Shown: piece by piece, positions 1 to 64,000 of the stretch | How the letters are laid out: every line of letters begins with the position of its first letter | Position numbering within the stretch: position 1 is the stretch's first letter | From: Desulfamplus magnetovallimortis | GTDB taxonomy: Bacteria > Desulfobacterota > Desulfobacteria > Desulfobacterales > Desulfobacteraceae | Length of the DNA stretch: 64,000 bases | Direction of reading: 5' to 3' | Assembly: GCF_900170035.1 (NCBI RefSeq) | Contig: NZ_LT828551.1 | Coordinates: forward strand, 104,163-168,162 | The notes under the pieces: model-generated | What the model was told of the DNA's origin: nothing | Seen by the model: the letters and a program-made list of their open reading frames with translations, nothing else | The model's database searches: none | Translations under genes and position numbers: made by a program

Positions 1-1731
1 ATTTTTGAGCCCAAGCCTTCTCAGATTGTCAATGACCACTGCCATATGCCCCACAAACGCAAATACCCGGCCATCAGAGACCTTGAAAAGTCCCTCCTTT
101 ACATCATCCACCTGAACAAGCTCAATTTTTTCATAATTTTTTTTCAAATAGTGATAACTTGTATAACCTCGCCCCACAGCTACTTTTTTACCGTTAAGCT
201 CATCAGTATCCTTAACATAGCCGACATCTGCTCCGGTCACAATAACAAGGGGAAACGAGACATAAGGTTCTGACAGAATAATCTGACGGCCAATTTCATC
301 ATCTAAACCAATTGCCGGAATCATATGGATCTCTTCATCCACATATTTCTGAACCACATCTGACCAGCTTTCACTTTTTTTAAATGAGAAACATAGTCCG
401 GAACGACTTGTAATTACATCAAGATAATCGGCAATAATACCGCTGAACTCCATGCCACCTTCAATATAACTTGAAACAGGCAGAGTCTTACCATCGGCAT
501 CCCCACCATCTATTGTAACAGCCACATCACCTGGAACAGAACTTTGTTCTTGACCAAAACTATCCTTAGAAGTTTCTGCACTTCTTGATACCAAACTATC
601 TCCTAAAGCAGAACCTTCTCCTGAAGCAGAACCCTCTTCTGAAACAGAACCCTCTTCTGAAAAAGAACCTTCTTCTGAAAAAGAACCTTCTTCTGAAACG
701 GCTACATCTTTATCAAGCCCACTCTCTTTCCCTGGGACACTACTGTCAAAAGGGACTTTTTTAACAATTGAAAGGGGTGACCAGTCAACTTCACTGAAAG
801 AGACAGGTTTATGGTTTTTAATAAACTTCTGCTCCATTGGCGTCAAACTGATCACAGGAGGAGCAGAAAGGGTTTTCTCCATCTCCTTCAAGGTATCCGG
901 AGATTCAACAACTATCCATTTTTTTCTAATCGCAAGGTGCTCCTCCTGGGTAATGGATGCAAGGGCCTTGTTCAAAATAGGTACAAGTTCCGGCAGATTC
1001 TTGTTCACAGCCATTGCAAGGGGCTTGACAATGTCAGATGCCTGACCTGCAATTTTAAGATTGGTAATACCGGACATCTGAATGACATATGAGATAGCAG
1101 CCAGATTTGCCACAACAGCCTCAATTTCATGGCGTGACAAAGATAACATGGCATCCTCAAGGGTATTGAAAAGAAGAGGAGTGTAGTTTGTAGTTTCCTT
1201 TATGAAACCGTGATGAGAACTGTTTGCCTGCACCCCAAAAGGTATGCCCTCAAGATCCTCAAGACGCTTGATGGAGTTTGACTCAGTCCGTGTAACAATC
1301 ACCCTTACAAATCTGAGGTATGAATCTGTATAATTCAGATACTGCTTTCGCTCATCTGTAATTCCCACACATGGCAGAATATCAACCATATGTTTTCTGG
1401 CCATTTCTGTTACCTCTTTCCATGTCAGGCCGGTTAAGGGCTTAAGGCGTATTCCAAGACGATTTTCTAATATGGCCATGTAGTCTGCTGCCATTCCACT
1501 GTAGATATCTTTATCGGAAAAAAATTCAAATGGCGCAAATGATGGATCAACACCCAGCCTCAGCACAGGGTGTTCCCTAAGCCACGCTTCTTCTGAATCT
1601 GTAAGGAGCAACTGAAGATCTCTTGAGTGGACAGTAGCGCTATTACACGGAAGTGCCATCAATACAGATATAAACAAAAGCAATAAAATAACCCTGAATG
1701 TGCAGGGTTGTTTTTTATTCAACATTGACAT
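1..1731 (-). CDS. Periplasmic solute-binding (SBP family 3-like) domain protein, partial; start at 1731 (or 1725), C-terminus beyond window start. Contains Ser/Glu-rich tandem repeat.
   Basis: Minus-strand translation from ATG at 1731 gives MSMLNKKQPCTFRVILLLLFISVLMALPC (signal peptide), then ...EEAWLREHPVLRLGVDPSFAPFEFF..., which resembles the periplasmic domains of the 20631-23804 protein. The frame stays open to position 1. It is absent from the ORF track because there is no in-window stop. Confidence 0.6.
   Translation of the reverse strand, partial: MSMLNKKQPCTFRVILLLLFISVLMALPCNSATVHSRDLQLLLTDSEEAWLREHPVLRLGVDPSFAPFEFFSDKDIYSGMAADYMAILENRLGIRLKPLTGLTWKEVTEMARKHMVDILPCVGITDERKQYLNYTDSYLRFVRVIVTRTESNSIKRLEDLEGIPFGVQANSSHHGFIKETTNYTPLLFNTLEDAMLSLSRHEIEAVVANLAAISYVIQMSGITNLKIAGQASDIVKPLAMAVNKNLPELVPILNKALASITQEEHLAIRKKWIVVESPDTLKEMEKTLSAPPVISLTPMEQKFIKNHKPVSFSEVDWSPLSIVKKVPFDSSVPGKESGLDKDVAVSEEGSFSEEGSFSEEGSVSEEGSASGEGSALGDSLVSRSAETSKDSFGQEQSSVPGDVAVTIDGGDADGKTLPVSSYIEGGMEFSGIIADYLDVITSRSGLCFSFKKSESWSDVVQKYVDEEIHMIPAIGLDDEIGRQIILSEPYVSFPLVIVTGADVGYVKDTDELNGKKVAVGRGYTSYHYLKKNYEKIELVQVDDVKEGLFKVSDGRVFAFVGHMAVVIDNLRRLGLKN
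607..698. repeat. Imperfect 18-bp tandem repeat (gaaccYtcttctgaaaMa, about 5 copies) encoding an acidic Ser/Glu-rich linker inside the partial gene
   Basis: Direct reading of sequence 601-700. Confidence 0.8.
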
Positions 1732-1964
1732 TATGTGCTCTTAAATTTTATTTTGTTTATTTTACAAATAAATAACTCTCGCCGACATGCCGGACACAAT
1801 AAAAAAAGCATACTTTGTCAAATCAGCCTGGTCAAGCAGTTTACATAAACAAGGGAAAAAATGTTGCCCAACAACCTTTTTTTATATATTAAAGCTGTAT
1901 GCAAACATTCATAAATCATTCTTTTTCTGTTTTTTCCACCATATTATAAAAAGGATACAGCCAA

Positions 1965-4900
1965 ATGGAAACCAAGAAAACAGTAGCTCTGATGGCCTTA
2001 CTCCTTACAGTGGGGAGCACAGTCTCTTATTACGTAAGCAATACATTCACCAATAGAACATTTGATATTTTAAAGAGTGAAATCAAAACTGTTTCTCCGC
2101 TTTTATATGAACAATATCAAAATGATGTTGCTGATTTTATTTTTACAGCAGGTATTGGAGCAAGTCTATTTATTGCCGTGTTTGTAGGAGTAATGCTGCA
2201 TTATAACAAAATTCTTCGCATAAAAGCACTTCAAGCAGAATCCGAACTTAATGAAAGTCGTAATAGGCTTACCATGGATCTGAATCAACAGGCAAAGGCC
2301 CATGCAGCATTAGAAGCAATAATTGATGCCATTCCGGTTCCCCTTTTTATTACAGATCTTAAAACTGCCAATATCATTCGGGTAAACAAGGCAAATGAGG
2401 AGTTTTCAAAACTTTCAAGGAAAAAACTTGAAAAGATGAACATCAAGGAGTTCTACATTAACCCTGCAGAAGATCGGTCACGTATCCTGCGTGACTTTCT
2501 CTCCGGTCTTCAGATTGAGATGCAGATAAAACGCCTTGGTGACGGAGAGCTGCGCTGGTGTCTTTTCCAGGGGACAATAATTGATTACATGGGACGCAAA
2601 AGCCTTCTTAAAAGCTTTATTGATATCACAGAGCGAAGAAAAACCCAACGTGAGCTGATTGAAAAGCAGCAGTTTCTACAATCCTTTATTGATTACTCAG
2701 GCGCTGTGATTTATGCCAAGGATATTGAAGGGCGATACATACTTGTGAACAGGGACTGGTCATCAATTCTGGGGCTTGGGAAAATGAACCCCATAGGAAT
2801 GACTGATTTCCAGATTTTTGATCACAGCATAGCAGATACCTTCAGAAAAAATGACAAAAAAGTGCTAAAAGCCATGAAACCTGTTTCAACCGAAGAGATT
2901 GTCAATATTTATGGTACCCCCCACTACTACTACTCCACGAAATTTCCTCTTATTGACGCAGATGGCAATGCCTATGCCACCTGCGGAATTTCAACTGATA
3001 TCACAGGTCAGAAACAGGTGGAACAGGATCTCCAGGCAAGGATAAAAGAGCTGGATGAGGTACAGATATCAATGCGCAGCATGATGGAAGATCTTGAAAG
3101 GGAAAAAAAGAAGGCCGAAGCTGCAACCCGCGCAAAAAGTGATTTTCTTGCCAACATGAGCCATGAGATCAGAACCCCCATGAATGCCATAATCGGCATG
3201 TCCCACCTTATTCTCAAAACAGAGCTGACCGCAAAGCAAAACGATTACATCTCAAAAATTGACCACTCTGCTAAGGCTCTTCTTTCCATCATCAACGACA
3301 TTCTTGATTTTTCCAAGATTGAAGCTGGAAAACTTGATATTGAAAAAAACAATTTTTTTCTTGACGATGTATTTACAAACCTTGCCAGCCTTATTTCCGT
3401 AAAAACACACGAAAAAGGGCTGAAGCTTGTTTTTAACATTGAGCATGAAATGCCACTTGGGCTTGTAGGAGATGCCCTTCGACTGGGACAGGTACTTCTC
3501 AATCTTGCAGGAAATGCAGTTAAGTTCACTGAAAAAGGAGAAGTTGTAATCTCTGCAAAACTTCTTGAAAAAAATGAACAGGGAATTGTTGCAAGATTCA
3601 GTGTCCGTGATACAGGGATCGGCCTTACAGAAAATCAGCGTTCAAAACTTTTTCACTCATTCACACAGGCAGATACTTCCACCACACGAACATACGGAGG
3701 TACAGGTCTTGGTCTTGCCATATCCAAAAAACTTGTCGAGCTTATGGGTGGAGAGATCGGGGTGGACTCAATACCCAATGAAGGCAGCACCTTCTGGTTT
3801 AACATTCCTTTTGGCCTTCATGACAGAAAAAGAAACGGCACAAAAACCGGATTTTCAACAATATCAACTTTTAAAACAACTGATCATCCAACAAAAAAGC
3901 CCTTTAACCCTGAAAAGCTTGCTTCAATAAGGGGTGCACGGATTCTGCTTGCAGAAGATAACGAAATTAACCAGCAGGTTGCAAGGGAGATCCTTGAAGG
4001 AGCAGGCTTTTTTGTGGATATTGCCTGCAACGGACAAGAAGCTGTAGATTGTGTCAACAAGACACTGGAACAGTCAAACACGGGTTACGACGCTATTATT
4101 ATGGATATACAGATGCCTGTAATGGATGGAAAGGATGCTGCAAGGGAAATCCTGAAACAGGAGATATTCAAAAAACTTCCCATAATTGCCATGACAGCCC
4201 ATGCAATGGTGGGTGACAGGGAAAAGAGCCTTGAAGCAGGAATGATTGATCATATCACCAAGCCAATTGATCCTTCCGAACTTTTCGCATCACTGCTTCG
4301 CTGGATATCGCCAGGGGAAAGAGAAGTGCCTGAAGGATTTGATCCGGAAAACGATTTCATAAAACCCTCAAATGCTCCGGAAAAAATTATTCCTGACATA
4401 CTCCCCGGAATTGACATTGCCCAGGGACTGCAACGAATCAACGGCAATAAAATGCTCTATCGCAATATGCTTCTTAAGGTAAAAAATGATTATGCAGAGG
4501 CTGCCAAAGATATCCGTAATCTTATGGATGAAGGAAAACATAACGATGCCCGTCGTATTGCCCATACCATAAAAGGTGTTGCCGGCAATCTTGGTGCAAA
4601 GGCTCTTCAAAAGTCAGCAGGTGCTGTTGAAAGCATATTAAGAGATCTCCCAGATTCCAAAGAGTCGCCCAAAGATACAAAAGATTTACTCGAAACCCTT
4701 GCCCAGGATATGGATACCATTCAGCAGGGACTGGCACTTATACCCGAAGATACGTCAGTGCCAGCAGCTTCAGGAGATGTAGAGCCATCTTCACATGAAG
4801 AGCTTGTAAATGGAATTGAAGAGATAATGCCACATCTTTTGAAACGCAAACCTGCACCAAGCAAGGAGTTTTTTGAAAAACTCAGTTCCCTTGGGTGGCC

Positions 4901-5009
4901 ATCTCACCTTGGAGATGATGTGGCAGAGCTTGGGCGATTTATCAGCAAATACAGGTTCAAGGAAGCAATATCTGTTGCAGAAAATATTCAGAAAAAAATT
5001 AACGAATAG
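1965..5009 (+). CDS. Hybrid sensor histidine kinase (2 TM, PAS, PAS, HisKA, HATPase_c, receiver, Hpt)
   Basis: H-box SHEIRTPMNAIIGMSHL; G2 box GGTGLGLAISKKLVELMGGEIGV; receiver LLAEDNEINQQVAREILEGAGF...IMDIQMPVMDG; Hpt-like HTIKGVAGNLGA. Confidence 0.9.
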   Translation: METKKTVALMALLLTVGSTVSYYVSNTFTNRTFDILKSEIKTVSPLLYEQYQNDVADFIFTAGIGASLFIAVFVGVMLHYNKILRIKALQAESELNESRNRLTMDLNQQAKAHAALEAIIDAIPVPLFITDLKTANIIRVNKANEEFSKLSRKKLEKMNIKEFYINPAEDRSRILRDFLSGLQIEMQIKRLGDGELRWCLFQGTIIDYMGRKSLLKSFIDITERRKTQRELIEKQQFLQSFIDYSGAVIYAKDIEGRYILVNRDWSSILGLGKMNPIGMTDFQIFDHSIADTFRKNDKKVLKAMKPVSTEEIVNIYGTPHYYYSTKFPLIDADGNAYATCGISTDITGQKQVEQDLQARIKELDEVQISMRSMMEDLEREKKKAEAATRAKSDFLANMSHEIRTPMNAIIGMSHLILKTELTAKQNDYISKIDHSAKALLSIINDILDFSKIEAGKLDIEKNNFFLDDVFTNLASLISVKTHEKGLKLVFNIEHEMPLGLVGDALRLGQVLLNLAGNAVKFTEKGEVVISAKLLEKNEQGIVARFSVRDTGIGLTENQRSKLFHSFTQADTSTTRTYGGTGLGLAISKKLVELMGGEIGVDSIPNEGSTFWFNIPFGLHDRKRNGTKTGFSTISTFKTTDHPTKKPFNPEKLASIRGARILLAEDNEINQQVAREILEGAGFFVDIACNGQEAVDCVNKTLEQSNTGYDAIIMDIQMPVMDGKDAAREILKQEIFKKLPIIAMTAHAMVGDREKSLEAGMIDHITKPIDPSELFASLLRWISPGEREVPEGFDPENDFIKPSNAPEKIIPDILPGIDIAQGLQRINGNKMLYRNMLLKVKNDYAEAAKDIRNLMDEGKHNDARRIAHTIKGVAGNLGAKALQKSAGAVESILRDLPDSKESPKDTKDLLETLAQDMDTIQQGLALIPEDTSVPAASGDVEPSSHEELVNGIEEIMPHLLKRKPAPSKEFFEKLSSLGWPSHLGDDVAELGRFISKYRFKEAISVAENIQKKINE

Positions 5010-5035
5010 ATAATTACTCAAAAAACCACAACTAT

Positions 5036-5182
5036 GATCTTTTGAGCCTTGTCAATATTGTCTGAATCAGGATACCTATGATTAACAGGATAATGAGGAT
5101 AAAAGCTCATTATGCAAATCCTGAATATCCTGGGCATCCTGATTCAGACAACAAAAATATATACAGAATATTGTCAATGTTG
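5036..5182. repeat. MITE-like palindromic element (family member): perfect 16-bp inverted repeat ttgtctgaatcaggat (5058-5073) / atcctgattcagacaa (5136-5151)
   Basis: The inverted repeat is read directly. Shares ttgtcaataYtgtctgaatcaRgat...gattaacaggataatg with the element at 45148-45385. Lies between convergent gene ends. Confidence 0.55.
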
Positions 5183-5704
5183 CAAAATCCCTTGATAGGC
5201 TCTTAATACCTCAACTATTTGGGGAAATGCCGAACCGCTTGTGCTTTTCCAGAAAAAACCGTTTCGACTTCTTTCTGCCATATCTGAAAAAATATTTCTT
5301 TCAATGTTAATATCTATCACTGTACCCCCTATTGCCATGACTTGAGAGACGATTTGATTGGGAAGATTGGTGGCACCTGTCGTACCGGCAATAATTAGTA
5401 AATCGGTTTTCAAGGCAACATCAAGGGAGCTTTGGAATAGATAATGGTGTTCGTTATATGACTCATCCCAAAGTAGCACATGGGGACGCGTTTGCCTCCC
5501 GCAAACGGGGCATCTCAGGAGTTCCCAATATTTTTCAGGCAACTTTTCTTCTCGTGAAATTATGGGCATTTCTTGAGAAATGGGAATGATATCCTCGCTA
5601 CAAGGGGCTATGCAACGCATATATTCGATGTTTCCGTGAATCTGGTAAGTTCGATCAATGCTGTTTCCTGCTCGGATATGCAATCCATCCACATTTTTTC
5701 CCAT
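5174..5704 (-). pseudogene. SIR2-family NAD-dependent deacylase, N-terminally truncated (Rossmann GAGIS region absent); possibly a remnant
   Basis: Zinc-ribbon CIAPC...CPVCGRQ and the C-terminal Rossmann half IIAGTTGATNLPNQIV are present. The ORF begins immediately at the stop of the upstream gene, with no room for the usual 60-70 aa N-terminal. Confidence 0.5.
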
Positions 5705-6232
5705 TCACTTTTCAGGAACTATCTCATCTTGCAGGGGTTTTTCTTTTTTTGGATCTTTTGTTGAATCAGAGTTAGATTTATCATTGTTTGGCATATTCAT
5801 TTTATCAGATATCCTGCCCATATCACGGATATTTTTCTGTACAGTAATTGCCGCAAACAGACTAAGAATAAAGGACATTGCATAGAATCCCTTTTCGCTT
5901 AATGTAAGAGCCGCGTTCCAAAGCCCTACAGCTAAAAGCAACATTGCGGAGATAACAGAAATCCAGCAAAGTCCATAATATATACCAGTTACAGGTATCC
6001 CCTCAATTTTATCACGAACTGTTTTTTGAAGAGAAACCACAGAGAAAAGGCCATACATCAAAATCACCAAATAATACCCTTTCTCGTTAAGCCCCATCGT
6101 CGCATTCCATAATCCGATCAAATATGCACAAATGCCTGCCAATAGTGCTGTCCAGGACGCTCCAACAAAGGCTCCAGTTGGTTTCTGATATTCCATATTC
6201 ATTGTGTAGTTCTCCTTAACCTCTCGGCTCAT
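5705..6232 (-). CDS. YiaA/YiaB-type inner membrane protein (two repeated 2-helix modules)
   Basis: Two similar hydrophobic repeats ([24 protein letters not shown] / [24 protein letters not shown]); remembered family resemblance. Confidence 0.55.
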
Positions 6233-6487
6233 TTATCGGTTGAATGATTAATTGATCATTGAATTAACGCAATCCATTAGAAAACATTTTTTCCACAAAA
6301 TCTATCAAGCGCACAAGTCTATCTGAGAATCCCCACCGGCGATATGGACAAAATTGATATAGGAATGGCCTTTGGCAAAGATGGAACAAAGGATGAGGCA
6401 GCCATTTATCTGTACTCCCGTCTCTATTACCAGAATACTGATATCCCACTGATTGCCATGGAGTTTCAGGAGAATCTCATGTTCGAT

Positions 6488-6748
6488 TTAATAATGATAT
6501 CTGCATGAAATTACCGTAATATAATGATCATCGACAGCAAAAACCAACCGATTAGTATCGTCAATTCTTCGCGACCAAAAACCAGATAAATTCTCTCTCA
6601 AAGGCTCAGGTTTTCCTATACCTTCAAATGGTTGCTTTATCGTATTATTGATAAGCTTGTTAATGCGTTTGATTGTCTTTTTGTCTTGTGTTTGCCAATA
6701 TAAGTAATCCTTCCAAGCCTCATCAGTCCAGGCCAATTTCCTACTCAT
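6488..6748 (-). CDS. yoeB: YoeB/Txe family type II toxin
   Basis: MSRKLAWTDEAWKDYLYWQ...LVFAVDDHYITVISCRYHY is a typical YoeB sequence. It overlaps the upstream antitoxin by 8 nt. Confidence 0.85.
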   Translation of the reverse strand: MSRKLAWTDEAWKDYLYWQTQDKKTIKRINKLINNTIKQPFEGIGKPEPLRENLSGFWSRRIDDTNRLVFAVDDHYITVISCRYHY

Positions 6749-7007
6749 CTATTAGATCCCTTTCTTGGACTTTCCCATTTTTGAATTGTTCAATTGATTT
6801 TGTTAGATGAGAAGCATTAGCAGGTGATCTAAGCAGATAAAATGTCTCCATAAAACTATTAAAGGTTTCTAACGACATAACAACAGCGTTTTCAGAGCCA
6901 CGACGTGTAATTATTGTGTAATCAGCATCATAAACAACCTGATCCAGCACTGACTTCAGATTGTTTCTTGCTTCGCTAAAATTTATCACTCTCATAATAC
7001 CCTCCAT
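6741..7007 (-). CDS. yefM: YefM/Phd family antitoxin
   Basis: MRVINFSEARNNLKSVLDQV...ITRRG..AVVMSLETFNSFMETFYLL. Confidence 0.85.
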   Translation of the reverse strand: MEGIMRVINFSEARNNLKSVLDQVVYDADYTIITRRGSENAVVMSLETFNSFMETFYLLRSPANASHLTKSIEQFKNGKVQERDLIDE

Positions 7008-7045
7008 AATTGGGCACCCTTCATTTGTCGGTTTCTACTTTTTTG

Positions 7046-7120
7046 AACCATGATTTTCATGATTAAGGGATTACCTTGATTTTTAATCGTGTTAATCCTT
7101 AAATCCTTTAATCATGGTTC
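7046..7120. promoter_or_regulatory. Long imperfect palindrome (gaaccatgatt...aatcatggttc with nested catgattaagggatt / aatcctttaatcatg) directly upstream of yefM-yoeB; candidate autoregulatory operator
   Basis: Seen in sequence; YefM-YoeB complexes are known to bind palindromes in their own promoters. Confidence 0.35.
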
Positions 7121-7349
7121 AGAATTTTTCAAAAAGTGTAAACTAATTTTGAGTTGATATGAAGGATGCCCATAATTGTATTATTTATTGTAAAATACAG
7201 TAATACATACTTTTATACTTGTCCACTATTTTGTACAAGTTTTAGATTATTTTGAAATCGAACACCAATGTTCACCGGTATTTAACCGAGTGGTGAGAAG
7301 AATTTTTAACTCTTATAAAAAAATGGTTGACATAAAAAAATTATATAAG

Positions 7350-7386
7350 TAGATAGACATATATCACATTGATATATGTCTATCTA
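7350..7386. promoter_or_regulatory. Perfect 15-bp inverted repeat tagatagacatatat-N7-atatatgtctatcta, preceded by ttgaca; candidate operator/promoter for the downstream Fe-S gene
   Basis: Read directly from sequence. Confidence 0.35.
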
Positions 7387-7454
7387 AATATAAACCCTCA
7401 TGGCCCAATTCAAAGACCTTCCCGATCATGAAAATCATGAGGGCTATTTTTTTT

Positions 7455-7518
7455 CCGTGGGAATAGATACAAATTTCCATATTCGGGAGTGGCTGAATGT
7501 CGGCCGTGACCGTTTATA
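7455..7518. repeat. Conserved about 65-bp element (copy 1), about 80% identical to 53062-53135
   Basis: ccgtgggaatagatacaaatttccatattcgggagtggctgaatgtcggccgtgaccgtttatac versus ccgtgaaaatggatacaaattttcatattcgggggtggccgaaaatcgtccatgacggtttaccg. Confidence 0.6.
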
Positions 7519-7539
7519 CTAAAAGGATAAGGAGATACA

Positions 7540-8622
7540 ATGACGGCTTCAATATATCATCAACTTCGTGAACAGATGGATCAGTATTCAACAGGTTTTC
7601 CAGCCACAAAATCAGGTGTGGAGTTAAAAATCCTTGAAAAACTTTTTACAGAAGAGGATGCAGAACTCTACCTTGATCTTTCCATGCTTCTGGAATCCGC
7701 CGAAAACTTTGCAGCAAGGACAAATCGCTCCCCGGAAGATGCATCAGCAAAGCTTGAAAACATGGCACAAAGAGGATTGCTCTTTCGTCACGTAAAAAAT
7801 GGAAACAAAAGATACTCTGCAATTCCATTTGTCGTTGGTTCATACGAGTTCCAGCTCGGGCGTATGGACGAAGAGCTGGCAAGGCTTACCAACAGCTACA
7901 TGGAAGAAGCTTTTCTGTCAGGGATGGCCAATAACATACCCCCATTGAGAACAATACCTGTGGGAAAATCTGTGGATGTTGTCCATCAGGTGGCAGCCTA
8001 TGAGGATGCCAAAGCCATCGTAAACGGAAAGAGCAAGATTGCAGTGGCAAACTGCATCTGCCGTACACAACAGAATCTTCTTGACAAGGGTTGTAATAAG
8101 CCAATGGAAGTCTGCCTGTTGTTTGGATCCCATGCAGAATACTATGTTGAGAACAAGATGGGCAGATATATCACAAGTGAAGAGGCATGTAAGATACTGG
8201 ATCAATGCGAGGAAGCCGGACTTGTCAATCAACCGGCCAATATGGTCAATCCCGGCGGTATGTGCAACTGCTGCGGAGACTGCTGTGGCGTACTCAGAGC
8301 CCTGAATCTTCTACCCAACCCGGGTGAACTTGTCTATAATCGCTATTGGGCTGTAATCGACCAGGAAGAGTGTACCGGATGCGAAGCCTGTTTAGACCGC
8401 TGCCAGATGAACGCCATTACAATTGATGATACAGCCAAGATCGATGAGGCAAGGTGCATCGGTTGTGGCCTCTGCGTTACGACATGTCCCATGGATGCAA
8501 TCAAATTAGAAGAGAAACCCAAAGAACTCCAGGTGCCGCCTCCGGCCAGTGGCAAGGAACTCATGGACATTACAGCAGAAAAAAGGGGAACAAATCTTGT
8601 TCCCATCAAGATGCAACAATAA
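7540..8622 (+). CDS. Iron-sulfur protein with C-terminal 2x[4Fe-4S] ferredoxin domain and additional Cys clusters
   Basis: CTGCEACLDRCQMNAI and CIGCGLCVTTCPMDAI ferredoxin motifs; CNCCGDCCG cluster; RBS aaggataaggag. Confidence 0.7.
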   Translation: MTASIYHQLREQMDQYSTGFPATKSGVELKILEKLFTEEDAELYLDLSMLLESAENFAARTNRSPEDASAKLENMAQRGLLFRHVKNGNKRYSAIPFVVGSYEFQLGRMDEELARLTNSYMEEAFLSGMANNIPPLRTIPVGKSVDVVHQVAAYEDAKAIVNGKSKIAVANCICRTQQNLLDKGCNKPMEVCLLFGSHAEYYVENKMGRYITSEEACKILDQCEEAGLVNQPANMVNPGGMCNCCGDCCGVLRALNLLPNPGELVYNRYWAVIDQEECTGCEACLDRCQMNAITIDDTAKIDEARCIGCGLCVTTCPMDAIKLEEKPKELQVPPPASGKELMDITAEKRGTNLVPIKMQQ

Positions 8623-8843
8623 AACTGCCCGGGCTTGATTCTGCTTTTGACACCTTTAAAATTTAACTTAGGAATGAGCACAAAATAACTTTCCCATTTT
8701 GATTAAACGAAGTGGCCGTGAAGACCGCGCGCCCTGATTTAAATGGGCACGTTATTTAAAATTTATTCCTTATCTTGAAACTTTTATGGAGATAATGGCC
8801 GTTTGTCGGCTCTCTTCACAAAAAATGAGCTATATGGCGGCTG

Positions 8844-9413
8844 TTGCAGAGTCAATCCCGAAAATTAAAAAAAATTGAGGATGATATGATTGAAATGATG
8901 CTGATGGGATTTCTCATGGATGGTGAGAAGACCGGATATGAAATAAAAAAATATATGGAAAACAGCACCCACTATTTTTTCAACACCGGCTTCAGCAGCA
9001 TCTATCCAAAACTCAAAAAACTGGAAAAAGAAGAACGTGTGCGGGTAAGCCAGGTTATCAAAAACGGTAAGCTCAACAAACTTTATACACTTACGGATGA
9101 GGGCAAAAAGGCGTTTCTTGAGTGGCTGGAGATAAAGCCAGAAATAGGACGCATACGGGATGAAGCTCTGTTAAAAGTGTTTTTCTTTGATCATCTTGAA
9201 GATGACAAAATAGTTCCCCAGCTTAAAGGATATGTCGGAGATCTTAGTCAACATGTCCAAAACCTTCTATCCATAAAGGAGCGACTATCCACCCGCGAAG
9301 TCGAAGTAGAACCTTGGAAAATGATGACTCTGGAGTTCGGCATCCGGTATTATAATTTTCTGGAACAAATATTCAATGAAATGCTTTTAAAAAACAGTCC
9401 CGACCAAGATTAA
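8844..9413 (+). CDS. PadR family transcriptional regulator (start may be the internal ATG at 8886)
   Basis: MIEMMLMGFLMDGEKTGYEIKKYME...IYPKLKKLEKEERV...KLYTLTDEGKKAF is a PadR winged helix. Confidence 0.8.
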   Translation: MQSQSRKLKKIEDDMIEMMLMGFLMDGEKTGYEIKKYMENSTHYFFNTGFSSIYPKLKKLEKEERVRVSQVIKNGKLNKLYTLTDEGKKAFLEWLEIKPEIGRIRDEALLKVFFFDHLEDDKIVPQLKGYVGDLSQHVQNLLSIKERLSTREVEVEPWKMMTLEFGIRYYNFLEQIFNEMLLKNSPDQD

Positions 9414-9837
9414 TTTAGTTGTCCAATGCCCAAAAATTACCACTGGTAATATAAAAGAATTTATAAAAAAATAACCTATAATTATAGTATTTTATAATAA
9501 AATATCCCAGCCTTTACGGTAATTTAAACTACCATTTTTAAGCAGAAACATATTTAGTTCTTGCATAAACCAACCAAACAAATCCCTTATATATGCCCTT
9601 TATCTGTTCATTTTATGGGATTCTGGCATTTTTTCCATAGCTCCTACGTATGATGGCAGGTTTATTGCGTAATTTCCATGCCATTTCAATTGCGATGTAC
9701 TTGCCACGCATCATTGCGATACACTTGCTGCGCATCATTGCGATACGACAGTATTGACACAGCTCAAAAGTTCATAGGTGTCGGATTTGAGCATTTTTTT
9801 AGTACTAATTCCTTAACCTCTTTGCAAAGGAGCAAAA

Positions 9838-11211
9838 ATGACAGATTTTCTAAACGCTTTAGACAGTTTTATGTGGGGACCCGTCACCATCTGCCTATTG
9901 GTGGGTACCGGTATTTTGATTGCCTTTATGGTAAAGTTCATCCAGATTCGGCATTTCATCTATGCCTGGAAGCTTATTTCAGGTAAATTTGACAATCCTG
10001 ATGACAAAGGAGAAGTGACCCATTTTCAGGCACTTTCCACTGCCCTTTCTGCAACCATCGGCACCGGTAATATTGCAGGCGTTGGCACAGCCATTGCCAT
10101 TGGTGGGCCTGGAGCTGTATTTTGGATGTGGGTGACAGCATTTTTCGGCATGGGCCTTAAATATGCAGAGTGCCTGCTCTCACTGAATTTCAGAACAATA
10201 CATCCAGACGGTTCCGTAGGAGCAGGTCCCATGTACTATCTTGAAAAAGGGCTTGGAAAAAAATGGCTTGGCATTGCCTTTGCTCTCTTTGCCACTATTG
10301 CATCATTTGGTATTGGAAACATGGTACAGGCAAACTCTGTTGCCGAGCCATTTCAGACAGCATTTGGTGTACCCAAAATAGTGACAGGCGTTGTCATGGC
10401 TGTACTATGCTTTCTGGTTATTGTGGGTGGAATAAAAAGAATCGGAAATTTTGCCAGCAAAATCGTTCCTTTTATGTCAGTATGTTACATACTTAGTGTG
10501 CTGTGTATTATTCTTGCCAACTTTGGCGACGTGGGCTCAGCCTTTGGCACAATTTTCAGTGATGCATTTACCGGAAGTGCAGCAGCAGGCGGTTTTACAG
10601 GTTCAGTTGTTGCCCAGGCTATAAGGTTTGGCGTTGCAAGGGGTGTATTCTCCAATGAGGCAGGTCTGGGAAGTGCTCCCATTGCCCACGGAGCTGCACA
10701 GACAGAAGAGCCAGTCAGAGAAGGTCTTGTGGCCATGCTGGGGCCATTTATTGATACCATCATGATCTGCACCATGACAGCACTTGCCATTGTCATGACC
10801 GACGCTTACACAATGCTTGGAGAGACAGGAAAGGCCCTGTCAGGTTCTGATCTGACTGCCAAGGCATTTGAACTTGGTCTGCCCTTTGGCGGAGGTAATT
10901 ACATTGTCTCCATAAGCATCATATTTTTTGCTTTCTCAACAGTGGTTGGGTGGTCATACTACGGGGATCGATGTGTAGATTATCTGTTTGGTGAAAAATT
11001 TGTTAAACCATATAAAATTATTTACTGCTTTATTATTCCTGTTGGTGCAACCATAAAGCTCTCCACAGTCTGGACAATATCCGATATTTTCAATGCGTTA
11101 ATGGCGTGGCCAAACCTTGTGGGAATTATCTTTTTAAGCCCTTTTGTCGTGAAAAAAACAAAAGAATACTTTTCAGATCCTGAAAGGGTATATCCATCAT
11201 ATTCAAAATAA
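9838..11211 (+). CDS. Alanine/glycine:cation symporter (AGCS family)
   Basis: The N-terminus MTDFLNALDSFMWGP..FQALSTALSATIGTGNIAGV is typical of AGCS; multiple TM segments. Confidence 0.9.
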   Translation: MTDFLNALDSFMWGPVTICLLVGTGILIAFMVKFIQIRHFIYAWKLISGKFDNPDDKGEVTHFQALSTALSATIGTGNIAGVGTAIAIGGPGAVFWMWVTAFFGMGLKYAECLLSLNFRTIHPDGSVGAGPMYYLEKGLGKKWLGIAFALFATIASFGIGNMVQANSVAEPFQTAFGVPKIVTGVVMAVLCFLVIVGGIKRIGNFASKIVPFMSVCYILSVLCIILANFGDVGSAFGTIFSDAFTGSAAAGGFTGSVVAQAIRFGVARGVFSNEAGLGSAPIAHGAAQTEEPVREGLVAMLGPFIDTIMICTMTALAIVMTDAYTMLGETGKALSGSDLTAKAFELGLPFGGGNYIVSISIIFFAFSTVVGWSYYGDRCVDYLFGEKFVKPYKIIYCFIIPVGATIKLSTVWTISDIFNALMAWPNLVGIIFLSPFVVKKTKEYFSDPERVYPSYSK

Positions 11212-11332
11212 TCCTGACATGGAATGGCTATCAAATAACTTGCACATTTCAAAACAGACAAGCTTTACTTTACAGTCAAACTTTCTAAAATTCCAATTGT
11301 GTATCTTATTTTGTACTCATTCCTATGTTATT

Positions 11333-11510
11333 GACTCAAAATCGACATCTTATTGCTTTTTCCGAAGTTATTGCAGTTGTCTGAACCAGGATAACCAGGA
11401 TGGATAGGATGCTCAGGATAGTTAATCTTGCCTTATCTTGTTAATCTTGGGAATCCTGATTCAGACAGTGTTGACAAGGCTTACAAGATCATAGGTGTCG
11501 ATTTTGAATA
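11333..11510. repeat. MITE-like element copy (TIR core tcaaaatcgaca / tgtcgattttga), about 90% identical to 16645-16817
   Basis: Direct alignment of 11335-11508 with 16647-16815. Confidence 0.7.
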
Positions 11511-11530
11511 TTGACTTAGTGTTCTCCCAA

Positions 11531-11614
11531 GGTTTGTTTGTCAGGTAAAAACACGCATAGTCTTTCCATTGCCTGGAAAATCACCCGACAGTTTAAACTT
11601 GAAGAAGCACTATT
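11531..11614. repeat. Conserved hairpin element copy A (ggtttgWttgtcRggtaaaaa...tcacccgacagtttaaacttgaagaagcactatt); second copy at 24664-24748
   Basis: 38-nt identical 3' part and shared stem tgtcgggt/acccgaca in both copies. Confidence 0.65.
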
Positions 11615-11629
11615 TTATTGACTCAGGAG

Positions 11630-12115
11630 TTATACTGAAATCTTTTCTCCATGAAAAACCACGAGAGACCCCTGATCGCGCTCTGCTATCTGACGTGCTA
11701 CCCTGGCAGGTACAATTTTATAACTGTCATCAAGTCTGACAATGGCAAGCTGCCCGCTACTTAGCCTTTGCGTCATATCTTCAGAGATAAACAGCTTCTT
11801 TATTATTTTTCCCACTGCAAAATAATAAGGTTCCCCATGATCATCCTCTTTTAGATGATTTGTTTCAATCAGATGCCTTACCTGTGCCATGTTTTCGTGT
11901 CTTTTTTTCTCTTCATTGCGCTGCCGGTTCAGCTCTCTGGTCTGCTGCTCAATGGCCAGCCTCTCTTTTCTGGCAAGGCTTGTCTCTCCTGATGATGAGT
12001 CACCCTTATGCTTCTGCTTTTTTTTACTGACAAGCTTGTCATGCTTTGCCTTATTTACCTGCTTTTTGTTCACCAGCCCAGCCTTCAGAAGCTGATCCTG
12101 AAACGAATTACCCAT
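11630..12115 (-). CDS. DUF2058 / YaiL-like protein
   Basis: N-terminal QDQLLKAGLV...KK-rich region and overall resemblance to E. coli YaiL, from memory. Confidence 0.65.
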   Translation of the reverse strand: MGNSFQDQLLKAGLVNKKQVNKAKHDKLVSKKKQKHKGDSSSGETSLARKERLAIEQQTRELNRQRNEEKKRHENMAQVRHLIETNHLKEDDHGEPYYFAVGKIIKKLFISEDMTQRLSSGQLAIVRLDDSYKIVPARVARQIAERDQGSLVVFHGEKISV

Positions 12116-12167
12116 TTTTTCCCCGCTAAATCCTGATGGTCTCGTAAAAAATCAAAAATTCTGTGCA

Positions 12168-12875
12168 TCAAGTATTGGAACCTGATTTTTTAGTTTTGAA
12201 CCAAGGTTCTTTACCATATAAGCTTTCCATACATTTAGGACAGAGAGCATGGCTGAAAAGTGCCTCGGAATGCTTCTGAATATAAGCCTCAACCCTTGTC
12301 CATGCCCCTTTGTCATCACGGATATCCTTGCATTTAGAGCAAATTGGAATAAAGCCACGCAGGGTCTTGATCTCTACATGTACTTTCACCCTTGCCAGAA
12401 GTTCCAGAGCCTGAAAAGGTTTTGTAATATAATCGGATCCGCCGACCTCAAATCCCTTAAGAATATCTTTAGTATCTGCCATTGCAGTAAGAAAAATGAC
12501 AGGTATATGCTTTTTGGTTTTGTCTGACTTTATTTTTCTGCAAACCTCATAGCCACTCATACCGGGCATCATGATGTCTAAAAGCACCAGATCAAAAGGA
12601 TAGCTATAAATCCAGTCAATGGCTTCCTTACCACTTGTGGCAAACTCAACTTTATAGTGCTGATCTTTTAAAAGATTGCCAAGAAGCTGGATATTCATGG
12701 GTTCATCATCAACAATTAATATTGAAAAATGATTGTCAGGTGGACTATTGTCGTGCATATGGTACTCTGCCTTATGGCTGTCTGGTTGATGCTTCTCCTC
12801 CCGACGAATGTCATGCTTACCTTTTTCAGCCTGATGAGCGCCTGGCAGATGATTGCCAGAAGTTTCATTTGTCAT
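12168..12875 (-). CDS. Response regulator: His-rich N-terminal tail, CheY-like receiver, and C-terminal Cys-rich module (CSKCKDIRDD.G.W...FSHALCPKC)
   Basis: ILIVDDEPMN...DLVLLDIMMPGMSGYEV...TAMAD..DILKGFEVGGSDYITKPF; C-terminal IPICSKCKDIRDDKGAWTRVEAYIQKHSEALFSHALCPKCMESLYG. Confidence 0.8.
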   Translation of the reverse strand: MTNETSGNHLPGAHQAEKGKHDIRREEKHQPDSHKAEYHMHDNSPPDNHFSILIVDDEPMNIQLLGNLLKDQHYKVEFATSGKEAIDWIYSYPFDLVLLDIMMPGMSGYEVCRKIKSDKTKKHIPVIFLTAMADTKDILKGFEVGGSDYITKPFQALELLARVKVHVEIKTLRGFIPICSKCKDIRDDKGAWTRVEAYIQKHSEALFSHALCPKCMESLYGKEPWFKTKKSGSNT

Positions 12876-15412
12876 GGATTCATTTCCTGGATCATAGATT
12901 TGACCTCTTGTATTATCTTTTTAAATTCAGCTATTGCCAGTCTCATATTGAGTATATCAAAGTTATCCACATAATTGACAAGATTATCACCATATTGTGT
13001 CAATAACTCAATATCATTTTTCAAACCAAGCACTCTGATATTCTCACCAAAAAGTTTTACCTTGTCAATGGGTTGCCTTTTTTTAAATGATCGCCATTGC
13101 TCCATATAATCAGATTCAAGAGTGGCCAGAATTTGGGAAATCTTGATTCTGTCTCCTGAAAGGGAGTTGATTGCTTTTTTATGCTCTTCATTCAAACCCG
13201 AATCAGTTTCTGTCAACGGCAGATATTTTGACAACTCTGCAAGAAGTTTATCTATTTCAACAGGTTTTGCAAGAAAGCCATCAAAACCTCTTTTTATTAT
13301 GTCAGGCTTGTCCATAACAGATGAGGAAGCTGTGACTGCAATGACCGGAATTTTTTGAGTGACAGGATTGTTTTTAATTTTTTCCAATGCTTCAAATCCG
13401 TTCATTACCGGCATCCTTATATCCATCAAAATAACATCCGGATGATGTTCACCGGCAATCAACAACGCTTCATGGCCATTTTGAGCATGTAAAACATCAA
13501 GATTTACCTTGCATAGCACCTCGTTCAAAAGATGTCTGTTGGACTCAATATCGTCAACAACCAATATTTTTCCATTTTCAAACCTTATATCTTCGTGGTA
13601 AAAGCTCTTTTCCAAAAGCGGAACCTCATCAAAGAGCGCCTGCACATCAGGTATAATTACCTCAAAGCAACTGCCCTTTCCAGGGGAACTTTCCACAAGA
13701 ATCCGGCCGTTCATCATTTCTACAACTCTTTTGCAGATAGCAAGGCCTAAACCTGTGCCGCCGTACTGTGCATTCTCCTGTCCTGCCTGCTGTTTAAATG
13801 AATCAAAAATGGTCATGATCTCATCTTCAGGTATGCCGATACCGGAATCTTCAACAATTATATGAAGATCGCCAAGTTCCATAAAAGTAACAGTCATTTT
13901 TATGGTGCCGTTTTCAGTAAATTTAACAGCATTTCCAACAATATTTAGAAGTATCTGCCTTAAACGTATTTCATCAATCATAAGAGCCGGAGGAAAATCC
14001 GCATCAACTTCAACAATAAACCGGATATTTTTTCTTGAGGTCTGCAATGCAAATATCTGTTCTATTTCATAAATAACAGCTCTCAAATCGCTGCAAGTGT
14101 ATTTAAGCTCGGCTTTGCCAGCCTCCATTTTGGAAAGATCAAGAATATCGTTAATAAGCGTCAGAAGATTTTTTCCTGCATTTTTTATTGCAGATATGTA
14201 CTGTTTCTGTTTCTCATCTTTAACAAGGGAAGACAAAAGTTCGCTGAAGCCGGTAACGGCATTAAGAGGAGTTCTGATCTCATGACTCATGTTGGCCAAA
14301 AATGCGCTTTTTGCATTTGTTGCAGCTTCTGCCTCTTTTCTGGCATCTTCTAAAGCACTCTCACGGGCAGATATCGCTCTTGTCATAAGGACAAAGTTAT
14401 GTGAAAGATGGTTAAAATCCTCCAGTCCCCAGTTACCGGCCTGAAGATCGTAGTGACCTTGTGCAACACGGTCTGTAAAGCTTGAAAGTGCTGTCAGCGG
14501 AAGTTTGATACTGCGGTAGAGATAAATAAAGACAAGTGTTGTTCCAAGACAGCTCACAAAGAGAGAGATCATAAGAATCTTCCTGATAAAGACAACAGGT
14601 GCAAGTGCCTTTGAAGCATCCCTGAAAATAACAGTGACAAGATCTGCTGTAACGATCTCATCCACACTTACAATTGATTCTATCCCCTTCTCATCATATC
14701 TGCGTCCGGATGCAAACTCTCCTTTAAGAGCCTGCCTGATATATGGAATATTGAGAAGATTCAGGCGCTGCTCGGCCATGCCATGCTCTGAGCTTGCGAC
14801 CACTGTTCCCTTACGGTCAAGGACAGTAACACGAACTTCAGCTTCTGATGCAAGTATGCCCACATTTCGGGAAAGATCAGCCAAATCAAGATAGCCCAGA
14901 ACCACAAGGGAGTCAAACATGCGGCTGACTGCAATGCCCGGTGTGTTACCCTTGACGGGGATATGCGAAAGTGACCAGCAGAAGCCCTCCTTGTTCAATG
15001 CTCCAAGATAAGAGGAGTGCCTTGAAAAATCATAGCCTATCCATGAATCATGCTTACGGGAAGAGTGGCTGATAATACCCTGACTGTCAAGGATATTCAG
15101 ACGTGAAAAAGCTGGAAATGCCTTGGCAATACCAATCAGAAGAGCATCCAGGTCAGAGCCGGTTGCAACCTTGTTCAAGGCAGCTTCTCCTGTGACAGAA
15201 ACTATCTTTTCTGCCTGGGACAAAATTTCATCAATCTGGACAGAGAGAGACTTGGCCATGACAAGGTTTGAGACAAGAATCTCATTTTCCATATTGGATG
15301 CAATTTTATTAAGGGTCAAAAGCCCTGACATAATTCCCGGAAACACCACCAGAAAAATCAGAGAAGAGGTCAAAATGTTTTTCAGGCTTCGACCAGGCCA
15401 GCAAGATAACAT
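12872..15412 (-). CDS. Hybrid sensor histidine kinase with periplasmic Cache-like sensor, HisKA, HATPase_c, receiver and C-terminal helical (Hpt-like) region. The ORF is open to 15565, but the internal Met at 15412 avoids overlap with the upstream SBP gene.
   Basis: SHEIRTPLNAVTGFSELL; GGTGLGLAICKRVVEMMNGRI; ILVVDDIESNRHLL...ILMDIRMPVMNG. Confidence 0.8.
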   Translation of the reverse strand: MLSCWPGRSLKNILTSSLIFLVVFPGIMSGLLTLNKIASNMENEILVSNLVMAKSLSVQIDEILSQAEKIVSVTGEAALNKVATGSDLDALLIGIAKAFPAFSRLNILDSQGIISHSSRKHDSWIGYDFSRHSSYLGALNKEGFCWSLSHIPVKGNTPGIAVSRMFDSLVVLGYLDLADLSRNVGILASEAEVRVTVLDRKGTVVASSEHGMAEQRLNLLNIPYIRQALKGEFASGRRYDEKGIESIVSVDEIVTADLVTVIFRDASKALAPVVFIRKILMISLFVSCLGTTLVFIYLYRSIKLPLTALSSFTDRVAQGHYDLQAGNWGLEDFNHLSHNFVLMTRAISARESALEDARKEAEAATNAKSAFLANMSHEIRTPLNAVTGFSELLSSLVKDEKQKQYISAIKNAGKNLLTLINDILDLSKMEAGKAELKYTCSDLRAVIYEIEQIFALQTSRKNIRFIVEVDADFPPALMIDEIRLRQILLNIVGNAVKFTENGTIKMTVTFMELGDLHIIVEDSGIGIPEDEIMTIFDSFKQQAGQENAQYGGTGLGLAICKRVVEMMNGRILVESSPGKGSCFEVIIPDVQALFDEVPLLEKSFYHEDIRFENGKILVVDDIESNRHLLNEVLCKVNLDVLHAQNGHEALLIAGEHHPDVILMDIRMPVMNGFEALEKIKNNPVTQKIPVIAVTASSSVMDKPDIIKRGFDGFLAKPVEIDKLLAELSKYLPLTETDSGLNEEHKKAINSLSGDRIKISQILATLESDYMEQWRSFKKRQPIDKVKLFGENIRVLGLKNDIELLTQYGDNLVNYVDNFDILNMRLAIAEFKKIIQEVKSMIQEMNP

Positions 15413-15461
15413 TAAATCTCTCCATGATCTTTTTTTCTTCGCATGGTCTTTTGCAACATAA

Positions 15462-16661
15462 TCATCTTTTGATTTTAAAATAACCATCCCTGACCTCATA
15501 TATACAGACCGGCCTTCTGGGATCTCCATATTTATCAATTGTAAAATCTTCAGGAATACCTTCAAACAGCTCTATTTCCAGAATTGCTTTTTTGATTGCA
15601 GAAGGTGTAAGGTTTTCTGCTTTTTCAATTCCCTTTTTCAAAACCATGACAGAGTCGTACCCAAAGGCTGCTGCCCTGGTGGCAGGTTCTCCAAAGCGAT
15701 TTTCATATTCTGTTTTAAAAGCTATCAGAACTGGAGTATCTTCAGCTATATCATAAGTTCCCGAGATAATAACCCCTTCAACTGCCTTTCCACCATTTTC
15801 CAGAAATTCACCTTTCATGGCCCATGAGGATGAAAAGATTTTAATGCTCTCACTTCTTTTATGAATCTCCTGGGCAAGCATCGCGGTGTCAAGAGCACCA
15901 GCCACCACAAAAACCGAGTCCGGCCCTGATTTTACAAGACGATTGATATCTTCATCAGAAAGTCCATCCTTGGAATCAAACTGAATTTCCATAAGAATGT
16001 TTCCACCAAGTTTGTTAAAAATAGCCTCAGCAGCACGGATATAATTTTCAGAATATGCACGATTGGCAACATCAAAAATCAGTGCTGCATTGCGTGCTCC
16101 CTGTGAGTTAAATGCCTCAGTGGCAAGCCCTTCAGCCATAATAGTGTGTGGTGCTATTACTCTTAAAAAGAAATCATCAATACCTGAAAGCTGATCTGTG
16201 GAAGCTCCTGGAGATATCATAAGCATCTTTTTTTTATTCATCTCAGGTACTGCTGCCATTGAGGCTGTGGATGTAAAATGACCAATTATGGCAACCACAC
16301 CAGCCTCAACAAGCTCAAGGTCAACCCTGACCGCTTCTTCCGGATCGTTCTTATCATCCTTTATCAGCAACTCTATCTTTCTGCCCTTTATGCCACCTGA
16401 GCTGTTTAGTTTTTCCACAGCCAAAACAGCACCACGCCTGCATGGAAGTCCATAATCGGAAAGAGTTCCCGACAATGGGTTTGCAAAGCCTATTTTGACA
16501 GGTTCCTTTTCTCTGCTGCAACCGGTCAAAGAAAAAAATATGGAAATGGTAATTGAAGAGATTATAATTGATTCAATTAATGATTTTAGAGTAAATTTCA
16601 TGTTGTTTTCCTTTTTCCTTGGAAATAGATACAAAGTTTTATAATAACTCAAAATCGACAT
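15462..16661 (-). CDS. ABC-transporter-type periplasmic substrate-binding protein (Leu/Ile/Val-binding family fold), likely ligand-sensing partner of the adjacent kinase
   Basis: Lipoprotein-like signal peptide ...SLTGCS; VKIGFANPLSGTLSDYG...GGIKGRKIELLIKDD..DPEEAV..LVEAGVVAIIGHF. Confidence 0.8.
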   Translation of the reverse strand: MSILSYYKTLYLFPRKKENNMKFTLKSLIESIIISSITISIFFSLTGCSREKEPVKIGFANPLSGTLSDYGLPCRRGAVLAVEKLNSSGGIKGRKIELLIKDDKNDPEEAVRVDLELVEAGVVAIIGHFTSTASMAAVPEMNKKKMLMISPGASTDQLSGIDDFFLRVIAPHTIMAEGLATEAFNSQGARNAALIFDVANRAYSENYIRAAEAIFNKLGGNILMEIQFDSKDGLSDEDINRLVKSGPDSVFVVAGALDTAMLAQEIHKRSESIKIFSSSWAMKGEFLENGGKAVEGVIISGTYDIAEDTPVLIAFKTEYENRFGEPATRAAAFGYDSVMVLKKGIEKAENLTPSAIKKAILEIELFEGIPEDFTIDKYGDPRRPVCIYEVRDGYFKIKR

Positions 16662-16817
16662 CTTATTGCTTTTTCAGAAGTTATTGCAGTTGTCTGAACC
16701 AGGATGGATAGGATGCTCAGGTTAGATAATCCTGCCTTATCTTTGTTAATCTTGGGAATCCTGACTCAGACAGTGTTGACAAAGCTTACAAGATCATAGG
16801 TATCGACTTTGAGTAAT
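16645..16817. repeat. MITE-like element copy (TIRs taactcaaaatcgaca / tatcgactttgagtaat)
   Basis: Aligns with 11335-11508; terminal inverted repeats read directly. Confidence 0.7.
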
Positions 16818-17019
16818 AAGGAGGGCTGCATTGCTCAGCCATTAACGTTCTGTTATTAAAATCCCAAGACTCTTGAGTACGATAAAATATTGAGATATGA
16901 TTTGAATATGATAACACTTCAAACCAACAGAGCAACAAAACTTTTTCAACTTGCTGCTGATAACCTTTCACACTGTTTTAAAGATAATAAGGAAAAGAAA
17001 TTAAAAAAGGAGAAGAGTC

Positions 17020-17604
17020 TTGGGTATTGAAATAGAGAGAAAATTTCTTCTTCAAAACGATTCCTGGAAAACCCCTGATCTAAAAGGTATCCATATAAAA
17101 CAGGGATATATAGCCAACAGTCCGGAAGCAGTTGTAAGGGTAAGGGTCTCAGGGGACAGTGGATTTTTAACCGTAAAGGGAAAAACAACAGGAGCAACCC
17201 GACTTGAATTTGAATACAATATACCTTTACAGGATGCCATTGAGATGCTTGATCTGTGTCGCCATAAACAGAGAGTTTCCAACACTTCCAAAGAGGTTGC
17301 TGCGGAATCCAATGACAAAAAAATTGCAGTAGATGGCCACGGAATTGTTGCCGACTATGCCGCAAAACTTACAGCACCGGCAATTATAGAAAAAATCCGT
17401 TATATGGTTAACTTTAAAGGATTTGAATGGAGCATTGATATTTTTTCCGGAAGCAACCAGGGACTTGCTGTTGCGGAAATCGAACTTGAACATGAAGAAC
17501 AACAATTTGAATATCCCCCATGGGCAGGAAAAGAGGTAACAGGAGATCCCCGATATTACAACTCAAATCTGATTTGTTACCCATTCAGCTCATGGAAGAG
17601 ATGA
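17020..17604 (+). CDS. CYTH domain protein (CyaB/thiamine triphosphatase-like), TTG start with good SD
   Basis: EIERKFLL signature at the N-terminus; aaggag 7 nt upstream of TTG. Confidence 0.7.
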   Translation: MGIEIERKFLLQNDSWKTPDLKGIHIKQGYIANSPEAVVRVRVSGDSGFLTVKGKTTGATRLEFEYNIPLQDAIEMLDLCRHKQRVSNTSKEVAAESNDKKIAVDGHGIVADYAAKLTAPAIIEKIRYMVNFKGFEWSIDIFSGSNQGLAVAEIELEHEEQQFEYPPWAGKEVTGDPRYYNSNLICYPFSSWKR

Positions 17605-18603
17605 CAAAAGGGATTTAACCTTCATTTCAATATCATCCCTTATTATCCTGACCTCATTAATTGATTTACCAGCAGGATCCGATAAATTCCAGTCAACCTG
17701 TTTACACCCCGGAATAAACGGACACTCTTCTTTGCATCCCATGGTGACAATCATATCAACAGCACCTCGGGCTTTATTTAAGGCATCTTCCAGCGAACAC
17801 GGTACATTAAATAGAAGATCGTGCCCCTTTTCTCCCATAGCCTTTACAACAACAGGATTTATCTTTTCCGCAGGCTGACTGCCGGCACTGAAAACGCAAT
17901 ATCGATGGCCTGCAATCTCCTTTGCAAAGGCTGCTGCCATCTGGCTTCTGCCGGCATTTTCACGGCAGGCAAACATGATTTTTTTACGATTCTGCAATGG
18001 TGTCAACACTTTATGGGCAATCTCTGAAATATCCTTTTCCACCCCTTCCTTAAACTGTATCTCTCCTTTGCCGTCAATGCCGGAATAACAAAGCTCTCCT
18101 GCATAATGGGCACCCACAGCATCAAAAAAGTATCGTGTTGTAAGGCGGATGCCGTCAAAAAGAGTCATTCCCCTTGTGGCTCCCACAGAAAGCAATATCC
18201 CTTTTTTAAAAGATTCTCCGGAGTCTTTAAGATCAAATCTGTACTTTCTTGACCATAGAGTTTGTGCCCTGTCAATGATCCCTTTCATAAGGGCAGGAAC
18301 ACCATAAAAATAGACAGGCGTGGAAAGAACTATCAAATCAGCTCTTCTGATGAGGGAAAAAAGATTACCAGATATATCATCCTTGAGTGAGCAGGTTCCT
18401 TTTTTTTCGCAGTTCCCGCAACCACTGCAGGGTGCATAAAGCTGTTTTCCAGCAGAGATCACAAAAGTTTCAAATCCTTTTGTCTCAGCCTGCTCCATAA
18501 AAAGAGAGAGAAGATGCGAAGAGTTTCCGTTAACCCTTGGGCTTGCACTGAACCCTAAAACAAACATTATAAAGCCCTCCTGTGTGTCCAACATTCTGTA
18601 CAA
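17590..18603 (-). CDS. Fusion protein: iron-sulfur flavoprotein / NADPH-dependent FMN reductase-like N-domain plus ArsC-type low-molecular-weight phosphatase (arsenate reductase) C-domain
   Basis: N-terminal MFVLGFSASPR..CSGCGNCEKKGTC...VLSTPVYFYGVPALMKGIIDR; C-terminal P-loop MFACRENAGRSQMAAAF (the C-x5-R motif of LMW-PTP/ArsC). Confidence 0.7.
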   Translation of the reverse strand: MYRMLDTQEGFIMFVLGFSASPRVNGNSSHLLSLFMEQAETKGFETFVISAGKQLYAPCSGCGNCEKKGTCSLKDDISGNLFSLIRRADLIVLSTPVYFYGVPALMKGIIDRAQTLWSRKYRFDLKDSGESFKKGILLSVGATRGMTLFDGIRLTTRYFFDAVGAHYAGELCYSGIDGKGEIQFKEGVEKDISEIAHKVLTPLQNRKKIMFACRENAGRSQMAAAFAKEIAGHRYCVFSAGSQPAEKINPVVVKAMGEKGHDLLFNVPCSLEDALNKARGAVDMIVTMGCKEECPFIPGCKQVDWNLSDPAGKSINEVRIIRDDIEMKVKSLLSSLP

Positions 18604-18615
18604 AATAAGTATCTT

Positions 18616-19017
18616 TCAAATAAAAACCGCTGGATTACATCCAAAACGAGCGCTAAGTGCTTTGATTTGCCGTTTATTAAGCTCTCGCTTTCCTGACATA
18701 ACTTCAGATATAACCCCAGGACTTCCGATTTCAGTCAAATCCTTTTGTTTCAAACCATATTCTCTCATAAAATATTTAAGACAACCTACAGGAGTTCCTT
18801 TCGGCTCTGGAATATGAGTACGCTCATAATCTGAAATCAATGTACCTACAATGTCAAGCAAACCTATTAGCGGATGATTGACCTCACCTTGTGTCTGATC
18901 CATGAGATAATCAGCAAGTTCAATCAGATCATCAAGCTCTTCTTCATTAGTTGGTGAATTAAAATATGGTGAAATTGATGGCCAGACTTCCATTAATTGC
19001 TGGTACGCTTGAACCAT
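18616..19017 (-). CDS. higA: HigA-family antitoxin (HTH, XRE-like with N-terminal extension)
   Basis: C-terminal HTH ...KQKDLTEIGSPGVISEVMSGKRELNKRQIKALSARFG; overlaps higB. Confidence 0.8.
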   Translation of the reverse strand: MVQAYQQLMEVWPSISPYFNSPTNEEELDDLIELADYLMDQTQGEVNHPLIGLLDIVGTLISDYERTHIPEPKGTPVGCLKYFMREYGLKQKDLTEIGSPGVISEVMSGKRELNKRQIKALSARFGCNPAVFI

Positions 19018-19307
19018 AAGTCTTCCTTCCAGTTATCACGGTCATACTTATCATGAGTCAAAATATGTCGTATATATAAGCGATTGAGTGAATAACGAAT
19101 ATATGCAACAAGCCTATAATTGTTTCCACCAATATTGAATACAACAAAGTTTCCAACAGTGTCGGCGCTTGGAAAGACTTTTTTGACATCCATGAATGAG
19201 GTAAAATTTTCTCGTTTCACGATACGATACCAATGCTGTAAGGAAGATTCCGCACAGTTATATTTTTGACAAAATTCACGAATTTTCTTGTAACTTATAA
19301 TGTGCAT
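18993..19307 (-). CDS. higB: HigB toxin (RelE/ParE superfamily)
   Basis: MHIISYKKIREFCQKY...KVFPSADTVGNFVVFNIGGNNYRLVAYIRY....YIRHILTHDKYD closely follows E. coli HigB. Confidence 0.85.
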   Translation of the reverse strand: MHIISYKKIREFCQKYNCAESSLQHWYRIVKRENFTSFMDVKKVFPSADTVGNFVVFNIGGNNYRLVAYIRYSLNRLYIRHILTHDKYDRDNWKEDLWFKRTSN

Positions 19308-19841
19308 AACAACCTTAAAGATTGGTGGTATCGCAATGCATCAGCAAACAGGGGTGCTTATTAGAAAATTTCTATAACATGTTGATATATAAAAATTTTA
19401 ATGTATCATTGCGATGCACTCGCTATTTGATGCACTCGCTATATGAGTGTGTATTAAAAAATACAGATTATAAAATTTACTGTCAATAGAATTCTCAAAT
19501 AGAGAATACAATTGTTTTTAACAAACATCCGCCATGTACATTGTTATAACGTACATGGCGGATTTCCACCACAATCGAAGGAATTAAAGTCATTTTAAAT
19601 ACAGTCAGTTAAAGAGACTTTCTTATCCCCCCCATGTTTGCTGACGCATCACAACTAAACATGAAAGTTGTTATATATCAGCATGTTATGGAGATTTTCT
19701 AATAAATAAAGCACTTAAAACAGTAATGGCAGCCACCGGACTTTTGAGAGCGGGGCTGCCATATGATTTTATGATTTAATGCATTTTTATTTTCTGTGTA
19801 ATGCATTATTGCAAAGCACTTTGTGTTAACTCCTGTGCAGA

Positions 19842-20576
19842 TTATTCAATCCCAAGCAGCTCCACCTCAAAAATCAATGTTGATCCTGGTGCAATGGAAC
19901 GTCCAGCTCCTCTGTCACCATAGGCAAGATCAGAAGGGATATAAAGCATCCATTTAGAACCCACGGTCATAAGCTGCAAGGCCTCAGTCCATCCCTTGAT
20001 AACTCCGTTGACCTTAAAAGATGCAGGTTCTCCCCTTTTGTAGGATGAATCAAATTCATTGCCGTCAATTGTGGTTCCTTTATAGTGGCACTTGACAGTA
20101 TCTGTGAGCTGGGGTTTTTCACCATCACCTTGAGTGATTACTTTGTACTGAAGCCCACTTTCCAGTGTAACAATACCATCTTTTCCCTTATTCTCTTTAA
20201 GGAATGCCTCTCCAGCTTCTTTGTTAGCTTCGGCAGATTCCTTCATTTGAGCCATCTGTTTCTCTTTCATTTTATTCTGAAAAGTCATCATTGTCTGCTG
20301 CATCTCTTCTTCAGAGAGGCTAGATTTCCCTTCGTGACTCTCTGTGATGCCTTTAAAAAACATGTCCAGATCAACTTCATAATCTCTTTTAAGATTCTGC
20401 CCTATATTATATCCAAGGGCATAACTTATTTTTTCCTGCTCGGTTTCCATCTTTTTTTCTTCCTTGTCCGCTGCAAAAACCTGGGCACCAGAACAAAGAA
20501 TAACTCCGGATGCAAGCAGTGCAAACGCTTTTTTTACATTAAACATTAAAATCCTCCTGAAAATTAATATAAACAA
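19842..20576 (-). CDS. FKBP-type peptidyl-prolyl cis-trans isomerase (periplasmic, FkpA/FklB-like)
   Basis: Signal peptide; C-terminal FKBP domain GVIKGWTEALQLMTVGSKWMLYIPSDLAYGDRGAG..IAPGSTLIFEVELLGI. Confidence 0.85.
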   Translation of the reverse strand: MFILIFRRILMFNVKKAFALLASGVILCSGAQVFAADKEEKKMETEQEKISYALGYNIGQNLKRDYEVDLDMFFKGITESHEGKSSLSEEEMQQTMMTFQNKMKEKQMAQMKESAEANKEAGEAFLKENKGKDGIVTLESGLQYKVITQGDGEKPQLTDTVKCHYKGTTIDGNEFDSSYKRGEPASFKVNGVIKGWTEALQLMTVGSKWMLYIPSDLAYGDRGAGRSIAPGSTLIFEVELLGIE

Positions 20577-20630
20577 ACTAAAACAACTTGGTATCAGATA
20601 TGTGCATTAATATCAATCATTGATTGATTG

Positions 20631-23600
20631 CTATTCAAGAATCAAAAATTCATACCGGTTTCTTCCGCCTTTTTTTGCCTGATAGAGAAGCTGATCTGCA
20701 AAATCCACAAGCTGTCTTGGAAAAAGAAGACGGGAAGGAACAACTGAAGCCACACCAAGGCTGACAGAGACATAATCAGAGACACTTGAATCCTCATGAA
20801 TCAATTTAAGAGCCTGGACATCATCAAGTATCCTTTTTGCAACTGCCTTGGCTCCAACCTCATCTGTATCTGGCAGAATCACTCCAAACTCTTCTCCACC
20901 GTATCGTGCAACAAAATCACTTGATCGTCCAGGCACACGGTGTAAAACCTCTGCAACTTTTTTCAAACACTCATCTCCGGAAAGGTGACCATAACGATCG
21001 TTGTATAATTTAAAATAGTCTATATCCATCATAATAAGTGTCAAATAGTGCTGATTTCTCTCGCAACGCTGCCACTCAGTCTCAAGAACCGCATCAAAAC
21101 GCCTTCTGTTGGGAATCTGTGTAAGACCGTCTATATAGGAAATGGCCTCAAGCTTTCTGTTGGCCTGTACAAACTCCTTGTTTATGGCTGTCAGCTTTCT
21201 ATTGTAACGAGTGATAGATACATGCCGATATATAAAAAATGCAATAATAAGGAGAAACGCTGTTCCAAATTGCCACAATACCGCATGATCAAGACCTTTT
21301 TGGTAGGTGACTCGAATCCAGTTATGAAAAAGATGATTTTTCTGCTCCTGAGTCATTGAGTTGCTTGCTTTTTCCATGATATCCAGAAGCATTTTATTAT
21401 CCTTGGAGACACCTGTTCTGAACTCAACCCTGTAAGGAACCTCACCGGATATTTTTAGATCAACCATCTGATTTAACTGAATATAATGAGCTATTTCCGG
21501 AGCAGTGGAGATAAGACCAAAGATCTTTTTTTCCTGTACCATGAAAAGTCCATCCGGAACACTATTAACTGCCACAAATTCAATGGCCGGATATTTCTTT
21601 ACCATTGTATAATAAAATGGGCTATTTTGGACAATACCGATCTTTTTTTTGGAAAGATTTTCAAGGGCACTTATAAAAACTGCCATGTTATCTGTTGCAA
21701 TTACAAGGGGATACTCAACATAAGGTGTTGTTATATTTATTCCAACAAGTTCACTGTCAGAAGTGTTTACAACAGATATGATATCACAATTACCTTTCTG
21801 CAGCTCCTTATTTGCAGCTTCAACAGAATCCATTACCTTCCATTTAAGAAAAAGCCCTGTCTTGCTGCATACAAGTTTATAGTAATCAGCAACAATTCCC
21901 TCATAGGTATTCTCTTCTGAAATATATTCATAAGGCATATTTAGAGGATCTATCACCCCTATGCACAACTGTTTTTTCTGCTCAAGATATCGTTTTTCTT
22001 CAATGGAAAGAGTGGTAATTTTCTCAAGGCCGTCAATTGTGCCTATCCATTTTGACACAAGAGCATCATACTGCTCTGAAGTAACATTTTCAATTGCCTT
22101 ATTAAGGATTGTTGCCATCACAGGCCAGTCATCTCTGACAGCTATCTGCAAAGGCAGATCATGGGAAAGCTCAATTTCCATGATCACTTTGATATCTGTC
22201 ATAAAGTGTTTCTTGAGGATATAATTGACCACCCCTAAGGTACCTACAAATCCATCAACCGTATCCATCTCAAGAAGATTCATCCCCTCTTCATTGTTCT
22301 TGACAATAATATATTCAGGGCCGGGATACTCATTCACAACAAGTTCTGTAGTACCATATCCTTCAGGAAGGGCAATTTTTTTGCCTTTCATATGGGAAAG
22401 GGATGGGTAGTTTTTCAGATTATTGTCTTTGGATACAAGTACTTTTGTGAGTTTCATGTAAGGTGGTGTAAATGTTAAAAACTTTTCTCTTTCCGCTGTT
22501 TTCCAGATACCTGGAAAAATATCAATCTCTTTTTGCTGCCCCATATTGAGAAGTTCCGGCCAGGTATAACCATTTATAAGCTCAAGTTCGATACCAATCA
22601 TCTCTCCTATCAGAGCAATATAATCCATTACAAAACCTGCTGGTTTGCCGTTCTCCATGTAATCAAAAGGGGGCCAGTCCATCTCATTTGCCACTCTTAT
22701 CACAGAGTTCTTTTCAAGAAAGAGCTTCTCATCAGGAGTGAGGGTAATTTTCTGTGATGGATAGATATTCCGATATCCCAGCCATTTTTTTTCAAGCTCA
22801 ATCAACTCTCCTGGTGTAAGTGACTCAAGACCCTTTTCAAGCATTTCATGCAAAATCGGCCAGTCATTTCTCACCATGATATGCAAAGCCTTCTTAAGAC
22901 CTCTGTCATACTCCTCAAACCATCCGGAAACTTTAAGTGAATCAAAATAGTGTTTTTCAAACATGAACTGGGCAACACCGGAAAGTTCAATTGCAGCATC
23001 TGCCTTGCCCTGTACAATTGCATGGAAAGCCTCCTCCATATTCCTGACGCTGAGAAGATCAATATCAGGGTAATATTTCCGTAGAAAACTTTCATATGCC
23101 CAACCCTTTGGTGCAACAATAATCTTTCCCTTGAGCTGATCTATGCTGCTGACAGGCTTTGAATACCTTGAAATTATAAAAACGGTTTTATCCCTGAAAT
23201 AGGGTCTGGTAAAAAGCCCAAGTTCCTCCCGCTCCTCATCTTTATATACAGACTGTAAAACATCAATTTCACCTTTTTTAAAAAGCTCCATCAACTCCAG
23301 CCACTGGTATCCATTAACATACTCCCATTCAATGCCAAGACGTTCCCCCAGAATGTTCAAAAGATCAATGCTGAAGCCAAAAGGCTGGCCTGATATAGCA
23401 AAATCAAAAGGCGGCCAGTCCATTTCGTTGCTTACCCTTATAACAGGATGTTCACGGAGAAACTGCTCTTCAGCTTCTGTCAGATTCAACCGCACAGTAT
23501 TACTATTATATCCATATAAAAGATCACCTGAACAAAATATAAGATCTCCTGAACAACATATGAAAAAAACAAAGCAGAGCCGAACAAAAAAACCAGCGAT

Positions 23601-23804
23601 CCCATTTTTGTATAGTGAAAAAAAACTACTCATCACATTTTTCCTCAGAAAAGAGAATTTTCCAGTCCTGTTTTTATGCAGAATAGAGAGCTCACCCATT
23701 TCATGTATATATAAAGGAGAGTATTTACCCATCACAAGATTTTCAGTCCTTAAATGTTTTAATTTTGACGGCAGGTTATTATTTGCAGAAATTCGCAATA
23801 ACAT
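20631..23804 (-). CDS. Diguanylate cyclase (GGDEF) with four tandem periplasmic SBP-family-3 domains and one TM helix
   Basis: Repeated ...WPPFDF.../ALP.GY motifs; TM FGTAFLLIIAFFIY; GGDEF RYGGEEFGVILPDT. Confidence 0.85.
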   Translation of the reverse strand: MLLRISANNNLPSKLKHLRTENLVMGKYSPLYIHEMGELSILHKNRTGKFSFLRKNVMSSFFSLYKNGIAGFFVRLCFVFFICCSGDLIFCSGDLLYGYNSNTVRLNLTEAEEQFLREHPVIRVSNEMDWPPFDFAISGQPFGFSIDLLNILGERLGIEWEYVNGYQWLELMELFKKGEIDVLQSVYKDEEREELGLFTRPYFRDKTVFIISRYSKPVSSIDQLKGKIIVAPKGWAYESFLRKYYPDIDLLSVRNMEEAFHAIVQGKADAAIELSGVAQFMFEKHYFDSLKVSGWFEEYDRGLKKALHIMVRNDWPILHEMLEKGLESLTPGELIELEKKWLGYRNIYPSQKITLTPDEKLFLEKNSVIRVANEMDWPPFDYMENGKPAGFVMDYIALIGEMIGIELELINGYTWPELLNMGQQKEIDIFPGIWKTAEREKFLTFTPPYMKLTKVLVSKDNNLKNYPSLSHMKGKKIALPEGYGTTELVVNEYPGPEYIIVKNNEEGMNLLEMDTVDGFVGTLGVVNYILKKHFMTDIKVIMEIELSHDLPLQIAVRDDWPVMATILNKAIENVTSEQYDALVSKWIGTIDGLEKITTLSIEEKRYLEQKKQLCIGVIDPLNMPYEYISEENTYEGIVADYYKLVCSKTGLFLKWKVMDSVEAANKELQKGNCDIISVVNTSDSELVGINITTPYVEYPLVIATDNMAVFISALENLSKKKIGIVQNSPFYYTMVKKYPAIEFVAVNSVPDGLFMVQEKKIFGLISTAPEIAHYIQLNQMVDLKISGEVPYRVEFRTGVSKDNKMLLDIMEKASNSMTQEQKNHLFHNWIRVTYQKGLDHAVLWQFGTAFLLIIAFFIYRHVSITRYNRKLTAINKEFVQANRKLEAISYIDGLTQIPNRRRFDAVLETEWQRCERNQHYLTLIMMDIDYFKLYNDRYGHLSGDECLKKVAEVLHRVPGRSSDFVARYGGEEFGVILPDTDEVGAKAVAKRILDDVQALKLIHEDSSVSDYVSVSLGVASVVPSRLLFPRQLVDFADQLLYQAKKGGRNRYEFLILE

Positions 23805-23950
23805 ATTTTAATAAAAAAATACAAATGAAATTAATAAAAAAATACAAATGAGAAAAACAGATATTCTTAATATCCACCATTGTGATGCTCTTTTAGGAAT
23901 GGTTTTGTTCAAGCAGTTTTCCATTAGACAATCAAAACATTGAAAGAACA

Positions 23951-24571
23951 TTAAGGATTCTCATGATGTTGATGCAGCAGAAAACCAAGCCATCTCTCAT
24001 CAGTTCCAAGCGCTGATGAGCTGACTGAAAAAGAGCATATTTTAAAACCTGCCTTTTGAAACAAAATGTCAAGCTCTTCAGGTTGCCAGAGATAGAAATT
24101 TCTGCCAGTATCATCACTGAACATTCCGGTTCCCTTTTTCATGGAAATATAGACTATTCCATTTTTTTTTATCCCTTGTGCAACATTTCTTAACACATTA
24201 CAGACTTTGTCAGGAGCCAGGTGAACAAGTGCAGCAATGAGAAGAATACCATCTGCCGATAATCTTGAAAAATCAAAATTTTCAAAATCACCAACAACAA
24301 CATCACACCCTGAAATCTTCCTTGCCATTAATGCAAGGTCAAATGAGTACTCAAGACCAGTGCAATGAAAACCCCTTTGCTTAAGCCATAAAAGGTCTCT
24401 TCCTGATCCACACCCGATATCCCACACTGATCTGTTTATTTTACAGTTTACATCTGTTATATCCCTGTTTTTTTTCATGCATCTGACAAAAGGCTCCAGA
24501 AATGGTGCGGGATCAATAGACACTGTCTTTTTAAAATATGTATGATAATTTTGCTGGTAGTATCTTTTCAC
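23951..24571 (-). CDS. Class I SAM-dependent methyltransferase
   Basis: Motif I VWDIGCGSGRDLLWL; post-I acidic residue; overall MTase fold length. Confidence 0.75.
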   Translation of the reverse strand: MKRYYQQNYHTYFKKTVSIDPAPFLEPFVRCMKKNRDITDVNCKINRSVWDIGCGSGRDLLWLKQRGFHCTGLEYSFDLALMARKISGCDVVVGDFENFDFSRLSADGILLIAALVHLAPDKVCNVLRNVAQGIKKNGIVYISMKKGTGMFSDDTGRNFYLWQPEELDILFQKAGFKICSFSVSSSALGTDERWLGFLLHQHHENP

Positions 24572-24663
24572 ATCGCCTCAGAATCTTACATTAACTAAGA
24601 ATTCCTGGTTTTAAACAATTGACAAAAGAACTCACCATGGGATAGTTGCTATTGTTCTTTTAA

Positions 24664-24748
24664 GGTTTGATTGTCGGGTAAAAAATGCCTTGAACCTTTG
24701 AAAAGCCTTAAAAGTCACCCGACAGTTTAAACTTGAAGAAGCACTATT
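24664..24748. repeat. Conserved hairpin element copy B (see 11531-11614), located in the divergent promoter region of the methyltransferase and FmdE genes
   Basis: ggtttgattgtcgggtaaaaa...tcacccgacagtttaaacttgaagaagcactatt. Confidence 0.65.
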
Positions 24749-24784
24749 GAGTTTGAAAAACAGAAATTAAGGAGGAACAAAAAA

Positions 24785-25402
24785 ATGAGCTGCACCATCA
24801 ATCAGGAACTCATCGACAAAACAATTGAATTCCACGGCCACACATGCCCAGGACTTGCCATCGGCATCAGGCTTTCAGAGCTTGCAATGACACGCCTTGA
24901 CATCCACAATGCATCAGCCAAGGTTTGTGTGGCAGAAACAGATATGTGCGCACTTGATGCTGTACAATTTCTCACCGGCTGCTCCATCGGCAAGGGGAAC
25001 CTGATTCATAGGGATTATGGCAAATCCGGTTTTACATTTTTCAACAGAGACACAGGGAAAGGATTCAGGGCACTTTTCAGAGAAGATTTCCGAAGCAGCG
25101 ATCCGCACAAGGAAGAGGTTACTTCTTTAATGAAAAAGATATCTTCAAACCAGGCAACAGAAGAAGAGAAAAGAGCATGTGAAGCCCACAGAAAAGATGC
25201 CATAAAAAGGGTTATGAATGCAAAGCTGGAATCTCTTTTTACAGTCAGCGAGATATCCGAGCCACCAGTAAGACCGGCAAAAATTCTTCAAAGCATAGAG
25301 TGTGAAGAGTGCAGGGAGATGACAATGGAGTCGCGTATCCGTCGTTTTGACGGTCGTTATCTTTGCATTCCATGCTTCATAAAACACGAACAAAAAATTT
25401 AA
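24785..25402 (+). CDS. FmdE/FwdE-family protein with C-terminal zinc ribbon
   Basis: EFHGHTCPGLAIGIR...C.LDAVQFLTGCSIGKGNL; C-terminal CEECREM...CIPC. Confidence 0.75.
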   Translation: MSCTINQELIDKTIEFHGHTCPGLAIGIRLSELAMTRLDIHNASAKVCVAETDMCALDAVQFLTGCSIGKGNLIHRDYGKSGFTFFNRDTGKGFRALFREDFRSSDPHKEEVTSLMKKISSNQATEEEKRACEAHRKDAIKRVMNAKLESLFTVSEISEPPVRPAKILQSIECEECREMTMESRIRRFDGRYLCIPCFIKHEQKI

Positions 25403-25453
25403 TCTTGTATAGGAATCGGTTGTTAGTAACTTGCCCGTTTAACTCACCCCCAG

Positions 25454-25481
25454 CTCCCCCCAAAGACTTACGAGGGGGGAG
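25454..25481. terminator. C-run/G-run hairpin ctcccccc-N12-ggggggag between convergent fmdE-like and aroB genes (possible bidirectional terminator)
   Basis: Read directly; no clean U-tract. Confidence 0.3.
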
Positions 25482-25509
25482 AAAGGGAAAGTTATTTTGG
25501 ATTCATTCA

Positions 25510-26526
25510 TTAAAGGAGTTTTTCAAGTTCTTCAAAACTCATCTTCTCCACCACACTTTGACCGATACCATTCAAAAAAACAAAACTTATATGGTTGCCC
25601 TGCTTCTTCTTGTCCCTGAACATGGCATCCATTATCTTTTCCGGCGACTCTTTATGTGATACCGGCAGCTTCAGGGCATCAAGAAGGCTTTTGATCCTAT
25701 TGCAGTCGCTTTCATCGAGATATCCCCGTCTGCGTGAAAATTCAGCGGCTGCCACCATACCTATACTTACAGCCTTTCCATGCCCCATACCAGTCAGTTT
25801 TTCCAGGGCATGGCCAAGGGTGTGTCCAAAATTTAGTTTTTTACGCTCACCTGCTTCACGTTCATCCCGCTGCACAACCCCTGCCTTTAAACGGACAGAA
25901 TCCAGAACAAGACGTGATATGACATCCTTGTCAAGGGACAATGCTTTTTCAACATTGTCTTCAATAAAAGCAACCATTTCTGCATCTGCTATAAGCCCGT
26001 GCTTTACAATTTCGGCAAAACCGTTGGAGACCTCCTCCGGAGGCAGGGTTGGAAGCATCAAAGGATCACATATTACAAATTCCGGCTGGCAGAAAACACC
26101 AACCATGTTCTTGTATGCATCAAGATTTACGCCATTTTTTCCTCCCACACTTGCATCCACCTGGGATAAAAGTGTTGTTGAAACAAACCCAAACCTTAAC
26201 CCACGCATGTAGGTTGATGCCACAAATCCGGTAATATCACATACAATCCCCCCACCAATACCAAGAATAAAGGTTGAGCGATCAGCTCCAAGTTCAATGA
26301 GTTCCCTGAAAATCTTTTCAACTGTGGCAAGGGTTTTTATACCTTCACCAATGCCAATAGTTATTACAGGAGCATCGGGAAACATGGCTCCATGATATTG
26401 CCTTACCACCTGATCTGTGATGATGATGCATTGTACATCCGGCAAATATTTTTTGACATTTTGCAGTTGCTCTCCCACATGAATATGGGAAAGCCCCCCG
26501 GCACCCTGCACTTCAACTGTTTTCAC
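25510..26526 (-). CDS. aroB: 3-dehydroquinate synthase
   Basis: GGGIVCDITGFVASTYMRG..F..VSTTLLSQVDASVGGKNGVN is characteristic of DHQ synthase. Confidence 0.85.
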   Translation of the reverse strand: MKTVEVQGAGGLSHIHVGEQLQNVKKYLPDVQCIIITDQVVRQYHGAMFPDAPVITIGIGEGIKTLATVEKIFRELIELGADRSTFILGIGGGIVCDITGFVASTYMRGLRFGFVSTTLLSQVDASVGGKNGVNLDAYKNMVGVFCQPEFVICDPLMLPTLPPEEVSNGFAEIVKHGLIADAEMVAFIEDNVEKALSLDKDVISRLVLDSVRLKAGVVQRDEREAGERKKLNFGHTLGHALEKLTGMGHGKAVSIGMVAAAEFSRRRGYLDESDCNRIKSLLDALKLPVSHKESPEKIMDAMFRDKKKQGNHISFVFLNGIGQSVVEKMSFEELEKLL

Positions 26527-26550
26527 AATATCTCTCCTGTTGCAAGATGC

Positions 26551-27570
26551 CTATTCCCAAGACAGATCACCTGAAATGGCATGAATCTGATTAATCTTCT
26601 GCATCAGCTTTTCAAACTGGTCTGGATAGAGCGACTGAGCACCGTCACTTACTGCCTCATCTGGTATATGATGCACCTCTATCATCATGCCGTCGCAGCC
26701 AACTGCTGCCGAAGCCCTGGCAAGTGGAATAACCTGATCCCTTACACCAGCAGCATGGCTTGGATCAATTACAAGGGGCAGATGAGTCTCTTTTTTAGCT
26801 GCCGGAACCACGGAAAGATCAAGTGTATTTCTGCTGTGACGGACAAATGTTCTTATTCCCCGTTCACAAAGAATAACCTGCTCATTGCCCTCTTCCATTA
26901 TATATTCAGCAGCCATGAGCCACTCCTGAAGAAGAGCTGACATACCACGCTTGAGCATAACAGGTCGCCCTGATTTGCCGGCACGTTTAAGAAGGCTGAA
27001 ATTCTGCATGTTCCTGGTACCTATCTGTACCACATCTGCGTACTCTTCCACAATGTCAAAGTTTTCAACATCCATAACTTCAGTTACCACAGGAAGCCCT
27101 GTCTCCTCTCTTACCTTTGCAAGTATCTCAAGACCCTCCTTGCCCATGCCCTGAAAAGAGTAGGGAGATGTTCTTGGCTTAAATGCTCCGCCCCTGAACA
27201 TAACAGCTCCTGCCTTTTTAACTGCCCTTGCAATCACAAGACACTGCTCCTCACTCTCCACAGCGCAAGGCCCTGCAATTACAGGCATGGAACCATCTCC
27301 AAATGCCACATTTCCAACCCTTACAACTGTATTCTCATTTTTAACCTCTCGGCTTACCAGCTTATAGGGTTTTGTCACCGGAATAACCTCCTTTACACCA
27401 GAAAGCCCCAGAAAATGGCCAGCATCCACCGAGCCCTTGTTATGCAAAATCCCTATGGAGACCCTGTCTCCACCAGGTATGGGACGTGCTGTGTAACCTC
27501 TTTTTTCAGCGGCATTAACAACACCCTGAACGCTCTCCTCTGTTGCACCTTTTTTCATAACGATCAGCAT
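26551..27570 (-). CDS. 3-deoxy-7-phosphoheptulonate (DAHP) synthase, type I-beta with N-terminal regulatory domain
   Basis: MPVIAGPCAVESEEQ...FRGGAFKPRTSPYSFQGMG.EGL is the DAHP/KDO8P synthase core; the N-terminal ~70 aa is an extra domain. Confidence 0.85.
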   Translation of the reverse strand: MLIVMKKGATEESVQGVVNAAEKRGYTARPIPGGDRVSIGILHNKGSVDAGHFLGLSGVKEVIPVTKPYKLVSREVKNENTVVRVGNVAFGDGSMPVIAGPCAVESEEQCLVIARAVKKAGAVMFRGGAFKPRTSPYSFQGMGKEGLEILAKVREETGLPVVTEVMDVENFDIVEEYADVVQIGTRNMQNFSLLKRAGKSGRPVMLKRGMSALLQEWLMAAEYIMEEGNEQVILCERGIRTFVRHSRNTLDLSVVPAAKKETHLPLVIDPSHAAGVRDQVIPLARASAAVGCDGMMIEVHHIPDEAVSDGAQSLYPDQFEKLMQKINQIHAISGDLSWE

Positions 27571-27734
27571 TTTTTATCTCCTGCTGCAGTTTGTTTCTTT
27601 TTCAATATTTGACTTCAAACCCGTTGAGTGTACCTTTTTTTGAATATCCGACATAAATCGTTGCTATGTAACCTCTCCCCCCGGCCCCCTTTCCATGACT
27701 GGAGAGGGGGGGAAATAGTTCAAAAGGGATACAC

Positions 27735-29210
27735 TTAAACCCGTTTTACAACCCTGTTCCTGCCCTGCTCCTTTGCCATGTAAAGTGCCTTGTCAGCCCT
27801 TGATACAATTGAATCTTCTTCCCTGTCATCCAGAAGATTCCACTGACTTACTCCAAGGCTAACTGTAAAGACAAGTTCAGTTCCCAACCATGAAAATCGG
27901 GTATCTTCAACCTTTTTTCTGATCTTTTCAGCCAGATTGACAGCATCATCCAGTCTGCACTCCTTTAAAAGCAGAATAAACTCCTCTCCACCCCACCTGC
28001 AAAGCAGATCAGAGTCCCGAAGAACTGTTCTTGTCACAGACGCAAGATGTCTTAAAACCGCATCACCTGCAATATGACCATGTGTATCATTAATCAACTT
28101 GAAATGGTCAATATCCATCATAACAACTGAAAAAGGAATAAATCTACGATGTACTTCTTTTATCATCTCTGTGAACAGAATGGAGAAAGCCTGGCGATTA
28201 TAGATACCTGTAAGCTTGTCAAGTGTTGCCATCTCCTCCAGCTTTTGCTGATATGCAGAGATGGTTAAATGAATCATAAATAAAACAACAGATGTTATCA
28301 GAACACAGACAATAACATTAAAAAATAAAGTTACTACTATTCCTTTCAACGCCTTGGTTTCGGACTGCTCCACAAAAAGATGCCAACCAAACTCCGGAAT
28401 ATGACGAGTATTAAGCAGAAAGGAGTGGCCATCTTTTTTATAGTGGAATGAGTTCCCGCTGGTGGAAAGAATCTCCATTGCAAGGGGGGCAATACCCTCA
28501 ATATCAGAAATATTTTTCAGATCACTGGAAAAACCTGAACCATAAAGAACAATGATTCCGTTCTCGTCAACGAAAAAAATTTTCCTTTCAAATTTGTCCT
28601 GATATTTTTCTATCAACTGTTTGACAGCATATACTGTTAAACCTACGCCTGTGGCACCGATATAGTTTCCGTCATAATCATATACACGATAATTGATAAA
28701 GATAGTCATGGTATCATGATTGGCCATATCAGTATCCACATTTATCTCATAATCTGAAGGCATATCCCTGACTCTGAAATACCACTTATCTCTTTCATCA
28801 TCACTTGAAACAGTCTTCAAAATTCCCCCGGACTGGTAGTATATTCCTGTTTTTTCCGAGACAAAAAAGCTTGTCACTGTTCCATAGCGAACCTTAATTT
28901 CCTTAAGATAACGCACTATTTTTTTTGTATCATTCTCACCTGATATCACCCAGTCACGCAAAAAAGTATCAGATGCCATAAGTGATGATATAAAAACAGG
29001 CTGAAGAAGATCACGCTGTATCTCAGAATAGATATTATCACTGGTCAGAGGAAGTTCATTCTGCATAATTTCCTCACGCAGTGATGCCCTTGAGACAAAA
29101 TAACTGGCAAGGCTTGTGAGAAGAAAGCCTGTTGAAAGCATAAGAGTTAAAATAATAATCAGGCGAATTTTTCTCTTCTGCATTGGATATTCAATAGTAC
29201 CCTTATTCAT
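27735..29210 (-). CDS. Diguanylate cyclase (GGDEF) with periplasmic Cache-like sensor domain
   Basis: Two TM segments flank an approximately 250 aa periplasmic domain; RWGGEEFILLL GGDEF motif. Confidence 0.85.
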   Translation of the reverse strand: MNKGTIEYPMQKRKIRLIIILTLMLSTGFLLTSLASYFVSRASLREEIMQNELPLTSDNIYSEIQRDLLQPVFISSLMASDTFLRDWVISGENDTKKIVRYLKEIKVRYGTVTSFFVSEKTGIYYQSGGILKTVSSDDERDKWYFRVRDMPSDYEINVDTDMANHDTMTIFINYRVYDYDGNYIGATGVGLTVYAVKQLIEKYQDKFERKIFFVDENGIIVLYGSGFSSDLKNISDIEGIAPLAMEILSTSGNSFHYKKDGHSFLLNTRHIPEFGWHLFVEQSETKALKGIVVTLFFNVIVCVLITSVVLFMIHLTISAYQQKLEEMATLDKLTGIYNRQAFSILFTEMIKEVHRRFIPFSVVMMDIDHFKLINDTHGHIAGDAVLRHLASVTRTVLRDSDLLCRWGGEEFILLLKECRLDDAVNLAEKIRKKVEDTRFSWLGTELVFTVSLGVSQWNLLDDREEDSIVSRADKALYMAKEQGRNRVVKRV

Positions 29211-29400
29211 TTCATGTAACTTTCACAATTTACAGAGTCGTTTTAGTTTTGATTTAGAATCACATATGGATGCAGTTTATCATAAAAACATTACCACATA
29301 ATCAAACCCTATGAAAAGCCTTGAATTTATCTATACCCAAAGATATATTCAAATTTTATAGATTCATCAATGGAAACCTGTCACACCATGAAGAAAGGAG

Positions 29401-30720
29401 ATGATCATGACAATATGGGATAAAGCCAAGGGAGAATTCATTGACATTATCGAGTGGACAGATGATTCACCCAACACTATGGTGTACCGATTTCCAAGGT
29501 ATGACAATGAAATTAAATACAGTGCCCAACTCATTGTGAGACAATCCCAGGCTGCTGTATTTGTCAACAAAGGCAAAATTGCAGATATATTCACTTCCGG
29601 TCAGTATCGCCTTGAGACAGACAATCTTCCCATACTCTCCACGCTTGCAGGGTGGAAATATGGCTTTCACAGCCCATTTAAAGCAGAAGTCTATTTTGTA
29701 AATCTTAGAAACTTTACAAACCTGAAGTGGGGAACCCGCAACCCTGTCATACTAAAGGATCCGGAATTTGGCCCTGTAAGGCTTCGTGCTTTTGGCACGT
29801 ATGTTATCAAAGTTTCAAGACCTGACCAATTTATCAAAGAAATTGTGGGAACAGACAGCCTGTTTACAGTTGAAAAAGTGGTTGAGCAGCTCAAAAATCT
29901 TATTGTAACAAGATTTTCCGACCTGCTTGGAGAGAAAAAACTGCCGGTTATGGAACTTACAGCGAATTATGATGAGCTATCAGCCATTCTGACACGCATC
30001 ATCGCTCCTGAATTTCTGGAGTATGGTCTTGATCTAACAAAACTTCTTGTTGAAAATATATCCCTTCCACCGGAAGTGGAAGCTGCCTTAGACAAAAAAA
30101 GCAGCATGGGAGTACTTGGAAATCTTGACAACTATTTTAAATTTCAGAGCGCCAATGCACTTGAGCTCGCAGCCCAGAACCAGGGTGGAGAGGCTGCCGC
30201 AGGCATCGGCATGGGCATGGGCTTTGCCATGGCAAACCAGATGGGTAGAACTCTTAATGATCAACAGATGGTGAACAGTATTAATGACCAACAGTCGGGC
30301 AGCAATATCAATGACCAACAGTCGGGCAACAGTATCAATGAACAACAGTCGGGCAGCAATATCAATGACCAACAGTCGGGCAACAGTATCAATGAACAAC
30401 AGTCGGGCAACAATATAAATGCACCACAGATGGGCGGCAGTATCAATGATCAAGGTAGAGGCAGCGGCAGCCATGGCCAGACAGCAACAACACCCCCGCC
30501 AATCCCGCTTACAGAACCTGTTGTGGAATATTACGTAGTGATAAAAGGCAAAAAGATTGGCCCTCTTGAGATGGATATCATACTCCACAATATTAAAAAG
30601 GAAAAAATCAAAAAGGACACCCTTATATGGCGCCAGGGAATGGAGACATGGCAGATGGCAGAGACCTTAGAAGAATTTGCTGCAACTTTTAAGGCTGTTC
30701 CCCCGCCAATACCTGAGTAA
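29401..30720 (+). CDS. SPFH (band-7)-like domain protein with internal NDQQSG tandem repeats and C-terminal GYF-like (DUF4339) domain
   Basis: N-terminal IIEWTDDSPNTMVYRFP... SPFH-like core; repeat SGSNINDQQSGNSINEQQ about 4.5 copies (30270-30425); C-terminal YYVVIKGKKIGPLEMDIILHNIK...WRQGMETWQMAETL. Confidence 0.65.
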   Translation: MIMTIWDKAKGEFIDIIEWTDDSPNTMVYRFPRYDNEIKYSAQLIVRQSQAAVFVNKGKIADIFTSGQYRLETDNLPILSTLAGWKYGFHSPFKAEVYFVNLRNFTNLKWGTRNPVILKDPEFGPVRLRAFGTYVIKVSRPDQFIKEIVGTDSLFTVEKVVEQLKNLIVTRFSDLLGEKKLPVMELTANYDELSAILTRIIAPEFLEYGLDLTKLLVENISLPPEVEAALDKKSSMGVLGNLDNYFKFQSANALELAAQNQGGEAAAGIGMGMGFAMANQMGRTLNDQQMVNSINDQQSGSNINDQQSGNSINEQQSGSNINDQQSGNSINEQQSGNNINAPQMGGSINDQGRGSGSHGQTATTPPPIPLTEPVVEYYVVIKGKKIGPLEMDIILHNIKKEKIKKDTLIWRQGMETWQMAETLEEFAATFKAVPPPIPE

Positions 30721-30756
30721 CGTACATGTCAGACTTTAGAACAACACCACAAAAAA

Positions 30757-31452
30757 TTGAGAGGATTTCAAACAATGTCAAAATGTATTAACTGCTCTGC
30801 TCCACTTCCTCCCAACTCAATCACATGCGAATATTGCGGAAGTCGCAATGATACCGATCTTATGGGGGTTCATACCTACACAACCCATGAACTTGAATCA
30901 GGCAGAACCTGCCCCAGATGTAATATAACTTTGCAGACAATTGATCTTAAAATAAACGGCAGATTCTTTATTGAAAGATGTGATCAGTGCATGGGACTTT
31001 TTTTTGATCCAGGCGAGCTTGAGCTTCTTCTGGAAGAATCTGTCAAAAATGTCTATGATATAAACCTTGAAAAGTTAGACAACATAAACACAGCCATGAC
31101 CCCTGACAAAATCAAGATTACCTACATCAAGTGCCCTGTATGCAGAAAATTCATGAACCGCATGAACTTCGGCACAAGAAGCGGGGTAATTGTGGATCGT
31201 TGCAGGGAACACGGTATCTGGCTTGATGGGGGAGAGCTGCGCCACCTGTTTGAATGGAAAAAAGCCGGCGGCTCACTTCTGCATGATAAGCGAGAACTTG
31301 AGCGCATGGAGGAGGAGCAGCTACAAAAAGAGAGGGAGGAAAGGCAAAGATCAATGGAATACGCATCCTGGACAGATAACCCCATGGGACACGGCACAAG
31401 AGATGAAAATCTCGGCACTGTTATAAAAGGCGTTCTCTCCTGGCTGTTTTAA
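30757..31452 (+). CDS. Zinc-ribbon (TFIIB-type zf) domain protein, two Cys4 ribbons plus coiled C-terminal
   Basis: CINCSAPL...CEYCGS; CPRCN...CDQC; CPVCRKFM...CREHGIW. Confidence 0.55.
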   Translation: MRGFQTMSKCINCSAPLPPNSITCEYCGSRNDTDLMGVHTYTTHELESGRTCPRCNITLQTIDLKINGRFFIERCDQCMGLFFDPGELELLLEESVKNVYDINLEKLDNINTAMTPDKIKITYIKCPVCRKFMNRMNFGTRSGVIVDRCREHGIWLDGGELRHLFEWKKAGGSLLHDKRELERMEEEQLQKEREERQRSMEYASWTDNPMGHGTRDENLGTVIKGVLSWLF

Positions 31453-31486
31453 GTAAGAAGTGTTTTTAAGCTAAAGGATTTGGAGT

Positions 31487-31593
31487 TTTTCTAATCTCAT
31501 CCATTTGAATTAACTTCTAATCTCATCCATTTGCATTAACTTCTAATCTCATCCATTTGCATTAACTTCTAATTTTGACCATTTGCATTAACC
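31487..31593. repeat. 26-bp tandem repeat (ctaatctcatccatttgMattaactt) about 4 copies, intergenic
   Basis: Read directly. Confidence 0.85.
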
Positions 31594-31609
31594 AGGAGAA
31601 AAGGAATAT

Positions 31610-32629
31610 TCAGGATGACCTCATAAGAGCGGCTGTTGTGTCAAGCATCCTGTTTGCATAGCCCCATTCATTATCAAACCAGGCAAGAATTTTGACAAGA
31701 TTTTTCCCACTTACCCTTGTCTGTCCGCCATCCACAACCGAAGACCTTGAATCATGATTAAAATCACAGGATGCAAGGGGTTCCTCTGTGTAGCCAAGTA
31801 TTCCTGAAAGCCTTGGGCTTAAAGAGGCAGACTCAAGTATGGCATTGATCTTTTTCACACTCACACTCTCTGCAACAACAAGGGTAATATCAAGCGCTGA
31901 CACATTAATTGTGGGAACCCGCATGGAGACAGCCTGAAAACGCCCTGAAAGCTGTGGTAAAATCCTGTCAATACCCTTTGCAAGCTCTGTATTTACGGGA
32001 ATAATTGATTGCCCGGCACATCTTGTTCTGCGCAAATCATGGTGATGGTAGGCATCTATAACCGGCTGATCGTTCATTATTGAGTGAATGGTTGTAATGA
32101 TGCCAGCTTCAATGCCTATACTGTCATCTATAACCTTGAGTACTGGAATGCTGCAATTGGTTGTACATGAAGCATTTGAGATGATCTGATGATCTCTTGT
32201 AAGGATATCTTCATTTATTCCATAGACAATGGTTGCATCAACGTTCTCTTCAGCAGGCTGGGAAAATATCACCTTGCGTGCTCCGCTTTTAATATGCTCC
32301 ATTGCCTTTTCCCTTGAAGAGAAAGAACCTGAACACTCCAGCACCACATCCACTTCAAGCTCTCTCCAGGGAAGCTTTCCAGGATCAGGTTCATGGCAGA
32401 GCCTTATTCTGTTGTTGTTCACAAAAAAATCATTTCCGCATATCTCCACACTTCCGGAAAATCTGCCATGTGTCGAGTCATATCTTGTAAGATGGGCAAT
32501 GGTCTTTATATCGGAAAGTTCGTTTATCCCCACCACTTCAAGCTCCCTGTAGTGGTGGGATTCATACAGAGCGCGCAGAACTGACCTGCCGATTCTCCCA
32601 TAACCGTTAATTGCAATTCGATACGCCAT
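31610..32629 (-). CDS. gap: Type I glyceraldehyde-3-phosphate dehydrogenase (or erythrose-4-phosphate dehydrogenase paralogue)
   Basis: INGYGRIGR N-terminus; active-site SCTTNC. Confidence 0.85.
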   Translation of the reverse strand: MAYRIAINGYGRIGRSVLRALYESHHYRELEVVGINELSDIKTIAHLTRYDSTHGRFSGSVEICGNDFFVNNNRIRLCHEPDPGKLPWRELEVDVVLECSGSFSSREKAMEHIKSGARKVIFSQPAEENVDATIVYGINEDILTRDHQIISNASCTTNCSIPVLKVIDDSIGIEAGIITTIHSIMNDQPVIDAYHHHDLRRTRCAGQSIIPVNTELAKGIDRILPQLSGRFQAVSMRVPTINVSALDITLVVAESVSVKKINAILESASLSPRLSGILGYTEEPLASCDFNHDSRSSVVDGGQTRVSGKNLVKILAWFDNEWGYANRMLDTTAALMRSS

Positions 32630-32958
32630 TGGGCTTGATTTCTCTCCTTAATTAGCTTGTATTTCTGACACATGTATGTTAACAGGCAATACCGTTGTTT
32701 CAAGTATTTTACATAAAATAGCTGCTATAATTTTCCAGATAATGAAATTGGCAAGCACTGTAGGGGGCAGACCTGTGTGGCTGCCCTCTCCAGAGTTGAG
32801 ATTTCAAAATTATTTTCTGGAAATCTATTTAACGGGCAACTATCATAAATAAGATTATTTGTCATCTCTCTGGAGTCAATTTATTTTTAATATGGCTCCG
32901 GAGCAGGAACAGGTATGAAGAGACCATAAGAGACCACAAAAAATCCTGTGAAGCTTAA

Positions 32959-34713
32959 ATGAACCAGACAACCACTCCGGAAAATTCATTACAACAGCCC
33001 ACTTCAAATGAGCATGATTCCATGTATCGTGAGCTTGTGGAATCTCTTAATGTAGGCATTTTCCGTATCACCCCCTACAGTATGACCATCCTTCATGCCA
33101 ATCCTGCCATTGCAAATATTTTTGGTCATGAATCTATGGAAGATTTCATGCAAACCTCCATGAAAGATTACTACCAACACCCGAGGCAGCAGAAAGAAAT
33201 CATTGAGCATATTCGTGTTTATGGCCAATGCAAAAATAAAGAAATTGCAATGCGTAAAAAGGATGGAACTCCAATATGGGTATCTCTAAATGCCATAGCA
33301 AAATATGAGCAGCCAGAAAAAAACAATGGAAATACAGTTACATATAACAATCCTGAATTTTTAAGGAAAAATGGCATAATCAAATGGGTTGACTGTGTAA
33401 TTGAAGATATTACAGAGCGAAAAGAGAGCCTGAACAGACTTAAAAAACTTAACAAAGCATACGAACGGTTTGTTCCATACGAATTTTTAAAAACACTTGG
33501 CAAAACAAGCATTGAAGATGTGGAGCTAAATGACCGGATACAGAAAAAAATGACCGTACTGTTTTCCGATATCCGTCTATTTTCAACGCTTTCAGAAAGA
33601 ATGACTCCTGAAGAAAATTTCAAGTTCATCAACTCATACTTAAGCCATATGGGGCCGCTTGTAAGGGAACACAATGGGTTTATTGACAAATTCATTGGAG
33701 ATTCAATAATGGCTCTTTTTGGTATAAATGCAGATGATGCAGTATCAGCAGCCATTGGAATGCTGAATAAGCTCAAAAAATATAATGAAGGCCGCAAAAG
33801 AGCCGGATATCGCACCATTGAGATCGGTATTGGCATAAATACCGGAACCCTTATACTTGGAACTGTTGGAGAAGCAGACCGTATGGAAGGCACTGTCATA
33901 AGCGATGCTGTCAATACTGCTGCCCGTCTTGAAAAATTGACAAAAACATACAAGACGCCTCTTCTGATAAGTGAGTACACATTCCACTCCCTGCAAAAGA
34001 GTTCAGATTTTGCCATCCGCTTCATTGATCGTGTTCTTGTCAAGGGACGAAACGAACCCATTTCAATATATGAAATCTTCAATGCTGATGAGCCTGATAT
34101 TTTTGAAGCAAAACGCTCCTATAATCACCTCTTTGAAACTGCAATGTACCATTTCCACTACCAGGACATGGAGCAGGCAAGAACCCTTTTGAGAGCACTG
34201 TCAGAACAGTGTCCGGAAGATGCTGTAATTGAAAGATACCTTACATCACCCTCAAACAGGAGCAACATTTTCTTCTCTCCCTGGCAAAACAGAAAACACC
34301 TTGAACTCAAAAGAACTCTTTTCTGTGATATCCCTGTAATTGACGAAGATCATGTGGAGATGTTCTACCTGACAGATCAACTTATGGAGACCATAAAAAA
34401 AAGCCAGACCAATGAAAAAATCATCCTTGGGCTTATTGAGCTCAATAGAAAGGCAGCTCAGCACTTTCAGACAGAAGAAAAAATGATGTTACAGGCAGGA
34501 TATCCTGAATATGAGCAGCATCTGAAACTTCACAAGGAGTTTTTAGTCCATTCAGAAAGCATTCTTGAACTGGCATCCATCACCAACTACAGCCTTAAAT
34601 CCGAGGCTCTACACCTTCTTCTCAGAATAGAATCCCTTTTTGTGGAGTGGCTTGCAAACCATGAAATCATGCGTGACAGGGACTTTATAGGATTCATGAT
34701 GGGCTTCAAATAA
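32959..34713 (+). CDS. PAS domain - class III adenylate/guanylate cyclase - hemerythrin-like domain protein
   Basis: PAS near the N-terminus; cyclase core VLFSDIRLFSTLSE...FIGDSIMALFG; C-terminal H..E...H....H hemerythrin-like pattern HVEMFYL...HF..EE..M...YPEYEQHLKLHKEF. Confidence 0.75.
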   Translation: MNQTTTPENSLQQPTSNEHDSMYRELVESLNVGIFRITPYSMTILHANPAIANIFGHESMEDFMQTSMKDYYQHPRQQKEIIEHIRVYGQCKNKEIAMRKKDGTPIWVSLNAIAKYEQPEKNNGNTVTYNNPEFLRKNGIIKWVDCVIEDITERKESLNRLKKLNKAYERFVPYEFLKTLGKTSIEDVELNDRIQKKMTVLFSDIRLFSTLSERMTPEENFKFINSYLSHMGPLVREHNGFIDKFIGDSIMALFGINADDAVSAAIGMLNKLKKYNEGRKRAGYRTIEIGIGINTGTLILGTVGEADRMEGTVISDAVNTAARLEKLTKTYKTPLLISEYTFHSLQKSSDFAIRFIDRVLVKGRNEPISIYEIFNADEPDIFEAKRSYNHLFETAMYHFHYQDMEQARTLLRALSEQCPEDAVIERYLTSPSNRSNIFFSPWQNRKHLELKRTLFCDIPVIDEDHVEMFYLTDQLMETIKKSQTNEKIILGLIELNRKAAQHFQTEEKMMLQAGYPEYEQHLKLHKEFLVHSESILELASITNYSLKSEALHLLLRIESLFVEWLANHEIMRDRDFIGFMMGFK

Positions 34714-34788
34714 CGTACATGGCGGATACCTGCCTAATAAAAAATTGCAACTTCAGGGAACCGGAATAAGATTGCAAAGGAACAAAGT

Positions 34789-35964
34789 ATGAAACAGGTT
34801 ATCACAACAGAACAAAAACCCATCAAGTTATGGCTTGACGATATTGATAATGCTGCCCTTGACCAGGCAAAAAACCTTGCGAACCTGCCATTCATATTCA
34901 AGCATGTTGCAATCATGCCTGATTCACACCTTGGTTACGGCATGCCCATAGGTGGTGTGATGGCTACACAAAATATCATTGTTCCCAATGCTGTGGGGGT
35001 TGATATCGGCTGCGGAATGTGTGCTGTTCAAACATCGATGACAGAAATTGACACCAACACTTTAAAAGGAATACTTGGCAAAATCCGGATGAGCATCCCC
35101 CTTGGTTTCAAACACCATTCAAGGGAACAGGCGGATTGGATACATTCATGTGAGGCCTCATGCAAATTCATCAAAGATGGCATTATTGAAAAAGAGTATA
35201 AAGCATCATTAAAGCAGGTTGGCACCCTTGGCGGCGGGAATCATTTTATTGAAATCCAGAGAGGCAGTGATGGTCATATCTGGATAATGATACACTCCGG
35301 AAGCCGAAATATGGGGTTGAAGGTGGCTAAACATTACAACGATCTTGCCATTAAAATGAACGAAAAATGGTTCTCTTCAGTACCTAAAAAATGGGAGCTT
35401 GCATTTTTGCCCCTTGATGATGAAATCGGGCGAGCATACTTTACCGAAATGAACTGCTGTGTGGAGTTTGCCCTCACTAACAGGCAGCGGATGCTGGATG
35501 TGGTAAAAAAAATTTTTAAAGAAAATACCCATGGAAATGTTGATTTTGGAGAGATGATAAACATTGCCCATAACTATGCTGCTGTTGAAAAGCATTTTGG
35601 CGAAAAAGTTGTGGTTCACAGAAAAGGGGCAACAAGGGCTTTTCCTGATCAGACCGGCATCATTCCAGGCAGTCAGGGCAGTTCAAGCTATATTGTAAAA
35701 GGAAAGGGAAATCCTGACAGCTTCATGTCCTGTTCACATGGGGCAGGCAGAAAACTTGGCAGAAAACAGGCACAGCGCGAACTTAACCTGAAAGCTGAAC
35801 AGGAGAGGCTTGACAGACTTGGGGTACTGCATGCCCTGCGGGGGAAAAAGAGCCTGGATGAGGCAGCAGGAGCATACAAAGATATCTCGGTTGTCATGGA
35901 AAACCAGTCAGATCTTGTTGATATTGATGTGGAATTAAGGCCACTTGCAGTAGTCAAAGGATAA
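34789..35964 (+). CDS. rtcB: RtcB-family RNA ligase
   Basis: MPDSHLGYGMPIGGV; GGGNHFIEIQ; HSGSRNMG; C-terminal ...VVKG. Confidence 0.85.
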   Translation: MKQVITTEQKPIKLWLDDIDNAALDQAKNLANLPFIFKHVAIMPDSHLGYGMPIGGVMATQNIIVPNAVGVDIGCGMCAVQTSMTEIDTNTLKGILGKIRMSIPLGFKHHSREQADWIHSCEASCKFIKDGIIEKEYKASLKQVGTLGGGNHFIEIQRGSDGHIWIMIHSGSRNMGLKVAKHYNDLAIKMNEKWFSSVPKKWELAFLPLDDEIGRAYFTEMNCCVEFALTNRQRMLDVVKKIFKENTHGNVDFGEMINIAHNYAAVEKHFGEKVVVHRKGATRAFPDQTGIIPGSQGSSSYIVKGKGNPDSFMSCSHGAGRKLGRKQAQRELNLKAEQERLDRLGVLHALRGKKSLDEAAGAYKDISVVMENQSDLVDIDVELRPLAVVKG

Positions 35965-36320
35965 TTTCGGCAACTAATCTGGACGATAAAGAAAAAGATC
36001 AGCAAGATAAAAATCAGCACCGGCACACTGATGCTGTTATTGGTCTGGTTGATGAGCGGTAGCAGGTAAACCAACAGAAAGCCGACTATTGCCTTATCCA
36101 CGGTTTTTACGGCTTTTATTTTGACCGGCAGTTTTTCCAGGTTTTTGCCGGAAAGCAAGATCAAACCAGCACAAAGCAAACTAAGCAGGGCCGCCACCAA
36201 CAAATAATTCAAACCATCTCGCAAATCCCACGCCTTACTGAACTCTAAAAACCAGAGAGTCAGGCAGATAGGTGCCAGCGAAGTGGCGACAAGGGTGACT
36301 TTGGCGGCCTTGTTAAGCAT
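35688..36320 (-). CDS. Small hydrophobic membrane protein translationally coupled to hsdS; the ORF as drawn runs 276 bp into the 3' end of convergent rtcB, so its extent is uncertain
   Basis: N-terminal approximately 115 aa has 3-4 hydrophobic helices; start overlaps the hsdS stop. Confidence 0.35.
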   Translation of the reverse strand: MLNKAAKVTLVATSLAPICLTLWFLEFSKAWDLRDGLNYLLVAALLSLLCAGLILLSGKNLEKLPVKIKAVKTVDKAIVGFLLVYLLPLINQTNNSISVPVLIFILLIFFFIVQISCRNYPLTTASGLNSTSISTRSDWFSMTTEISLYAPAASSRLFFPRRACSTPSLSSLSCSAFRLSSRCACFLPSFLPAPCEQDMKLSGFPFPFTI

Positions 36321-37662
36321 TGACCGCCTCTTGATTTTGTTGGCCGGAAGAATGGGAAAAGGCTTCCCGTAAAACCGCCTGCATCAGTTGTTCGGCGTGG
36401 GTCTGGTTGTCGGTGATTTGGGCTTCGAGTTGGTCGCAGAGTGAGGTGAGATATTTGACCTTTTCAGCTATAACATATTGCTCTTTAGCAGGGGGTAGAG
36501 GTAGCAGCATCTCTCCTACATCACCCAATCTGAAACTGTTTTTTATTCCTCTCTGCGGAGCGTTGTATTGCCATTTCGCAAAAGGCGAACGCATGACCTC
36601 AAGATAATATTGTCTTCTGCACTCAGGCATATAGCGAAGCATGCAAGTATGCTGGTTGATATACGCCTCACCAAAACCTTTGGGGATCACTCCAAGATTG
36701 CCGACATCTCCTGTAATAGAAATCAGCAAGTCACCCTCTTGAAGCTTTGTCCTACTTCCTTCGCTGTTTAAGGGTGCTTTTACATAACGTACTTTATTCA
36801 TGCGGAGGCGGTATGAGTCTTTTGAAAGGTTTCCCATTGTAACGAAGATTGCTCCTTCATCCGCGTAATACTTTGCCCAATCGCGTGACCCAGAAGTGAT
36901 TAGCTCCGCTACGTCCCAAATCCGACACCACTCCCACCCCTCCGGCAAAGAAAACGGTTTTTCTTCCTCATTGATTGGCGGTAGCGGTTTTTGTTTTTTG
37001 ATTTTTTTGTCTTTCACCAGCTGGTTTTTTTCTGCCTGAATGCGGGCAAGTAGTTCACTTGCTGGCTCAACATCGGGGTTTTGCTGCCGCCATTCGGCGG
37101 TGAGCTTGCCTTCGATGGCTTCCTGTAAAATTTGTTGACGGAGTTTTTTCAGCAGGGTTTGCTGATGGGTGAGTTCGGTTTTAAATTCGTTTATTTCAAC
37201 TTGAACACTCTCCTTTTTTCTGAGGATAGAGCGTTGAATATCAATGGGAGGTATCTGCATTTCAATTTGACATAAATCATTAAACCGTAACGATTTTCTT
37301 ACGGTACCTCTTGCATATTTAGCAATTTGAAAAAGCCCATCTGCGGACTTCAAAAAGTCAAACAACAATTCGGGTAACAAAGAATTTTTTGTTTTAAATA
37401 CCACATAAGCAGGGCTGACAAGGCCTTTCACACCTTTCGGTACCAATCCAATTGAACCAACATTAATACGGTACGGATTATATGCAAAATCTCCCTCTTC
37501 TATTAGCTGATATTTCGAGAGGTCTTTGGATTTTTTATGATCAGTAATTGCAATCCCAACTTGGTTTGATACACCGAGGACTTGCATGGAGTCAAAATTG
37601 GGCAAAGAATAAGCCTTGACAGATTTTTTTTCGATAAAGCGATCCAGTTTATCAAATGCCAC
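36313..37662 (-). CDS. hsdS: Type I restriction-modification specificity subunit HsdS (two target-recognition domains)
   Basis: Central conserved ...LPEGWEWCRIWDVAELITSG... and C-terminal ...LPLPPAKEQYVIAEKV..L....DQLEAQ coiled repeats. Confidence 0.85.
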   Translation of the reverse strand: MAFDKLDRFIEKKSVKAYSLPNFDSMQVLGVSNQVGIAITDHKKSKDLSKYQLIEEGDFAYNPYRINVGSIGLVPKGVKGLVSPAYVVFKTKNSLLPELLFDFLKSADGLFQIAKYARGTVRKSLRFNDLCQIEMQIPPIDIQRSILRKKESVQVEINEFKTELTHQQTLLKKLRQQILQEAIEGKLTAEWRQQNPDVEPASELLARIQAEKNQLVKDKKIKKQKPLPPINEEEKPFSLPEGWEWCRIWDVAELITSGSRDWAKYYADEGAIFVTMGNLSKDSYRLRMNKVRYVKAPLNSEGSRTKLQEGDLLISITGDVGNLGVIPKGFGEAYINQHTCMLRYMPECRRQYYLEVMRSPFAKWQYNAPQRGIKNSFRLGDVGEMLLPLPPAKEQYVIAEKVKYLTSLCDQLEAQITDNQTHAEQLMQAVLREAFSHSSGQQNQEAVNA

Positions 37663-38675
37663 TACTCCCCCTCCCCACGCTCAAGCACTGCGTATATTTC
37701 ATTCAACTTATCCCGCAGAAGCTGTTTTGGAATAAGTCTGGTCTCATAATCAGCGATAACGGCAGGGCTGACCGAACGGCTGAGGGCGTATTTCACCACC
37801 TCGTCATTTTTTTCCCGGCAAAGAAGTATGCCGATACTGGGATTTTCAAAATCAAGTTTGACATCCCTGTCCAGGGCTTCAAGATAAAACTCCAACTGCC
37901 CCAGGTGCTCCGGCCTGAACTTGTCGTTTTTCAGTTCAAATGCGACCAGGCATTGCAGATGGCGGTGGAAAAAAAGAAGATCAACAAAAAAATCATCGGT
38001 GCCCACCTGCAGGCGGTACTCATGGCCGATAAAGGTAAAACCGATGCCCAACTCCAGAATAAAATCTTTGAGAGAAGCCATCAGTGCCTGTTGTAGTTCT
38101 TTTTCCCGGTAGAGGGTTGGCAAATTCAAAAACTCAAACACATAGCTGTCTTTGAAAACATTTTCCGTGGATTGGGGGAGTTCTGTAATAGTCTGAGACA
38201 GTTTTTCATTGGCAAGCATGGTACGTTCAAAAGTGCCGGTTTGGATGAGCCTGTCCAGCTCTCTGACAGAATAGTTTTTTTGATTGCAGAGTAAAAGATA
38301 AAACTCACGCTCTTCAGGTGTTTTCAAGGTCATTATTCGCCGATTATGGGTCCAGCTTAAAACTCGCCCCAGTGAGGCGAGTTTTTCATCATCCTGGTAT
38401 GTCTCATAAAACTGCTTCATCCGCCACAGGTTTTTGTCGGTAAAACCTTTTAATTCAGGATCACTGGTTTTGATAAAGTGTGCCAGTTCTTTTATAACGC
38501 CCTTGCCCCAACCTGAACGTTTTACCTGCTTTGATATATACTCGCCGATATTCCAGTACAACTCCACCAAAATCGTATTGACCTGCTGAAAAGCACGCTG
38601 TTTGGCCTGTTGTATGCGGTGAAGTATCTCAGCAAATTGTTTTTCGGTTTTTTGTTTTTCTATCTGATTTGCCAT
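37662..38675 (-). CDS. DUF1016 / YhcG-like PDDEXK nuclease-fold protein embedded in the R-M operon
   Basis: Overall resemblance to YhcG (..ELYWNIGEYI...; C-terminal ...ELGIGFTFIGHEYRLQVGTDDFFVDLLFFHRHLQCLVAFELK is PD-(D/E)xK-like); position between hsdM and hsdS is typical. Confidence 0.75.
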   Translation of the reverse strand: MANQIEKQKTEKQFAEILHRIQQAKQRAFQQVNTILVELYWNIGEYISKQVKRSGWGKGVIKELAHFIKTSDPELKGFTDKNLWRMKQFYETYQDDEKLASLGRVLSWTHNRRIMTLKTPEEREFYLLLCNQKNYSVRELDRLIQTGTFERTMLANEKLSQTITELPQSTENVFKDSYVFEFLNLPTLYREKELQQALMASLKDFILELGIGFTFIGHEYRLQVGTDDFFVDLLFFHRHLQCLVAFELKNDKFRPEHLGQLEFYLEALDRDVKLDFENPSIGILLCREKNDEVVKYALSRSVSPAVIADYETRLIPKQLLRDKLNEIYAVLERGEGE

Positions 38676-40102
38676 CAGGACAACTCCTTTTTAAGCTGCT
38701 GAAGCAGTTGATCTCCTTTGGCAAAGGACTTATGGAGTAAATCAAGTAATTCCGCACTGCTGTATTGCTTTTCTTCTTCGGGTTGATGGGGATTTTTAAT
38801 ATCAAGGTTGTACCCGTTTTCCTTGATGGTTTTAATATCAACCCGCCAAGCCAGTTCGCTTTCCTCTCGTTCATTCCACCACTCTTTAAGCCCATCAAAC
38901 TCGGCAGACTGGATGGGCTTGGTCTTGGAATAAGCCTTGTAGCCCTCTGGCAATTTATGTTGCCAATACCAAACATTTCTCGTTGGTTCGCCCTTGGTGA
39001 AGAACAAAAGATTGGTTGCCACCGATGCGTAGGGCTGAAACACTGAGTTTGGCAGCCGGATAATGGTGTGGAGGTTGCAGTCTTCCAGCAGTTTTTGGCG
39101 GATACGCTGCTTTACGCCATCACCGGTCAGGGAACCATCGGGCAATACAATGGCTGCTCTTCCGCCCTCTTTTAGCAGATGGATCATCAAGATTAAAAAC
39201 AGGTCTGCCGATTCCTTGGTGCGGTAGGTCTGGGGAAAATTGTTTTCGTTGTTATTGGAAACAACGCCACCGAAAGGCGGATTGGTAAGTATAACATCAA
39301 CCCGGTCTTTCTGGCGGTATTCGGTCAGGGGGGTTGCCAGCGAATCGCCATATTTGATATTGGGCAGATTGATATCATGGAGGATCAGATTGGTATTACC
39401 GAGTAAATAAGGTAGTGGTTTGTACTCCCAGCCCATGACATTGCTCTGGATAGCATCCCGTTCTGCCACGGATGAAGCTTTGGCCTTGAGATGTTCCAGT
39501 GCGGCGGTGAGAAAACCGCCCGTGCCACAGGCAGGATCAAGCACCTTTTCACCTGCTTTAGGGTCGGTTAGTTCGGTGAGCAGTTCGGTAATGGCACGGG
39601 GAGTGTAAAACTCACCCAATGTACCGGCACTTTGCAGTTCACCTAAAAAGGTCTCATAAATCTGGCCGAAGACCTGCTTGTCTTTGGAGTTGTTGAAGTC
39701 AATTTCGTTGAGTTTATTAATGACCTGCCGCAGGTGAATACCTGATTTCATGTAATTGTAGTTACCTGCAAAAACTTCACGTACCAGTACAGCACGTTTG
39801 TTGCCGGTGGAAAGATCGACATTTGATAGAGTTGGGAAAAGTTTTTGATCGACAAAGGCCAGTAATTCGTCACCGGTCATGCCTTCGTCATCTCCGGCCC
39901 ATTCATCCCAGTGCAGTTCAGCGGGGATGGGGGAAATATAGTCGTCCTGCAACAACTCCAATTCTTTGTCTTTGTCGCTGAATATTTTTAAAAAAAGCAT
40001 CCAGCCCAATTGCAGGATACGCAGTTCATCACTGCCGGTTCCTGTGTCCTGGCGCATGATGTTTCTTGCTGATTTTACAATACCGCTGATCATAATTACC
40101 AA
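38675..40102 (-). CDS. hsdM: Type I restriction-modification N6-adenine DNA methyltransferase subunit HsdM
   Basis: LDPACGTGGFL motif I; NPPFGG motif IV. Confidence 0.9.
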   Translation of the reverse strand: MVIMISGIVKSARNIMRQDTGTGSDELRILQLGWMLFLKIFSDKDKELELLQDDYISPIPAELHWDEWAGDDEGMTGDELLAFVDQKLFPTLSNVDLSTGNKRAVLVREVFAGNYNYMKSGIHLRQVINKLNEIDFNNSKDKQVFGQIYETFLGELQSAGTLGEFYTPRAITELLTELTDPKAGEKVLDPACGTGGFLTAALEHLKAKASSVAERDAIQSNVMGWEYKPLPYLLGNTNLILHDINLPNIKYGDSLATPLTEYRQKDRVDVILTNPPFGGVVSNNNENNFPQTYRTKESADLFLILMIHLLKEGGRAAIVLPDGSLTGDGVKQRIRQKLLEDCNLHTIIRLPNSVFQPYASVATNLLFFTKGEPTRNVWYWQHKLPEGYKAYSKTKPIQSAEFDGLKEWWNEREESELAWRVDIKTIKENGYNLDIKNPHQPEEEKQYSSAELLDLLHKSFAKGDQLLQQLKKELS

Positions 40103-40109
40103 TTTCCAA

Positions 40110-40475
40110 TTAAGAATTACGAATCTTTTGTTTCATTGTTTTTTGGATGCTCCCGATAATTTTCATTATCTCTTCGCAATCCTTTAGCAATGAATCCTTT
40201 TCATATGATTTAATAAATCCACTGTCCGATAACAATCTTATCCAGTAATGAGTTTCTCTTGATTCTTTGTAGGCAATACTCATTTTTGATAGAAAATCTT
40301 TACTTGATTGTCCGCCAATTGCTTCCTCCACATTTGCTCCGATCGATGTGCCACTTCTTAGAACCTGTTTCCCTAAAACATATTCCTGTTTTTCACCCTT
40401 GAGATAGCGATAAAGCTTCACTATTCGCAAAGCAAACGCATAACTCTTTTCTTGAATAATATTATCACGTTTCAT
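40110..40475 (-). CDS. Four-helix-bundle protein (23S rRNA intervening-sequence protein family), commonly inserted in type I R-M operons
   Basis: Family sequence ...SIGANVEEA.G..S..DF..K..IA.KE..ET.YW. Confidence 0.75.
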   Translation of the reverse strand: MKRDNIIQEKSYAFALRIVKLYRYLKGEKQEYVLGKQVLRSGTSIGANVEEAIGGQSSKDFLSKMSIAYKESRETHYWIRLLSDSGFIKSYEKDSLLKDCEEIMKIIGSIQKTMKQKIRNS

Positions 40476-40567
40476 TCGTAATTTCTAATTCCTAACTCGC
40501 AATTGAATAATATTATCACGTTTCATTCGTAATTTCTAATTCCTAACTCGCAATTGAATAAATTTCC
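40452..40567. repeat. 51-bp tandem duplication (2.3 copies) spanning the start codon and 5' leader of the four-helix-bundle gene
   Basis: ttgaataatattatcacgtttcattcgtaatttctaattcctaactcgcaa occurs twice in tandem, then a partial third copy. Confidence 0.9.
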
Positions 40568-42932
40568 GCTTCCAGTTCTGTGATTGCCTGCAAATACTTC
40601 TTTTTACCACCGAAAAGGCTGATAATCTCAAGGGGAGAGCCGAACTGATCCAGTGGGTTCACTTGCAGAATTTTCATATCTTCAATGTTTTCAATGCCTT
40701 CATCCGCGTATTTTTCCAGCAGAGCTTCCAGCACTTTGCGGGTTTGTTCTCCATATTTGGTAAAGTAATCCCGTTTTTTGACATTGTTCGCCCGTTCCGC
40801 TCTGGTCAGTGGTGGTTGGTCAAATGCTGTATGACAGATGAGGTCAAAAATATCCATTTCCTTGTTAATGGCTTCCTTAAGATTTTCAAAAATAATACCC
40901 TGTTCTGTCAGTTCTTCGATGATAGCCTGTTTTTTGTCGGTTTGATTCCATTTATTAAGGAAGTTAGACAGGGTGCGGTATTGCTCACGCACTTTTTCTC
41001 TGGTGTAATCCTTGAGGCTGCCGGTAATCAGTTTGCCGTTGTTATCCATATACTGGATACGCTCATTGAGTACAGTCACGTTGACACCGTTGACATAGTA
41101 TTTTTCTCTCGGCTCGGCAACAATGTCTCCACCTGTGGTGATATCAGGCTCATAAGGAGGTGGATCAAAGATTATTTCCTCGCCGTCTTCATCAATGATC
41201 GGATCAAGTGATTCTGCTTCTTCTTCCGGTGATTCGAATTCATCATCTTCATCAAGTACTTTTACCCTGACTGGATCACCGTCAAAGTCTGGGTCGGCAA
41301 AGAGATCTGTTACATTGCGGAAGTCCATGATGGTGAAGAATGTTTTACCAAATTCTTCATTGATGCGTGTTCCACGGCCAATGATCTGTTTGAACTCCGT
41401 CATGGAGCCTATGTTGCTGTCCAGCACAATAAGTTTACAGGTTTGAGCATCCACGCCTGTGGTCATAAGTTTTGAAGTGGTGGCAACAACCGGGTACCTC
41501 TCCTCTGGGTTGATGAAGTTGTCCAGTTCCATTTTTCCTTCATCATTGTCGCCGGTAATCTGCATGACAAATTTGGGATTTTGTGCCATGAGATCGCTGT
41601 TTTCGTTGGCTATGGCAGCCCTCATTCTCTGGGCGTGATCAATGTCAACGCAGAAGATAATGGTTTTATCAAATCTGTTGGTCTTTTTCAGGAATTCGGT
41701 GACTTTTCTGGCAACTGTTTCGGTTCGTTCATCAATGACCAAATTCTTGTCAAAGTCTTTACGGTTGTATATGCGGTCATCGACAAGCAAACCTTGCTTG
41801 TCGGTCTTGCCCTGTTCTGGTCGCCAGCCTTCCAAATCAACATTCAAGCCTACTCGTACAACTTTATAGGGGGCAAGGAAACCATCTTCTATGCCCTGTT
41901 TTAGTGAGTATGTATAGATTGGGTCGCCAAAATATTCGGTACTGGAAACGGTTTTTGTTTCTTTTGGAGTTGCGGTTAAGCCGATATGGGTTGCCCCCGC
42001 AAAATAATTGAGAATCTCACGCCATGCACTGTCGCTGGCGGCACTGCCACGGTGGCACTCATCAATGACGATGAGGTCGAAGAATTCGGGACTAAATTCA
42101 CGGTAGGCGTCTTTGTCTTCATCGTAGTTGGTTAAACCCTGATACAGGGCCAGATAGATTTCATAGGATTTGTCTATTTTCTTCTTTTTGATAACCGTCA
42201 TTTTATCTTTAAAATGACGAAAATCTCCCCGTTTAGTTTGATCAATCAGGGCGTTTCTATCAGCCAGAAACAATATGCGTTTTTTGTTTTTCCTTTCCAA
42301 AGGCGGTGGATAATTTGGAATGCGGTGTAAGTCTTGCCCGTGCCTGTTGCCATGGTTAGCAATATACGATTTTGTCCCTTGGCAATAGCCTCAACCGTTC
42401 GGTTGATGGCTATTTGCTGGTAGTAGCGTGGGGTTCTGTCTGAACCATCAAAGAAATAATCCTGTGCTGTAATACGTTCCTGTTCTTCTGTTTCAATGCC
42501 TTTATATTTTTTGTAGCGTTGCCAGAGTATTTCCGGCGAAGGGAATTGATCAAGGGTAAGGTCTGTTTCTATATTGCCATCTGTGCAGGTTCGGTCATGT
42601 TCATAAAAGCCGTCACCGTTGCTGCTGTAAACAGAGGGGATATCTAAAATCTCGGCGTAATTGAGCCCCTGCTGGATACCTGCTTTGACTGAGTGTTTAT
42701 TGTCTTTTGCCTCAATTATGGCAATGGGGATATTTGGCTTATAATAAAGGATGTAATCCGCTCTTTTCCTTTTTCCTCTGCTTGTCAGGTTGCCTTTAAC
42801 ATAGATACGACCATCAGTGAAAGTGACTTCTTCTCGAATTTGGGTAAGCGGGTTCCAACCAGCTTTTTCAAGTGCTGGCTGGATATATTTTGTGCAGATG
42901 TCTCTTTCTGATAGGTCTTTTTTAGATGTCAT
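40543..42932 (-). pseudogene. hsdR: Type I restriction enzyme R subunit HsdR, interrupted by a single-base frameshift in a T/A homopolymer run near 42281-42291 (N-terminal part 42246-42932, C-terminal part 40543-42300)
   Basis: N-terminal ORF ends ...TGTGKTYTAFQIIHRLWKGKTKNAYCFWLIETP*, while the next frame reads ...KNKKRILFLADRNALIDQT (Walker A then the conserved helicase continuation); the two frames overlap at ggaaaaacaaaaaacgc. Confidence 0.8.
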
Positions 42933-43077
42933 TTTTTGCTACTCATTTTTATTATTGATGCCTCGATGTTTATTTTGGAAAAGATAACTTTGCAAATAAA
43001 GGCTAAGCTAACCGGCGCAAAAGGGTGGAGGGAGCGATAGCGACCGGAATCCTTTTGCGTCCGAGTTCAGCACCAGG

Positions 43078-43374
43078 TTATATTCTTCTTTTCAGTAAGG
43101 TATAAAAATCTCCTCTTTTAGCAACCATTTGTATAAATACGATTTTATCATCTTCATCAACAATATAAGCTATTCGATATTGTTTCCTTGCATATGTAAA
43201 ATGGTAAGATTGAATACCGTTTAAATCTCCAGTAAGGCTGACTCCAATTTCAGGATTTTGCAATATTTCAGGAATTAAATCTTCCTTGATTTTTTTCCTT
43301 ATCGGAGTATCAATTTTTTTAAGATCCTTCTTTACCTGTGGGTGATATTCATCTTTATACATCGAAAACTTCAT
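43078..43374 (-). CDS. RelE/ParE-family type II toxin
   Basis: ...YRIAYIVDEDDKIVFIQMVAKRGDFY is a RelE-fold C-terminus; small upstream overlapping partner gene. Confidence 0.75.
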   Translation of the reverse strand: MKFSMYKDEYHPQVKKDLKKIDTPIRKKIKEDLIPEILQNPEIGVSLTGDLNGIQSYHFTYARKQYRIAYIVDEDDKIVFIQMVAKRGDFYTLLKRRI

Positions 43375-43612
43375 CCCTTGATAGATATTTAACTTTCTTG
43401 TTTTTGAAGTCTTCTGAACGTTTTACAAGTTCCTTCCCTTCTTCAGATAGAAGTAAAAGTAAAGTTTCCATTTCACCTTCATTCATGCTGTTGATTATAG
43501 TTGCAACCTGCTGAACAGGTATATTTATCATCAGTTGTGGCATATCATTTCCTTTCAAAAATGGTATCAGATTTTTGGACATTGGCGAATACAAATATTT
43601 CATTTCTTGCAT
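43355..43612 (-). CDS. Putative cognate antitoxin of the RelE-family toxin
   Basis: Position, size (85 aa) and overlap with the toxin gene; no confident family assignment. Confidence 0.45.
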   Translation of the reverse strand: MQEMKYLYSPMSKNLIPFLKGNDMPQLMINIPVQQVATIINSMNEGEMETLLLLLSEEGKELVKRSEDFKNKKVKYLSRDEVFDV

Positions 43613-44416
43613 TAAAATTTAACAATAACGCTTTTAATTTATATAACTTGTTCGTATTTATTATATTTGCCTGTTAAATCAAATTGATAAATCTTTAAAT
43701 TGCACGAAATTATCTGTCAGATATAAAAAATATATTGTTGAGCAAGGGCAGTGAAATATCCTGTTTCTAATTTTTTTGTGGTTTAGTCAAAAACGAGGCA
43801 TAATCGCCCAAAACTCTACCAATTCCTCTCCTATTCACAAGTTAAATGGGTTAGTTATAATTAAAATTAATTGCATAATTTACCAATTTCAGCTTACATG
43901 TCGGAATGTAGTATCTGACCACAAAAAAATTAGAATCAGAAAATACGGGCAAAGTATTAATTCGAAGAAAAGATGGGCGCACTTTCGCTTTGATACCAGA
44001 AAATGCAGTGACATCCCCCCTAAATGTTCCATCAATAAAGGCTAAAATCACAACTAAGGAAATAGTTGATATCATTCGTGAAGGAAGGGAAAGGTAGAAC
44101 AATCCAGCACACCGGAACCTTAAAGACTGGCACTTTTTGTCAGGTATCACTTTTAAGGCACTTGCAACGGTTGGTGTGTTACACAGATAGAACTTGTTAA
44201 GGACGATTCCCCTTGGGCAATGAGTTCAGCAAGTTTGACCGGGGAGAAGTCCTCTTTTTCGTGAATCCACGAAAGGCGTTTTTCTCCGATTCCTCTTACC
44301 TCGCATGTAGTTATGTTAATAAACGGGCATGGTTGCGCATCAATCATTCCCAAAAATAAAAATGATAGTCATTGTGATGGGAAAAAGTCTTCATAACAGC
44401 CTATTTTTTTGACCAT

Positions 44417-45112
44417 TCACGCCCATTGATCTCTTTTATCTCTAAGAGTTCTGAAAGTTTCAAGGGAGTCTGCCTGTAAAAAAAGATTAAGCTCCCTTTC
44501 AAGGCCCATTGTGGTATTAAAGCATGTGGTATCTTCAATGCTGTCAATGAGTTCCCCTGCTTTGACAACACCATTTGCCATGGAGAAACCAAGATTTGTT
44601 GCCATATAGTCATGACCTGGATATAGAATGGCCTCATCAGGTAAAATAGAATTTATTTTTGTCACTGTTTCATACAGGATATCCACGTTACCGCCACTTT
44701 TGCAGTTACCAACGCCACAGTTGAAAAGAACATCTCCACTGATAAAGCCAACAATTTCACTACCTTCCTTTAAAAGAATCACGAGATGATCCATGGTATG
44801 ACCATTGGCATCCATGAATTCCATGGAAGCGCCATCACCAAGGTCAATACTGCCCTTTTCCAGCAAACTCTCCTTTGAAAAGATTTCTGCGCCTGTCAAC
44901 TTTGCAAGGCTATCATTTCCACGGGTATGATCAAAATGAAGATGGGTATTGATGATACCTTCAAGGGTAAGACCGCGATTTGAGATAACCTTGAAAATTG
45001 AGGAACCATCCCATGGATCAACACAAAATGCCCTGTTTTCTGCTCCAACAATAAGGTAACTGTAATTTGCCATACTATCCTGAGACAAAAGTCCAACAAT
45101 ATCCATTATCAA
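44417..45112 (-). CDS. MBL-fold metallo-hydrolase (glyoxalase II-like)
   Basis: THLHFDHTRGN metal-binding motif. Confidence 0.85.
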   Translation of the reverse strand: MIMDIVGLLSQDSMANYSYLIVGAENRAFCVDPWDGSSIFKVISNRGLTLEGIINTHLHFDHTRGNDSLAKLTGAEIFSKESLLEKGSIDLGDGASMEFMDANGHTMDHLVILLKEGSEIVGFISGDVLFNCGVGNCKSGGNVDILYETVTKINSILPDEAILYPGHDYMATNLGFSMANGVVKAGELIDSIEDTTCFNTTMGLERELNLFLQADSLETFRTLRDKRDQWA

Positions 45113-45147
45113 TCTCCTTACTCAAAGTCTATGCCTGTAATTTTTTA

Positions 45148-45385
45148 AGCATTGTCAATACTGTCTGAATCAAGATGTCCAGGATTAACAGGATAATGCA
45201 GGATTATTAATCTTGAACATCATTTTTATCTTGGTTATCTTGGTTATCTTGGTTATCTTGGTTATCTTGGTTATCTTGATTATCTTGATTATCTTGATTA
45301 TCTTGATTATCTTGGTTATCCTGATTATCCTGATTATCCTGATTATCCTGATACTGACTGATTCAAACAGATTCAGACAGATACG
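45148..45385. repeat. MITE-like element variant carrying a 9-bp microsatellite (atcttggtt/atcttgatt/atcctgatt, about 14 copies at 45228-45352)
   Basis: The 5' part attgtcaatactgtctgaatcaagat...gattaacaggataatgcaggat matches 5048-5110; microsatellite read directly. Confidence 0.65.
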
Positions 45386-45425
45386 GTAACTGCAAAAAAA
45401 GCAATAAGATGCCGATTTTGAATCC

Positions 45426-46106
45426 TTAATAAATCCATCTTCCTGACAGACCTTTTTTTTTCACTGATGAGTTAAGCTGCAAAAGAAACTCCTGTCGCGG
45501 AATCTCCTCAGCTCCCATTGAAACAAGATGCGGTGTTGTAACCTGACAGTCAATGAGATCAAATTTATATTTTTGAAGATGGAAACAAAGTGCTGCAAGG
45601 GCAATCTTGGATGCATCACTTTCACGGGAAAACATGGATTCACCAAAAAAAATCCTGCCAATGGATACACCATAAAGGCCACCTACAAGTCTGCCTTTCT
45701 GCCAGGTTTCAACCGAATGGGCATCGCCTCTGTTATAAAGGTCAACATAGGCTTCAATCATACCATCCACAAGCCAGGTATCAATGCCTGCTTCAATCCT
45801 TGATGTAGCACACTCCCGAATCACATCCTCAAAAGCAGTGTCCATTGTAACTGAGAAGGTACCTTTTTTGATTTTTTTTCCAAGACTTCTTGATATTCTG
45901 ATATTTGAGGGAAAAAGTACAAGGCGGGGATCAGGTGACCACCACAGGATTGGCTCTCCCTTAGAAAACCATGGAAAGATGCCGCTCTTGTAGGCTTTAA
46001 TAAGGCGATGATATGAAAGATCTCCTCCCACACAAAGCAGACCGTCATGTCGTGCAAAATCGGCAGGAGGAAAAATAAATTCATCTGAGAGCATGAAAAC
46101 CGGCAT
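45426..46106 (-). CDS. aat: Leucyl/phenylalanyl-tRNA--protein transferase
   Basis: GGDLS...L..AY..GIFPWF..G.PILWWSPDPR is the Aat signature; start placed at MPVFML by alignment to the E. coli Aat N-terminus. Confidence 0.85.
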   Translation of the reverse strand: MPVFMLSDEFIFPPADFARHDGLLCVGGDLSYHRLIKAYKSGIFPWFSKGEPILWWSPDPRLVLFPSNIRISRSLGKKIKKGTFSVTMDTAFEDVIRECATSRIEAGIDTWLVDGMIEAYVDLYNRGDAHSVETWQKGRLVGGLYGVSIGRIFFGESMFSRESDASKIALAALCFHLQKYKFDLIDCQVTTPHLVSMGAEEIPRQEFLLQLNSSVKKKGLSGRWIY

Positions 46107-46208
46107 ATTCAATAAAGTGGTGTCATAAAAAATGCTGATCAACTAATCACCAATCAGGTTATGAACAAAAGTTGACCAACATTTTAGTGACACTTATTTC
46201 AAAAAAAA

Positions 46209-48488
46209 CTATTTATAGTTAAAGGTCAGTTCGCCATCCCTTATACCTATGGAAACCTCTCCGCCTTTGTCAAGGGCTCCAAAAAGAATCTGGTCTGTCA
46301 GAACATCCTTGATATTTGTCTGTATTACACGATCAAGAGGACGTGCTCCAAATTTTGGATCAAATCCTTTTTCCGCAAGCCAGGAGCGAACTTTAGGAGT
46401 ATATTTTAAGGAGACATTTTTGTTGGCAAGAAGCTCTTTCAACTCCTTCATGCCCTTGTCAACAATAAGCTCCATTGTTTCATGGGACAGAGGGTTAAAC
46501 TGTACAATGGAATCAAGACGGTTTCTGAACTCAGGACTGAATGTCTTCTCAACAGCCTTCATACCTTTTGATGTAACATCTTTTAATTGATCACCAAACC
46601 CTATCTTGTTGGATGTCATCTCCCTTGCACCGGCATTGGATGTCATAATGATAACAACATTTCTAAAATCTGCTGACTTGCCGTTGTTATCAGTCAATGT
46701 GGCATAATCCATCACCTGAAGCAGAATATTGAAAAGATCCAGATGCGCTTTTTCTATCTCATCCAAAAGAAGAACGCAGTGGGGATTTTTGCGGATGTTG
46801 TCAGTTAAAATACCACCCTGTTCAAATCCAATGTAACCAGGAGGTGCACCTATGAGGCGGGAAACTGAGTGTTTTTCCATATATTCACTCATGTCAAAGC
46901 GAAGGAACTTAACGCCCATGTTGGATGCAAGCTGCTTGGCAACCTCGGTCTTGCCAACCCCAGTAGGGCCTGTGAACAGAAAGGAGCCAATTGGACGCCC
47001 CGGCGCTGAGAGGCCGGCCCTTGAACGCTTAATGGAAGTACACAAAAGCGAAAGGGCATTATCCTGGCCAAATATCACCTGGGAAAGCTTCTTTTCAAGG
47101 TTCTCAAGATTTGATCTATCCGTTGAAGTGACACTTGTAGGTGGAATCTTGGCCATTTTTGCAACTGTCTTTTCAATGTCTCCTGCAAGGACATTCTTTC
47201 GTCTGGCATTTCCTGAAAGACGTATCAGAGAACCTGTCTCATCAATTACATCAATTGCCTTGTCAGGGAGAAAACGGTCATTTATGTGCTTGGCTGAAAG
47301 CTTTGCCGCAGACTCAAGAGCCTCATCCGTATAATTGAGTTGGTGATGCTCCTCATAGCAGTGCTTAAGCCCTTTAAGTATCTCTATTGTCTCATCAACA
47401 GAAGGCTCTGGCACCTCAATTTTTTCAAACCGCCTTGAAAGTGCCCTGTCCTTTTCAAAATAGTTTTTAAACTCTTCATACGTTGTGGAGCCAACGCAGC
47501 GGATGGTACCGGTTGAAAGTGCGGGTTTCAGTATATTGGATGCATCAAGTGAACCGCTGCTTGTGGCTCCTGCTCCTACAACAGTATGTATCTCGTCAAT
47601 AAAAAGCAGGGCATTCTCCTTGGACTCAAGAGCATCAATAACATCTTTTAAACGCTGCTCAAAATCCCCTCGGTATTTTGTACCGGCAAGGAGTGCTCCC
47701 ATATCAAGTGAGTACATTTCCGATGATGCAAGGAATTCAGGAACCTCTCCTTTAAATGCCTTAAGGGCTATCCCTTCTGCAATGGCTGTTTTTCCAACAC
47801 CTGGGTCACCCACAAAAACAGGGTTATTCTTTCTTCTGCGGCACAGCACCTGCATTGCTCTGTCTGTTTCATTTTCACGGCCTATAAGTGGATCAATTCT
47901 GCCTTTTTCAGCCTTTTCAAGCAGATTTGTGGTGAACATTGCTAAGGGATCAGATTGGGGTTGAGGCTGCTGCTCTCCCTTTCCGCTGCTATCACCCTGC
48001 CCTGGACTCTTCTTGCCCTGCTGCCGGCTCTTTGCAGTCCCCCTTGCTCTGGTTGAATTTGCCGGTGCGTGGTGGGAGATGTAGTTCAGGATATCTACCC
48101 TTGTAACTCCGTCTGATTCAAGGTAATAGGCTGCATGGGAATCCTTTTCCTGAAAAATGGATGCAAGGATATCTCCAAGATTGATCTCTGTTTTTTCAGC
48201 GGATCGTGCATGGTTAATGGCCCGCTGGATTGTTCGCTGAAACCCTATGGTCTGCTGAAGAACATAATCCTGCCCCTCCTCAATACTCTCCATTTTATCC
48301 TTGAAAAAAAGATCAAGGTTTGCCTTGATGGTGTCGGGGTTACCGCCACAGTTTTTCACAGTGGCATATCCTTCAGCATTGCTGAGTATCGCGTATAGAA
48401 CATGCTCCACGCAGACATACTCATGCCGCCTTCTTTTGGCTTCTCTAACAGCAACACCAAGTGTTATGCTCAGTTCTTTGCTTATCAT
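46209..48488 (-). CDS. clpA: ATP-dependent Clp protease ATP-binding subunit ClpA
   Basis: N-domain plus two AAA+ modules (GDPGVGKTAIAEG; FLFTGPTGVGKTEVAKQLA) without the ClpB middle domain. Confidence 0.9.
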   Translation of the reverse strand: MISKELSITLGVAVREAKRRRHEYVCVEHVLYAILSNAEGYATVKNCGGNPDTIKANLDLFFKDKMESIEEGQDYVLQQTIGFQRTIQRAINHARSAEKTEINLGDILASIFQEKDSHAAYYLESDGVTRVDILNYISHHAPANSTRARGTAKSRQQGKKSPGQGDSSGKGEQQPQPQSDPLAMFTTNLLEKAEKGRIDPLIGRENETDRAMQVLCRRRKNNPVFVGDPGVGKTAIAEGIALKAFKGEVPEFLASSEMYSLDMGALLAGTKYRGDFEQRLKDVIDALESKENALLFIDEIHTVVGAGATSSGSLDASNILKPALSTGTIRCVGSTTYEEFKNYFEKDRALSRRFEKIEVPEPSVDETIEILKGLKHCYEEHHQLNYTDEALESAAKLSAKHINDRFLPDKAIDVIDETGSLIRLSGNARRKNVLAGDIEKTVAKMAKIPPTSVTSTDRSNLENLEKKLSQVIFGQDNALSLLCTSIKRSRAGLSAPGRPIGSFLFTGPTGVGKTEVAKQLASNMGVKFLRFDMSEYMEKHSVSRLIGAPPGYIGFEQGGILTDNIRKNPHCVLLLDEIEKAHLDLFNILLQVMDYATLTDNNGKSADFRNVVIIMTSNAGAREMTSNKIGFGDQLKDVTSKGMKAVEKTFSPEFRNRLDSIVQFNPLSHETMELIVDKGMKELKELLANKNVSLKYTPKVRSWLAEKGFDPKFGARPLDRVIQTNIKDVLTDQILFGALDKGGEVSIGIRDGELTFNYK

Positions 48489-48490
48489 GG

Positions 48491-48805
48491 CTACTCCTTC
48501 TCCATTATACTTTTCAGGGGGAACTCCCTCTCCCTTGCAAGGACGTGCACTGTATGAACCTTGGTCTCTGCAACGTCACGTGTATAGATACCACATACGC
48601 CCCTTCCCTGTTCATGTACATTAAGCATGATCCGTGTGGCGTCTTCCAATGATTTTCCAAAAACAGCCATGAGAATTTCAACAACAAAATCCATGGTAGT
48701 GTAGTCATCATTCAGCAGTATCACCTTATACATAGGGGGGAAACCCCGCTTAAAATCCGTATCAGATGATGTTCTTTTTTTGGTTTCCGGATCAAGTGTC
48801 GTCAT
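48491..48805 (-). CDS. clpS: Clp protease adaptor ClpS
   Basis: [20 protein letters not shown]...HEQGRGVCG; immediately upstream of clpA. Confidence 0.9.
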
Positions 48806-48977
48806 TTGTGTTAATGATTCCTCGGTATTTAAGGGGCAAACACTCCCCTACTTTTATACTATAGCTTTCCAGAAAAATATTATTTTTTTTGGTAATAAAA
48901 TTAATACAGATAACAGATAGTTAGACTTTTCCATTATCAATTTAATTATCTGGAATACTATAATCAAAAAAAATTAC

Positions 48978-51518
48978 TCACGCACCACAACATTTTTTAT
49001 ACTTTTTGCCACTTCCGCAGGGGCATGGATCATTTCTGCCGGTTTTTGCTTCAGTTCTTTTTACAGGCTCCCTTGGTGCAGAGCTGTCAGAATGGGAAAG
49101 CGTCAGTTTTTCATTTTTGGGTTTACGAATCTGATTGAGGTCATCGGGGTTTACAATCTGGATTCTGAACAAAATATTTAAAGTCTGCTCTCTTATACGG
49201 TCAATAAGACCCTGGAACATCTCAAATCCCTCTTTCTTGTAGATAACCAGAGGATTTTGCTGGGCATAGCTTCTAAGGCCAATACCCTCCTTGAGATGAT
49301 CCATATTAAGAAGGTGATCTTTCCAGAGAGAGTCAACAGTCTGAAGCATGACATATTTTTCAAGCTGCCGAAACTCTGCATCTCCTATCAGTGTCTCCTT
49401 TTCCACATATTTTTCAAGAGCTTTATCTACCATGATACGACCTGCTTTTTCGCCGTCAATATCTTCCCTGTCGAAATCTGAAGGTTGGAGAGTGCAATTA
49501 AACTGACGGTTAAAAGTATCACACAACCCCTCAATATCCCAATCCGGCACAGGTAGTTTCTCATCTTCAAAAATCTCAAGAATATCCCAGCAGCGCTCTT
49601 CAATCATCTGGAGAAATTCATCCTTGAGATTTTCCTCTGTAAGGGCCTGACGCCTCTGACGGTATATGACCTCACGCTGCTGATTCATTACATCATCATA
49701 CTCAATGAGCTGCTTTCTTATCTCAAAGTTATGACCCTCCACCTTGGACTGGGCATTTTCAATTGCACGGCTTATGAGATTGTGTTCAATAGGCTCCCCT
49801 TCATCTATGCCAAGACGATCCATTATGGAGGATATTCGCTCTCCTCCGAAAATTCTCAAAAGATCATCTTCAAGGGATAGATAAAAACGGGAAGACCCCT
49901 CATCCCCTTGACGGCCGGAACGACCCCGAAGCTGGTTGTCAATTCGCCTTGATTCATGGCGGGATGTTCCAAGTATATGAAGACCGCCAAGCTCTTTGAC
50001 ACCTTCTCCGAGAACAATATCGGTTCCCCTTCCTGCCATGTTTGTGGATATTGTAACAGCACCCTTCTGGCCTGCTGCTGCAACAATTTCAGCTTCTGCC
50101 TTGTGATGTTTGGCGTTCAACACAGTATGTTTGATATTTCTTTTTTCAAGCTGCCTGCTTAAATCTTCAGAGACATCAATTGATATGGTTCCCACAAGGA
50201 CAGGTTGACCTTTTTTATGAAGCCTGATTATCTCTTTAATGGCAGCTTCATATTTCTCTTTTTTGGTTTTGTAGATAACATCAGGCATATCTTTTCTGAT
50301 CATGGGTTTATGGGTAGGAATGACCAGAACATCAAGGTTGTAAATCTTTTTGAACTCTGCTGCTTCGGTTTCAGCGGTTCCTGTCATGCCGCTGAGTTTT
50401 TCATACATTCTGAAATAGTTCTGAAATGTAATGGATGCAAGGGTCTGATTCTCGTTGGCAATCTTCACATTTTCCTTGGCTTCAAGGGCCTGGTGAAGCC
50501 CCTCACTGTAACGCCTACCCTCCATAAGCCGGCCTGTGAATTCGTCAACAATAACAACCTCGTCATTTTTGACAATATAATCGACATCCCGTTTAAAAAG
50601 GGTATGTGCTTTAAGTGCCTGATTCAAGTGGTGGAGGGTTTCTATATTTTTGGGATCATAGAGATTTTCCACACCAAGAAGTTTTTCGCCCTTTGCAACA
50701 CCCTCCTCCGTAAGAGTAACACTTTTAGCTTCTTCGTCAATGGAATAATCAGTCTCTGCCACAAATGAAGGGATGATTGTGTTAACCTGATGATACATAT
50801 GAGTTGATTTCTCAGCAGGACCTGAAATGATAAGAGGCGTTCTTGCCTCGTCAATGAGGATACTGTCCACCTCATCCACAATTGCAAAATTAAGCTCTCC
50901 CTGGGCAAGGGACTCTCTGTCAAACTTCATGTTATCCCGAAGATAATCGAACCCGAACTCATTGTTTGTGCCATAGGTGATATCTGCGCTGTAAGCTTCC
51001 CTTCTCTGGGCATCATTGAGATTATGTATAATGACCCCCACCCGCAGGCCAAGAAAGCTATATATGGCATCCATCCATTCGGCATCTCGTTTTGCAAGAT
51101 AATCATTCACAGTCACAACATGAACGCCCCTGCCTGAAAGGGCGTTAAGATAAGCAGGCAGAGTTGACATTAGAGTCTTTCCCTCACCGGTTTTCATCTC
51201 TGAAATCATTCCACGATGAAGGGCTATCCCACCTATCAACTGAACGTCATAGTGACGCATTCCAAGGGTTCTTACAGCAGCCTCACGTACAATTGCAAAG
51301 GCTTCGGGGAGAAGATCGTCAAGTGATTCAGAGCTTTCAGGGTTTTTACCCTTTGAAAGACGAGCTCTGAATTCAAGGGTCTTTGCAGCCATCTCTTCAT
51401 CTGTCAGAGCTTTCATTCCGTCTTCAAGTGCATTGATCTGCTCCACCAGAGGCATGATTTTTTTTATCTGACGGTCATTGTTTGATCCAAATATTTTTGT
51501 AAGTAAACTGAATACCAT
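48978..51518 (-). CDS. secA: Preprotein translocase ATPase SecA
   Basis: [10 protein letters not shown] Walker A; C-terminal zinc-binding [14 protein letters not shown]. Confidence 0.95.
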
Positions 51519-51747
51519 ATACTTTATTTCGCCTTTGCTTTACCCTGAGGGCAAAAACCTTAAAAACCCCTGCTTTGCAAGAGTTGTTAGTTATTTTGCT
51601 CCATTAATTATTTTTAACCCTGTTATTCCGGAGTATCAGGGTTGTACGTTAGGAATTGATTTTTAATAACTTGTCCATTCAACTCGCCCCAGCCACATTT
51701 TACAGACTTGCAAGGGGGAGTTTGGGTAAGTTAATTAAACCCAATTA

Positions 51748-52950
51748 CTATATTGCTCCCGGAATTATTTTCAATCCTGTTGCCTCATCAAGACCGAACA
51801 TAAGATTCATGTTTTGAACGGCCTGACCTGCTGCACCTTTGAGTATATTATCAATGGCAGAAATAATAATAATACGTTTTGAGGATTCGTCCACCCACAA
51901 TCCAATGTCACAAAAATTTGTACCCCTCACATGGGCGGTATCAGGAAACATACCTTCAGGAAGAATCCTTACAAAAAAGTTGTTCCTATAGGTATCTGCA
52001 AGGGTCTCTCTGATACTATTTTCCGTTGCATTATCAGAAATACCTGCATATATGGTGGTCAGCATTCCCCGACTCATGGGAAGAAGGTGAGGCACAAAGG
52101 TTATCTTGATATTATTGACATTACCGTCTGAAGTGCCAAACGCCACCTTATCATTTTCCGCAATTGCTGGTTTCAATCTGTGATGATCCTGAATTTCAGC
52201 TTCAACTTTGTCATTACCCTGAATTTCAGCTTCCATTTTGTCATTACCCTGAATTGCAGTTTCAGCTCCAGCGTTTTTATCAGGGGCATGGGCTGTAAGA
52301 ATCTCTTCCATTTCAGGCACATGGCGATGAGAACCTACCTTGTAGGCTTTAAAGGACTCTGTCACTTCACAATAATGAGAGGTAAGGGAGAGGGAGCGTC
52401 CTGCACCGCTTACACCTGACTTGGAATCAGAAATGATTCCTTCTGTTCTTACAAGGCCATCTCTGACAAGGGGAATAATCGGCAGAAGAAGGCTTGTGGG
52501 GTAACATCCGGGGTTACCGACAAGATCTGCCTTTTGTATTTCATCTCTATATATTTCACTTAAACCATAAACAGAGTGCTTCAAAAGATCAGGAGCACTG
52601 TGTTTCTGGTATGTTTTTTCATAGGTTTCAAGGCTTTTAAAACGAAAATCAGCAGAAAGATCAATGACCTTGATACCATTTTCCAGAAAAAGAGGGGCAT
52701 ACCCCATGGAAATTTTGTGGGGAAGGGCAAGAAAAACACAGTCCACCTTGCCCTTGAGTTCATCCGGATTCATATCCTGACATGTAATATCAACAACACC
52801 CCTCATTGAAGGAAAAATATCTGCAATATTTTTACCGCCATACGAACGTGAGGTTACAGATGTAAGTTCGGCATCAGGGTGTCCTGTAATAAGTTTGACA
52901 AGCTCAGCTCCGGTATATCCGGTTGCTCCGGCAACAGCAGTTTTTATCAT
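51748..52950 (-). CDS. argC: N-acetyl-gamma-glutamyl-phosphate reductase, carrying an approximately 55-aa repetitive in-frame insertion
   Basis: AVAGATGYTGAEL N-terminus; active-site GNPGCYPTS; insertion ETAIQGNDKMEAEIQGNDKVEAEIQ encoded by a 36-bp tandem repeat at 52185-52275. Confidence 0.85.
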   Translation of the reverse strand: MIKTAVAGATGYTGAELVKLITGHPDAELTSVTSRSYGGKNIADIFPSMRGVVDITCQDMNPDELKGKVDCVFLALPHKISMGYAPLFLENGIKVIDLSADFRFKSLETYEKTYQKHSAPDLLKHSVYGLSEIYRDEIQKADLVGNPGCYPTSLLLPIIPLVRDGLVRTEGIISDSKSGVSGAGRSLSLTSHYCEVTESFKAYKVGSHRHVPEMEEILTAHAPDKNAGAETAIQGNDKMEAEIQGNDKVEAEIQDHHRLKPAIAENDKVAFGTSDGNVNNIKITFVPHLLPMSRGMLTTIYAGISDNATENSIRETLADTYRNNFFVRILPEGMFPDTAHVRGTNFCDIGLWVDESSKRIIIISAIDNILKGAAGQAVQNMNLMFGLDEATGLKIIPGAI

Positions 52951-53061
52951 TTCATATCCTGAATAAATTTGTTATGTTATTGAAGATTAAGCAATTACTC
53001 TACCAGAGAGAAATCATCTTTTCAAGCTCTGAGTGCAACACAAGGCTGAACCATAATCTTT

Positions 53062-53135
53062 TACCGTGAAAATGGATACAAATTTTCATATTCGGGGGTG
53101 GCCGAAAATCGTCCATGACGGTTTACCGTGAAAAT
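53062..53135. repeat. Conserved about 65-bp element (copy 2 of 7455-7518), flanked by a 14-bp direct repeat tttaccgtgaaaat (53060-53073 and 53122-53135)
   Basis: Direct alignment and direct reading. Confidence 0.6.
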
Positions 53136-53172
53136 AACTATCATTTTTATGGTTGGGGGTGATAATACACAA

Positions 53173-53757
53173 TCATGCCCGTTTACTGTACAAACCATCG
53201 GTAGCTATATGGTTCACACCATGGGAGATTAAGTATTCTTTGTTCTTTTTGATTTGTTGAAGATAGAAGTCGATGCGGTTTTCTTCTTCTTCACCAATTT
53301 CATAGCTGGAAGGGGTTTGCTCAACAGAGAGATTGTATGCGGTATTGTAGTCCAAATCGATAATTGCGAGGGATGAAATCTCTTGACCTTTTTGGGACTT
53401 ACCCGCAACGCCACTCCAGAATTTGTCTATCCCATAGCTATGCTTACCTATTTTGGGAACATAAGAAGCATCTATAGCAGCTATTCGTTTATTGGTATTT
53501 GGGATAGTGTCCATAATCAGCAGGTGATTGAAAAGTGTAAAATCGAATGATTTTCTAAAATTTCTCGAATAACTTTTCTCATTCAAATTGCTATAGCGCC
53601 CCATGTTGCGAAAGTTCATTCGACCTTGTAGTAGCATTATAGTTGAAAAAAGTGTCAGTAAAAATTTATGCTGATGTTTGGTTATTTTGGACAAAATACA
53701 GTTTATTGTTCTCATAGAGATCTCCTTTGTTGGACTGTAATGTTGTGTGTAAAACAT
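53173..53757 (-). mobile_element. IS701-like (IS4 superfamily) DDE transposase, C-terminally truncated remnant
   Basis: AAIDASYVPKIGKHSYGIDKFWSGVAGKSQKGQEISSLAI resembles the IS701 DDT...K.GK.S.GV..QY.G..GK..NCQ block; the second Asp region ATDGLYS is present; the catalytic Glu region is absent. Confidence 0.55.
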
Positions 53758-53840
53758 AATCTTCCAATTTTGGAAAACTCTTGTCCATCCTTTTTTTTAT
53801 GTTTCAAAAAAACTGTCCGAACTATTGGTTTAGACACTGA

Positions 53841-56800
53841 TTATAAATTTAGTTGCTGGTGATTCAAATAGTAATAAAGACCTTTTTTGCCCATAAGCTC
53901 TTCATGGTTTCCCTGCTCAACCACCTCACCCTTATCAAGGACAATAATGGTATCTGCACTGCGAACAGTACTCAGACGATGGGCAATGATTATGGCGGTT
54001 CTGTTTTTTAATATTGTATCCATGTTTTTTTGTATAGCCTGTTCAGACTCAATGTCCAGAGAACTTGTGGCTTCATCAAAGATAATTATTCCAGGATTTT
54101 TATATAGAACACGGGCAATGGCAATCCTTTGCATCTGTCCACCTGATAACTGCAATCCAGATTCTCCAACCTTTGTTTCATAACCATTGGGGAAATTAGA
54201 GATAAAATCATGTGCATTGGCAAGCTTTGCTGCGGATATAATTTTTTCCATTGTGGCAGAAGGATCATCCGAAGAGATGTTGTCCCCAATTGTTCCACTG
54301 AATACAAAGCTGTTCTGGAGTACATAACCCACATTGGATCTTAAAAAGGAAAGATTTAAATTTTTGATATCAAAACCACCAACTGATATTGAACCTTCAT
54401 TGGCATGAAAAAACCTTGCTATGAGGTTTACAAGGGTTGTTTTACCTGATCCGCTGCGTCCCACAATGGCACATCTTGTTCCAGCAGGAATCTCGATATT
54501 GATATTGGATAGAATCCAGGGGTCATCAACACCGCCATATCTAAAAAATACCTGTTCAAATCTTATATTGCCGGAAAGCTTCTCCATGACTATGCCCGGG
54601 GATTTACCATCCCTTTCACCATATTCGGTTTTAGCTGCAAAAACATCATTGAGGCGGTCAACCGAGACCAGGGTCTCCTGTAGTTGATCCCATACAGTTA
54701 TAATTCGATTAATGGGGGTGACAACGCTTCCCATGAGGGCCATGAAAGCCATGAGTTCACCAACTGAAATATTATGTTTTATAACTTCATGGGCACCATA
54801 CCAAAGGATAATAGTGGAACCAAGTGTTCCCATGAAATCGCCAAGGGAGTGGAAATATATTTTTAGATGGCTGAGGGAAAACTCTATATTGATACTTTTT
54901 ATAAATTTGTTTTCCCATTTCCATCTTATCTGATTTTCAAGGTGCATCGCTTTTACTGTATCTATGGCCTTAATGGATTCAATCATATGGGATTTTGCTT
55001 CAGCTCCGGCAGCAAAGGCATCAATATTGAGCTTTTTTAAAAACGGAGTAAATCCAAGGGTGATGGCAATGAAAAAAGGGATAAACAAGATCACAAGAAG
55101 AGTCATATTGGCGTTATAATAAAGCATAAGCCCTAAATAGATTATGATGAGAAAGGTATCCAGAACAACGGTCAAAGCTGTCTGAGTCATAAAAGTTCTT
55201 ATTTTTTCATTTTCACCAAACCTTGATACAAAATCGCCAATTTTTCTGGCCTTAAAGTAACCAAGGGGCAATGCCAATAGATGTTTGTAAAATGAAACCA
55301 GCATACTTATATCAATTTTCATGCTTGTATGTACAATTAGGTACTGCCTGACAATGGTTATCAATATTCTGAATATAAGAACAATAAGCATTCCTATTAA
55401 CATAATGTTAAGAAAGGATATGTTTTCGTGGTACAATACCTTATCAACTATATTCTGGGTAAAAACAGGGGTGGCAAGGCCAAGTAAATTCAGGAGCATG
55501 GACGCAAGGAAAATCTCTGCAAGGATCATTTTATGGGGAGTAACAAAACCAATAAATTTTTTCAGGGAAGATTGTTTATCCACCTCCTGGTTACCCAAAA
55601 GTGGTGTGGGTTCAATAATAAGGGTGATTCCATTCCAGTTATCTGAAAAATATTCCCTGTGGTATTTTCTGAGACCCATGGCCGGGTCTGCAACCCATAC
55701 ATATTTTTTTGAAACTTTGTAAACAACACAATAGTGGTAACCCTGCCAGTGAATAACACAGGGCAACTTTATATCAAGGAGCCCATCAAATTTGATTTTT
55801 ATCCCCCTGGTCAAAAAGCCCAGGTGTTCAGCTGCCGAGGCAAGGTTGGAAAGGGTTACACCTGAGTTATCTGCGTGGGAAAGCTCGGAAATTCTGGCCA
55901 GGGAAAATTTTTTCCCATAAAAACGGGAAATCATCACAAGACAGGCAGGGCCGCAGCCCATCTCGTCATGCTGTCTTACAAAGGGAAAACGCAATCCGTG
56001 GTATTTTTTTTTCGCTGTGGATGGGGATGATGTATCTATGGTGTTCTGCTCTACCTCCGGTGGCTTTTCCCTGTAATCCCGGGTTTGATTCAATTCCCCT
56101 TTGTTGTGTTCAGGTTGTGTGTCTGTATATATATTTGGGGTGATATTGGGGGGAGATATGGAGCGATACTGGTGCAGTCTGTCGGAGAATAGCGATTTAA
56201 GATCCGGGGATTTCTGGATCAGTTCTTTAAATGTGTCTCTGCTCAATGCAAAAAGATGACAATTTGTCAGACAGACAACATCTGCATATCGTGGGCTATC
56301 CTCAATTAGTGCCTTTTCCCCGAAAAATTCCCCCTGGTGAAGAAAATTAATTATACTTTGATCTCCATCTTCCCATTTTATAACCTTTAATTTCCCCGAT
56401 TCAATTAGATAAAATTTATCAGGCTCATCCCCCTGCCTGAAAATCCCTTCCCCTGCCATAAAGGATTCTGGGTTGAAATTTTTCACAATCTGCTGTACAT
56501 CCTTGGGCTTTAGAGGAGATAAAAGGGAGCAACCCTTTAAGAAAAGCTGAATTGATGTGGAATGGATAAACTTATCAAAATAACCACGGATTTCAGGTTT
56601 GCTGAAAACAAATTTTTCAAAGATTTCATTATCTATGGCTATCAAAAGAGATTGTTCAACAGCCCTTGCTGCTGCATTTCTGGGTCTATGGGAAATCAGG
56701 GCAGTTTCCCCAAAGTGATCTCCACGGGTTCTCACCCCCATGTTGATCTCTTTACCGCTGTTGTCCTTGAAAATAATTCTGATTCTGCCGCTGTATATGA

Positions 56801-56960
56801 TATAAAAGCAGTCACCTGCATCACCCTGGTCAAAAATCAAATCCCCGGCTTGTGATGATACAAACCTTGAGTTTTTGGCGATATACTGCAATGACTCATC
56901 TGATAAAATTGAAAATAGCCACAATTTTCTTAAAAATAATTCAGTATCGTGCATCTGCAT
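53841..56960 (-). CDS. Peptidase-containing ABC transporter (PCAT): two N-terminal cyclic-nucleotide-binding domains, C39 Cys-peptidase, 6-TM ABC permease, ABC ATPase
   Basis: cNMP-binding-like ..FDQGDAGDCFYIIYSGRIRI.. and ..FRQGDEPDKFYLIESGKLKV..; C39 HDEMGCGPACLVMISRFYGKKFS; Walker A GRSGSGKTT; signature LSGGQMQRIAIAR. Confidence 0.85.
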   Translation of the reverse strand: MQMHDTELFLRKLWLFSILSDESLQYIAKNSRFVSSQAGDLIFDQGDAGDCFYIIYSGRIRIIFKDNSGKEINMGVRTRGDHFGETALISHRPRNAAARAVEQSLLIAIDNEIFEKFVFSKPEIRGYFDKFIHSTSIQLFLKGCSLLSPLKPKDVQQIVKNFNPESFMAGEGIFRQGDEPDKFYLIESGKLKVIKWEDGDQSIINFLHQGEFFGEKALIEDSPRYADVVCLTNCHLFALSRDTFKELIQKSPDLKSLFSDRLHQYRSISPPNITPNIYTDTQPEHNKGELNQTRDYREKPPEVEQNTIDTSSPSTAKKKYHGLRFPFVRQHDEMGCGPACLVMISRFYGKKFSLARISELSHADNSGVTLSNLASAAEHLGFLTRGIKIKFDGLLDIKLPCVIHWQGYHYCVVYKVSKKYVWVADPAMGLRKYHREYFSDNWNGITLIIEPTPLLGNQEVDKQSSLKKFIGFVTPHKMILAEIFLASMLLNLLGLATPVFTQNIVDKVLYHENISFLNIMLIGMLIVLIFRILITIVRQYLIVHTSMKIDISMLVSFYKHLLALPLGYFKARKIGDFVSRFGENEKIRTFMTQTALTVVLDTFLIIIYLGLMLYYNANMTLLVILFIPFFIAITLGFTPFLKKLNIDAFAAGAEAKSHMIESIKAIDTVKAMHLENQIRWKWENKFIKSINIEFSLSHLKIYFHSLGDFMGTLGSTIILWYGAHEVIKHNISVGELMAFMALMGSVVTPINRIITVWDQLQETLVSVDRLNDVFAAKTEYGERDGKSPGIVMEKLSGNIRFEQVFFRYGGVDDPWILSNINIEIPAGTRCAIVGRSGSGKTTLVNLIARFFHANEGSISVGGFDIKNLNLSFLRSNVGYVLQNSFVFSGTIGDNISSDDPSATMEKIISAAKLANAHDFISNFPNGYETKVGESGLQLSGGQMQRIAIARVLYKNPGIIIFDEATSSLDIESEQAIQKNMDTILKNRTAIIIAHRLSTVRSADTIIVLDKGEVVEQGNHEELMGKKGLYYYLNHQQLNL

Positions 56961-56987
56961 AAATTCAAATCCTAAAGCCCATAAAAA

Positions 56988-58568
56988 TTAATCACAGCAG
57001 ATAATTTCTGTTTGATTAATAAACCAGGATAGCTCCATTCTGATATGATAATATTTTCCCACAAGCATAAGATACTCCTGTTTAAGTGCTAAAAGTTCAT
57101 ATTCTGATGCTATAAGTTCTTGCTGGTAATCAAGGAGATTAATTACTGTTGTTCTTTCCTGAACAAGCCTTTCAACTTCATTTTCAAGATTCTGCTTTGA
57201 AAGGGCGACAATCTCACGGGAATATGCAATTTGCCTGTCAAGGTCAGTGAGGTCATCATATATTCCAATTATCTCTTTTTTAAGTTCCGCAGTTCTTTTT
57301 TTAATGCTGTTATCAATATTTGTTATCTGTTTTTTTACAATTGAAATCCGTGCATGGTTTCCATCCTGTTTCAGGGGAATTTCAAAGGATGTTTTAAAAG
57401 CCATGAAATGGTTGGCAGTATCAATATCTTTAAAAGCTCCATCCAATCCATTTGGGTCATATCCATTGATACCGGCCTGGAAAACAACGTCAAGTTTTGG
57501 TTTTGCCCTGTCCAAGGCAATAAGAAGATCCTGCTCAAGTTCCTTTTTACTATATTCAAGGGAGATTAAAAAAGAATCCATTGCCAACACATGTTCAATT
57601 GTCTGTTCCTTTGAAGCAGGTTTAAACAAGTTAATTAATGATTTTGAACATGTCACAAGTTGCAGGGTTCCATCCAATCGGTATTGGGAACTGTTATTGT
57701 AAATTAAAAGGAAAAGATTTTGTAGATAGCCATCCCTTTGATTTTCCAGCTCTAAAATCTTTCGCTCCTGGAATATATGGGCGGCTTTCATTCTGTTAAG
57801 ATCTGTGATGGTCATATATCTAAGGGCTACTTTTTGCTTTATGATTTTATAAAGCTTAAAGGTTCTATCACGAATTTTTTTTTGTAAACTTAATCTTTTG
57901 TTAATAAAATAGAGATAGTAGTATTGATTGAACATCTTAAATATTGTGTTGCTTAAGATAATCTTATTTTCCTCTTCTGATCTTTTTAAATTTATTTTTG
58001 CTTTTTTAATGGGGGCATTTGTTATTTCTTTTCCCCTTCCCTGCATAACAGGCTGGTCATATTCCATGAAAAATGAGCTTTGATATTCTTTTGGGCTTTC
58101 AATGGAATAGATATATTCTATCTCTTCCATTGAAGCTGTTACATGGATAGATTCCTTGCCGCCAAAAATATTTTTTCGGCTTATCCCTGTAGTATATAAT
58201 TGAATATCCCATGCAAGATAGTTATCCACATTTAGGCTGTTATATCGCCTCCTTTCAAAGGTGCTGTCTGCCTGAAATCGGGGAATGAAGATCTCTTCCT
58301 GGATTGATAGGTTTTTTTCTGCAATATCCCTTGAGACAGTGCTGCTCTGGATATCCATGCTATTTTTAAGGAGATCATTTTGGGCTGAGTAGAGAGAAAG
58401 GGAAGATAAGGTCTTTGCATTATCATTATCCAAGGCATAATTATCCCGTGCATAATATGGACTATCCTTTTCCATGGCAAAAGTAATATTAAAGGAAAAA
58501 GAAATGGTAGAAAGAAACAGAGTTAGTAATGTTAAACTGAATAATATTAAAATAGATTTTCCTGTCAT
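56988..58568 (-). CDS. TolC-like outer-membrane efflux protein (putative), co-oriented with and upstream of the PCAT gene
   Basis: Signal peptide; two long heptad-rich helical halves; context. Family assignment is tentative. Confidence 0.5.
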   Translation of the reverse strand: MTGKSILILFSLTLLTLFLSTISFSFNITFAMEKDSPYYARDNYALDNDNAKTLSSLSLYSAQNDLLKNSMDIQSSTVSRDIAEKNLSIQEEIFIPRFQADSTFERRRYNSLNVDNYLAWDIQLYTTGISRKNIFGGKESIHVTASMEEIEYIYSIESPKEYQSSFFMEYDQPVMQGRGKEITNAPIKKAKINLKRSEEENKIILSNTIFKMFNQYYYLYFINKRLSLQKKIRDRTFKLYKIIKQKVALRYMTITDLNRMKAAHIFQERKILELENQRDGYLQNLFLLIYNNSSQYRLDGTLQLVTCSKSLINLFKPASKEQTIEHVLAMDSFLISLEYSKKELEQDLLIALDRAKPKLDVVFQAGINGYDPNGLDGAFKDIDTANHFMAFKTSFEIPLKQDGNHARISIVKKQITNIDNSIKKRTAELKKEIIGIYDDLTDLDRQIAYSREIVALSKQNLENEVERLVQERTTVINLLDYQQELIASEYELLALKQEYLMLVGKYYHIRMELSWFINQTEIICCD

Positions 58569-58828
58569 AAGAAATCAGCTCCCATGATCATATTTTGCTG
58601 CTTTTCACCAGGTGTTGTTAACAGAATATGACACAACGTCAATATAGGTTTATATATTGATATTAAATCTTGACAAAAAGAGAATTAAAGTGTGATAAAT
58701 AAATATTGATGCCCACCATAACTTAATTTTTCTGTTTTTTGAATTGTTATATGCAAATATTTGATATCCTATGATATCCTATGCGATACTTTGCCTTTGT
58801 CTATTGTTTTTTATGAAAAAATATTTAC

Positions 58829-58845
58829 TTGGCATATAAAATGCT
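58829..58845 (+). promoter_or_regulatory. Candidate sigma-54 (-24/-12) promoter tTGGCAtataaaaTGCt about 185 nt upstream of the precursor gene; an adjacent direct repeat gatatcctat x2 (58763-58782) lies upstream
   Basis: GG-N10-GC spacing read directly; speculative. Confidence 0.25.
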
Positions 58846-59028
58846 TTTATAAAAATACAAACAGGATAACTTACCTAAAGCATAACAATGAAGGGTAGTG
58901 TCATAAAAGTGTTGATTTCTTTTTGTGAAAGCCCTGCTGAATCAAGGTTTGTGAAGAGCTCATCAACATATTTGGGACACCACCCAATGAAGTTCATATT
59001 AACACAAATAAAATAAGGAGAAATAATC

Positions 59029-59253
59029 ATGGCACGTATTCAAATTAAAGATCTGGCAGAGAATCAGACAATTTCAAAAGAAGACCTCAAAAGAGTAAAG
59101 GGCGGTTTTGTTATGATGGATAATGTGTTCAGTGGGATTACACCTGAATATAAATTCTCACCTGAATATAAATTCTTTAACACTGCCCAGTTTATCACTT
59201 CAGGTCAACTGGTGGAAAATATGGAAAGTATTTTATATGAAAAATGGTTCTAA
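59029..59253 (+). CDS. Double-glycine (GG) leader peptide precursor: 26-aa leader plus 48-aa Cys-free aromatic-rich core with PEYKF(S/F) repeat
   Basis: Leader MARIQIKDLAENQTISKEDLKRVKGG fits the GG-leader consensus (hydrophobic at -4, -7, -12; acidic at -8/-9; GG at -2/-1). Strong SD aaggag 8 nt upstream. A cognate C39 transporter sits 460 bp away. Confidence 0.7.
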   Translation: MARIQIKDLAENQTISKEDLKRVKGGFVMMDNVFSGITPEYKFSPEYKFFNTAQFITSGQLVENMESILYEKWF

Positions 59254-59307
59254 ACACCCATTTACCAGTTCATATGAAAAATGGATCTAAACACCCATTT
59301 ACCAGTT
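59234..59307. repeat. 37-bp tandem direct repeat (2 copies) spanning the precursor stop codon (tatatgaaaaatggttctaaacacccatttaccagtt / catatgaaaaatggatctaaacacccatttaccagtt)
   Basis: Read directly. Confidence 0.9.
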
Positions 59308-59370
59308 GCTGCCATCCCCGATGGTGAAAACACGATCTATTTTGACATCCTTCATATCAACTCAAAATTA

Positions 59371-59398
59371 GTTTACATTTTTCGAAAAAAGTGTAAAC
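59371..59398. promoter_or_regulatory. Near-perfect 28-nt palindrome gtttacatttttcgaaaaaagtgtaaac between the precursor and the downstream gene (intercistronic hairpin)
   Basis: Read directly; no U-tract follows. Confidence 0.4.
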
Positions 59399-59464
59399 CG
59401 ACAAATGAAAGATCCCTGTATTTTAATGATAAATTATTAGATTATGGGTTTAGAATGCCAATAA

Positions 59465-60568
59465 ATGGAATGGACAGACCAAATGACAACTGCACGAATA
59501 ATTGATTATCTTCCTGATATTTATAATGGAATCCTACCCGATTTTTTTGAAAAAACAATTCCAAGGGAAACGGCTGCCACATGTGAAAGTTGTGCCATGT
59601 GGCAGCCTGCAACAACATCGGGCAAGGAAAACAAGACTTTGAGATCCTTTTCCAGGGAAAGCAAATGCTGCACCCATTATCCCAATATCCCCAACTATCT
59701 CCTTGGGGGATTTCTCTCCCATAAAAAAAGTGACGATGCCAAAAAAATCCTGGATATTATTTCAAATAGCCCAGGTCACACCCCAAGGGGTATAGTTCGC
59801 CCCAAAAAAATTCAATTCCTTATGGAGAATTCCCAACGCAGCTTTTTTGGAAGATCAAAAACCCTTATATGTCCATTTTTTGACAAGGAAAAAGGATATT
59901 GCACCATAAGACCCTTTTGGGATGCTGTGTGCAACACCTGGTTTTGTAAGTATGTCAAAGGTTATGATGGATTTCAGTTCTGGGTGGCGATTCGGAAATA
60001 TTTAAGCTATGTGGAACAGAGTTTAATACAATTTGCCATGTACAACTTGAATTGTAATCCCGAAAATATAGAAAACCTGGTTTCCAATGAACAGCCAGGG
60101 CCTTTATCACTGGGAGATCTTGACGATTTGCCTCTGGATAGAAATAGGTATCTTTCGCAATGGGGAAAATGGGCTGGACGTGAAATAGAATTTTATAAAA
60201 AATGTTATGAACTGGTCTTAAAAATGACAAGGCCGCAGTTTGAAGAGATTACAGGTATTACCCAGAAAATAAACCTTGCCGTTGTAAAATCAAAATACAG
60301 TGATCTTTTCTCCACAGATCTGCCCAGGGTATTAAAGAAAAATTCGTCCATGGTTGAAGAAAAGATAGAAGGGGATCAATATCTGATCATGGGTTATTCC
60401 ATGATCGACCCATTTCTAGTACCCAAAAAACTCTATGAAATACTAAGTTTTTTTGATGGTAACCAGGATGTTGAAGCTACCTGCAAAATGATAAAAGAGC
60501 ATACCGGTTTTGTCCCTGACCATGACCTGCTTGTGGAACTTTACCGCTTCAGGATTCTTACTACTTGA
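59465..60568 (+). CDS. Cysteine-rich protein of unrecognised family (C-x2-C...CC and C-x9-C-x9-C-x4-C clusters), co-transcribed with the GG-leader precursor; candidate peptide-modifying or accessory enzyme
   Basis: CESCAMW...KCCTHYP and CPFFDKEKGYCTIRPFWDAVCNTWFC; weak resemblance to YkgJ/FliB-type CxxCxxCC metal-binding proteins, not confident. Confidence 0.5.
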   Translation: MEWTDQMTTARIIDYLPDIYNGILPDFFEKTIPRETAATCESCAMWQPATTSGKENKTLRSFSRESKCCTHYPNIPNYLLGGFLSHKKSDDAKKILDIISNSPGHTPRGIVRPKKIQFLMENSQRSFFGRSKTLICPFFDKEKGYCTIRPFWDAVCNTWFCKYVKGYDGFQFWVAIRKYLSYVEQSLIQFAMYNLNCNPENIENLVSNEQPGPLSLGDLDDLPLDRNRYLSQWGKWAGREIEFYKKCYELVLKMTRPQFEEITGITQKINLAVVKSKYSDLFSTDLPRVLKKNSSMVEEKIEGDQYLIMGYSMIDPFLVPKKLYEILSFFDGNQDVEATCKMIKEHTGFVPDHDLLVELYRFRILTT

Positions 60569-60643
60569 ATCTATATATTTTGAGTCTATGCTTTTTGAGT
60601 TTTTTAATTTTTGAATTGATTGTACCCTGTTTGCATTGTTCTC

Positions 60644-60667
60644 CCCCTCTCCAGAGATGGAGAGGGG
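60644..60667. terminator. Hairpin cccctctcca-gaga-tggagagggg between convergent genes, followed by a G-run
   Basis: Read directly. Confidence 0.4.
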
Positions 60668-60713
60668 CAGGGGGGTGAGGTTTGGCAAACTGGATGATCA
60701 AAAAACGGAACAC

Positions 60714-61121
60714 TTACATATTTCCATTGAGCCATATTTGAAAAGCCATCTCTCGAACCATATTTTTTGTATCGTCATGGGATAGAAGAGCATCCATGGT
60801 GATCTCTTTTTCAAGCTTGTCCTTTAGGTGTTCAATAATGATACTTGTCTCAATATGATTTTCCAGTGCTTCAAGGGTAACTCCTTTGGATTTTATCCAT
60901 GCTTCTGTGTCCTCAGCCTTATTAAGTCCATGGGCAGCCCTGAAGCTGTCAAAGGCCCCTTGCAGTTCCTGGTCAGTTACTTCCATCCCCATTTTTTTTG
61001 CATTGTCAGCAGCAACCTTTCTTTGGAAAAGATTTGCCAGAGCAGGCTTTAATTTGTCTGTAATTTTAAGATAGTCAAATATTTCATTCTGGGTAAACTC
61101 CAAATCTTTTATTTTAATCAT
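60714..61121 (-). CDS. SurA/PrsA N-terminal chaperone-domain-like protein (no isomerase domain)
   Basis: VTDQELQGAFDSFRAAHGLN parallels ISVSDEELTQFSDHYRLITGLN of the adjacent parvulin protein's N-domain. Confidence 0.45.
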   Translation of the reverse strand: MIKIKDLEFTQNEIFDYLKITDKLKPALANLFQRKVAADNAKKMGMEVTDQELQGAFDSFRAAHGLNKAEDTEAWIKSKGVTLEALENHIETSIIIEHLKDKLEKEITMDALLSHDDTKNMVREMAFQIWLNGNM

Positions 61122-61140
61122 TGCGTGCCTCCTTAAATCT

Positions 61141-61770
61141 TTACGATGTTTTTTTGCTATCCGTAACAGTAAATGGTTGATTTATTATTCCACTGCACCA
61201 TTCATTCCAAATAACCTCTTCAACAACCCTTTGTACCTCCTCACTTTCAGGCGATGGTTTTATAAGTTCTTCAAGTTTTACAATATAATGGAAACCATCA
61301 ACCTCAAGGGGATCTATTATCGTGCCAGGCTCGGATGTGAAAATTTTGGATGCTAAATCAGAAGGAAGCATATTTCTGTATATAATTCCAACATAACCGG
61401 ATTTCCACTTGAGATCATCATCTGTGTTGTATTGCCTTGCAAGGGTATGAAAATCCTCTCCATCCTCTTCAATTCGCATCATAAGTTCATTTGCAAGGTT
61501 CTTTGAATCAACTATGATTTGGGATATCCTTGCCTTTTCAAACTCTGCTCTGTGTGCCATATAATAATCAAGAACACTCTTTTGCGTGGCCATCTCTTTT
61601 TTTATCTTTGAAATTAATATTTTTGCTTCACATAAATCTTCATATATATCCTGGTTAATGGCAATGCGATGGAAAAAGGCAAGGGTTTCATCTGCTGAAT
61701 TTAAACCTGTTATTAACCTGTAATGATCTGAAAATTGTGTCAGCTCTTCATCTGAAACAGATATACCCAT
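61141..61770 (-). CDS. Parvulin-type peptidyl-prolyl isomerase with N-terminal chaperone-like domain
   Basis: ARISQIIV...EDGEDFHTLARQYNTDDDLKWKSGYVGIIYRNMLPSDLASKIFTSEPGTIIDPLEVDGFHYIVKLEE matches the parvulin/rotamase fold pattern. Confidence 0.7.
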   Translation of the reverse strand: MGISVSDEELTQFSDHYRLITGLNSADETLAFFHRIAINQDIYEDLCEAKILISKIKKEMATQKSVLDYYMAHRAEFEKARISQIIVDSKNLANELMMRIEEDGEDFHTLARQYNTDDDLKWKSGYVGIIYRNMLPSDLASKIFTSEPGTIIDPLEVDGFHYIVKLEELIKPSPESEEVQRVVEEVIWNEWCSGIINQPFTVTDSKKTS

Positions 61771-62045
61771 CTCCTCTGCCTTTTGGAAAATCTCCTTGAT
61801 ATGTACAATTTCAGATAAAATCTTGTCAGCCCTGCCTGAAAAAAAGAGATAGGTTATTATTTCTTCTGGTTGAATTGCATTATATTGAACAGAATCAGAC
61901 TGAGTAGAACCGGATTTTGCAGAACCGGATTGAATGGAGAGATGTTTTTTTTATGAAAATTCCATGTTTTTACAATTTGGAGGTTTTCATTATTGTTTTG
62001 GGGAAGTGATTCGTCATGGCAGTTATACAAAATTTCCATATATTT

Positions 62046-62255
62046 ACTCCTTTGATATATCATCATCAAGGTCAGGGTACAATTCCTTTGTACAATCAGG
62101 GCAGATTCCATGGCTAAAATGGGCATTGGAATGTTCCATGATAAAAGTTTCCAGTTGATTCCAATATCCACTGTCATCCCTGATTTTTTTGCAGGATGCA
62201 CATATTGGGATTAAACCGCTCAAAGTCTTGACCTGATTTAAGGCAGTCTGGAGTT
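62046..62255 (-). pseudogene. Start-less 70-codon remnant encoding the Cys-rich module ...PICASCKKIRDDSGYWNQLETFIMEHSNAHFSHGICPDCTKELYPDLDDDISKE*, the same domain as the C-terminus of the response regulator at 12168-12875
   Basis: Manual translation of the minus-strand frame; the frame opens right after a TAG with no usable start codon; the overlapping track ORF (61857-62201) is in a different frame. Confidence 0.45.
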
Positions 62256-62389
62256 GCTAAAAAATGATTTTGCTGTTTCAAGGGCAATCAATTTCGTTTT
62301 TTGCTTTTCATATTTAACATTTAAACATAGCAAGATTGAAACTATGACAATCCATATTGAAACTGTAATGTATGTAATTAATTTGATTT

Positions 62390-63703
62390 TCATGGGGTTT
62401 TAAAAGCAGATACCTTATTATAAAAAATGGAAAGCAGGCTTTTCTTTTCGGTAATCATTTCAGCAACTGCAGTCATTCCGGGTTTTAAGGGACAAGATCG
62501 TCCATGTACATTAAATGATCTATTATTTAATGCCCCTTTTACCTTATATACAAACACTCCATGTTTTTCCTCAATGGCTGAGGGAGATATGGCAATTACA
62601 TATCCGTTAATTGTTCCATAATCCCTATGGGGAAATGCATCAAATTTATATTTTACAGGCATATCAACTTCAATGAAACCAATATCTTTGTTTGCAACTG
62701 TGATATCCATATAATATGGTTCATCTGCTGGAATAACAGTACATAAAACAGTTGATGGGTTTACATATTCTCCTTTGTTTAAAAAAAATAGCCTGGAAAC
62801 AATGCCGGATTTTGGTGTAAAAATGTTATACTCCCCTGTTTTTTCATTGGAAAGTGCATTAACTTTACTGGAACCATTAAATTGCAATTCATTTTGGAGC
62901 TTTCTAAGCTTTGCCTGTAAGGAGTTCATGGTATTTTTCTGTTCAAGCAATATGTTTTCTATTTTTTTATCAATAATATTTTCTTGATTTTTCTTTTCAG
63001 CCTCTGTTTTTTTAATATTTTGGGCAATAATATCCTTCTCTTTTAGAAAAATACGTTTTTGTGAATCAAGTTTTTTAACTTCGGTTTTTGCCAATTCAAG
63101 GCGTCCTTTTACGCTATTATATTCAGCAATGGATGTTAATTGCTTTTTGAAAAGTATCTGGGTATTTAAAAACTCCTGCTTTCGATTTTCGATCTCTTTT
63201 TTCCAGTAAGTAAAGTCACTTTGAACCTGTTCAAGGGATATGGATATTTTTTCCATGGAAAGAGCAAAGGAGTGTTTCATATTTTCCAGCTCATCTTTTA
63301 AGTACTCTATCTCTGTTTCCATGGCATCAATAAGGCTTTTATAGTATCCTTTTTTAAATTCAATCTCTTCCTGAACAGATTTCAGTTCTGAATATTGGGA
63401 CATATTGATTCTGGTTTTTATGGTAAAAAGTAGATCTCCTTCATCCACAAAAGCACCATTTTCTATGGATATCTTATCTATAAAACCATGAAATTCAGAT
63501 ACCACCTGCATTTCATGGGACAAGGGGCGGACAATAGCACTGCCTTCACGGATGATATCCACTTTACAAAGGGCGGAATAGAACAAAATAGATATAATTG
63601 CCAAAAAAATAATGTAAAGTATCCCCCTGGCATAGATGGAGGGCATACGCTTTAATTGCTCAACAACAAAAAAATTATCATAATTTTCATTGGTTGATAA
63701 CAA
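62390..63703 (-). CDS. HlyD-family membrane-fusion (type I secretion / bacteriocin export) protein
   Basis: N-terminal TM, long coiled-coil, C-terminal beta-barrel ...GMTAVAEMIT.KKSLL..F..; family-typical. Confidence 0.85.
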   Translation of the reverse strand: MLSTNENYDNFFVVEQLKRMPSIYARGILYIIFLAIISILFYSALCKVDIIREGSAIVRPLSHEMQVVSEFHGFIDKISIENGAFVDEGDLLFTIKTRINMSQYSELKSVQEEIEFKKGYYKSLIDAMETEIEYLKDELENMKHSFALSMEKISISLEQVQSDFTYWKKEIENRKQEFLNTQILFKKQLTSIAEYNSVKGRLELAKTEVKKLDSQKRIFLKEKDIIAQNIKKTEAEKKNQENIIDKKIENILLEQKNTMNSLQAKLRKLQNELQFNGSSKVNALSNEKTGEYNIFTPKSGIVSRLFFLNKGEYVNPSTVLCTVIPADEPYYMDITVANKDIGFIEVDMPVKYKFDAFPHRDYGTINGYVIAISPSAIEEKHGVFVYKVKGALNNRSFNVHGRSCPLKPGMTAVAEMITEKKSLLSIFYNKVSAFKTP

Positions 63704-63712
63704 TTGAGTCCA

Positions 63713-64000
63713 CTATATCCTCTGTTTTAGTTCCTTCCATAAATCTACAAAAGCCAGTGTTTCCTTTTCATCGGGGGCAAATTCAATCAAAGGCTTCTGA
63801 TGGATACCCATCTGTTCAATCAGGGATCTATATGGTATTGATACAGATAAACATGTGGGATCATGGGCACATTTTTCCATGGTCTCCCTGTGCATCTTTT
63901 TGCGGCTATCCAACATGTTAAAGAAAAACAATATTTCAGGTTTTTGACGAAGTGTACTCAAATGTTCCCTGATCTGGTTCAGGGATTGAATGGATAAAAT
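63713..64000 (-). CDS. ParA/MinD-family ATPase, C-terminal part only (gene continues beyond the window end)
   Basis: ...FFNMLDSRKKMHRETMEK....IPYRSLIEQMGIHQKPLIEFAPD resembles ParA C-termini; the frame is open to the window edge. Confidence 0.5.
   Translation of the reverse strand: MLSIQSLNQIREHLSTLRQKPEILFFFNMLDSRKKMHRETMEKCAHDPTCLSVSIPYRSLIEQMGIHQKPLIEFAPDEKETLAFVDLWKELKQRI

Follow-up and report, generated by a model that had tools for sequence, protein, structure and literature searches.

The 64-kb stretch of Desulfamplus magnetovallimortis DNA analysed here (the window) likely carries a reduced and rearranged member of a conserved, unnamed RiPP-type system for peptide maturation and export. 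It had been predicted from the sequence alone that a double-glycine (GG) precursor, a 367-aa protein, a PCAT with cNMP-binding domains, HlyD, TolC-like and parvulin/SurA-like proteins form an undescribed peptide system, and synteny with related loci supports this. All open reading frames named in the original prediction were found in the ORF list of the window where it had placed them. The features of the locus are:

53173-53757, minus strand: truncated IS701/DDE_5 transposase remnant flanking the cluster (PF13546 DDE_5 and NF033540)
53841-56960, minus strand: PCAT (peptidase-containing ABC exporter), 1039 aa (Pfam: cNMP_binding twice, Peptidase_C39, ABC_membrane, ABC_tran)
56988-58568, minus strand: OEP/TolC-like outer-membrane channel gene (PF02321 OEP, two stretches)
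59029-59253, plus strand: precursor, 74 aa, consisting of the 26-aa leader MARIQIKDLAENQTISKEDLKRVKGG and a 48-aa core (leader HMM, Shine-Dalgarno sequence)
59237-59310, plus strand: 37-bp tandem duplication covering the last codons of the precursor, its stop codon and 3' UTR (sequence)
59465-60568, plus strand: hallmark protein, 367 aa (probable true start at 59483, Met7)
60714-61121, minus strand: SurA_N-like protein, 135 aa, without signal peptide (PF13624, TIGR04500)
61141-61881, minus strand: parvulin-type PPIase-like gene (Rotamase, Rotamase_2 and Rotamase_3 above cutoffs)
62044-62393, minus strand: inserted gene remnant in the gap between the HlyD and parvulin-like genes (51-aa TM-like ORF and 59-aa Cys-rich C-terminal fragment)
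62044-62223, minus strand: 59-aa Cys-rich ORF of this remnant (ORF list)
62390-63703, minus strand: HlyD-type membrane-fusion protein (PF13437 and PF16576)

Related loci

Relatives of the cluster were found in Desulfobacterota, Nitrospirota and Latescibacterota. Their operon encodes a TolC-like protein, the cNMP-C39-ABC exporter, HlyD, the parvulin-like and SurA_N-like proteins, precursors and a homolog of the 367-aa protein, and at least eight independent contigs, belonging to different phyla, carry this set as an uninterrupted, co-directional run of genes. B12 radical-SAM methyltransferases (581-638 bits against TIGR03975, cutoff 282), YcaO or LanM are often added, and the tailoring enzymes (TIGR03975, YcaO, SPASM, LanM) change from one locus to the next, whereas the 367-aa protein is always there. 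To our knowledge neither the system nor the 367-aa family has been described, as no paper on either was found.

In the window the genes stand in a scrambled order that matches none of the relatives, with divergent and convergent units. The four gene groups originally described therefore hold for the window only; in the relatives they are one co-directional operon, of which the window shows a rearranged and reduced form. The window copy is minimal, as it encodes neither the radical-SAM nor the Phd-like gene that relatives have. With two TIGR03975-type enzymes as queries, tblastn gave no radical-SAM match in the 64 kb, and no recognisable modifying enzyme was found in the window. A second minimal cluster without radical SAM is L008.

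The precursor and its leader family

The leader of the precursor ends in KGG (residues 24-26) and is followed by a 48-aa core without any cysteine, as had been claimed; the criterion of an N-terminal leader ending in Gly-Gly (or GA/GS) and followed by a core is met. The Shine-Dalgarno sequence AAGGAG lies 8 nt before the ATG. Among 13,333 ORFs the leader HMM scored the precursor at E=7.7e-14, and a profile search of 5.8e9 proteins recovered it as P0220 (E=2e-13). This match to the leader family is far beyond chance, and the 74-aa ORF is a real gene. The 'MARIKIKDLPKD…GG' leader family, with the pattern 'MARIKIKDLPKD..K.SKEE.KK..GG', comprises at least 218 precursors with hypervariable cores, and the GG columns are invariant in the 30 members aligned. 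It is present in 15 loci fetched via a 367-aa homolog as well as in the window, so a lack of conservation of the precursor, which would have refuted the prediction, did not occur. No Pfam or NCBIfam family, including the NHLP/Nif11 leader domain, matched the window precursor.

The core had been regarded as unlike known lanthipeptide or class II bacteriocin cores. This has to be refined, since it aligns with P0214, P0230, P0264 and L019:882-1094 and belongs, though diverged, to a core subfamily that can be recognised, rather than being an orphan. The 'PEYKF repeat' reported in the core was corrected to an 18-bp in-frame tandem duplication. In addition, the 37-bp duplication (33 of 35 bases identical at offset 37) created a spurious 74-aa ORF (59281-59505) after the stop codon of the precursor. 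Some recurrent cores reproduce the N-terminal ~27 residues of Hcp, the tube protein of the T6SS, and the window core is one of their diverged relatives.

The 367-aa hallmark protein

The start of the 367-aa protein at Met7 (59483) is the one used in homologs and in the NCBI model. It consists of an N-terminal domain with eight conserved cysteines, a helical middle part and a C-terminal RRE-like domain. As originally stated it could not be placed in any family, with no match in Pfam or NCBIfam. For the C-terminal ~80 residues a RiPP-recognition-element (RRE) fold was predicted, the fold with which peptide-modifying enzymes grip their substrates. A precursor gene clustered with a protein that bears this predicted RRE, as expected of a RiPP locus, is thus present in the window. 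The N-terminal domain has no PDB neighbour, and neither a catalytic motif nor a known enzyme fold was found for it. Many polar residues are invariant in the family, including E35, K67, T70 and D220, and the window protein retains all family-invariant residues.

When grouped at 50% identity, the family (E<=1e-30) has at least 1,100 clusters. All four separate loci that were reached from the precursor side encode a homolog (38-45% identity), and because of this we consider the protein the hallmark of the system. Homologs co-occur with GG-leader precursors in every close relative with enough flanking sequence, and it is the one non-transport protein in all related loci whose flanks suffice to judge. 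Other homologs lie beside different GG-leader types (Nif11-type, ComC-like and others), at L007, L074 and L077 together with a PCAT. A housekeeping family, the second outcome that would have refuted the prediction, is not what was found, given the co-occurrence with GG precursors and the predicted RRE-like domain. Among the more distant members (mainly Myxococcota, 31-38% identity), the majority lack a PCAT, HlyD and any recognisable precursor within 10 kb, and therefore the wider family is not exclusively tied to peptide clusters.

Export proteins and the PPIase-like pair

The PCAT starts with two cyclic-nucleotide-binding (CNB) stretches (PF00027, 160.6 bits), followed by C39 (PF03412, 126 bits), ABC_membrane and ABC_tran, and thereby fulfils the HetC-type arrangement of CNB domain(s) N-terminal to C39 and an ABC exporter. 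The catalytic Cys336/His409/Asp425 are intact, aligned and conserved in comparison with the exporters of relatives, and the ATPase motifs (Walker A, LSGGQ, Walker B) are likewise preserved. As far as sequence can tell, the cognate transporter would thus have a competent C39 domain. Identity to the exporters of L001, L008, L089 and L092 is 58-59%. The TolC-like gene lies 27 bp upstream of the PCAT gene, so that the exporter with C39 and two cNMP-binding domains beside a TolC-like gene was confirmed. The TolC-like protein is related to its L001 ortholog with 29% identity (tblastn, E=6e-59), and HlyD to its own with 39% (E=2e-106); against TIGR01843, HlyD reaches 148 bits (cutoff 209).

Neither the parvulin-like nor the SurA_N-like protein has a signal peptide. 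The latter is 39% identical to its L001 ortholog and scores 25.5 bits against PF13624, just under the cutoff of 27.2. Against TIGR04500 (MirC-like) it reaches 51.4 bits, the parvulin-like protein 58.4 bits and the L001 ortholog 105 bits; membership was rejected, as all scores are under the 180-bit cutoff. From its first ATG the parvulin-like ORF spans 61141-61770 (209 aa), and coding homology extends to ~61881, with residues 8-246 of the 247-aa L001 ortholog matching 61881-61162 (tblastn). The upstream frame to ~61881 contains no ATG, GTG or TTG; the canonical start codon has been lost in the window.

Composition and integrity of the window copy

The GC content is 31-39% in the cluster versus 41-47% in the flanks. 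The IS remnant matches PF13546 DDE_5 only in part (32.7 bits, positions 12-120 in a profile of 272) and NF033540 IS701 with 22.9 bits (cutoff 150). The reported IS701-like remnant was thus confirmed, and it lies outside the conserved system. Low GC and the remnant are compatible with the acquisition that had been suggested, which remains possible but is not proven by them. The inserted remnant, its size given as ~600 bp, has only weak Pfam matches, and the relatives have just 21-83 bp between HlyD and the parvulin-like gene. Its 51-aa and 59-aa ORFs are foreign to the conserved cluster, and the decayed Cys-rich fragment of the original prediction holds as the 59-aa C-terminal fragment within it.

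Altogether, the window copy is damaged by the lost parvulin-like start, the inserted remnant, the scrambled order and the two duplications, one within the precursor and one behind it. Neither expression nor product data exist for the window; this and the damage count against the explanation preferred here, as do the N-terminal domain without an identified catalytic motif or enzyme fold and the distant family members away from peptide clusters.

Comparison with known systems

Like the system described here, NHLP/Nif11 systems (proteusin-type; TIGR03975, TIGR03796/03797 exporters) have one leader family with hypervariable cores and several precursors per locus. They share TIGR03975 B12 radical-SAM enzymes and dedicated C39-ABC and HlyD export with the relatives, and the distant relative L020 has a true Nif11 leader. 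However, the window leader is of the short 26-aa 'MARIKIKDLPKD' type, the PCAT has two CNB domains and no radical-SAM enzyme is present, and the NHLP/Nif11 definition lacks the hallmark protein and the PPIase-like pair. With 539 bits the PCAT stays under the TIGR03796 cutoff of 853. An NHLP/Nif11 bacteriocin system was therefore rejected for the window, where a TIGR03796 pass, an NHLP/Nif11 leader and TIGR03975 are all missing.

MirC (TIGR04500), a SurA-like protein of the cytoplasm related to PpiC, is encoded together with a PCAT in the rosaritide graspetide cluster and needed as maturase partner/chaperone; its C-domain was reported to be unlike the PPIase domain of Cj1289, its closest structural homologue (PMC13097080). 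The window differs in having two separate genes, one with a bona fide Pfam parvulin domain, and no ATP-grasp ligase.

HetC of Nostoc PCC 7120 combines CNB, C39 peptidase and ABC exporter; its CNB is essential and binds ppGpp in vitro (PMC10986499). The paper depicts one CNB domain, against two in the window PCAT. No membrane-fusion protein lies next to HetC, whose substrate is unknown, whereas the window encodes HlyD, a TolC-like channel and an obvious GG substrate.

In contrast to the RRE/PqqD-like domains of PqqD, TbiB1, TfuB1, LynD, NisB and TigE, the predicted RRE-like domain is fused to an unannotated Cys-rich domain instead of a radical-SAM, YcaO, dehydratase or protease partner. At E<=10 Pfam gave no PqqD match. 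The motif C-x9-C-x9-C-x4-C around 'CTIRPFWDAVCNTWFCK' resembles the C-terminal motif of PF03692 (CxxCxxCC/UPF0153, YkgJ), a family which we take to include the flagellin lysine-N-methylase FliB. Of 41 different members of the 367-aa family, 7 gave sub-threshold matches, of which the clearer fell on HMM positions 7-69; the best reached 18.3 bits (gathering score 23), and the window protein had none. Hhalign against E. coli YkgJ was not significant (probability <1%), and the CxxC and CC motifs are 24 residues apart. PF03692 (YkgJ/FliB) membership was rejected on gathering score and hhalign, and a relationship is unproven.

Proposed mechanism and alternative explanations

In the preferred explanation the RRE domain would bind the leader as an added beta-strand, which is inferred. 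The eight-Cys domain may bind a metal (Zn or Fe-S), and would either modify the core by an unknown chemistry or hold it for partner enzymes. If MirC of the rosaritide pathway is a guide, the cytoplasmic parvulin/SurA_N-like proteins may be chaperones or partners for Pro-containing cores. The PCAT would cleave after Gly-Gly and, together with HlyD and the TolC-like channel, expel the 48-aa product across both membranes; cleavage and export need assay data. The two CNB domains may gate export via a nucleotide ligand, which is inferred only by analogy with HetC. As the radical-SAM and Phd-like genes are absent here, the product would carry at most the modification of the 367-aa protein. Its chemistry, if any, is not established, and core modification is a possibility that is only inferred.

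The leading alternative, which we consider clearly less likely than the preferred explanation, is that the 367-aa protein is a non-catalytic leader-binding adaptor/scaffold presenting precursors to variable tailoring enzymes and the exporter. No tailoring enzymes are left in the window, so the product would then be an unmodified 48-aa class-II-bacteriocin-like or signalling peptide. In favour, the RRE fold is the sole recognisable functional element, the N-terminal domain matches no enzyme, and the tailoring enzymes differ between loci at a constant 367-aa protein. However, 280 residues with eight conserved Cys and numerous invariant polar positions make a big domain for a protein that would be no more than an adaptor, and both minimal clusters keep the protein without an enzyme to serve.

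It is also possible, though again less likely, that the locus was acquired horizontally and is now decaying without function, with individual ORFs surviving but no peptide being made or exported. The scrambled order, the missing parvulin-like start codon, the ~600-bp insertion, the 37-bp and 18-bp duplications, the missing Phd-like and radical-SAM genes, the adjoining IS remnant and the low GC all fit this. However, none of the large ORFs is truncated and their motifs are preserved, the 367-aa protein keeps each family-invariant residue, the precursor retains leader, GG site and Shine-Dalgarno sequence, and an internal ATG could still yield a 209-aa parvulin-like protein.

That a generic type I secretion/bacteriocin exporter came to lie beside the 367-aa and PPIase-like genes accidentally by IS-mediated shuffling, as the divergent and convergent units next to the IS remnant might suggest, is practically ruled out by the co-directional set in at least eight contigs of different phyla.

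Going beyond the preferred explanation, the 367-aa family could define a new RiPP class, as a leader-guided, metal-dependent (Zn or Fe-S) enzyme that introduces an unknown modification. It would work with its own pair of cytoplasmic parvulin/SurA-like chaperones, and a nucleotide second messenger would gate the export. As a bolder idea still, Hcp-like cores and diverged relatives such as the window core might be secreted mimics hindering Hcp assembly or another beta-strand-addition process in competitors. Both ideas are tentative.

Significance

RiPP discovery relies on hallmark enzymes, and the locus points to a large family without Pfam or NCBIfam model. This family pairs a predicted RRE-like domain with an uncharacterised eight-cysteine domain and travels with an unnamed leader family, a PPIase-like pair and a putatively nucleotide-gated exporter. 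The system also gives a defined peptide substrate for PCATs with cNMP domains, of which HetC, with unknown substrate, is the one characterised example. In the minimal clusters of the window and of L008 the hallmark protein stands apart from all other tailoring enzymes, and these clusters are therefore the cleanest place to begin work on its function.

Genes of the cluster

The original prediction had proposed an undescribed double-glycine (GG) peptide system at window positions 53173-63703. Every open reading frame (ORF) that it listed was found in place, and Pfam/NCBIfam domain scans upheld the domain and family identities it had given to the genes.

Genes of the cluster in window coordinates; identities are from domain scans, except for the precursor and the 367-aa protein
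53173-53757, truncated IS701/DDE_5 transposase
53841-56960 (-), exporter of 1039 aa with two cNMP-binding stretches, C39 peptidase, ABC transmembrane and ATPase domains
27 bp upstream of the exporter (-), OEP/TolC-like gene
59029-59253 (+), 74-aa precursor
59465-60568 (+), Cys-rich 367-aa protein, probable true start 59483
60714-61121 (-), SurA_N-like gene
61141-61770 (-), parvulin-type gene
62390-63703 (-), HlyD-type adaptor

The GC content of the cluster is 31-39%, compared with 41-47% in the secA/argC flank. A partial ORF at 63713-63961 (-), with only a weak match to the C-terminus of a ParA/NifH-like ATPase, adjoins the island on its HlyD side and is cut off by the window edge.

The precursor belongs to a leader family

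The precursor is a real gene and belongs to a family. Nearly the same 26 N-terminal residues, with the consensus 'MARIKIKDLPKD.K.SKEE.KK..GG', begin small ORFs adjoining homologs of the 367-aa protein on unrelated metagenomic contigs, and the cores behind this leader are unrelated to each other. The leader HMM matched the window precursor with E=7.7e-14 and found one to six copies in each of 15 loci obtained via a 367-aa homolog. In a profile search of 5.8 billion proteins the family reached 218 members at E<=0.01, including the window precursor (P0220, E=2e-13), and annotation of these members is almost always absent or 'hypothetical protein'. A Shine-Dalgarno sequence, AAGGAG, lies 8 nt 5' of the window precursor gene, and a sigma-70 promoter scan was uninformative, with its top match ending 2 nt ahead of the ATG.

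The 48-aa core is no orphan but a member of a recognisable core subfamily. It aligns with the leader-family proteins P0214, P0230 and P0264 and with an ORF of a related locus (L019:882-1094), sharing with them a '(S/T)(G/S)PT(D/N)(Y/F)(I/L)K(I/L)D'-type segment and a C-terminal 'Y(E/I/D)KW'. The PEYKF repeat claimed for the core is present, but it is an 18-bp in-frame tandem duplication (59141-59176) giving PEYKFS/PEYKFF. A second tandem duplication of 37 bp (33/35 identical, 59237-59310) covers the last codons, the stop and the 3' UTR, and it created the spurious 74-aa ORF at 59281-59505. Both duplications are recent. Six-frame and HMM searches of the window found no further precursor.

The 367-aa protein is the hallmark of the system

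The statement that the 367-aa protein cannot be placed in any family also held, as no Pfam or NCBIfam match was obtained even at E<=10; the product is annotated as 'conserved hypothetical protein' in Desulfamplus magnetovallimortis (100% identity). Scans of this protein, 31 homologs and 16 distant members against both databases gave nothing except sub-threshold PF03692 (CxxCxxCC) matches, which occurred in 7 of 41 different members scanned, none above the cutoff; the 16 diverse members, including Myxococcus and Sorangium proteins, could not be assigned to a Pfam or NCBIfam family in any case (0/16). A relationship to PF03692 is unproven, and hhalign of the family profile with E. coli YkgJ was not significant. 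Only 38 relatives were returned by a word-indexed search; an exhaustive HMMER profile search gave 1,877 cluster representatives (clustered at 50% identity), and for 1,101 of these the match was at E<=1e-30.

Linkage to the peptide genes was approached independently from the precursor side, using four separate leader-anchored loci (L089 with its near-duplicate L090, L091, L092 and L093). All four encode a 367-aa homolog with 38-45% identity, and therefore this protein is regarded as the hallmark of the system. Homologs near other leader types likewise adjoin GG-leader peptides, namely in Propionivibrio (leader 'MKKDQMKKD.EISAEDLEQVSGG'), in a Sandaracinaceae metagenome-assembled genome (MAG), where a true Nif11 leader lies beside the homolog, in Sulfidibacter and in a gammaproteobacterial MAG. 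Of these loci, those of Sulfidibacter (L074) and the gammaproteobacterial MAG (L007) additionally encode a peptidase-containing ABC exporter (PCAT); none was found within 10 kb of the Propionivibrio and Sandaracinaceae homologs. The main limitation is that most of the more distant members, mainly from Myxococcota, have no recognisable peptide or export genes nearby, so the broad family may have additional roles.

The Myxococcota loci (L021-L069) contain many homologs at 31-38% identity that have neither a PCAT nor HlyD in the surrounding 10 kb. Neighbourhoods of the Myxococcus and Sorangium homologs showed no consistent partner genes, and neighbours are not conserved between Myxococcota genera. 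In Myxococcus xanthus AM003 a Cys-rich ORF of 134 aa, whose N-terminus includes a hydrophobic segment, lies directly 5' of the homolog (L052:9497-9901).

An alignment of 32 members revealed eight conserved cysteines (C40-x2-C43; C68-C69; C136-x9-C146-x9-C156-x4-C161), with C68-C69 inside an invariant KCCT(H/Y)(Y/F)P motif. Residues E35, K67, T70, D220 and W233 are invariant, and a C-terminal motif 'L(D)FFDG(K)(R)(T)..E....I.......P...LL..LY.(F)R(I)L' is conserved in the same alignment. The AlphaFold2 model is confident (pLDDT 83, pTM 0.85), and its C-terminal ~80 residues consist of strands and, after these, three helices (pLDDT 84-97). In this predicted model the C-terminal domain has the fold of a RiPP-recognition element (RRE). 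That it serves as the leader-binding module is inferred. The N-terminal Cys-rich part had no neighbour among the PDB folds, the only structures with which it was compared, and the family profile found nothing meaningful among PDB sequences.

A conserved operon with variable tailoring enzymes

In contigs of Desulfarculaceae, Syntrophaceae, Desulfobacterales, Nitrospirae and Latescibacterota, and in several unassigned metagenomic contigs, the genes form a single co-directional operon.

Gene order of the operon in relatives
1, TolC-like
2, cNMP-C39-ABC exporter (~1035 aa)
3, HlyD (~450 aa)
4, parvulin-like (247 aa)
5, SurA_N-like (~136 aa)
6, often a Phd/YefM-like protein of 65-88 aa
7, one to several precursors
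8, 367-aa homolog
9, often more precursors interleaved with tailoring enzymes

The tailoring enzymes differ between related loci. They comprise TIGR03975 'RiPP maturation radical SAM C-methyltransferase' (581-638 bits, cutoff 282), other B12 radical-SAM enzymes, SPASM enzymes, a YcaO-TPR protein, a LanM-type lanthipeptide synthetase and a glycosyltransferase, and an unannotated ~375-aa family. Another minimal cluster without a radical-SAM enzyme, besides the window, is L008 (GCA_900174595.1).

L093:1-20189 is a very large cluster on the same leader. Seven or more precursors are interspersed there with radical-SAM-type enzymes, three of them Pfam-confirmed as B12-binding and four others (one SPASM). 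A 367-aa homolog and a large glycosyltransferase are also encoded, as is a LanM-like gene where the contig ends. The ~375-aa family recurs at L003:13397-14530(-) and L004:8743-9870(-) and in L005, L010, L012 and L015. Its C-terminus, ...AGLHC(L)(I/V)TE, is similar to the catalytic Cys motif of enzymes that modify guanidino groups, and the sole supporting match, to DDAH, is faint (E=0.14). From this, a role as peptidyl-arginine-modifying tailoring enzyme can be inferred only as a possibility.

Most related clusters encode the Phd/YefM-fold protein (64-88 aa), and five copies that were compared are 67-84% identical (L004:8402-8605, L006:7118-7324, L089:9093-9290, L092:9490-9684, L008:11763-11990). 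Its N-terminus, 'M(T/A)KIKIKDLE', nearly matches the opening ten residues of the leader in the precursors, and it is conceivable that the protein competes for the leader's binding site, e.g., as feedback regulator. The window SurA_N-like protein begins with MIKIKDLEF, its orthologs do not.

Two features recur among the cores. In one precursor subfamily the core behind the GG leader is a copy of the N-terminal ~27 residues of Hcp, the T6SS tube protein (e.g., ...FLKIEGTPGESTDDKHKDWIEVL...; L001:8701-8880, L003:7710-7877, L008:9536-9715, L011:325-504, L015:2956-3135, L019:527-739, P0186 and P0193). These cores match PF05638 at 26-32 bits, above the Pfam gathering score, and some sources annotate them as 'Hcp'. 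In L020 an Hcp-like core behind a Nif11 leader was judged by eye, without a PF05638 match at E<=10. The second feature, a 'PQPEPP'/'PQPDPP' motif soon after the GG site, is common to many cores across different leader types (L001, L002, L006, L008, L011, L070, L093; P0191), and several of these precursors sit immediately 5' of a 367-aa homolog.

The window copy is a degraded example

Compared with the loci of relatives, the gene order in the window is altered. On the minus strand the order starts with HlyD, the parvulin-like gene and the SurA_N-like gene, continues with the precursor and the 367-aa gene as an inverted unit, and closes with the TolC-like gene, the PCAT and the IS remnant. An insert of ~600 bp separates HlyD from the parvulin-like gene, where relatives have a gap of 21-83 bp. 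This insert holds a gene remnant (62044-62393) with two ORFs, one of 51 aa that contains a single TM-like segment and one of 59 aa that is a C-terminal fragment rich in Cys (...ICASCKKIRDDSGYWNQLETFIMEHSNAHFSHGICPDC...). To us the fragment resembles the Cys-rich C-terminal module of deltaproteobacterial sensor proteins; it has no significant Pfam match. Homology of the parvulin-like gene to its 247-aa orthologs reaches ~61881, ~110 bp upstream of the first ATG; within this upstream stretch (61771-61925) a short direct repeat, AATCCGGTTCT twice, is located at the ortholog start point. As there is no ATG, GTG or TTG start upstream of 61770, the product is at best 209 aa and N-terminally truncated. 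Genes for B12 radical-SAM enzymes, YcaO, the Phd-like protein and the 375-aa family were not detected by tblastn in the whole 64-kb window.

Accessory proteins and exporter

Direct reading of the N-termini showed that both PPIase-like proteins lack signal peptides and therefore are cytoplasmic, unlike SurA/PrsA. Their SurA_N-like parts are paralogous, with 40% identity over 91 residues. Against TIGR04500 they score below threshold (51-105 bits, cutoff 180), so membership is not met. The characterised member of TIGR04500 is MirC, a SurA-like partner protein without which the graspetide ligase MirB yields no product (PMC13097080). Because of this precedent a chaperone or partner role is the best analogy for the PPIase-like pair.

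The C39 triad and every ATPase motif have been retained in the exporter, which shares 58-59% identity with its orthologs. A precedent for its CNB domains, which are arranged in tandem, is found in HetC of Nostoc; there the CNB domain is essential and has been shown in vitro to bind ppGpp (PMC10986499).

Proposed mechanism and alternatives

In the proposed mechanism the 367-aa protein would capture the leader through its RRE-like domain, and its Cys-rich domain, probably metal-loaded, would modify or hold the core, assisted by the PPIase-like pair. The PCAT would then cut after Gly26, and the 48-aa product would be exported by PCAT, HlyD and the TolC-like channel, with a nucleotide ligand controlling this step.

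Two alternatives remain possible. The 367-aa protein may be purely an adaptor, or the window locus may be a non-functional remnant; against the latter, its exporter genes, 367-aa gene and precursor have stayed intact. That the genes are adjacent by accident is very unlikely, as it is contradicted by the synteny.

The overall logic of this putative peptide maturation and export system is that of the known RiPP/PCAT scheme, with leader peptide, RRE-bearing protein, tailoring enzymes and PCAT. Apparently undescribed together are the leader family, the Cys-rich RRE hallmark protein, and the fixed set with a cytoplasmic parvulin/SurA_N pair and a tandem-CNB PCAT. No curated model exists for the leader family, the Cys-rich RRE protein or the fixed gene combination, and the literature searched (leader motif, TIGR03975, CxxCxxCC with RiPP, Hcp with RiPP precursors) contained no description of the system. 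If the 367-aa protein proves to be catalytic, the system could become a new RiPP class.

Follow-up and report, generated by a model that had tools for sequence, protein, structure and literature searches.

Tandem cyclic-nucleotide-binding domains in a long-type peptidase-containing ABC exporter of Desulfamplus magnetovallimortis: a candidate for nucleotide-gated peptide export

Introduction

Can the release of a small peptide by a bacterial ABC exporter be placed under the control of a second messenger? The question is raised by one gene of Desulfamplus magnetovallimortis, found in a stretch of 64,000 nucleotides (hereafter, the window), whose product joins cyclic-nucleotide-binding (cNMP-binding) domains to a C39 peptidase and an ABC core. 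A preliminary description had presented this fusion as noteworthy and had proposed that cAMP, cGMP or related nucleotides could gate the processing or export of a double-glycine (GG) peptide. The architecture is, however, published and very common (PMC3140520, PMC4558948). "Long-type" C39 ABC transporters with CAP_ED, tied to HlyD and SurA, were attributed to cyanobacteria by Dirix 2004, as cited in PMC3140520, and such transporters belong to the cyanobacterial bacteriocin clusters of groups I, II and VI (Wang 2011, PMC3140520; PMC4558948). In the literature searched, studies of cNMP-bearing PCATs (peptidase-containing ABC transporters) amounted to these two genome-mining papers and one on HetC. 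The design is widespread, with hundreds of homologues, and the only point that sets the present exporter apart, and makes it worth considering for binding assays, is that both its phosphate-binding cassettes are canonical.

The reading preferred here, to which a probability of about 0.5 is given, is that the gene encodes a working long-type PCAT, the inner-membrane engine of a tripartite peptide export system, equipped with a nucleotide-sensing tandem of CNB domains whose likeliest ligand would be cAMP or cGMP.

Domain organisation and identity of the exporter

The span to which the exporter had been assigned corresponds exactly to one ORF, and the domain search recovered the two cNMP-binding domains ahead of the C39 domain and ABC core (Pfam, combined E 9e-48), both being PF00027 domains far above the gathering cut-off of 27.5. 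From the N-terminus, the order is CNBD-A, CNBD-B, a linker of about 55 residues, C39 peptidase, six-helix ABC membrane domain and ATPase domain:

53841..56960, minus: long-type PCAT, cNMP-cNMP-C39-TMD-NBD, 1039 aa (ORF list and Pfam)
56607..56858, minus: CNBD-A, aa 35-118, Pfam 77.3 bits scanned separately; phosphate-binding cassette A, aa 83-100 (56661-56714), FGETALISHRPRNAAARA
56211..56468, minus: CNBD-B, aa 165-250, Pfam 92.1 bits scanned separately; phosphate-binding cassette B, aa 213-230 (56271-56324), FGEKALIEDSPRYADVVC
55995..56162, minus: linker from sensor tandem to peptidase, aa 267-322, low-confidence AF2 (pLDDT about 30)
55605..55988, minus: C39 cysteine peptidase domain, aa 325-452, Pfam Peptidase_C39 E 1e-36; proposed catalytic Q330, C336, H409, D425
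54714..55517, minus: ABC exporter transmembrane domain, aa 482-749, Pfam ABC_membrane E 3e-46; six long helices
53844..54512, minus: ATP-binding cassette, Pfam ABC_tran aa 817-966, E 4e-30

The linker is probably disordered, to judge from the model, and in the alignment with homologues its sequence departs from the family consensus PPxPYxExIKQELA. The full-length AF2 monomer has a pTM of 0.38, at which contacts between the sensor and the transporter, as well as the other inter-domain contacts, are not reliable.

The catalytic Cys that had been placed in GCGPACLVMIS is C336 (codon 55953-55955), invariant in 19 aligned homologues, as are Q330 and D425, while H409 is conserved in at least 90% of them. 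Across 59 diverse long-type homologues the four proposed residues are likewise retained (Q and C in 58/59 each, H and D in 57/59 each), so that, from its sequence, the domain appears to hold the Cys, His and Asp of a PCAT peptidase together with the oxyanion Gln. The core that follows is that of a type I ABC exporter. Six transmembrane helices are predicted by AF2 (465-511, 514-563, 573-615, 617-672, 675-727 and 733-774), and the ATPase motifs start at aa 834 (Walker A, GRSGSGKT), 938 (signature, LSGGQ), 958 (Walker B, IIIFDEA, with D962-E963 invariant in the 19 homologues) and 993 (AHRLS, with H994 of the H-loop).

As regards its identity, the protein is 100% identical to a D. magnetovallimortis database entry annotated as "putative Leukotoxin translocation ATP-binding protein LktB". 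Taken literally, this label would make it an HlyB/LktB-type transporter of a large RTX-like toxin, the small GG peptide of the locus being incidental; besides the annotation, HlyB is a top fold match, and TIGR01846 (type_I_sec_HlyB) gives the lowest E-value in NCBIfam. Its 625.1 bits nevertheless lie under the cut-off of 725.55. Moreover, HlyB-type transporters have a C39-like domain devoid of the catalytic Cys, whereas here all four proposed residues are present and conserved. Together with the gene content described below, this leaves the toxin transporter with very little probability. The label LktB is thus misleading, and peptidase-containing, cNMP-domain ABC exporter is the fitting one. 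Two further NCBIfam models also fall below their cut-offs: TIGR01193 (bacteriocin_ABC), a near miss at 510.1 bits against 523.85, models a subfamily and was built from short-type members, and TIGR03796 (NHLP/Nif11 bacteriocin export ABC1) gives 539 bits against 853.3.

The cyclic-nucleotide-binding tandem

Whether the conserved phosphate-binding cassette would be found on proper alignment was the point on which the preliminary description stood or fell. Cassettes A and B are both present and align residue for residue with those of PKG, and PKA regulatory subunits are among the best sequence matches. Both keep the spacing Gly-Glu-(x8)-Arg-x-Ala, the Arg standing nine residues past the Glu (G84-E85...R94-N-A and G214-E215...R224-Y-A), although the residue after the Arg is atypical, being Asn in site A and Tyr in site B where Ala, Ser or Thr is usual. 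The model of the tandem (pLDDT 86.6) shows the eight-stranded beta-barrel with flanking helices, and its top Foldseek matches are PKA regulatory subunits and the CNB-A/B tandem of PKG, with E down to 5e-25 and both domains aligned.

Among close homologues, G84 of CNBD-A is invariant and E85 and R94 are at least 90% conserved; in CNBD-B, F213, G214 and E215 are invariant and R224 is at least 90% conserved. In the wider family the A-site Arg is kept in 33/57 and lost in 24/57 homologues, and therefore at least site A would be dispensable in many lineages. The B-site cassette is retained more generally across the 59 diverse long-type homologues (G 59/59, E 53/59, R 48/59), a pattern indicating, at the level of sequence comparison, that selection acts on the cassettes. 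From this domain reading it is natural to suppose that a nucleotide regulates processing or export, and cAMP or cGMP would be a plausible gating ligand.

A different kind of ligand has also to be considered, a guanine nucleotide that is not cyclic (ppGpp, GTP or GDP); by sensing it the tandem would tie export to the stringent response or to the energy state of the cell. The N-terminal fragment of HetC is stabilised by GDP, GTP and ppGpp (Kd about 59 uM) and not by cAMP, cCMP or c-di-GMP (PMC10986499); the non-canonical position after the Arg in both exporter cassettes points the same way, as do the trypanosome PKA-R structures among the fold matches, which by their entry descriptions bind nucleosides and not cAMP. 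The exporter, however, keeps the Gly-Glu and Arg that hold the ribose and the cyclic phosphate, and the same trypanosome entries, one of them a cassette mutant including T318R, show that changes in the cassette can switch the ligand. The affinity of HetC is, furthermore, weak, cGMP is absent from that study's ligand list (PMC10986499), and HetC has only one Pfam cNMP domain. On balance a guanine-nucleotide sensor seems less likely, and a cyclic nucleotide is retained as the preferred ligand.

The export cluster and its putative substrate

The exporter gene is part of a peptide export cluster resembling those of type I secretion, with the following genes:

56988..58568, minus: outer-membrane efflux protein (TolC-like), Pfam OEP E 2.4e-17; 27 bp upstream of the PCAT gene
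59029..59253, plus: double-glycine precursor peptide, 74 aa (ORF); leader aa 1-26 (59029-59106), MARIQIKDLAENQTISKEDLKRVKGG
59465..60568, plus: Cys-rich protein encoded immediately after the precursor; may act as a maturation or accessory factor
60714..61121, minus: SurA_N-like protein, 135 aa, without signal peptide; Pfam SurA_N_3 E 1.3e-5, TIGR04500 51 bits, under cut-off
61141..61770, minus: PpiC-type rotamase without signal peptide, Pfam Rotamase E 4e-10
62390..63703, minus: HlyD/AprE-type periplasmic adaptor, Pfam HlyD_3 E 2e-15; TIGR01843 E 4e-43, under cut-off

The outer-membrane gene also adjoins the PCAT gene in five related loci (L001, L003, L005, L007 and L010), and HlyD does so in nearly all of them. 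The precursor is the putative substrate. Canonical GG leaders have the pattern LSxxELxxIxGG, which its leader, ending in ...ISKEDLKRVKGG, fits; the 48-aa core bears a TPEYKF/SPEYKF repeat. Among the known leader families in NCBIfam only sub-threshold matches were obtained, with TIGR04149 and leader_Chryseo, while a leader HMM matches the precursor with E 1.1e-14 and finds the same leader family in 16 CNBD-positive loci (18 with L057 and L088). The presence of this canonical leader peptide, whose family accompanies exporter homologues in many phyla, and the lack of any RTX-type gene among the ORFs of positions 50000-64000 complete the case against the toxin transporter considered above.

The Cys-rich protein has no Pfam match even at E 10 and no NCBIfam match at E 0.01. 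It belongs to a small family of 38 clusters, with members beside precursors and B12-radical-SAM genes in related clusters; a possible CxxC...CC resemblance to YkgJ was backed by no tool. The SurA_N-like partner is conserved at 135-137 aa in five loci (L001, L007, L057, L086 and L087). Its start, MIKIKDL, recalls the MARIKIKDL of the leader, a resemblance regarded as coincidental since the homologues start MAKNEIEIAVAEV. The homologues of the rotamase have about 247 aa; here the homologue-like frame extends beyond the ORF on its upstream side, as far as about 61880, and has no canonical start codon there.

In this locus, HlyD, rotamase and SurA_N genes lie apart from the OEP-PCAT pair, the radical SAM gene is absent and a transposase fragment lies beside the PCAT gene. 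The cluster thus looks rearranged, and these features, with the missing canonical start of the rotamase, indicate that the system may be partly decayed. Promoter-like sites numbered 52 against 38 expected in this AT-rich region, and promoter and terminator scans were uninformative.

The long-type family

Clustering at 50% identity gave at least 95 clusters with the same design, which was also found in more than 50 genomic loci; it spans at least 14 groups of phylum or class level. The set of OEP, PCAT, HlyD, rotamase and SurA_N genes with GG precursors recurs in Nitrospirae, Kiritimatiellota, Syntrophaceae, Latescibacterota and other lineages, and the best 80 genome matches included no cyanobacterial locus. 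These loci have in common the conserved leader MARIKIKDLPKD.K.S.EELKK..GG. In the sampled loci the rotamase was seen only beside CNBD-bearing PCATs, in agreement with PMC3140520, and the extended leader and the SurA_N-like protein go with such PCATs as well; all three are absent from about 24 short-type loci, a comparison set drawn from the single phylum Bacteroidota. The maturation enzymes differ from locus to locus, while leader, rotamase and SurA_N-like protein are constant.

This association bears on another explanation, in which the CNB domains act independently of any ligand, as a scaffold for dimerisation, for docking of the rotamase or SurA_N-like protein, or for recognition of the N-terminal half of the leader, MARIKIKDLP. 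That half is missing from classical short PCAT leaders, and its co-occurrence with rotamase, SurA_N-like protein and CNBD-PCATs, the constancy of these parts while the enzymes vary, and the frequent loss of the A-site Arg would all suit such a role. On the other side, the short-type comparison comes from one phylum, and the strong conservation of the B site is difficult to account for unless a phosphate-bearing ligand is bound. A purely structural tandem is consequently judged improbable, and a nucleotide-sensing one is kept as the working assumption.

Possible cyclic-nucleotide signalling elsewhere in the window

The argument from local cyclic-nucleotide signalling, for which the preliminary description had called upon two other genes, turned out to be weak. 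The protein at 32959-34713, named there a PAS-cyclase-hemerythrin, does have PAS and class III cyclase domains, its hemerythrin domain being sub-threshold. All of its best matches in the PDB are adenylyl cyclases, and at the specificity positions it shares Lys and Thr with OaPAC, so that in terms of sequence it is most likely an adenylyl cyclase. The gene lies, however, 19 kb from the exporter, with secA, argC and other housekeeping genes in between. When the ORFs of 88 related loci were searched with its cyclase domain, a cyclase occurred within 10 kb in only 4 of about 56 long-type PCAT loci, so that no conserved linkage is seen. As for the protein at 17020-17604, the CYTH domain stands, but its use as a source of cyclic nucleotide does not: its only PDB relatives are entries of NE1496 (2fbl, 3typ), which we take to be an inorganic triphosphatase and not a cyclase.

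Proposed mechanism

In the preferred reading, the C39 domain of an exporter homodimer (Q330/C336/H409/D425) would bind the 26-residue leader of the 74-aa precursor and cut after Gly26, and the binding and hydrolysis of ATP would push the 48-aa core out through the HlyD adaptor and then the TolC-like outer-membrane protein. The rotamase and the SurA_N-like protein, presumed cytoplasmic because they have no signal peptides, would probably act with the Cys-rich protein on the precursor, handling or modifying it ahead of export. As to the ligand and to the direction and mechanism of regulation, we infer that the PKA-R/PKG-like CNB pair, tethered to the peptidase by the linker, could serve as a nucleotide sensor coupling cleavage or transport to a second messenger. 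This would most likely be cAMP, otherwise cGMP, since both cassettes are canonical and the genome has at least one likely adenylyl cyclase; a ligand-induced rearrangement of the CNB helices would alter the contacts of the sensor with the peptidase or ATPase domains.

Should cAMP or cGMP prove to bind the sensor, the exporter would be a clean model of a second messenger gating an ABC peptide exporter, with a bearing on the timing with which bacteria release bacteriocins, RiPPs or signalling peptides. A broader proposal, put forward tentatively, is that long-type PCATs, their dedicated leader and the rotamase/SurA_N pair form one conserved, second-messenger-gated secretion module in the at least 14 groups, cAMP or cGMP directly switching cleavage or export on or off wherever both cassettes are canonical. 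Were this true, it would be a post-translational checkpoint on the release of RiPPs or bacteriocins, without demonstrated precedent in any ABC exporter.

Comparison with known systems

For the transport core, the closest system is PCAT1 of Clostridium thermocellum (4ry2, 6v9z, 7t54). Residues 322-1039 of the exporter match 4ry2 with E 1e-145, and by fold the full-length model aligns with PCAT1 over about 720 columns at about 36% identity, covering peptidase, membrane and ATPase domains. The proposed catalytic residues and the GG-leader substrate class are common to the exporter, PCAT1 and Streptococcus ComA, and therefore cleavage followed by alternating access is taken as the working model. 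PCAT1 and ComA lack the N-terminal sensor that the exporter has; no CNBD fused to a PCAT is found among solved structures, the matched full-length PCAT and HlyB targets all having at most 750 residues.

For the sensor, no single-architecture proteins match better in sequence than PKA-R and PKG (E about 1e-28, 20-29% identity), which have, like the exporter, two consecutive CNB domains with canonical cassettes. Their domain-to-domain orientation is unlike that of the tandem model (TM about 0.45, rmsd 12-16 A). Moreover, the tether is C-terminal to CNB-B in the exporter and an N-terminal inhibitor segment in PKA-R/PKG, and the output is a transporter in the former and a kinase in the latter.

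For the whole arrangement, the cyanobacterial groups I, II and VI carry CAP_ED domain(s) in an extra N-terminal stretch of about 300 aa, and HlyD and a rotamase ("SurA") are obligatory in them beside double-glycine precursors, exactly the set encoded in the window. The present host is a sulfate-reducing magnetotactic member of the Desulfobacterota, the locus has in addition a TolC-like gene, a separate SurA_N-like gene and the Cys-rich accessory protein, and its leader family differs from theirs. Finally, HetC of Nostoc sp. PCC 7120, likened here by its published description (PMC10986499), has the same cNMP region, C39 domain, six-helix ABC exporter and ATPase in about 1040 aa. It differs in its single Pfam cNMP domain (aa 60-146, against two clear ones), in having no adjacent membrane-fusion gene, where the exporter locus has HlyD and OEP, in its role in heterocyst development and in its measured ligands, ppGpp/GTP. 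HetC function depends on its cNMP region, whose deletion abolishes it in vivo, and also on the Cys/His of the peptidase and on the Glu of the ATPase (PMC10986499).

Domain architecture and class of the exporter

The region previously described as a C39 ABC exporter fused to two cyclic-nucleotide-binding domains corresponds to exactly one ORF (53841..56960, -), which encodes a peptidase-containing ABC transporter (PCAT) of 1039 aa, and the Pfam domain order agrees with the proposed placing of tandem cNMP-binding modules ahead of the C39 and ABC core. Two cNMP_binding domains were found (combined E 9e-48): scanned separately, the first (CNBD-A, aa 35-118) scored 77.3 bits and the second (CNBD-B, aa 165-250) 92.1 bits, the Pfam gathering score being 27.5. 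These are followed by Peptidase_C39 (aa 325-452, E 1e-36), ABC_membrane (aa 482-749) and ABC_tran (aa 817-966). The catalytic Cys predicted in the GCGPAC motif falls at residue 336, while the ATPase carries a Walker A from aa 834, LSGGQ at 938, Walker B at 958 (D962-E963) and the H-loop His, H994. Among homologues Q330, C336 and D425 are invariant and H409 nearly so, for which reason the C39 domain is considered a true peptidase domain. In the full-length model (pLDDT 74, pTM 0.38) the membrane part consists of six long helices, and the sensors are joined to the peptidase by a low-confidence linker (aa 267-322, pLDDT about 30).

Residues 322-1039 match PCAT1 of C. thermocellum (E 1e-145), HlyB (1.6e-143) and ComA (4.5e-123), and the top Foldseek matches of the full-length model were HlyB and PCAT1; no solved chain among the Foldseek matches had a PCAT fused to a CNB domain. 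A D. magnetovallimortis entry of identical sequence (100%) is annotated "putative Leukotoxin translocation ATP-binding protein LktB". That the protein is a HlyB-like toxin exporter, as this label and the resemblance to HlyB would have it, is very improbable: the C39-like domain of HlyB is not known to carry a catalytic Cys. The NCBIfam scores fall below cut-off for HlyB (625 vs 726) and NHLM ABC1 (539 vs 853), and narrowly so for bacteriocin_ABC (510 vs 524). With the HlyB score under its cut-off and the catalytic C39 residues all there, the "LktB" label is unsupported.

The secretion cluster

The PCAT gene is part of a secretion cluster, whose other members in the window are the following:

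56988-58568, -, TolC-like outer-membrane efflux protein (OEP), 27 bp upstream of the PCAT gene
59029-59253, +, double-glycine-leader (GG) precursor, 74 aa
59465-60568, +, Cys-rich protein, 367 aa, without family match
60714-61121, -, SurA_N-like protein, 135 aa
61141-61770, -, PpiC-type rotamase
62390-63703, -, HlyD adaptor

Precursor residues 1-26, MARIQIKDLAENQTISKEDLKRVKGG, agree with the classical double-glycine pattern LSxxELxxIxGG, and the predicted 48-aa core (59107-59250, +) contains a direct repeat, TPEYKF-SPEYKF, and a C-terminal YEKWF, with no Cys. Radical SAM genes, present in most related clusters, were not found in the part of the cluster inside the window, which ends about 300 bp past HlyD. 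On inspection of the sequences, neither the rotamase nor the SurA_N-like protein has a signal peptide, so both are probably cytoplasmic.

The rotamase ORF begins with an ATG at 61770 and encodes 209 aa, its homologues having 247 aa; positions 61771-61880 (-) match the first ~38 residues of these homologues in frame, without ATG, GTG or TTG, and a non-canonical start may be used or the start codon may have been lost. Between HlyD and the rotamase lie a 59-aa ORF with a zinc-ribbon-like pattern (CxxC...HGxCPxC) and weak Pfam matches only, and, preceding it, a hydrophobic 51-aa ORF (the pair at 62044-62223 and 62238-62393, both -), which may be a remnant or small regulatory protein.

Immediately downstream of the PCAT gene, a DDE_5 transposase fragment (53173-53757, -; 194 aa vs a 272-position model), together with the rearranged gene order, suggests that this edge of the cluster was reshaped by a mobile element. 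At the opposite edge, the ORF at 63713-63961 has no family match; by eye only, it resembles a ParA fragment.

The family of the Cys-rich protein comprises 38 clusters (members of 360-377 aa), without Pfam or NCBIfam match or domain annotation, and JGI names two of its members 'Fe-S-cluster containing protein'. The members always lie within clusters of long-type PCATs, that is, those with an N-terminal cNMP-binding (CAP_ED) extension, either directly after the GG precursor or beside B12-radical-SAM genes. Besides the window member, they occur in the related loci L086 (10001-11092), L087 (10001-11134) and L088 (10001-11083), and also in L057, L007, L023, L032, L051 and L013. This small uncharacterised family, which travels with the long-type system, is a candidate for a new enzyme of peptide maturation or with an accessory role.

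The sensor cassettes

The earlier proposal would have been refuted by the absence of a phosphate-binding cassette (PBC). On alignment both cassettes are present: PBC-A, FGETALISHRPRNAAARA (aa 83-100), and PBC-B, FGEKALIEDSPRYADVVC (aa 213-230), each with Gly-Glu and an Arg nine residues past the Glu. HMMER aligns both with cassettes of PKG from Plasmodium and of PKA-R from Toxoplasma (E around 1e-28). An unusual residue, Asn (site A) or Tyr (site B), follows the cassette Arg. An AlphaFold model of aa 1-270 was built with 18 homologues as input (mean pLDDT 86.6); in the PDB its fold is matched best by PKA regulatory subunits and by the CNB-A/B tandem of PKG (E down to 5e-25, both domains aligned). 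TM reaches only some 0.45, the model and these structures differing in how the two domains are oriented to each other.

Cassette conservation was counted over 59 non-identical long-type N-termini from many phyla.

Conservation of cassette residues in long-type N-termini
CNBD-A: Gly 56/57, Glu 55/57, Arg 33/57
CNBD-B: Gly 59/59, Glu 53/59, Arg 48/59

Because these residues are kept across the 59 N-termini, site B appears to be a conserved place of ligand binding; site A varies within the family, yet is intact in the Desulfamplus PCAT and its close relatives. Loss of a cassette Arg is seen, for example, in Paenibacillus, Cohnella and Kapabacteria. Against this conservation has to be weighed the alternative that the tandem works independently of a ligand, in docking or dimerisation, and perhaps reads the extra N-terminal half of the leader; the variability of site A might be referred to this alternative, which we regard as quite unlikely. 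With its two canonical cassettes, the Desulfamplus PCAT would be suited to ligand assays.

Possible cyclic-nucleotide signalling in the window

A local cyclic-nucleotide circuit had been thought plausible on account of two further genes. For the first (32959-34713, +), the PAS and class III cyclase (E 4.8e-20) assignments were borne out, but the C-terminal hemerythrin match stays below the Pfam cut-off (21.8 vs 25.3 bits). Its catalytic domain best matches the adenylyl cyclases OaPAC, CyaB and bPAC, and with OaPAC, a photoactivated adenylyl cyclase, it has in common the Lys in KFIGD and the Thr that precedes the DAVN motif. From these aligned positions it is predicted to be an adenylyl cyclase making cAMP, which makes cAMP production by the organism plausible. 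The second (17020-17604, +) does contain a CYTH domain and starts with an EIERKF motif, but its only PDB matches are the structures 2fbl and 3typ of NE1496, an inorganic triphosphatase; a triphosphate-tunnel triphosphatase, rather than a nucleotide cyclase, is the better reading of this protein.

No CNB-domain protein other than the PCAT is encoded in the window, and 19 kb separate the PCAT gene from the PAS-cyclase, an interval that includes secA, argC and further housekeeping genes. Of about 56 related loci, only 4 have a cyclase within 10 kb. With the cyclase so distant, such linkage rare and the CYTH protein triphosphatase-like, nothing speaks for a local circuit.

Two loci are exceptions to this general non-linkage, where a cyclase-exporter pairing is possible: in L027 (Clostridia MAG) a class III cyclase (7780-9588) ends about 400 bp before the long-type PCAT gene, and in L009 (Deltaproteobacteria MAG) another (18529-21333) starts about 5.4 kb after it.

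Distribution of the long-type system

The architecture is common to >100 full-length proteins (49-63% identity), the source-named ones coming from Deltaproteobacteria, Nitrospirae, Planctomycetes, Latescibacteria, Kiritimatiellaeota and others. Comparison of the first 460 residues with 1.84 billion cluster representatives gave 434 matches at E <= 1e-30; the best 150 of these include 78 with the order CNB-CNB-C39-ABC and a further 16 fragments with CNB-CNB-C39. Furthermore, a genome scan with the N-terminal alignment (one genome per species) was considered for its best 80 loci, about 55 of which span both CNB domains and the C39 domain. Long-type loci among these 80 belong to Thermodesulfobacteriota, other Deltaproteobacteria, Latescibacterota, Verrucomicrobiota, Kiritimatiellota, Acidobacteriota, Armatimonadota, Elusimicrobia, Bacillota (Paenibacillus, Cohnella, Clostridia), Nitrospirae, Alpha- and Gammaproteobacteria, Gemmatimonadales, Actinomycetes and Kapabacteria.

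The loci L001 (Nitrospirae), L003 (unclassified bacterium) and L005 (Kiritimatiellota) share the parts OEP, cNMP-PCAT, HlyD, a 247-aa rotamase, small peptides and radical SAM enzymes, and vary in how these are ordered and spaced; a SurA_N-like protein (137-143 aa) is found in L001 and L005. Over all loci retrieved, ORFs for a rotamase adjoin PCATs bearing CNB domains, and none was found in about 24 Bacteroidota loci of the short type, without the extension. A leader profile recovered the family MARIKIKDLPKD.K.S.EELKK..GG in 16 CNBD-positive loci, as well as in L088 and L057, the PCAT gene of the latter being cut at the locus start. The precursor cores are highly variable, often with several precursors per cluster.

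By eye, some of these cores, such as AFDAFLKIDGISGECQDDKHKSEADIISFSYPTR, are similar to the N-terminal strand of Hcp, a type VI secretion protein (L086 9715-9903, L007 10665-10850, L057 5042-5221, L087 7710-7877), the L086 precursor having a weak precomputed Pfam T6SS_HCP match; the Desulfamplus core shows no relation to these. Some close homologues (57-60% identity; P0051, P0059, P0065, P0068, P0071, P0072, P0078 and P0081-P0083) carry an extra FHA domain N-terminal to both CNB domains, confirmed in P0071 (aa 24-86), which suggests a phospho-threonine input added to the nucleotide sensor.

Proposed mechanism and comparison with known systems

On the PCAT1 and type I secretion paradigms, the C39 domain of a homodimeric PCAT would bind the leader and cut after Gly26, and the 48-aa core would be exported via HlyD and the OEP; the flexibly tethered CNB tandem would bind a cyclic nucleotide, most likely cAMP, otherwise cGMP, and thereby alter cleavage or transport. 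The probability of this whole chain is put at about 0.5; regulation of the exporter by a nucleotide is a reasonable proposal. The domain layout, key residues, fold and gene context are observed, and from them the substrate, the cleavage site, the ligand and the sense of the regulation are inferred.

The CNB-PCAT fusion is a published, very widespread architecture. Dirix et al. (2004; as cited in PMC3140520) set apart long-type C39 ABC transporters, which have 300 additional aa at the N-terminus, and Wang et al. (2011) identified this extension as CAP_ED (PMC3140520; restated in PMC4558948). In the cyanobacterial groups I, II and VI, long-type transporters accompany HlyD and the rotamase "SurA" (PMC3140520; PMC4558948); the present loci show that the system, with its own leader family, reaches far outside cyanobacteria. 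Literature searches on cNMP-PCATs returned nothing beyond these two papers and one on HetC (PMC10986499).

HetC of Nostoc PCC 7120 is, like the Desulfamplus PCAT, a long-type C39 ABC transporter, whose peptidase Cys/His, ATPase Glu and cNMP region are each needed for heterocyst maturation (PMC10986499). Its N-terminal fragment is stabilised by GDP, GTP and ppGpp (Kd 59 uM) but not by cAMP, cCMP, c-di-GMP or 2-oxoglutarate, cGMP being absent from the ligands tested (PMC10986499). A ppGpp/GTP sensor as in HetC is thus a possible, if somewhat unlikely, role for the Desulfamplus tandem, whose two cassettes align with those of PKG and PKA-R.

Follow-up and report, generated by a model that had tools for sequence, protein, structure and literature searches.

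The 64,000-nucleotide stretch of the Desulfamplus magnetovallimortis genome analysed here (hereinafter the window) contains a 74-residue ORF that is divergent from the genes for an outer-membrane efflux protein (OEP) and a PCAT, and directly upstream of a gene for a 367-aa protein that we term F367 (Table 1). This arrangement raises the question of whether the ORF encodes a genuine peptide precursor for the adjoining transporter, and whether its core is modified before it leaves the cell. We find that it is a gene of a conserved leader family and very probably encodes a precursor peptide, with predicted cleavage after a Gly-Gly motif and export by the adjoining transporter.

Table 1. Features of the precursor locus, in window coordinates
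Feature	Position	Strand	Basis and remarks
DDE_5 transposase fragment	53173..53757	-	Pfam; flanks the cluster, context for rearrangement
PCAT, 1039 aa	53841..56960	-	Pfam; two cNMP-binding domains, C39 peptidase, ABC membrane and ABC ATPase domains
C39 peptidase domain	55605..55988	-	Gln, Cys, His and Asp align with PCAT1
Outer-membrane efflux protein (OEP/TolC-like)	56988..58568	-	Pfam; divergent from the precursor, 460-bp intergenic region
Shine-Dalgarno AAGGAG	59015..59020	+	read from sequence; 8-nt spacer to the ATG
Precursor peptide gene MTBBW1_1680052	59029..59253	+	leader-HMM match; 74 aa and stop
Leader, residues 1-26	59029..59106	+	N-terminal box RIQIKDL and GG box ISKEDLKRVKGG
Core peptide, 48 aa	59107..59250	+	acidic, 23% aromatic, Cys-free
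18-bp x2 in-frame tandem duplication, perfect	59141..59176	+	TRF, 100%; gives PEYKFS/PEYKFF
37-bp x2 tandem duplication, 95-97% identical	59232..59305	+	crosses the stop codon; protein unaltered
F367, 367 aa	59465..60568	+	alignment, predicted structure; eight-Cys domain, helical domain, C-terminal RRE
F367 Cys-rich region, residues ~33-165	59561..59959	+	alignment; weak PF03692 in 2/25 members
F367 RiPP recognition element (RRE, PqqD-like), residues ~285-367	60317..60565	+	Foldseek
SurA_N-like protein, 135 aa	60714..61121	-	Pfam; TIGR04500-related; no signal peptide
PpiC-type rotamase-like protein, ~246 aa	61141..61881	-	Pfam; TIGR04500-related; first canonical start 61770
HlyD-type membrane fusion protein	62390..63703	-	Pfam

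The precursor gene and its leader family

The translation of the ORF consists of the leader MARIQIKDLAENQTISKEDLKRVKGG followed by the core FVMMDNVFSGITPEYKFSPEYKFFNTAQFITSGQLVENMESILYEKWF. The original prediction's account of the ORF, of the strong Shine-Dalgarno sequence before it and of the leader positions holds when read against the window sequence: Val is at -4, Leu at -7, Ile at -12, Asp at -8, Glu at -9 and Gly-Gly at -2/-1, the Gly-Gly and the three hydrophobic positions being those that mark GG-leader substrates. Such peptides are processed by PCAT/AMS proteins, as in ComA/ComC, the substrates of LahT and the colicin V system CvaC-CvaAB-TolC, all of which the window leader resembles in its Gly-Gly, its hydrophobic and its acidic positions. 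An Rfam search of the gene and its upstream region gave no near-threshold match, and a promoter and terminator scan at the locus gave signal no higher than background. Spurious ORFs of similar length are numerous in the window, which has 40% GC; it is the match to the leader HMM, not ORF length, that sets this one apart from chance.

Short ORFs of the sister loci share the start MARIKIKDLPK(D/E).K(I/V)S.EE(L/M)K....GG and thereafter diverge fully. The residues invariant in family alignments (I6, D8, L9, G25 and G26) are all present in the window leader, which departs from the family at two nearly invariant positions (K5Q and P10A), a point that counts against our model. A first leader HMM, seeded with 11 other peptides and the window peptide, recovers the latter as a typical member at 54 bits (E 1e-14), a score somewhat inflated by its own place in the seed. 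The leader-HMM search of six-frame translations from 85 loci and the window picks up some 35 distinct peptides, with E-values from 1e-16 to 1e-7; in the window the precursor is the only copy. A standard single-sequence search with the window peptide returned nothing except the query itself, an illustration of how easily short ORFs of this kind are missed; this blind spot was bypassed via neighbour-guided loci and the leader profile. The conserved homologues on which the original prediction had staked itself are indeed present: a 25-peptide profile run against 5.8 billion proteins finds the leader in at least 107 protein clusters, all unnamed and 41-108 aa long (the window peptide scores 65 bits, again somewhat inflated by its presence in the seed alignment), and short ORFs with the same leader occur at about 11 independent loci beside homologues of the window's neighbouring genes. 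Support independent of the seed-biased HMM comes from an exhaustive phmmer search of 1.84 billion representatives that used only the window peptide as query and retrieves two family members, P0146 and P0147 (E 1.6e-5 and 2.8e-4).

Neither Pfam nor NCBIfam has a model for this leader family, and we found no description of it in the literature searched. The Bacteroidota families TIGR04149 (GG_sam_targ_CFB; 12.2 bits, E 0.12, cutoff 25) and NF047798 (leader_Chryseo; 12.6 bits, E 0.13, cutoff 23.5) have a similar C-terminal leader half (..SKEELK.I.GG), but the window peptide scores below both cutoffs and differs from them in phylum, N-terminal box and partner genes. For an NHLP or Nif11 leader domain the precursor, with a leader of only 26 aa, gives no NCBIfam match at E<=10. 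Leader-like N-termini on radical-SAM (rSAM) and GT enzymes were ruled out, the matches being weak and internal.

The leader appears to be bipartite, with an N-terminal RI(K/Q)IKDL box and a C-terminal GG box. The former is the extra element (MARIKIKDLP) that distinguishes this family from the known GG-leader/PCAT systems; it is conserved beyond the known needs of C39 peptidases, and therefore a second protein probably reads it. Similar N-termini are seen elsewhere in these clusters. Sister clusters (L004 6402-6605; L003 12794-13003; L001 11970-12236; L089 9490-9684; also L009 ~612, L012 ~448 and L015 ~358) have a conserved PhdYeFM-antitoxin-like protein of ~67 aa, which starts with M(T/P)KIKIKDLE, i.e., the seven-residue box of the precursor, and the SurA_N-like protein of the window uniquely starts with MIKIKDLEF where its homologues have MAKKNEIEI.

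Export machinery and cluster layout

The PCAT gene is 2.1 kb from the precursor and divergent from it. Its Peptidase_C39 domain (Pfam, E 1e-36) retains the catalytic residues aligned with those of PCAT1 (4RY2), namely Gln (in VRQHD), Cys (GCGPACL), His (YHYCVV) and Asp (VADPAMG), and a nearby processing transporter predicted to be competent is thus available. With an adjoining PCAT, an HlyD protein and an outer-membrane factor, the locus resembles Gram-negative type I microcin export. It differs from the characterized GG-leader/PCAT systems in the two N-terminal cNMP-binding domains of its PCAT, in the acidic core of its peptide and in the addition of cytoplasmic SurA_N/PpiC-like and RRE proteins. 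The transporter scores 539 bits against TIGR03796 (NHLM_micro_ABC1), below the cutoff of that model. The same unusual cNMP, C39 and ABC architecture is found in HetC of Nostoc PCC 7120. In vivo, HetC depends on its nucleotide-binding domain, to which ppGpp binds; no substrate has been assigned to it, no GG-leader gene being known near hetC (PMC10986499). In contrast, the candidate substrate gene of the window adjoins the transporter, which has two cNMP domains.

The rotamase-like and SurA_N-like proteins, both of which are devoid of a signal peptide, score 66.5 and 51.4 bits, respectively, against TIGR04500, whose cutoff is 180 bits; they are, judged by sequence, related to this family but outside its curated bounds. 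The SurA_N-like protein is 39-47% identical to its cluster homologues. The homology of the rotamase to its 247-aa relatives runs in open frame 37 codons upstream of 61770 (61770-61881 (-)), an extension that has no ATG, GTG or TTG; the protein either uses a non-canonical start or is N-terminally truncated. A true TIGR04500 protein, MirC of the rosaritide system MirA-D (PMC13097080), co-purifies with a graspetide synthetase, for which it is an essential partner, and its cluster likewise includes a PCAT gene. What the two systems have in common is a RiPP precursor and a PCAT encoded together with a cytoplasmic partner that is SurA-chaperone-like and PpiC-related. However, the window has no ATP-grasp enzyme, its TIGR04500 scores are below 180 bits, and what MirC does as one protein would here be split over the 135-aa SurA_N-like and ~246-aa PpiC-like genes.

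The cluster is conserved. The order OEP-PCAT(cNMP)-HlyD-rotamase-SurA_N-precursor(s)-enzymes recurs in the sister loci L001, L003, L004 and L089, and the window contains homologues of all the L001 OEP, cNMP-PCAT, HlyD, PpiC and SurA_N genes in a rearranged order. In the sister clusters the PpiC rotamase measures 247 aa and the SurA_N-like protein ~136 aa; between one and seven short ORFs accompany them, together with F367, B12-binding radical-SAM enzymes and, often, the small Phd-like protein. A second rSAM, a GT2-TPR protein or a 375-aa protein without a Pfam match is found in some loci as well. The ~690-aa rSAM of these clusters scores 581 bits against TIGR03975 and is a RiPP maturation radical SAM C-methyltransferase. 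With this enzyme and PCAT/HlyD export, the sister clusters resemble proteusin-type/TIGR03975 (NHLP/Nif11) clusters, from which the window differs in its short GG leader and in having no radical-SAM gene. A precursor lies directly upstream of the F367 homologue in L001, L007, L008, L009, L014 and L015. Relative to L001, L003 and L089, the precursor-F367 pair of the window is inverted and the OEP-PCAT pair relocated, and as a result the precursor is divergent from the OEP gene. A tblastn search of the whole window with three rSAM types gave nothing below E 0.26, and homologues of the Phd-like, F375b (the recurrent ~375-aa protein) and GT-TPR proteins are absent from it; the B12 radical-SAM of TIGR03975 type is found in the sister loci and not in the window. 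A tblastn search against plasmids gave no match. The D. magnetovallimortis locus represents the cluster in rearranged and minimal form: a single precursor, a single tailoring candidate and, in the window, no radical-SAM gene.

Among the accessory genes, F375b has no Pfam or NCBIfam match and recurs in sister clusters at 44-53% identity (L003 11397-12530 (-); L004 6743-7870 (-); also L005, L007, L009 and L012). A 59-aa ORF between the HlyD and rotamase genes of the window (62044-62223 (-)) is Cys-rich (ICASCKKIRDD...FSHGICPDC), which suggests a small zinc-ribbon-like protein; it has a weak Pfam match to DZR_2 (E 0.04).

F367, a candidate reader of the leader

F367, for which NCBI calls a 361-aa version starting at 59483, has no Pfam or NCBIfam match. 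Its 38 homologues (27-48% identity) define an alignment with 28 invariant residues, all kept in the window protein. Six of the eight conserved Cys are among these invariant residues; C40 and C43 fall just short of full invariance and are present in the window protein as well. The Cys are arranged as C40-x2-C43, C68-C69 (in KCCTHYP), C136 (in CP), C146, C156 and C161. In the AlphaFold model (pLDDT 85.4, pTM 0.85) the C-terminal ~85 residues are predicted to form three strands followed by three helices, i.e., the three-stranded sheet and three-helix winged helix of RREs, and Foldseek matches them to known RREs, namely leader-bound TbiB1 (probability 0.99), TruD, LynD and TigE. Hence, the predicted fold is that of an RRE.

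The Cys-rich N-terminal part has no solved homologue by PDB sequence search, and comparisons with Pfam, NCBIfam and hhalign assign it to no catalytic family. PF03692 (CxxCxxCC) does not match the window F367 and is weakly matched (E 0.005) by two of 25 relatives; hhalign against E. coli YkgJ gives a probability of 0.6%, aligning only a G.C.I...C motif. We consider that the eight-Cys domain probably binds metal or Fe-S. A possible analogue is FliB, a flagellin lysine methylase that depends on [4Fe-4S] and SAM and has eight conserved Cys and a Cys motif of a similar kind (PMC8598068): F367 resembles it in size (~370-400 aa), in being largely helical and cytosolic and in the number of Cys. However, its Cys spacing is CxxC...CC and not CX4CX3CC, the comparisons above do not establish a significant sequence or profile similarity to FliB or PF03692, and it has a C-terminal RRE that is not known in FliB. 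As an analogy, FliB is attractive given the Lys-containing PEYKF units of the core.

The wider F367 family spans at least 334 reference species, mainly Myxococcota, and its members are mostly not beside PCATs or recognizable GG peptides, often standing alone in unrelated contexts. Leader-family precursors, in turn, also exist without F367 (L088), and therefore the pairing of F367 with the leader is not obligatory. GG-leader ORFs with other leaders flank F367 homologues in Propionivibrio, Desulfuromonadales, Sandaracinaceae and Lysobacterales loci; among Myxococcota, clustering of the small ORFs beside F367 homologues is swamped by high-GC synteny noise. The family, with its combination of RRE and eight Cys, has no Pfam or NCBIfam model and no description in the literature searched.

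The core peptide and its possible fates

The original prediction described a core rich in aromatics and free of Cys. Its counts of 3 Tyr, 1 Trp, 2 Pro and no Cys stand; its 8 Phe and 4 Lys are corrected to 7 Phe and 3 Lys in the 48 residues, four further Lys being in the leader. The core has a net charge of -3, a pI of 4.4 and a predicted unmodified monoisotopic mass of 5751.73 Da; its aromatic content of 22.9% compares with a family mean of 9.0 +/- 4.8%. The tandem PEYKF units are real and derive from the identical copies of the 18-bp duplication, yet they do not constitute a conserved repeat motif, the DNA duplication being very recent. Together with the 37-bp duplication, both lying within 170 bp, it forms a local cluster at the precursor, in a window where tandem arrays are not rare (12 per 64 kb). 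The window also has a perfect 51-bp x2.2 tandem repeat (40452-40561) and a 9-bp x14 array (45226-45352), both unrelated to the precursor.

The window core has just three relatives, P0096, P0082 and P0146, with the pattern ..(T/K)PTHKYPEY(K/N)PFN.DFPQY... The window precursor has in common with them the rarer S(K/R)EDLK leader variant and a high aromatic content, and a BLASTP alignment contiguous through leader and core shows 47% identity over 51 residues (GITPEYKFSPEYKFFN against GTTPTHKY-PEYKPFN). Core-only similarity to the KYPEYKPFN peptides has a shuffle p of 0.0006, or 0.008 without the duplication, values uncorrected for ~100 comparisons. By itself the core is suggestive of kinship with these peptides, and the contiguous leader-to-core alignment supports it, making the relationship probable. 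Downstream of the genes for the three relatives come one or two B12-binding rSAM genes, and the contigs available contain no F367. Recent tandem duplications have reshaped the window core into a variant specific to its lineage.

Other family cores also have internal short tandem repeats, such as TGIS x3 and Ser/Gly-rich runs (L010 3521-3808 (-); L007 19720-20031 (-)), and duplication or slippage, as in the 18-bp repeat of the window, is suggested as a general path of core diversification. Several core subfamilies are shared between loci. An abundant one has (F/L/I)(N/D/G)PQPEPP soon after the Gly-Gly (L001 9136-9339, 7418-7639 and 7758-7967; L008 538-717; L060 9391-9642; P0051, P0053 and P0076), and TVSAKQPYLQSGYYLESDPYVINDPSP and RPTSFARICYPPTFIGLKV are further recurring types; we found no mention of any of these three in the literature searched. 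Another subfamily resembles the T6SS tube protein Hcp (PF05638) over its first 25-30 positions with E 5e-6 to 3e-4, two members exceeding the gathering score; it includes L001 7235-7414, L003 5710-5877, L012 2956-3135, L015 527-739 and L008 319-501, along with P0044, P0046 and P0070, the last of which matches the Hcp C-terminus (positions 91-129). In a further subfamily, comprising P0106, P0109, P0139 and L012 2275-2610, the matches are sub-threshold and to Tox-PAAR-like (PF13665; 22-27 bits, cutoff 31), which makes two T6SS-related sequence types that follow this GG leader.

What, then, becomes of the window core? Lanthipeptide and sactipeptide thioethers involve core Cys, and the core has none; the original judgement that such chemistry is unlikely is borne out, and the lack of Cys is normal for these hypervariable cores, 77 of 104 of which are Cys-free. 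That judgement had left the peptide either unmodified or otherwise modified. We favor the latter, given the RRE encoded by the adjoining downstream gene. The unmodified reading would make the product a class II bacteriocin- or microcin-like export peptide whose leader serves the PCAT only, with F367 acting elsewhere or as a chaperone or immunity factor. It draws on the want of a radical-SAM or other recognized modifying enzyme in the 64-kb window, on the frequently solitary F367 homologues and on an F367 N-terminal domain that matches no catalytic family. Against it, the RRE fold is directly downstream on the same strand, in the position seen at about 10 other loci, and the leader box exceeds what C39 needs. 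Moreover, class II bacteriocins are cationic and membrane-active, and an acidic core is atypical of them. On these grounds, we consider export of an unmodified peptide unlikely.

Less likely still, in our estimation, is that the locus is a decaying remnant that lost its cognate B12 radical-SAM upon rearrangement, with a precursor that may be translated but is no longer matured. The nearest core relatives do have the downstream B12-rSAM that the window lacks, the gene order is disrupted as described above, a transposase fragment is present, a canonical start codon is missing from the rotamase gene at the point at which its homologues start, and two recent duplications lie in or beside the precursor gene. 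However, the invariant leader residues, the Shine-Dalgarno sequence, the catalytic residues of the PCAT and the invariant residues of F367 are all intact, both duplications keep the reading frame or the protein, and an rSAM could lie outside the window. A chance ORF is effectively excluded: the abundance of spurious ORFs and the want of close homologues to the whole sequence speak for it, but the HMM and phmmer E-values, the conserved position and orientation relative to F367 and the strong Shine-Dalgarno sequence speak against it.

Accordingly, the account that we prefer, and hold to be reasonably probable as a whole, is that the ORF is a functional precursor of a conserved GG-leader family, exported by the PCAT after possible tailoring by F367. 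The precursor would be translated from its strong Shine-Dalgarno sequence, and its RIQIKDL box, whose alternating hydrophobics fit a β-strand, might dock on the F367 RRE, the best candidate reader, or alternatively on the TIGR04500-like SurA_N/PpiC partners. The bound core may then be modified by the eight-Cys domain of F367. The C39 domain, given its conserved residues and what is known of its family, is predicted to recognize the amphipathic GG box and cut after G26, and the 48-residue acidic, aromatic-rich core would leave via PCAT-HlyD-OEP, with export probably gated by a nucleotide ligand on the two cNMP domains. Counting against this account are the loose association of F367 with the leader family, the rearranged locus without the sister rSAM, Phd-like and F375b genes, with its adjoining transposase fragment and a rotamase that has no canonical start where one is expected, and the pairing of the nearest core relatives with B12-rSAM enzymes, none of which is in the window. 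A more specific proposal, which we put forward as speculative and rather improbable, is that F367 represents a new class of leader-guided RiPP maturase, in which the RRE would present the precursor to the eight-Cys domain; this would be a metallo- or Fe-S domain of a type not recognized before, perhaps akin to FliB, and would act on Lys or aromatic residues in PEYKF-like cores.

GG-leader precursors exported by PCATs are of an already known kind; what is new is a leader family with an extra N-terminal box, paired with a cNMP-domain PCAT and TIGR04500-like proteins, and an uncharacterized protein combining an RRE with eight Cys. The window instance is a minimal, possibly degenerate, member of the family. 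If the preferred account is true, the leader would offer a compact tag by which the many exported, hypervariable peptides of Desulfobacterota, Nitrospirota, Latescibacterota and relatives could be mined, F367 would be a candidate scaffold for a new tailoring enzyme, and there would be a cNMP-domain PCAT with adjoining substrate genes, which HetC lacks. For reconstitution, the simplest version of the cluster is that of D. magnetovallimortis, which has a single precursor and a single RRE protein and, within the window, no rSAM. Should F367 prove to be a maturase, the family would constitute a new RiPP class exported by a nucleotide-gated PCAT and, because the substrate genes adjoin the transporter, the first tractable model for the gating of cNMP-domain PCATs.

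Follow-up and report, generated by a model that had tools for sequence, protein, structure and literature searches.

Guidance of tailoring enzymes by a RiPP recognition element (RRE) is a known principle, and RRE folds are also found in non-catalytic partners such as PqqD, the lasso B1 proteins and TglI. Haft et al. reportedly described, in 2010, NHLP/Nif11-type RiPP systems in which a cNMP-binding C39-ABC protein and HlyD form a cassette of the TIGR03796/TIGR03794 type. To our knowledge, FliB is the only enzyme of the PF03692 superfamily to have been studied biochemically. FliB of Salmonella, the flagellin lysine-N-methylase, has eight conserved cysteines, and an O2-sensitive [4Fe-4S] cluster, ligated by its C17-x4-C22-x3-C26C27 motif, is essential for SAM-dependent methylation of flagellin lysines (PMC8598068). 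The same authors liken this cysteine motif to PF03692 (PMC8598068). In rosaritide biosynthesis, a pathway that has a peptidase-containing ABC transporter (PCAT), the TIGR04500 protein MirC is essential and copurifies with the class-defining enzyme (PMC13097080).

We have analysed a stretch of 64,000 nucleotides from Desulfamplus magnetovallimortis (GCF_900170035.1 NZ_LT828551.1:104163-168162), referred to here as the window, and in particular a gene for a cysteine-rich protein that lies downstream of a small peptide gene. A sequence-only reading of this DNA had placed the protein in no recognised family and had considered a role in tailoring or maturation of the peptide plausible. Our analysis leads us to favour, by a little better than an even chance, the view that the protein is a leader-guided enzyme that matures the ribosomal peptide whose gene lies 211 nt upstream.

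The peptide locus in the window

The locus extends from a DDE-transposase fragment (53173-53757) to the end of the window. On the minus strand lie the genes for the PCAT (53841-56960, 1039 aa), in which Pfam recognizes two cNMP-binding domains, a C39 peptidase domain and the ABC membrane and ATPase domains, and for an OEP/TolC-like outer-membrane efflux protein (56988-58568, 526 aa; Pfam OEP 2.4e-17). The precursor peptide gene (59029-59253, 74 aa, from the ORF and its translation) and the target gene follow on the plus strand. Beyond them, again on the minus strand, are genes for a SurA_N-like protein (60714-61121, 135 aa; SurA_N_3 1.3e-5, TIGR04500 9e-14), a PpiC/parvulin-type protein (61141-61770, 209 aa; Rotamase_3 2e-10, TIGR04500 7e-16) and an HlyD-family membrane-fusion protein (62390-63703, 437 aa; Pfam HlyD_3 2e-15). 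The SurA_N-like and PpiC-like proteins are the two halves of a TIGR04500-like pair, the model being named 'putative peptide maturation system protein', and both score below the TIGR04500 cutoff, with 51 and 58 bits against 180. Judged by its gene content, this is a complete peptide-export locus, with a GG-leader precursor, the TIGR04500-like pair, a cNMP-C39-ABC exporter, HlyD and OEP, and we see no further candidate for a tailoring enzyme there.

Much of this arrangement recurs beside homologues of the target. The cNMP-C39-ABC architecture adjoins them in loci L001, L002 and L010, and the HlyD gene and a SurA_N-like gene of 135-137 aa are likewise conserved. The SurA_N-like/PpiC-like pair is kept in L001-L004, and L010 has a single TIGR04500-like gene of 319 aa. 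By analogy with MirC, the PpiC-like protein of the window is probably a partner or chaperone of the maturation enzyme.

The double-glycine leader occupies residues 1-26 of the precursor (59029-59106; MARIQIKDLAENQTISKEDLKRVKGG) and the core residues 27-74 (48 aa, 59107-59250; FVMMDNVFSG...EKWF). This is the sole leader-like ORF within the 64 kb window, and it matches the GG-leader models TIGR04149 and NF047798 weakly, below their thresholds. For the precursors here and beside homologues, no match to a curated leader model (TIGR04149, NF047798, TIGR01847 and others) is better than E 6.6e-4. All of these matches fall below cutoff except that of TIGR01847, a generic double-glycine signal model, to the precursor of the Ktedonobacterales locus L011 (17.7 against 15.7 bits).

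Precursor and target lie on the same strand, separated by a gap of 211 nt. Because a terminator scan found no terminator-like site in this gap, cotranscription of the two genes is plausible. The gap does contain a perfect 12 bp hairpin with a 4 nt loop and no U-tract (59371-59398, plus strand), which was read from the sequence and was not called by the terminator scan. The RNA fold of 59240-59490 has a minimum free energy of -49.3 kcal/mol (z = -2.47), and the hairpin is possibly an element of RNA processing, stability or attenuation.

Three parts of the cysteine-rich protein

The ORF of 367 aa at 59465-60568 (plus strand), counted from the first ATG, is present as first read, with a shift of its likely start. 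All homologues, and the NCBI annotation, begin at Met7 (MTTARI...), and since all homologues align from this residue we take 59483 as the likely start, giving a gene at 59483-60568 that probably encodes 361 aa. Its product is the D. magnetovallimortis protein that is annotated as 'conserved hypothetical protein', with an identical sequence (SLM29141.1 / WP_080805854.1 / A0A1W1H9J3, 361 aa). The homologue alignment and an AlphaFold model (pLDDT 82, pTM 0.83) indicate three parts, all described here in ORF numbering and encoded on the plus strand. These are an N-terminal eight-cysteine domain (residues ~7-165; 59483-59959), which is defined by the invariance of its cysteines and by sub-threshold PF03692 matches, a central all-helical domain (residues 166-286; 59960-60322) and a C-terminal RRE with a PqqD-like winged helix (residues 287-367; 60323-60565). 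The model has no membrane or signal segments, and the protein reads as cytoplasmic.

The target protein has no match in Pfam or NCBIfam. Against PDB sequences it gives only a chance-level match (E 1.3), and a search of the same sequences with the family profile found nothing. The Pfam domains of radical SAM, YcaO, LanB, LanC and LanM proteins (PF04055, PF02624, PF04738, PF05147 and others) are absent from the target and from all 119 members of a diverse family set. The earlier failure to place the protein among these enzymes, or in any recognised family, is thus borne out.

Two cysteine clusters had been described, and we find them with exactly that spacing: C40-x2-C43-x24-C68C69 and C136-x9-C146-x9-C156-x4-C161. 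Three more cysteines, at 196, 247 and 341, are not conserved. Since 117 of the 119 diverse members keep all eight cysteines, and the x9 and x4 spacings of the second cluster are invariant, the pattern is conserved far more than chance would allow. Across the 119 members its general form is C-x2-C-x(14-30)-CC-x(65-77)-C-x(7-11)-C-x9-C-x4-C. The invariant positions other than cysteine include Glu35, Lys67, Thr70, Asn77, Trp173, Trp233 and Glu240.

The sole recurrent Pfam signal in the family is PF03692 (CxxCxxCC, YkgJ type; a putative zinc- or iron-chelating domain), which is touched by 37 of the 119 members at E <= 0.1, with a best E value of 5.5e-6. The matches examined share one register, in which the stretch from the invariant CC through the Cys146 region falls on profile positions 7-68, and they score 13.5-18.5 bits against a gathering threshold of 23 bits. 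The target itself has no match to PF03692 at E <= 10. In profile-profile comparison with hhalign, Cys136, Cys146 and Cys156 of the target are paired with Cys58, Cys71 and Cys81 of YkgJ at low probability: 16% against the single Escherichia coli sequence and 4% against a YkgJ profile that is narrow, being built from 23 enterobacterial sequences of at least 63% identity. Proteins of the PF03692/YkgJ type have eight conserved cysteines, placed in an N-terminal C-x2-C-x2-CC motif and a later CP...C...C block; the family has eight essentially invariant ones, with C-x2-C-x(14-30)-CC as its first motif. The NCBIfam FliB model NF038110 is matched by none of the 119 members at E <= 0.1 and shows no match to the target at E <= 1. 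The likeness to YkgJ/FliB-type proteins that had been suggested therefore holds at the level of this one recurrent signal, and the cysteine-rich domain is probably a distant relative of PF03692 and not a member. By analogy it is a putative site for Fe-S and/or Zn, with Fe-S dependence probable.

In the central helical domain Trp233 is invariant, and Trp173, Leu187 and Glu240 are conserved; no known fold neighbour of this domain was found.

The small α/β domain that had been supposed at the C-terminus is there. It comprises some 80-90 residues, with strands and helices at 289-361 and block-mean pLDDT values of 81-97. We compared it with the RRE fold, a winged helix of ~80-90 aa with a three-stranded sheet and three helices, and residues 287-367 superpose on solved RREs by two structure-comparison methods. 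The modelled domain thus has the RRE fold. Sequence models do not recognise it: the isolated domain has no match in Pfam, PF05402 included, even at E <= 10, and a single member of the 119 touches TIGR03859, only at E 0.099. The assignment as an RRE by both methods gives strong added support to the proposed role in maturation.

Winged helices also bind DNA, and the same domain might belong to an Fe-S redox-sensing transcription regulator that controls the peptide locus. Redox sensing is a common role of Fe-S clusters, and there are family members that stand alone. The best structural matches are RREs and not DNA-binding winged helices, and throughout the family the domain is net acidic (median charge -2, with only 25% of members positive and a median of -2 in the helix 2-3 region as well). 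We regard a regulator as very unlikely. The net charge of the RRE does not covary with that of the leader (rho 0.09) and is no guide to leader binding.

Family members and their neighbours

An exhaustive profile search gave 1,880 family representatives at 50% identity with E <= 1e-3, and 1,104 of these have E <= 1e-30; a word-indexed search gave 38 relatives of the target. The best 150 of the 1,880 all match over nearly their full length, and almost all are ~350-400 aa. At least 338 family loci were confirmed in species-representative genomes; there are many Myxococcota among the best 80, and some carriers of the family are culturable myxobacteria. Neither Pfam nor NCBIfam has a model for the family. 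The annotated relatives retrieved by a profile search, from Acidobacteriota, Chloroflexota, Nitrospirota, Latescibacterota and Proteobacteria, are named only 'hypothetical protein' or, generically by JGI, 'Fe-S-cluster containing protein', and carry no Pfam domain.

The closest relatives (37-49% identity) belong to Desulfobacterota, Nitrospirota, Propionivibrio and Latescibacterota. Their non-redundant loci (>=37% identity) number 14, and in 12 of these between one and five GG-leader ORFs lie within 2.5 kb of the gene, so that precursor adjacency is seen both in the window and among its nearest relatives. Many of these loci also carry the PCAT/HlyD/PpiC/SurA_N set together with B12-radical-SAM enzymes. 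A protein of ~375 aa without Pfam domains, encoded nearby in L001 and L004, was considered as a paralogue of the target and ruled out by comparison.

Across the family, GG peptides are found beside the gene in at least six phyla-level lineages. A gammaproteobacterial locus of distant relatives (~30% identity) comprises three small ORFs, two of them with GG-type leaders, a MauE-like gene, a CPBP gene, the family gene, HlyD and a C39-ABC exporter. In another locus the gene belongs to a genuine class I lanthipeptide cluster with LanB-N, LanB-C and LanC, and a further one combines a radical SAM enzyme, a GT9 enzyme and a GG peptide. The neighbour census relied on GC3 filtering and regular expressions, all-against-all clustering of neighbours having been swamped by spurious high-GC ORFs. 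By this census, 17 of the 29 loci that are not high in GC have a leader-like ORF within 2.5 kb, and the density of such ORFs falls from 0.30 per kb near the gene to 0.054 per kb in the flanks beyond 5 kb.

The high-GC loci, which are largely myxobacterial, present a different picture. A leader-like ORF is nearby in 11 of 59 and none is detectable in the other 48; the myxobacterial copies adjoin MAPEG, DUF2378 and RdgC-like genes, and PCAT, HlyD and PpiC are absent. Gene content thus suggests that the link to RiPPs is strong in the clade of the window and in several others and is not family-wide. The maturation role put forward in the sequence-only reading accordingly stands in part: the RRE fold and the GG-leader neighbours in several phyla speak for it, and the myxobacterial copies, most without a visible precursor, speak against it. 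The RRE assignment, together with the size and setting of the family, makes that reading considerably sharper. That reading had also named, as an observation that would count against it, a distribution independent of GG-peptide loci. Such independence is found in most of the high-GC loci and not in the clade of the window.

These high-GC members, together with the finding that FliB itself modifies a folded protein (PMC8598068), are what one would expect of a FliB-like protein-modifying or housekeeping enzyme with its substrate encoded elsewhere, for which the GG peptide of the window would be a secondary neighbour. Nearly every locus in the clade of the window has the gene flanked by precursor and export genes. 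The RRE fold is specialized for extended leader peptides, and the recurrence of GG peptides across lineages is likewise at odds with a distal substrate. We consider this explanation distinctly unlikely.

The leaders beside homologues are conserved, with a recurring type MARIKIKDLPKD.KISKEELKKI.GG, and the cores are hypervariable and unrelated to one another. This bears on the idea that the target confers immunity or self-protection by sequestering the mature peptide. Bacteriocin loci usually have immunity genes beside the precursor, and no other immunity gene is evident in the window. Immunity proteins track their cognate core, whereas this family is conserved across loci with unrelated cores, and the target is a large, cysteine-rich and apparently cytoplasmic protein with a leader-recognition fold. 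We give the idea hardly any credence.

Of all residues, lysine occurs with the greatest consistency in the 48 adjacent cores: it is absent from two, where 10.1 would be expected to lack it, its enrichment is 1.5-fold, and 25 of the 48 have a lysine within the last five residues. The statistic rests on peptides that are non-independent and generally cationic, as secreted peptides often are, and the near-universal lysine is suggestive only as a hint of lysine modification.

Two kinds of locus bear directly on whether the protein is itself an enzyme. Firstly, minimal cassettes of precursor(s) and family gene, with no other enzyme nearby, occur in Propionivibrio (L018 and L067) and in Ktedonobacterales (L011). 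Secondly, the Blastocatellales locus L010 encodes two paralogues, each flanked by pairs of GG-leader ORFs of its own, with a cNMP-PCAT gene and the TIGR04500-like gene adjoining. The target might be a non-catalytic leader-binding adaptor or scaffold, whose RRE passes the precursor to other enzymes or to the C39-ABC exporter and perhaps also holds leader-mimic tails of partner enzymes, and whose cysteines bind structural Zn or Fe-S. Several observations count against the enzyme: it has no assignable cofactor site or catalytic residue, the part of the target that we take to be catalytic has no structural neighbour in the PDB, RRE folds are known from non-catalytic partners too, and the larger related clusters also encode radical SAM, GT2 and other enzymes, which could supply all of the chemistry. 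An adaptor would have no recipient for the peptide in the window or in the three minimal cassettes, where no other tailoring enzyme lies nearby. Some 280 residues with many invariant positions other than cysteine are a lot for such a function, and the L010 paralogues with their own precursors resemble enzyme-substrate pairs. We judge an adaptor to be fairly unlikely, and retain the leader-guided maturation enzyme as the preferred reading.

Leader-like sequences also occur on enzymes of the related clusters. All seven distinct B12-radical-SAM enzymes of ~680-810 aa and one GT2-TPR enzyme end in a leader-mimic sequence without the GG, as in the C-terminal tail ...LMAKINIRELPKGLTVGKVEMKKSIGH, directly before the stop; two shorter radical-SAM homologues in L014 have no such tail. 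When a leader HMM was searched against 2,829 long ORFs, the matches at E < 0.01, read-through precursor ORFs aside, were to four enzymes (E 9e-5 to 6e-3), and these matches end 4-8 residues from the C-terminus. The GT2-TPR protein has one further, weaker leader-like stretch that is internal. Such tails could be docking sequences for an RRE acting in trans, which may be the RRE of the target family. The window itself encodes no enzyme with a leader-mimic tail.

Proposed function and comparison with described systems

On the best reading, the target would be an enzyme, probably Fe-S-dependent, that has no described counterpart among RiPP systems. Its RRE would bind the conserved leader (MARIQIKDL...KRVKGG). 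Modification of one or more residues of the core would fall to the cysteine-rich domain, with its one or two Fe-S clusters (or Fe-S and Zn), acting jointly with the helical domain. The TIGR04500-like pair would assist it as partner or chaperone, in the way that MirC assists MirB, and the PCAT would cleave the leader after the GG and export the product via HlyD and OEP. Because FliB is the only biochemical precedent for such a cysteine-rich domain, our leading specific guess at the reaction is a SAM-dependent, Fe-S-mediated transfer of an alkyl or methyl group, possibly onto lysine, although even this guess is fairly unlikely to be right. A more far-reaching proposal makes the family the class-defining maturase of an undescribed RiPP class, with FliB-like non-canonical Fe-S/SAM chemistry, delivery of the substrate by the C-terminal RRE and, in the larger clusters, docking of the leader-mimic tails of B12-radical-SAM enzymes and glycosyltransferases on the same RRE, which would make it a multi-enzyme hub. 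Taken as a whole, this proposal is speculative and rather improbable.

In the literature searched we found no report that ties a YkgJ/FliB-type cysteine-cluster domain to RiPP biosynthesis, and no mention of the fusion, the family or its accessions, including in the 2025 RRE-mining paper. The new element is most likely an RRE-guided maturation protein with a type of catalytic domain not yet tied to RiPPs. With a defined, co-encoded peptide as its putative substrate, an Fe-S domain that would otherwise be opaque can be put directly to the test, and the family may reveal both a new post-translational chemistry and a new handle for genome mining. Should the protein prove to be non-catalytic, the family would even so constitute a new and widespread class of RRE adaptor.

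The locus resembles the rosaritide module MirB-MirC-MirD in its combination of a precursor, a putative class-defining enzyme, a putative PpiC/SurA-like partner related to TIGR04500 and a PCAT (PMC13097080). The class-defining enzyme of that system is an ATP-grasp ligase (PMC13097080), in place of which the cysteine-rich RRE protein is found here, and the TIGR04500-like function is split in the window between two genes (135 and 209 aa), both with scores well short of the model's cutoff. With the NHLP/Nif11 cassettes the locus shares two cNMP-binding domains joined to C39 and ABC domains, the accompanying HlyD and, beside homologues, several precursors with one leader. The leader in the window differs in being of the short, 26 aa GG type, with no NHLP or Nif11 domain.

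YkgJ is a single-domain protein of ~110-135 aa. The alignment places the invariant CC and the Cys136/Cys146 region of the family on the cysteines of the PF03692 profile, and relative to YkgJ the family has in addition a 24-residue insert, the helical domain and the RRE. FliB, as compared through its published description, is closer in size (~400 aa against 361 aa in the target), has the same number of conserved cysteines and carries an N-terminal C...C...CC motif of the kind also present in the target family (PMC8598068). Neither protein has a canonical methyltransferase or radical-SAM domain. The motif itself differs, being C-x4-C-x3-CC in FliB and C-x2-C-x(14-30)-CC in the target family, and FliB, for which no RRE has been reported, acts on folded flagellin.

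In its likely mode of action the target resembles the RRE-bearing proteins of RiPP pathways. Its last 80 residues superpose on the leader-binding winged helix of PqqD, TbiB1/TfuB1, LynD/TruD, MccB, TigE and NisB/MibB/TbtB, and, like the genes of these proteins, that of the target adjoins a precursor with a conserved leader and a variable core. The target differs from them in that its RRE is C-terminal and is fused to a cysteine-rich domain.

Leader-like tails and genes that recur with the family

In clusters related to that of the window, all seven of the distinct B12-binding radical SAM enzymes (about 680-810 residues) end in a tail that resembles a leader, and the C-terminal tail of one GT2-TPR enzyme is also leader-like. 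The tails share the pattern MA[RK]I.I.[ED]LP...[VI]..EE[IM].., which is similar to the precursor leader and lacks the GG site. They are located at L001:13110-13190 and 7400-7480, L002:12910-12998, L004:4132-4215 (minus strand), L014:12320-12403 and L007:6760-6843, 9630-9710 and 14970-15048, where L numbers denote loci of family members (homologues of the Cys-rich RRE protein) in other genomes. Four of the tail-bearing enzymes are matched by the leader HMM, with E values of 9e-5 to 6e-3, 4-8 residues short of the C-terminus. These tails may be natural mimics of the leader, acting in cis or in trans by docking on an RRE.

A conserved protein of about 377 residues, ending in ...AGLHCLI(T/A)E.P.P, is found alongside the family in six loci (on the minus strand at L001:13397-14530, L004:8743-9870, L005:65-1192 and L014:12616-13749, and also at L016:806-1948 and L019:742-1881). 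This protein is not a paralogue of the Cys-rich protein. Neither Pfam nor NCBIfam provides a match, and a single weak DDAH-like match (E 0.14) hints at a guanidino-modifying enzyme of the amidinotransferase fold. Small genes resembling PhdYeFM antitoxins also recur, within or at the margin of the family peptide clusters (L001:14794-15003, L002:13436-13702 and L003:9777-10007, all on the minus strand; L004:8402-8605; L007:7118-7324; L021:9544-9747).

We note a tandem arrangement in L010, a Blastocatellales contig, where two family paralogues (8001-9119 and 9777-10862) are each flanked on both sides by pairs of GG-leader ORFs. The order runs from a cNMP-PCAT gene through the two paralogues to an S9 prolyl-oligopeptidase gene. 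The pair would be a convenient system for enzyme-substrate pairing tests.

The window precursor and the edge of its locus

Two tandem duplications occur inside and just 3' of the precursor gene. The first, an 18-nt unit present twice at 59141-59176 (TRF score 72), lies within the core and encodes PEYKFS/PEYKFF. The second, a 37-nt unit present twice at 59235-59307 (TRF score 139), doubles the final precursor codons and the stop (YEKWF-stop and YEKWI-stop). Between the precursor and the gene for the Cys-rich protein there is a hairpin (59371-59398) with a perfect 12-bp stem, one pair of which is G-U, and a 4-nt loop; its arms are GTTTACATTTTT and AAAAAGTGTAAAC. No U-tract is present at this hairpin. 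It may control the ratio of precursor to enzyme transcript, or it may be a palindrome to which a protein binds.

A small minus-strand ORF (62044-62223) lies between the PpiC-like gene and HlyD. Its 59-residue product has no Pfam match at E <= 0.001 and carries a four-Cys motif, ICASCKKIRDD...HGICPDC, similar to the tail at the C-terminus of certain signalling proteins of deltaproteobacteria. The adjacent minus-strand ORF (62238-62393) encodes 51 residues that resemble a membrane anchor.

One boundary of the peptide locus is marked by a truncated transposase ORF of the DDE_5 type (194 residues; 53173-53757, minus strand). It lies directly against the exporter gene, and its match to the 272-position profile is confined to positions 12-120. 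Beyond it are the housekeeping genes asd-like, secA, clpA/B-like and aat. Elsewhere in the window, the R subunit of a type I restriction enzyme is divided between two overlapping minus-strand ORFs (40543-42932), with HSDR_N and the start of ResIII in 42246-42932 and ResIII, helicase C and EcoEI_R_C in 40543-42300; this is probably a frameshifted hsdR.

Core sequences of the precursors

The cores of several precursors start with a stretch similar to the N-terminus of Hcp, the T6SS tube protein, as in GG|ALGVFFKMETVDGESTDDKHKNEIDILS (L001:7710-7877; L002:8701-8880; L010:11020-11196; ORFs ending at L015:504, L019:3135 and L022:739). A core motif that is a candidate site of modification, [NDSG]PQP[ED]PP with an aromatic residue directly after it, recurs among precursors of Desulfarculaceae, of a further deltaproteobacterial metagenome contig and of Propionivibrio, the leader types of which are not alike (L003:5285-5449, 5610-5777 and 6943-7146; L007:15183-15377; ORFs ending at L015:720 and L067:9642).
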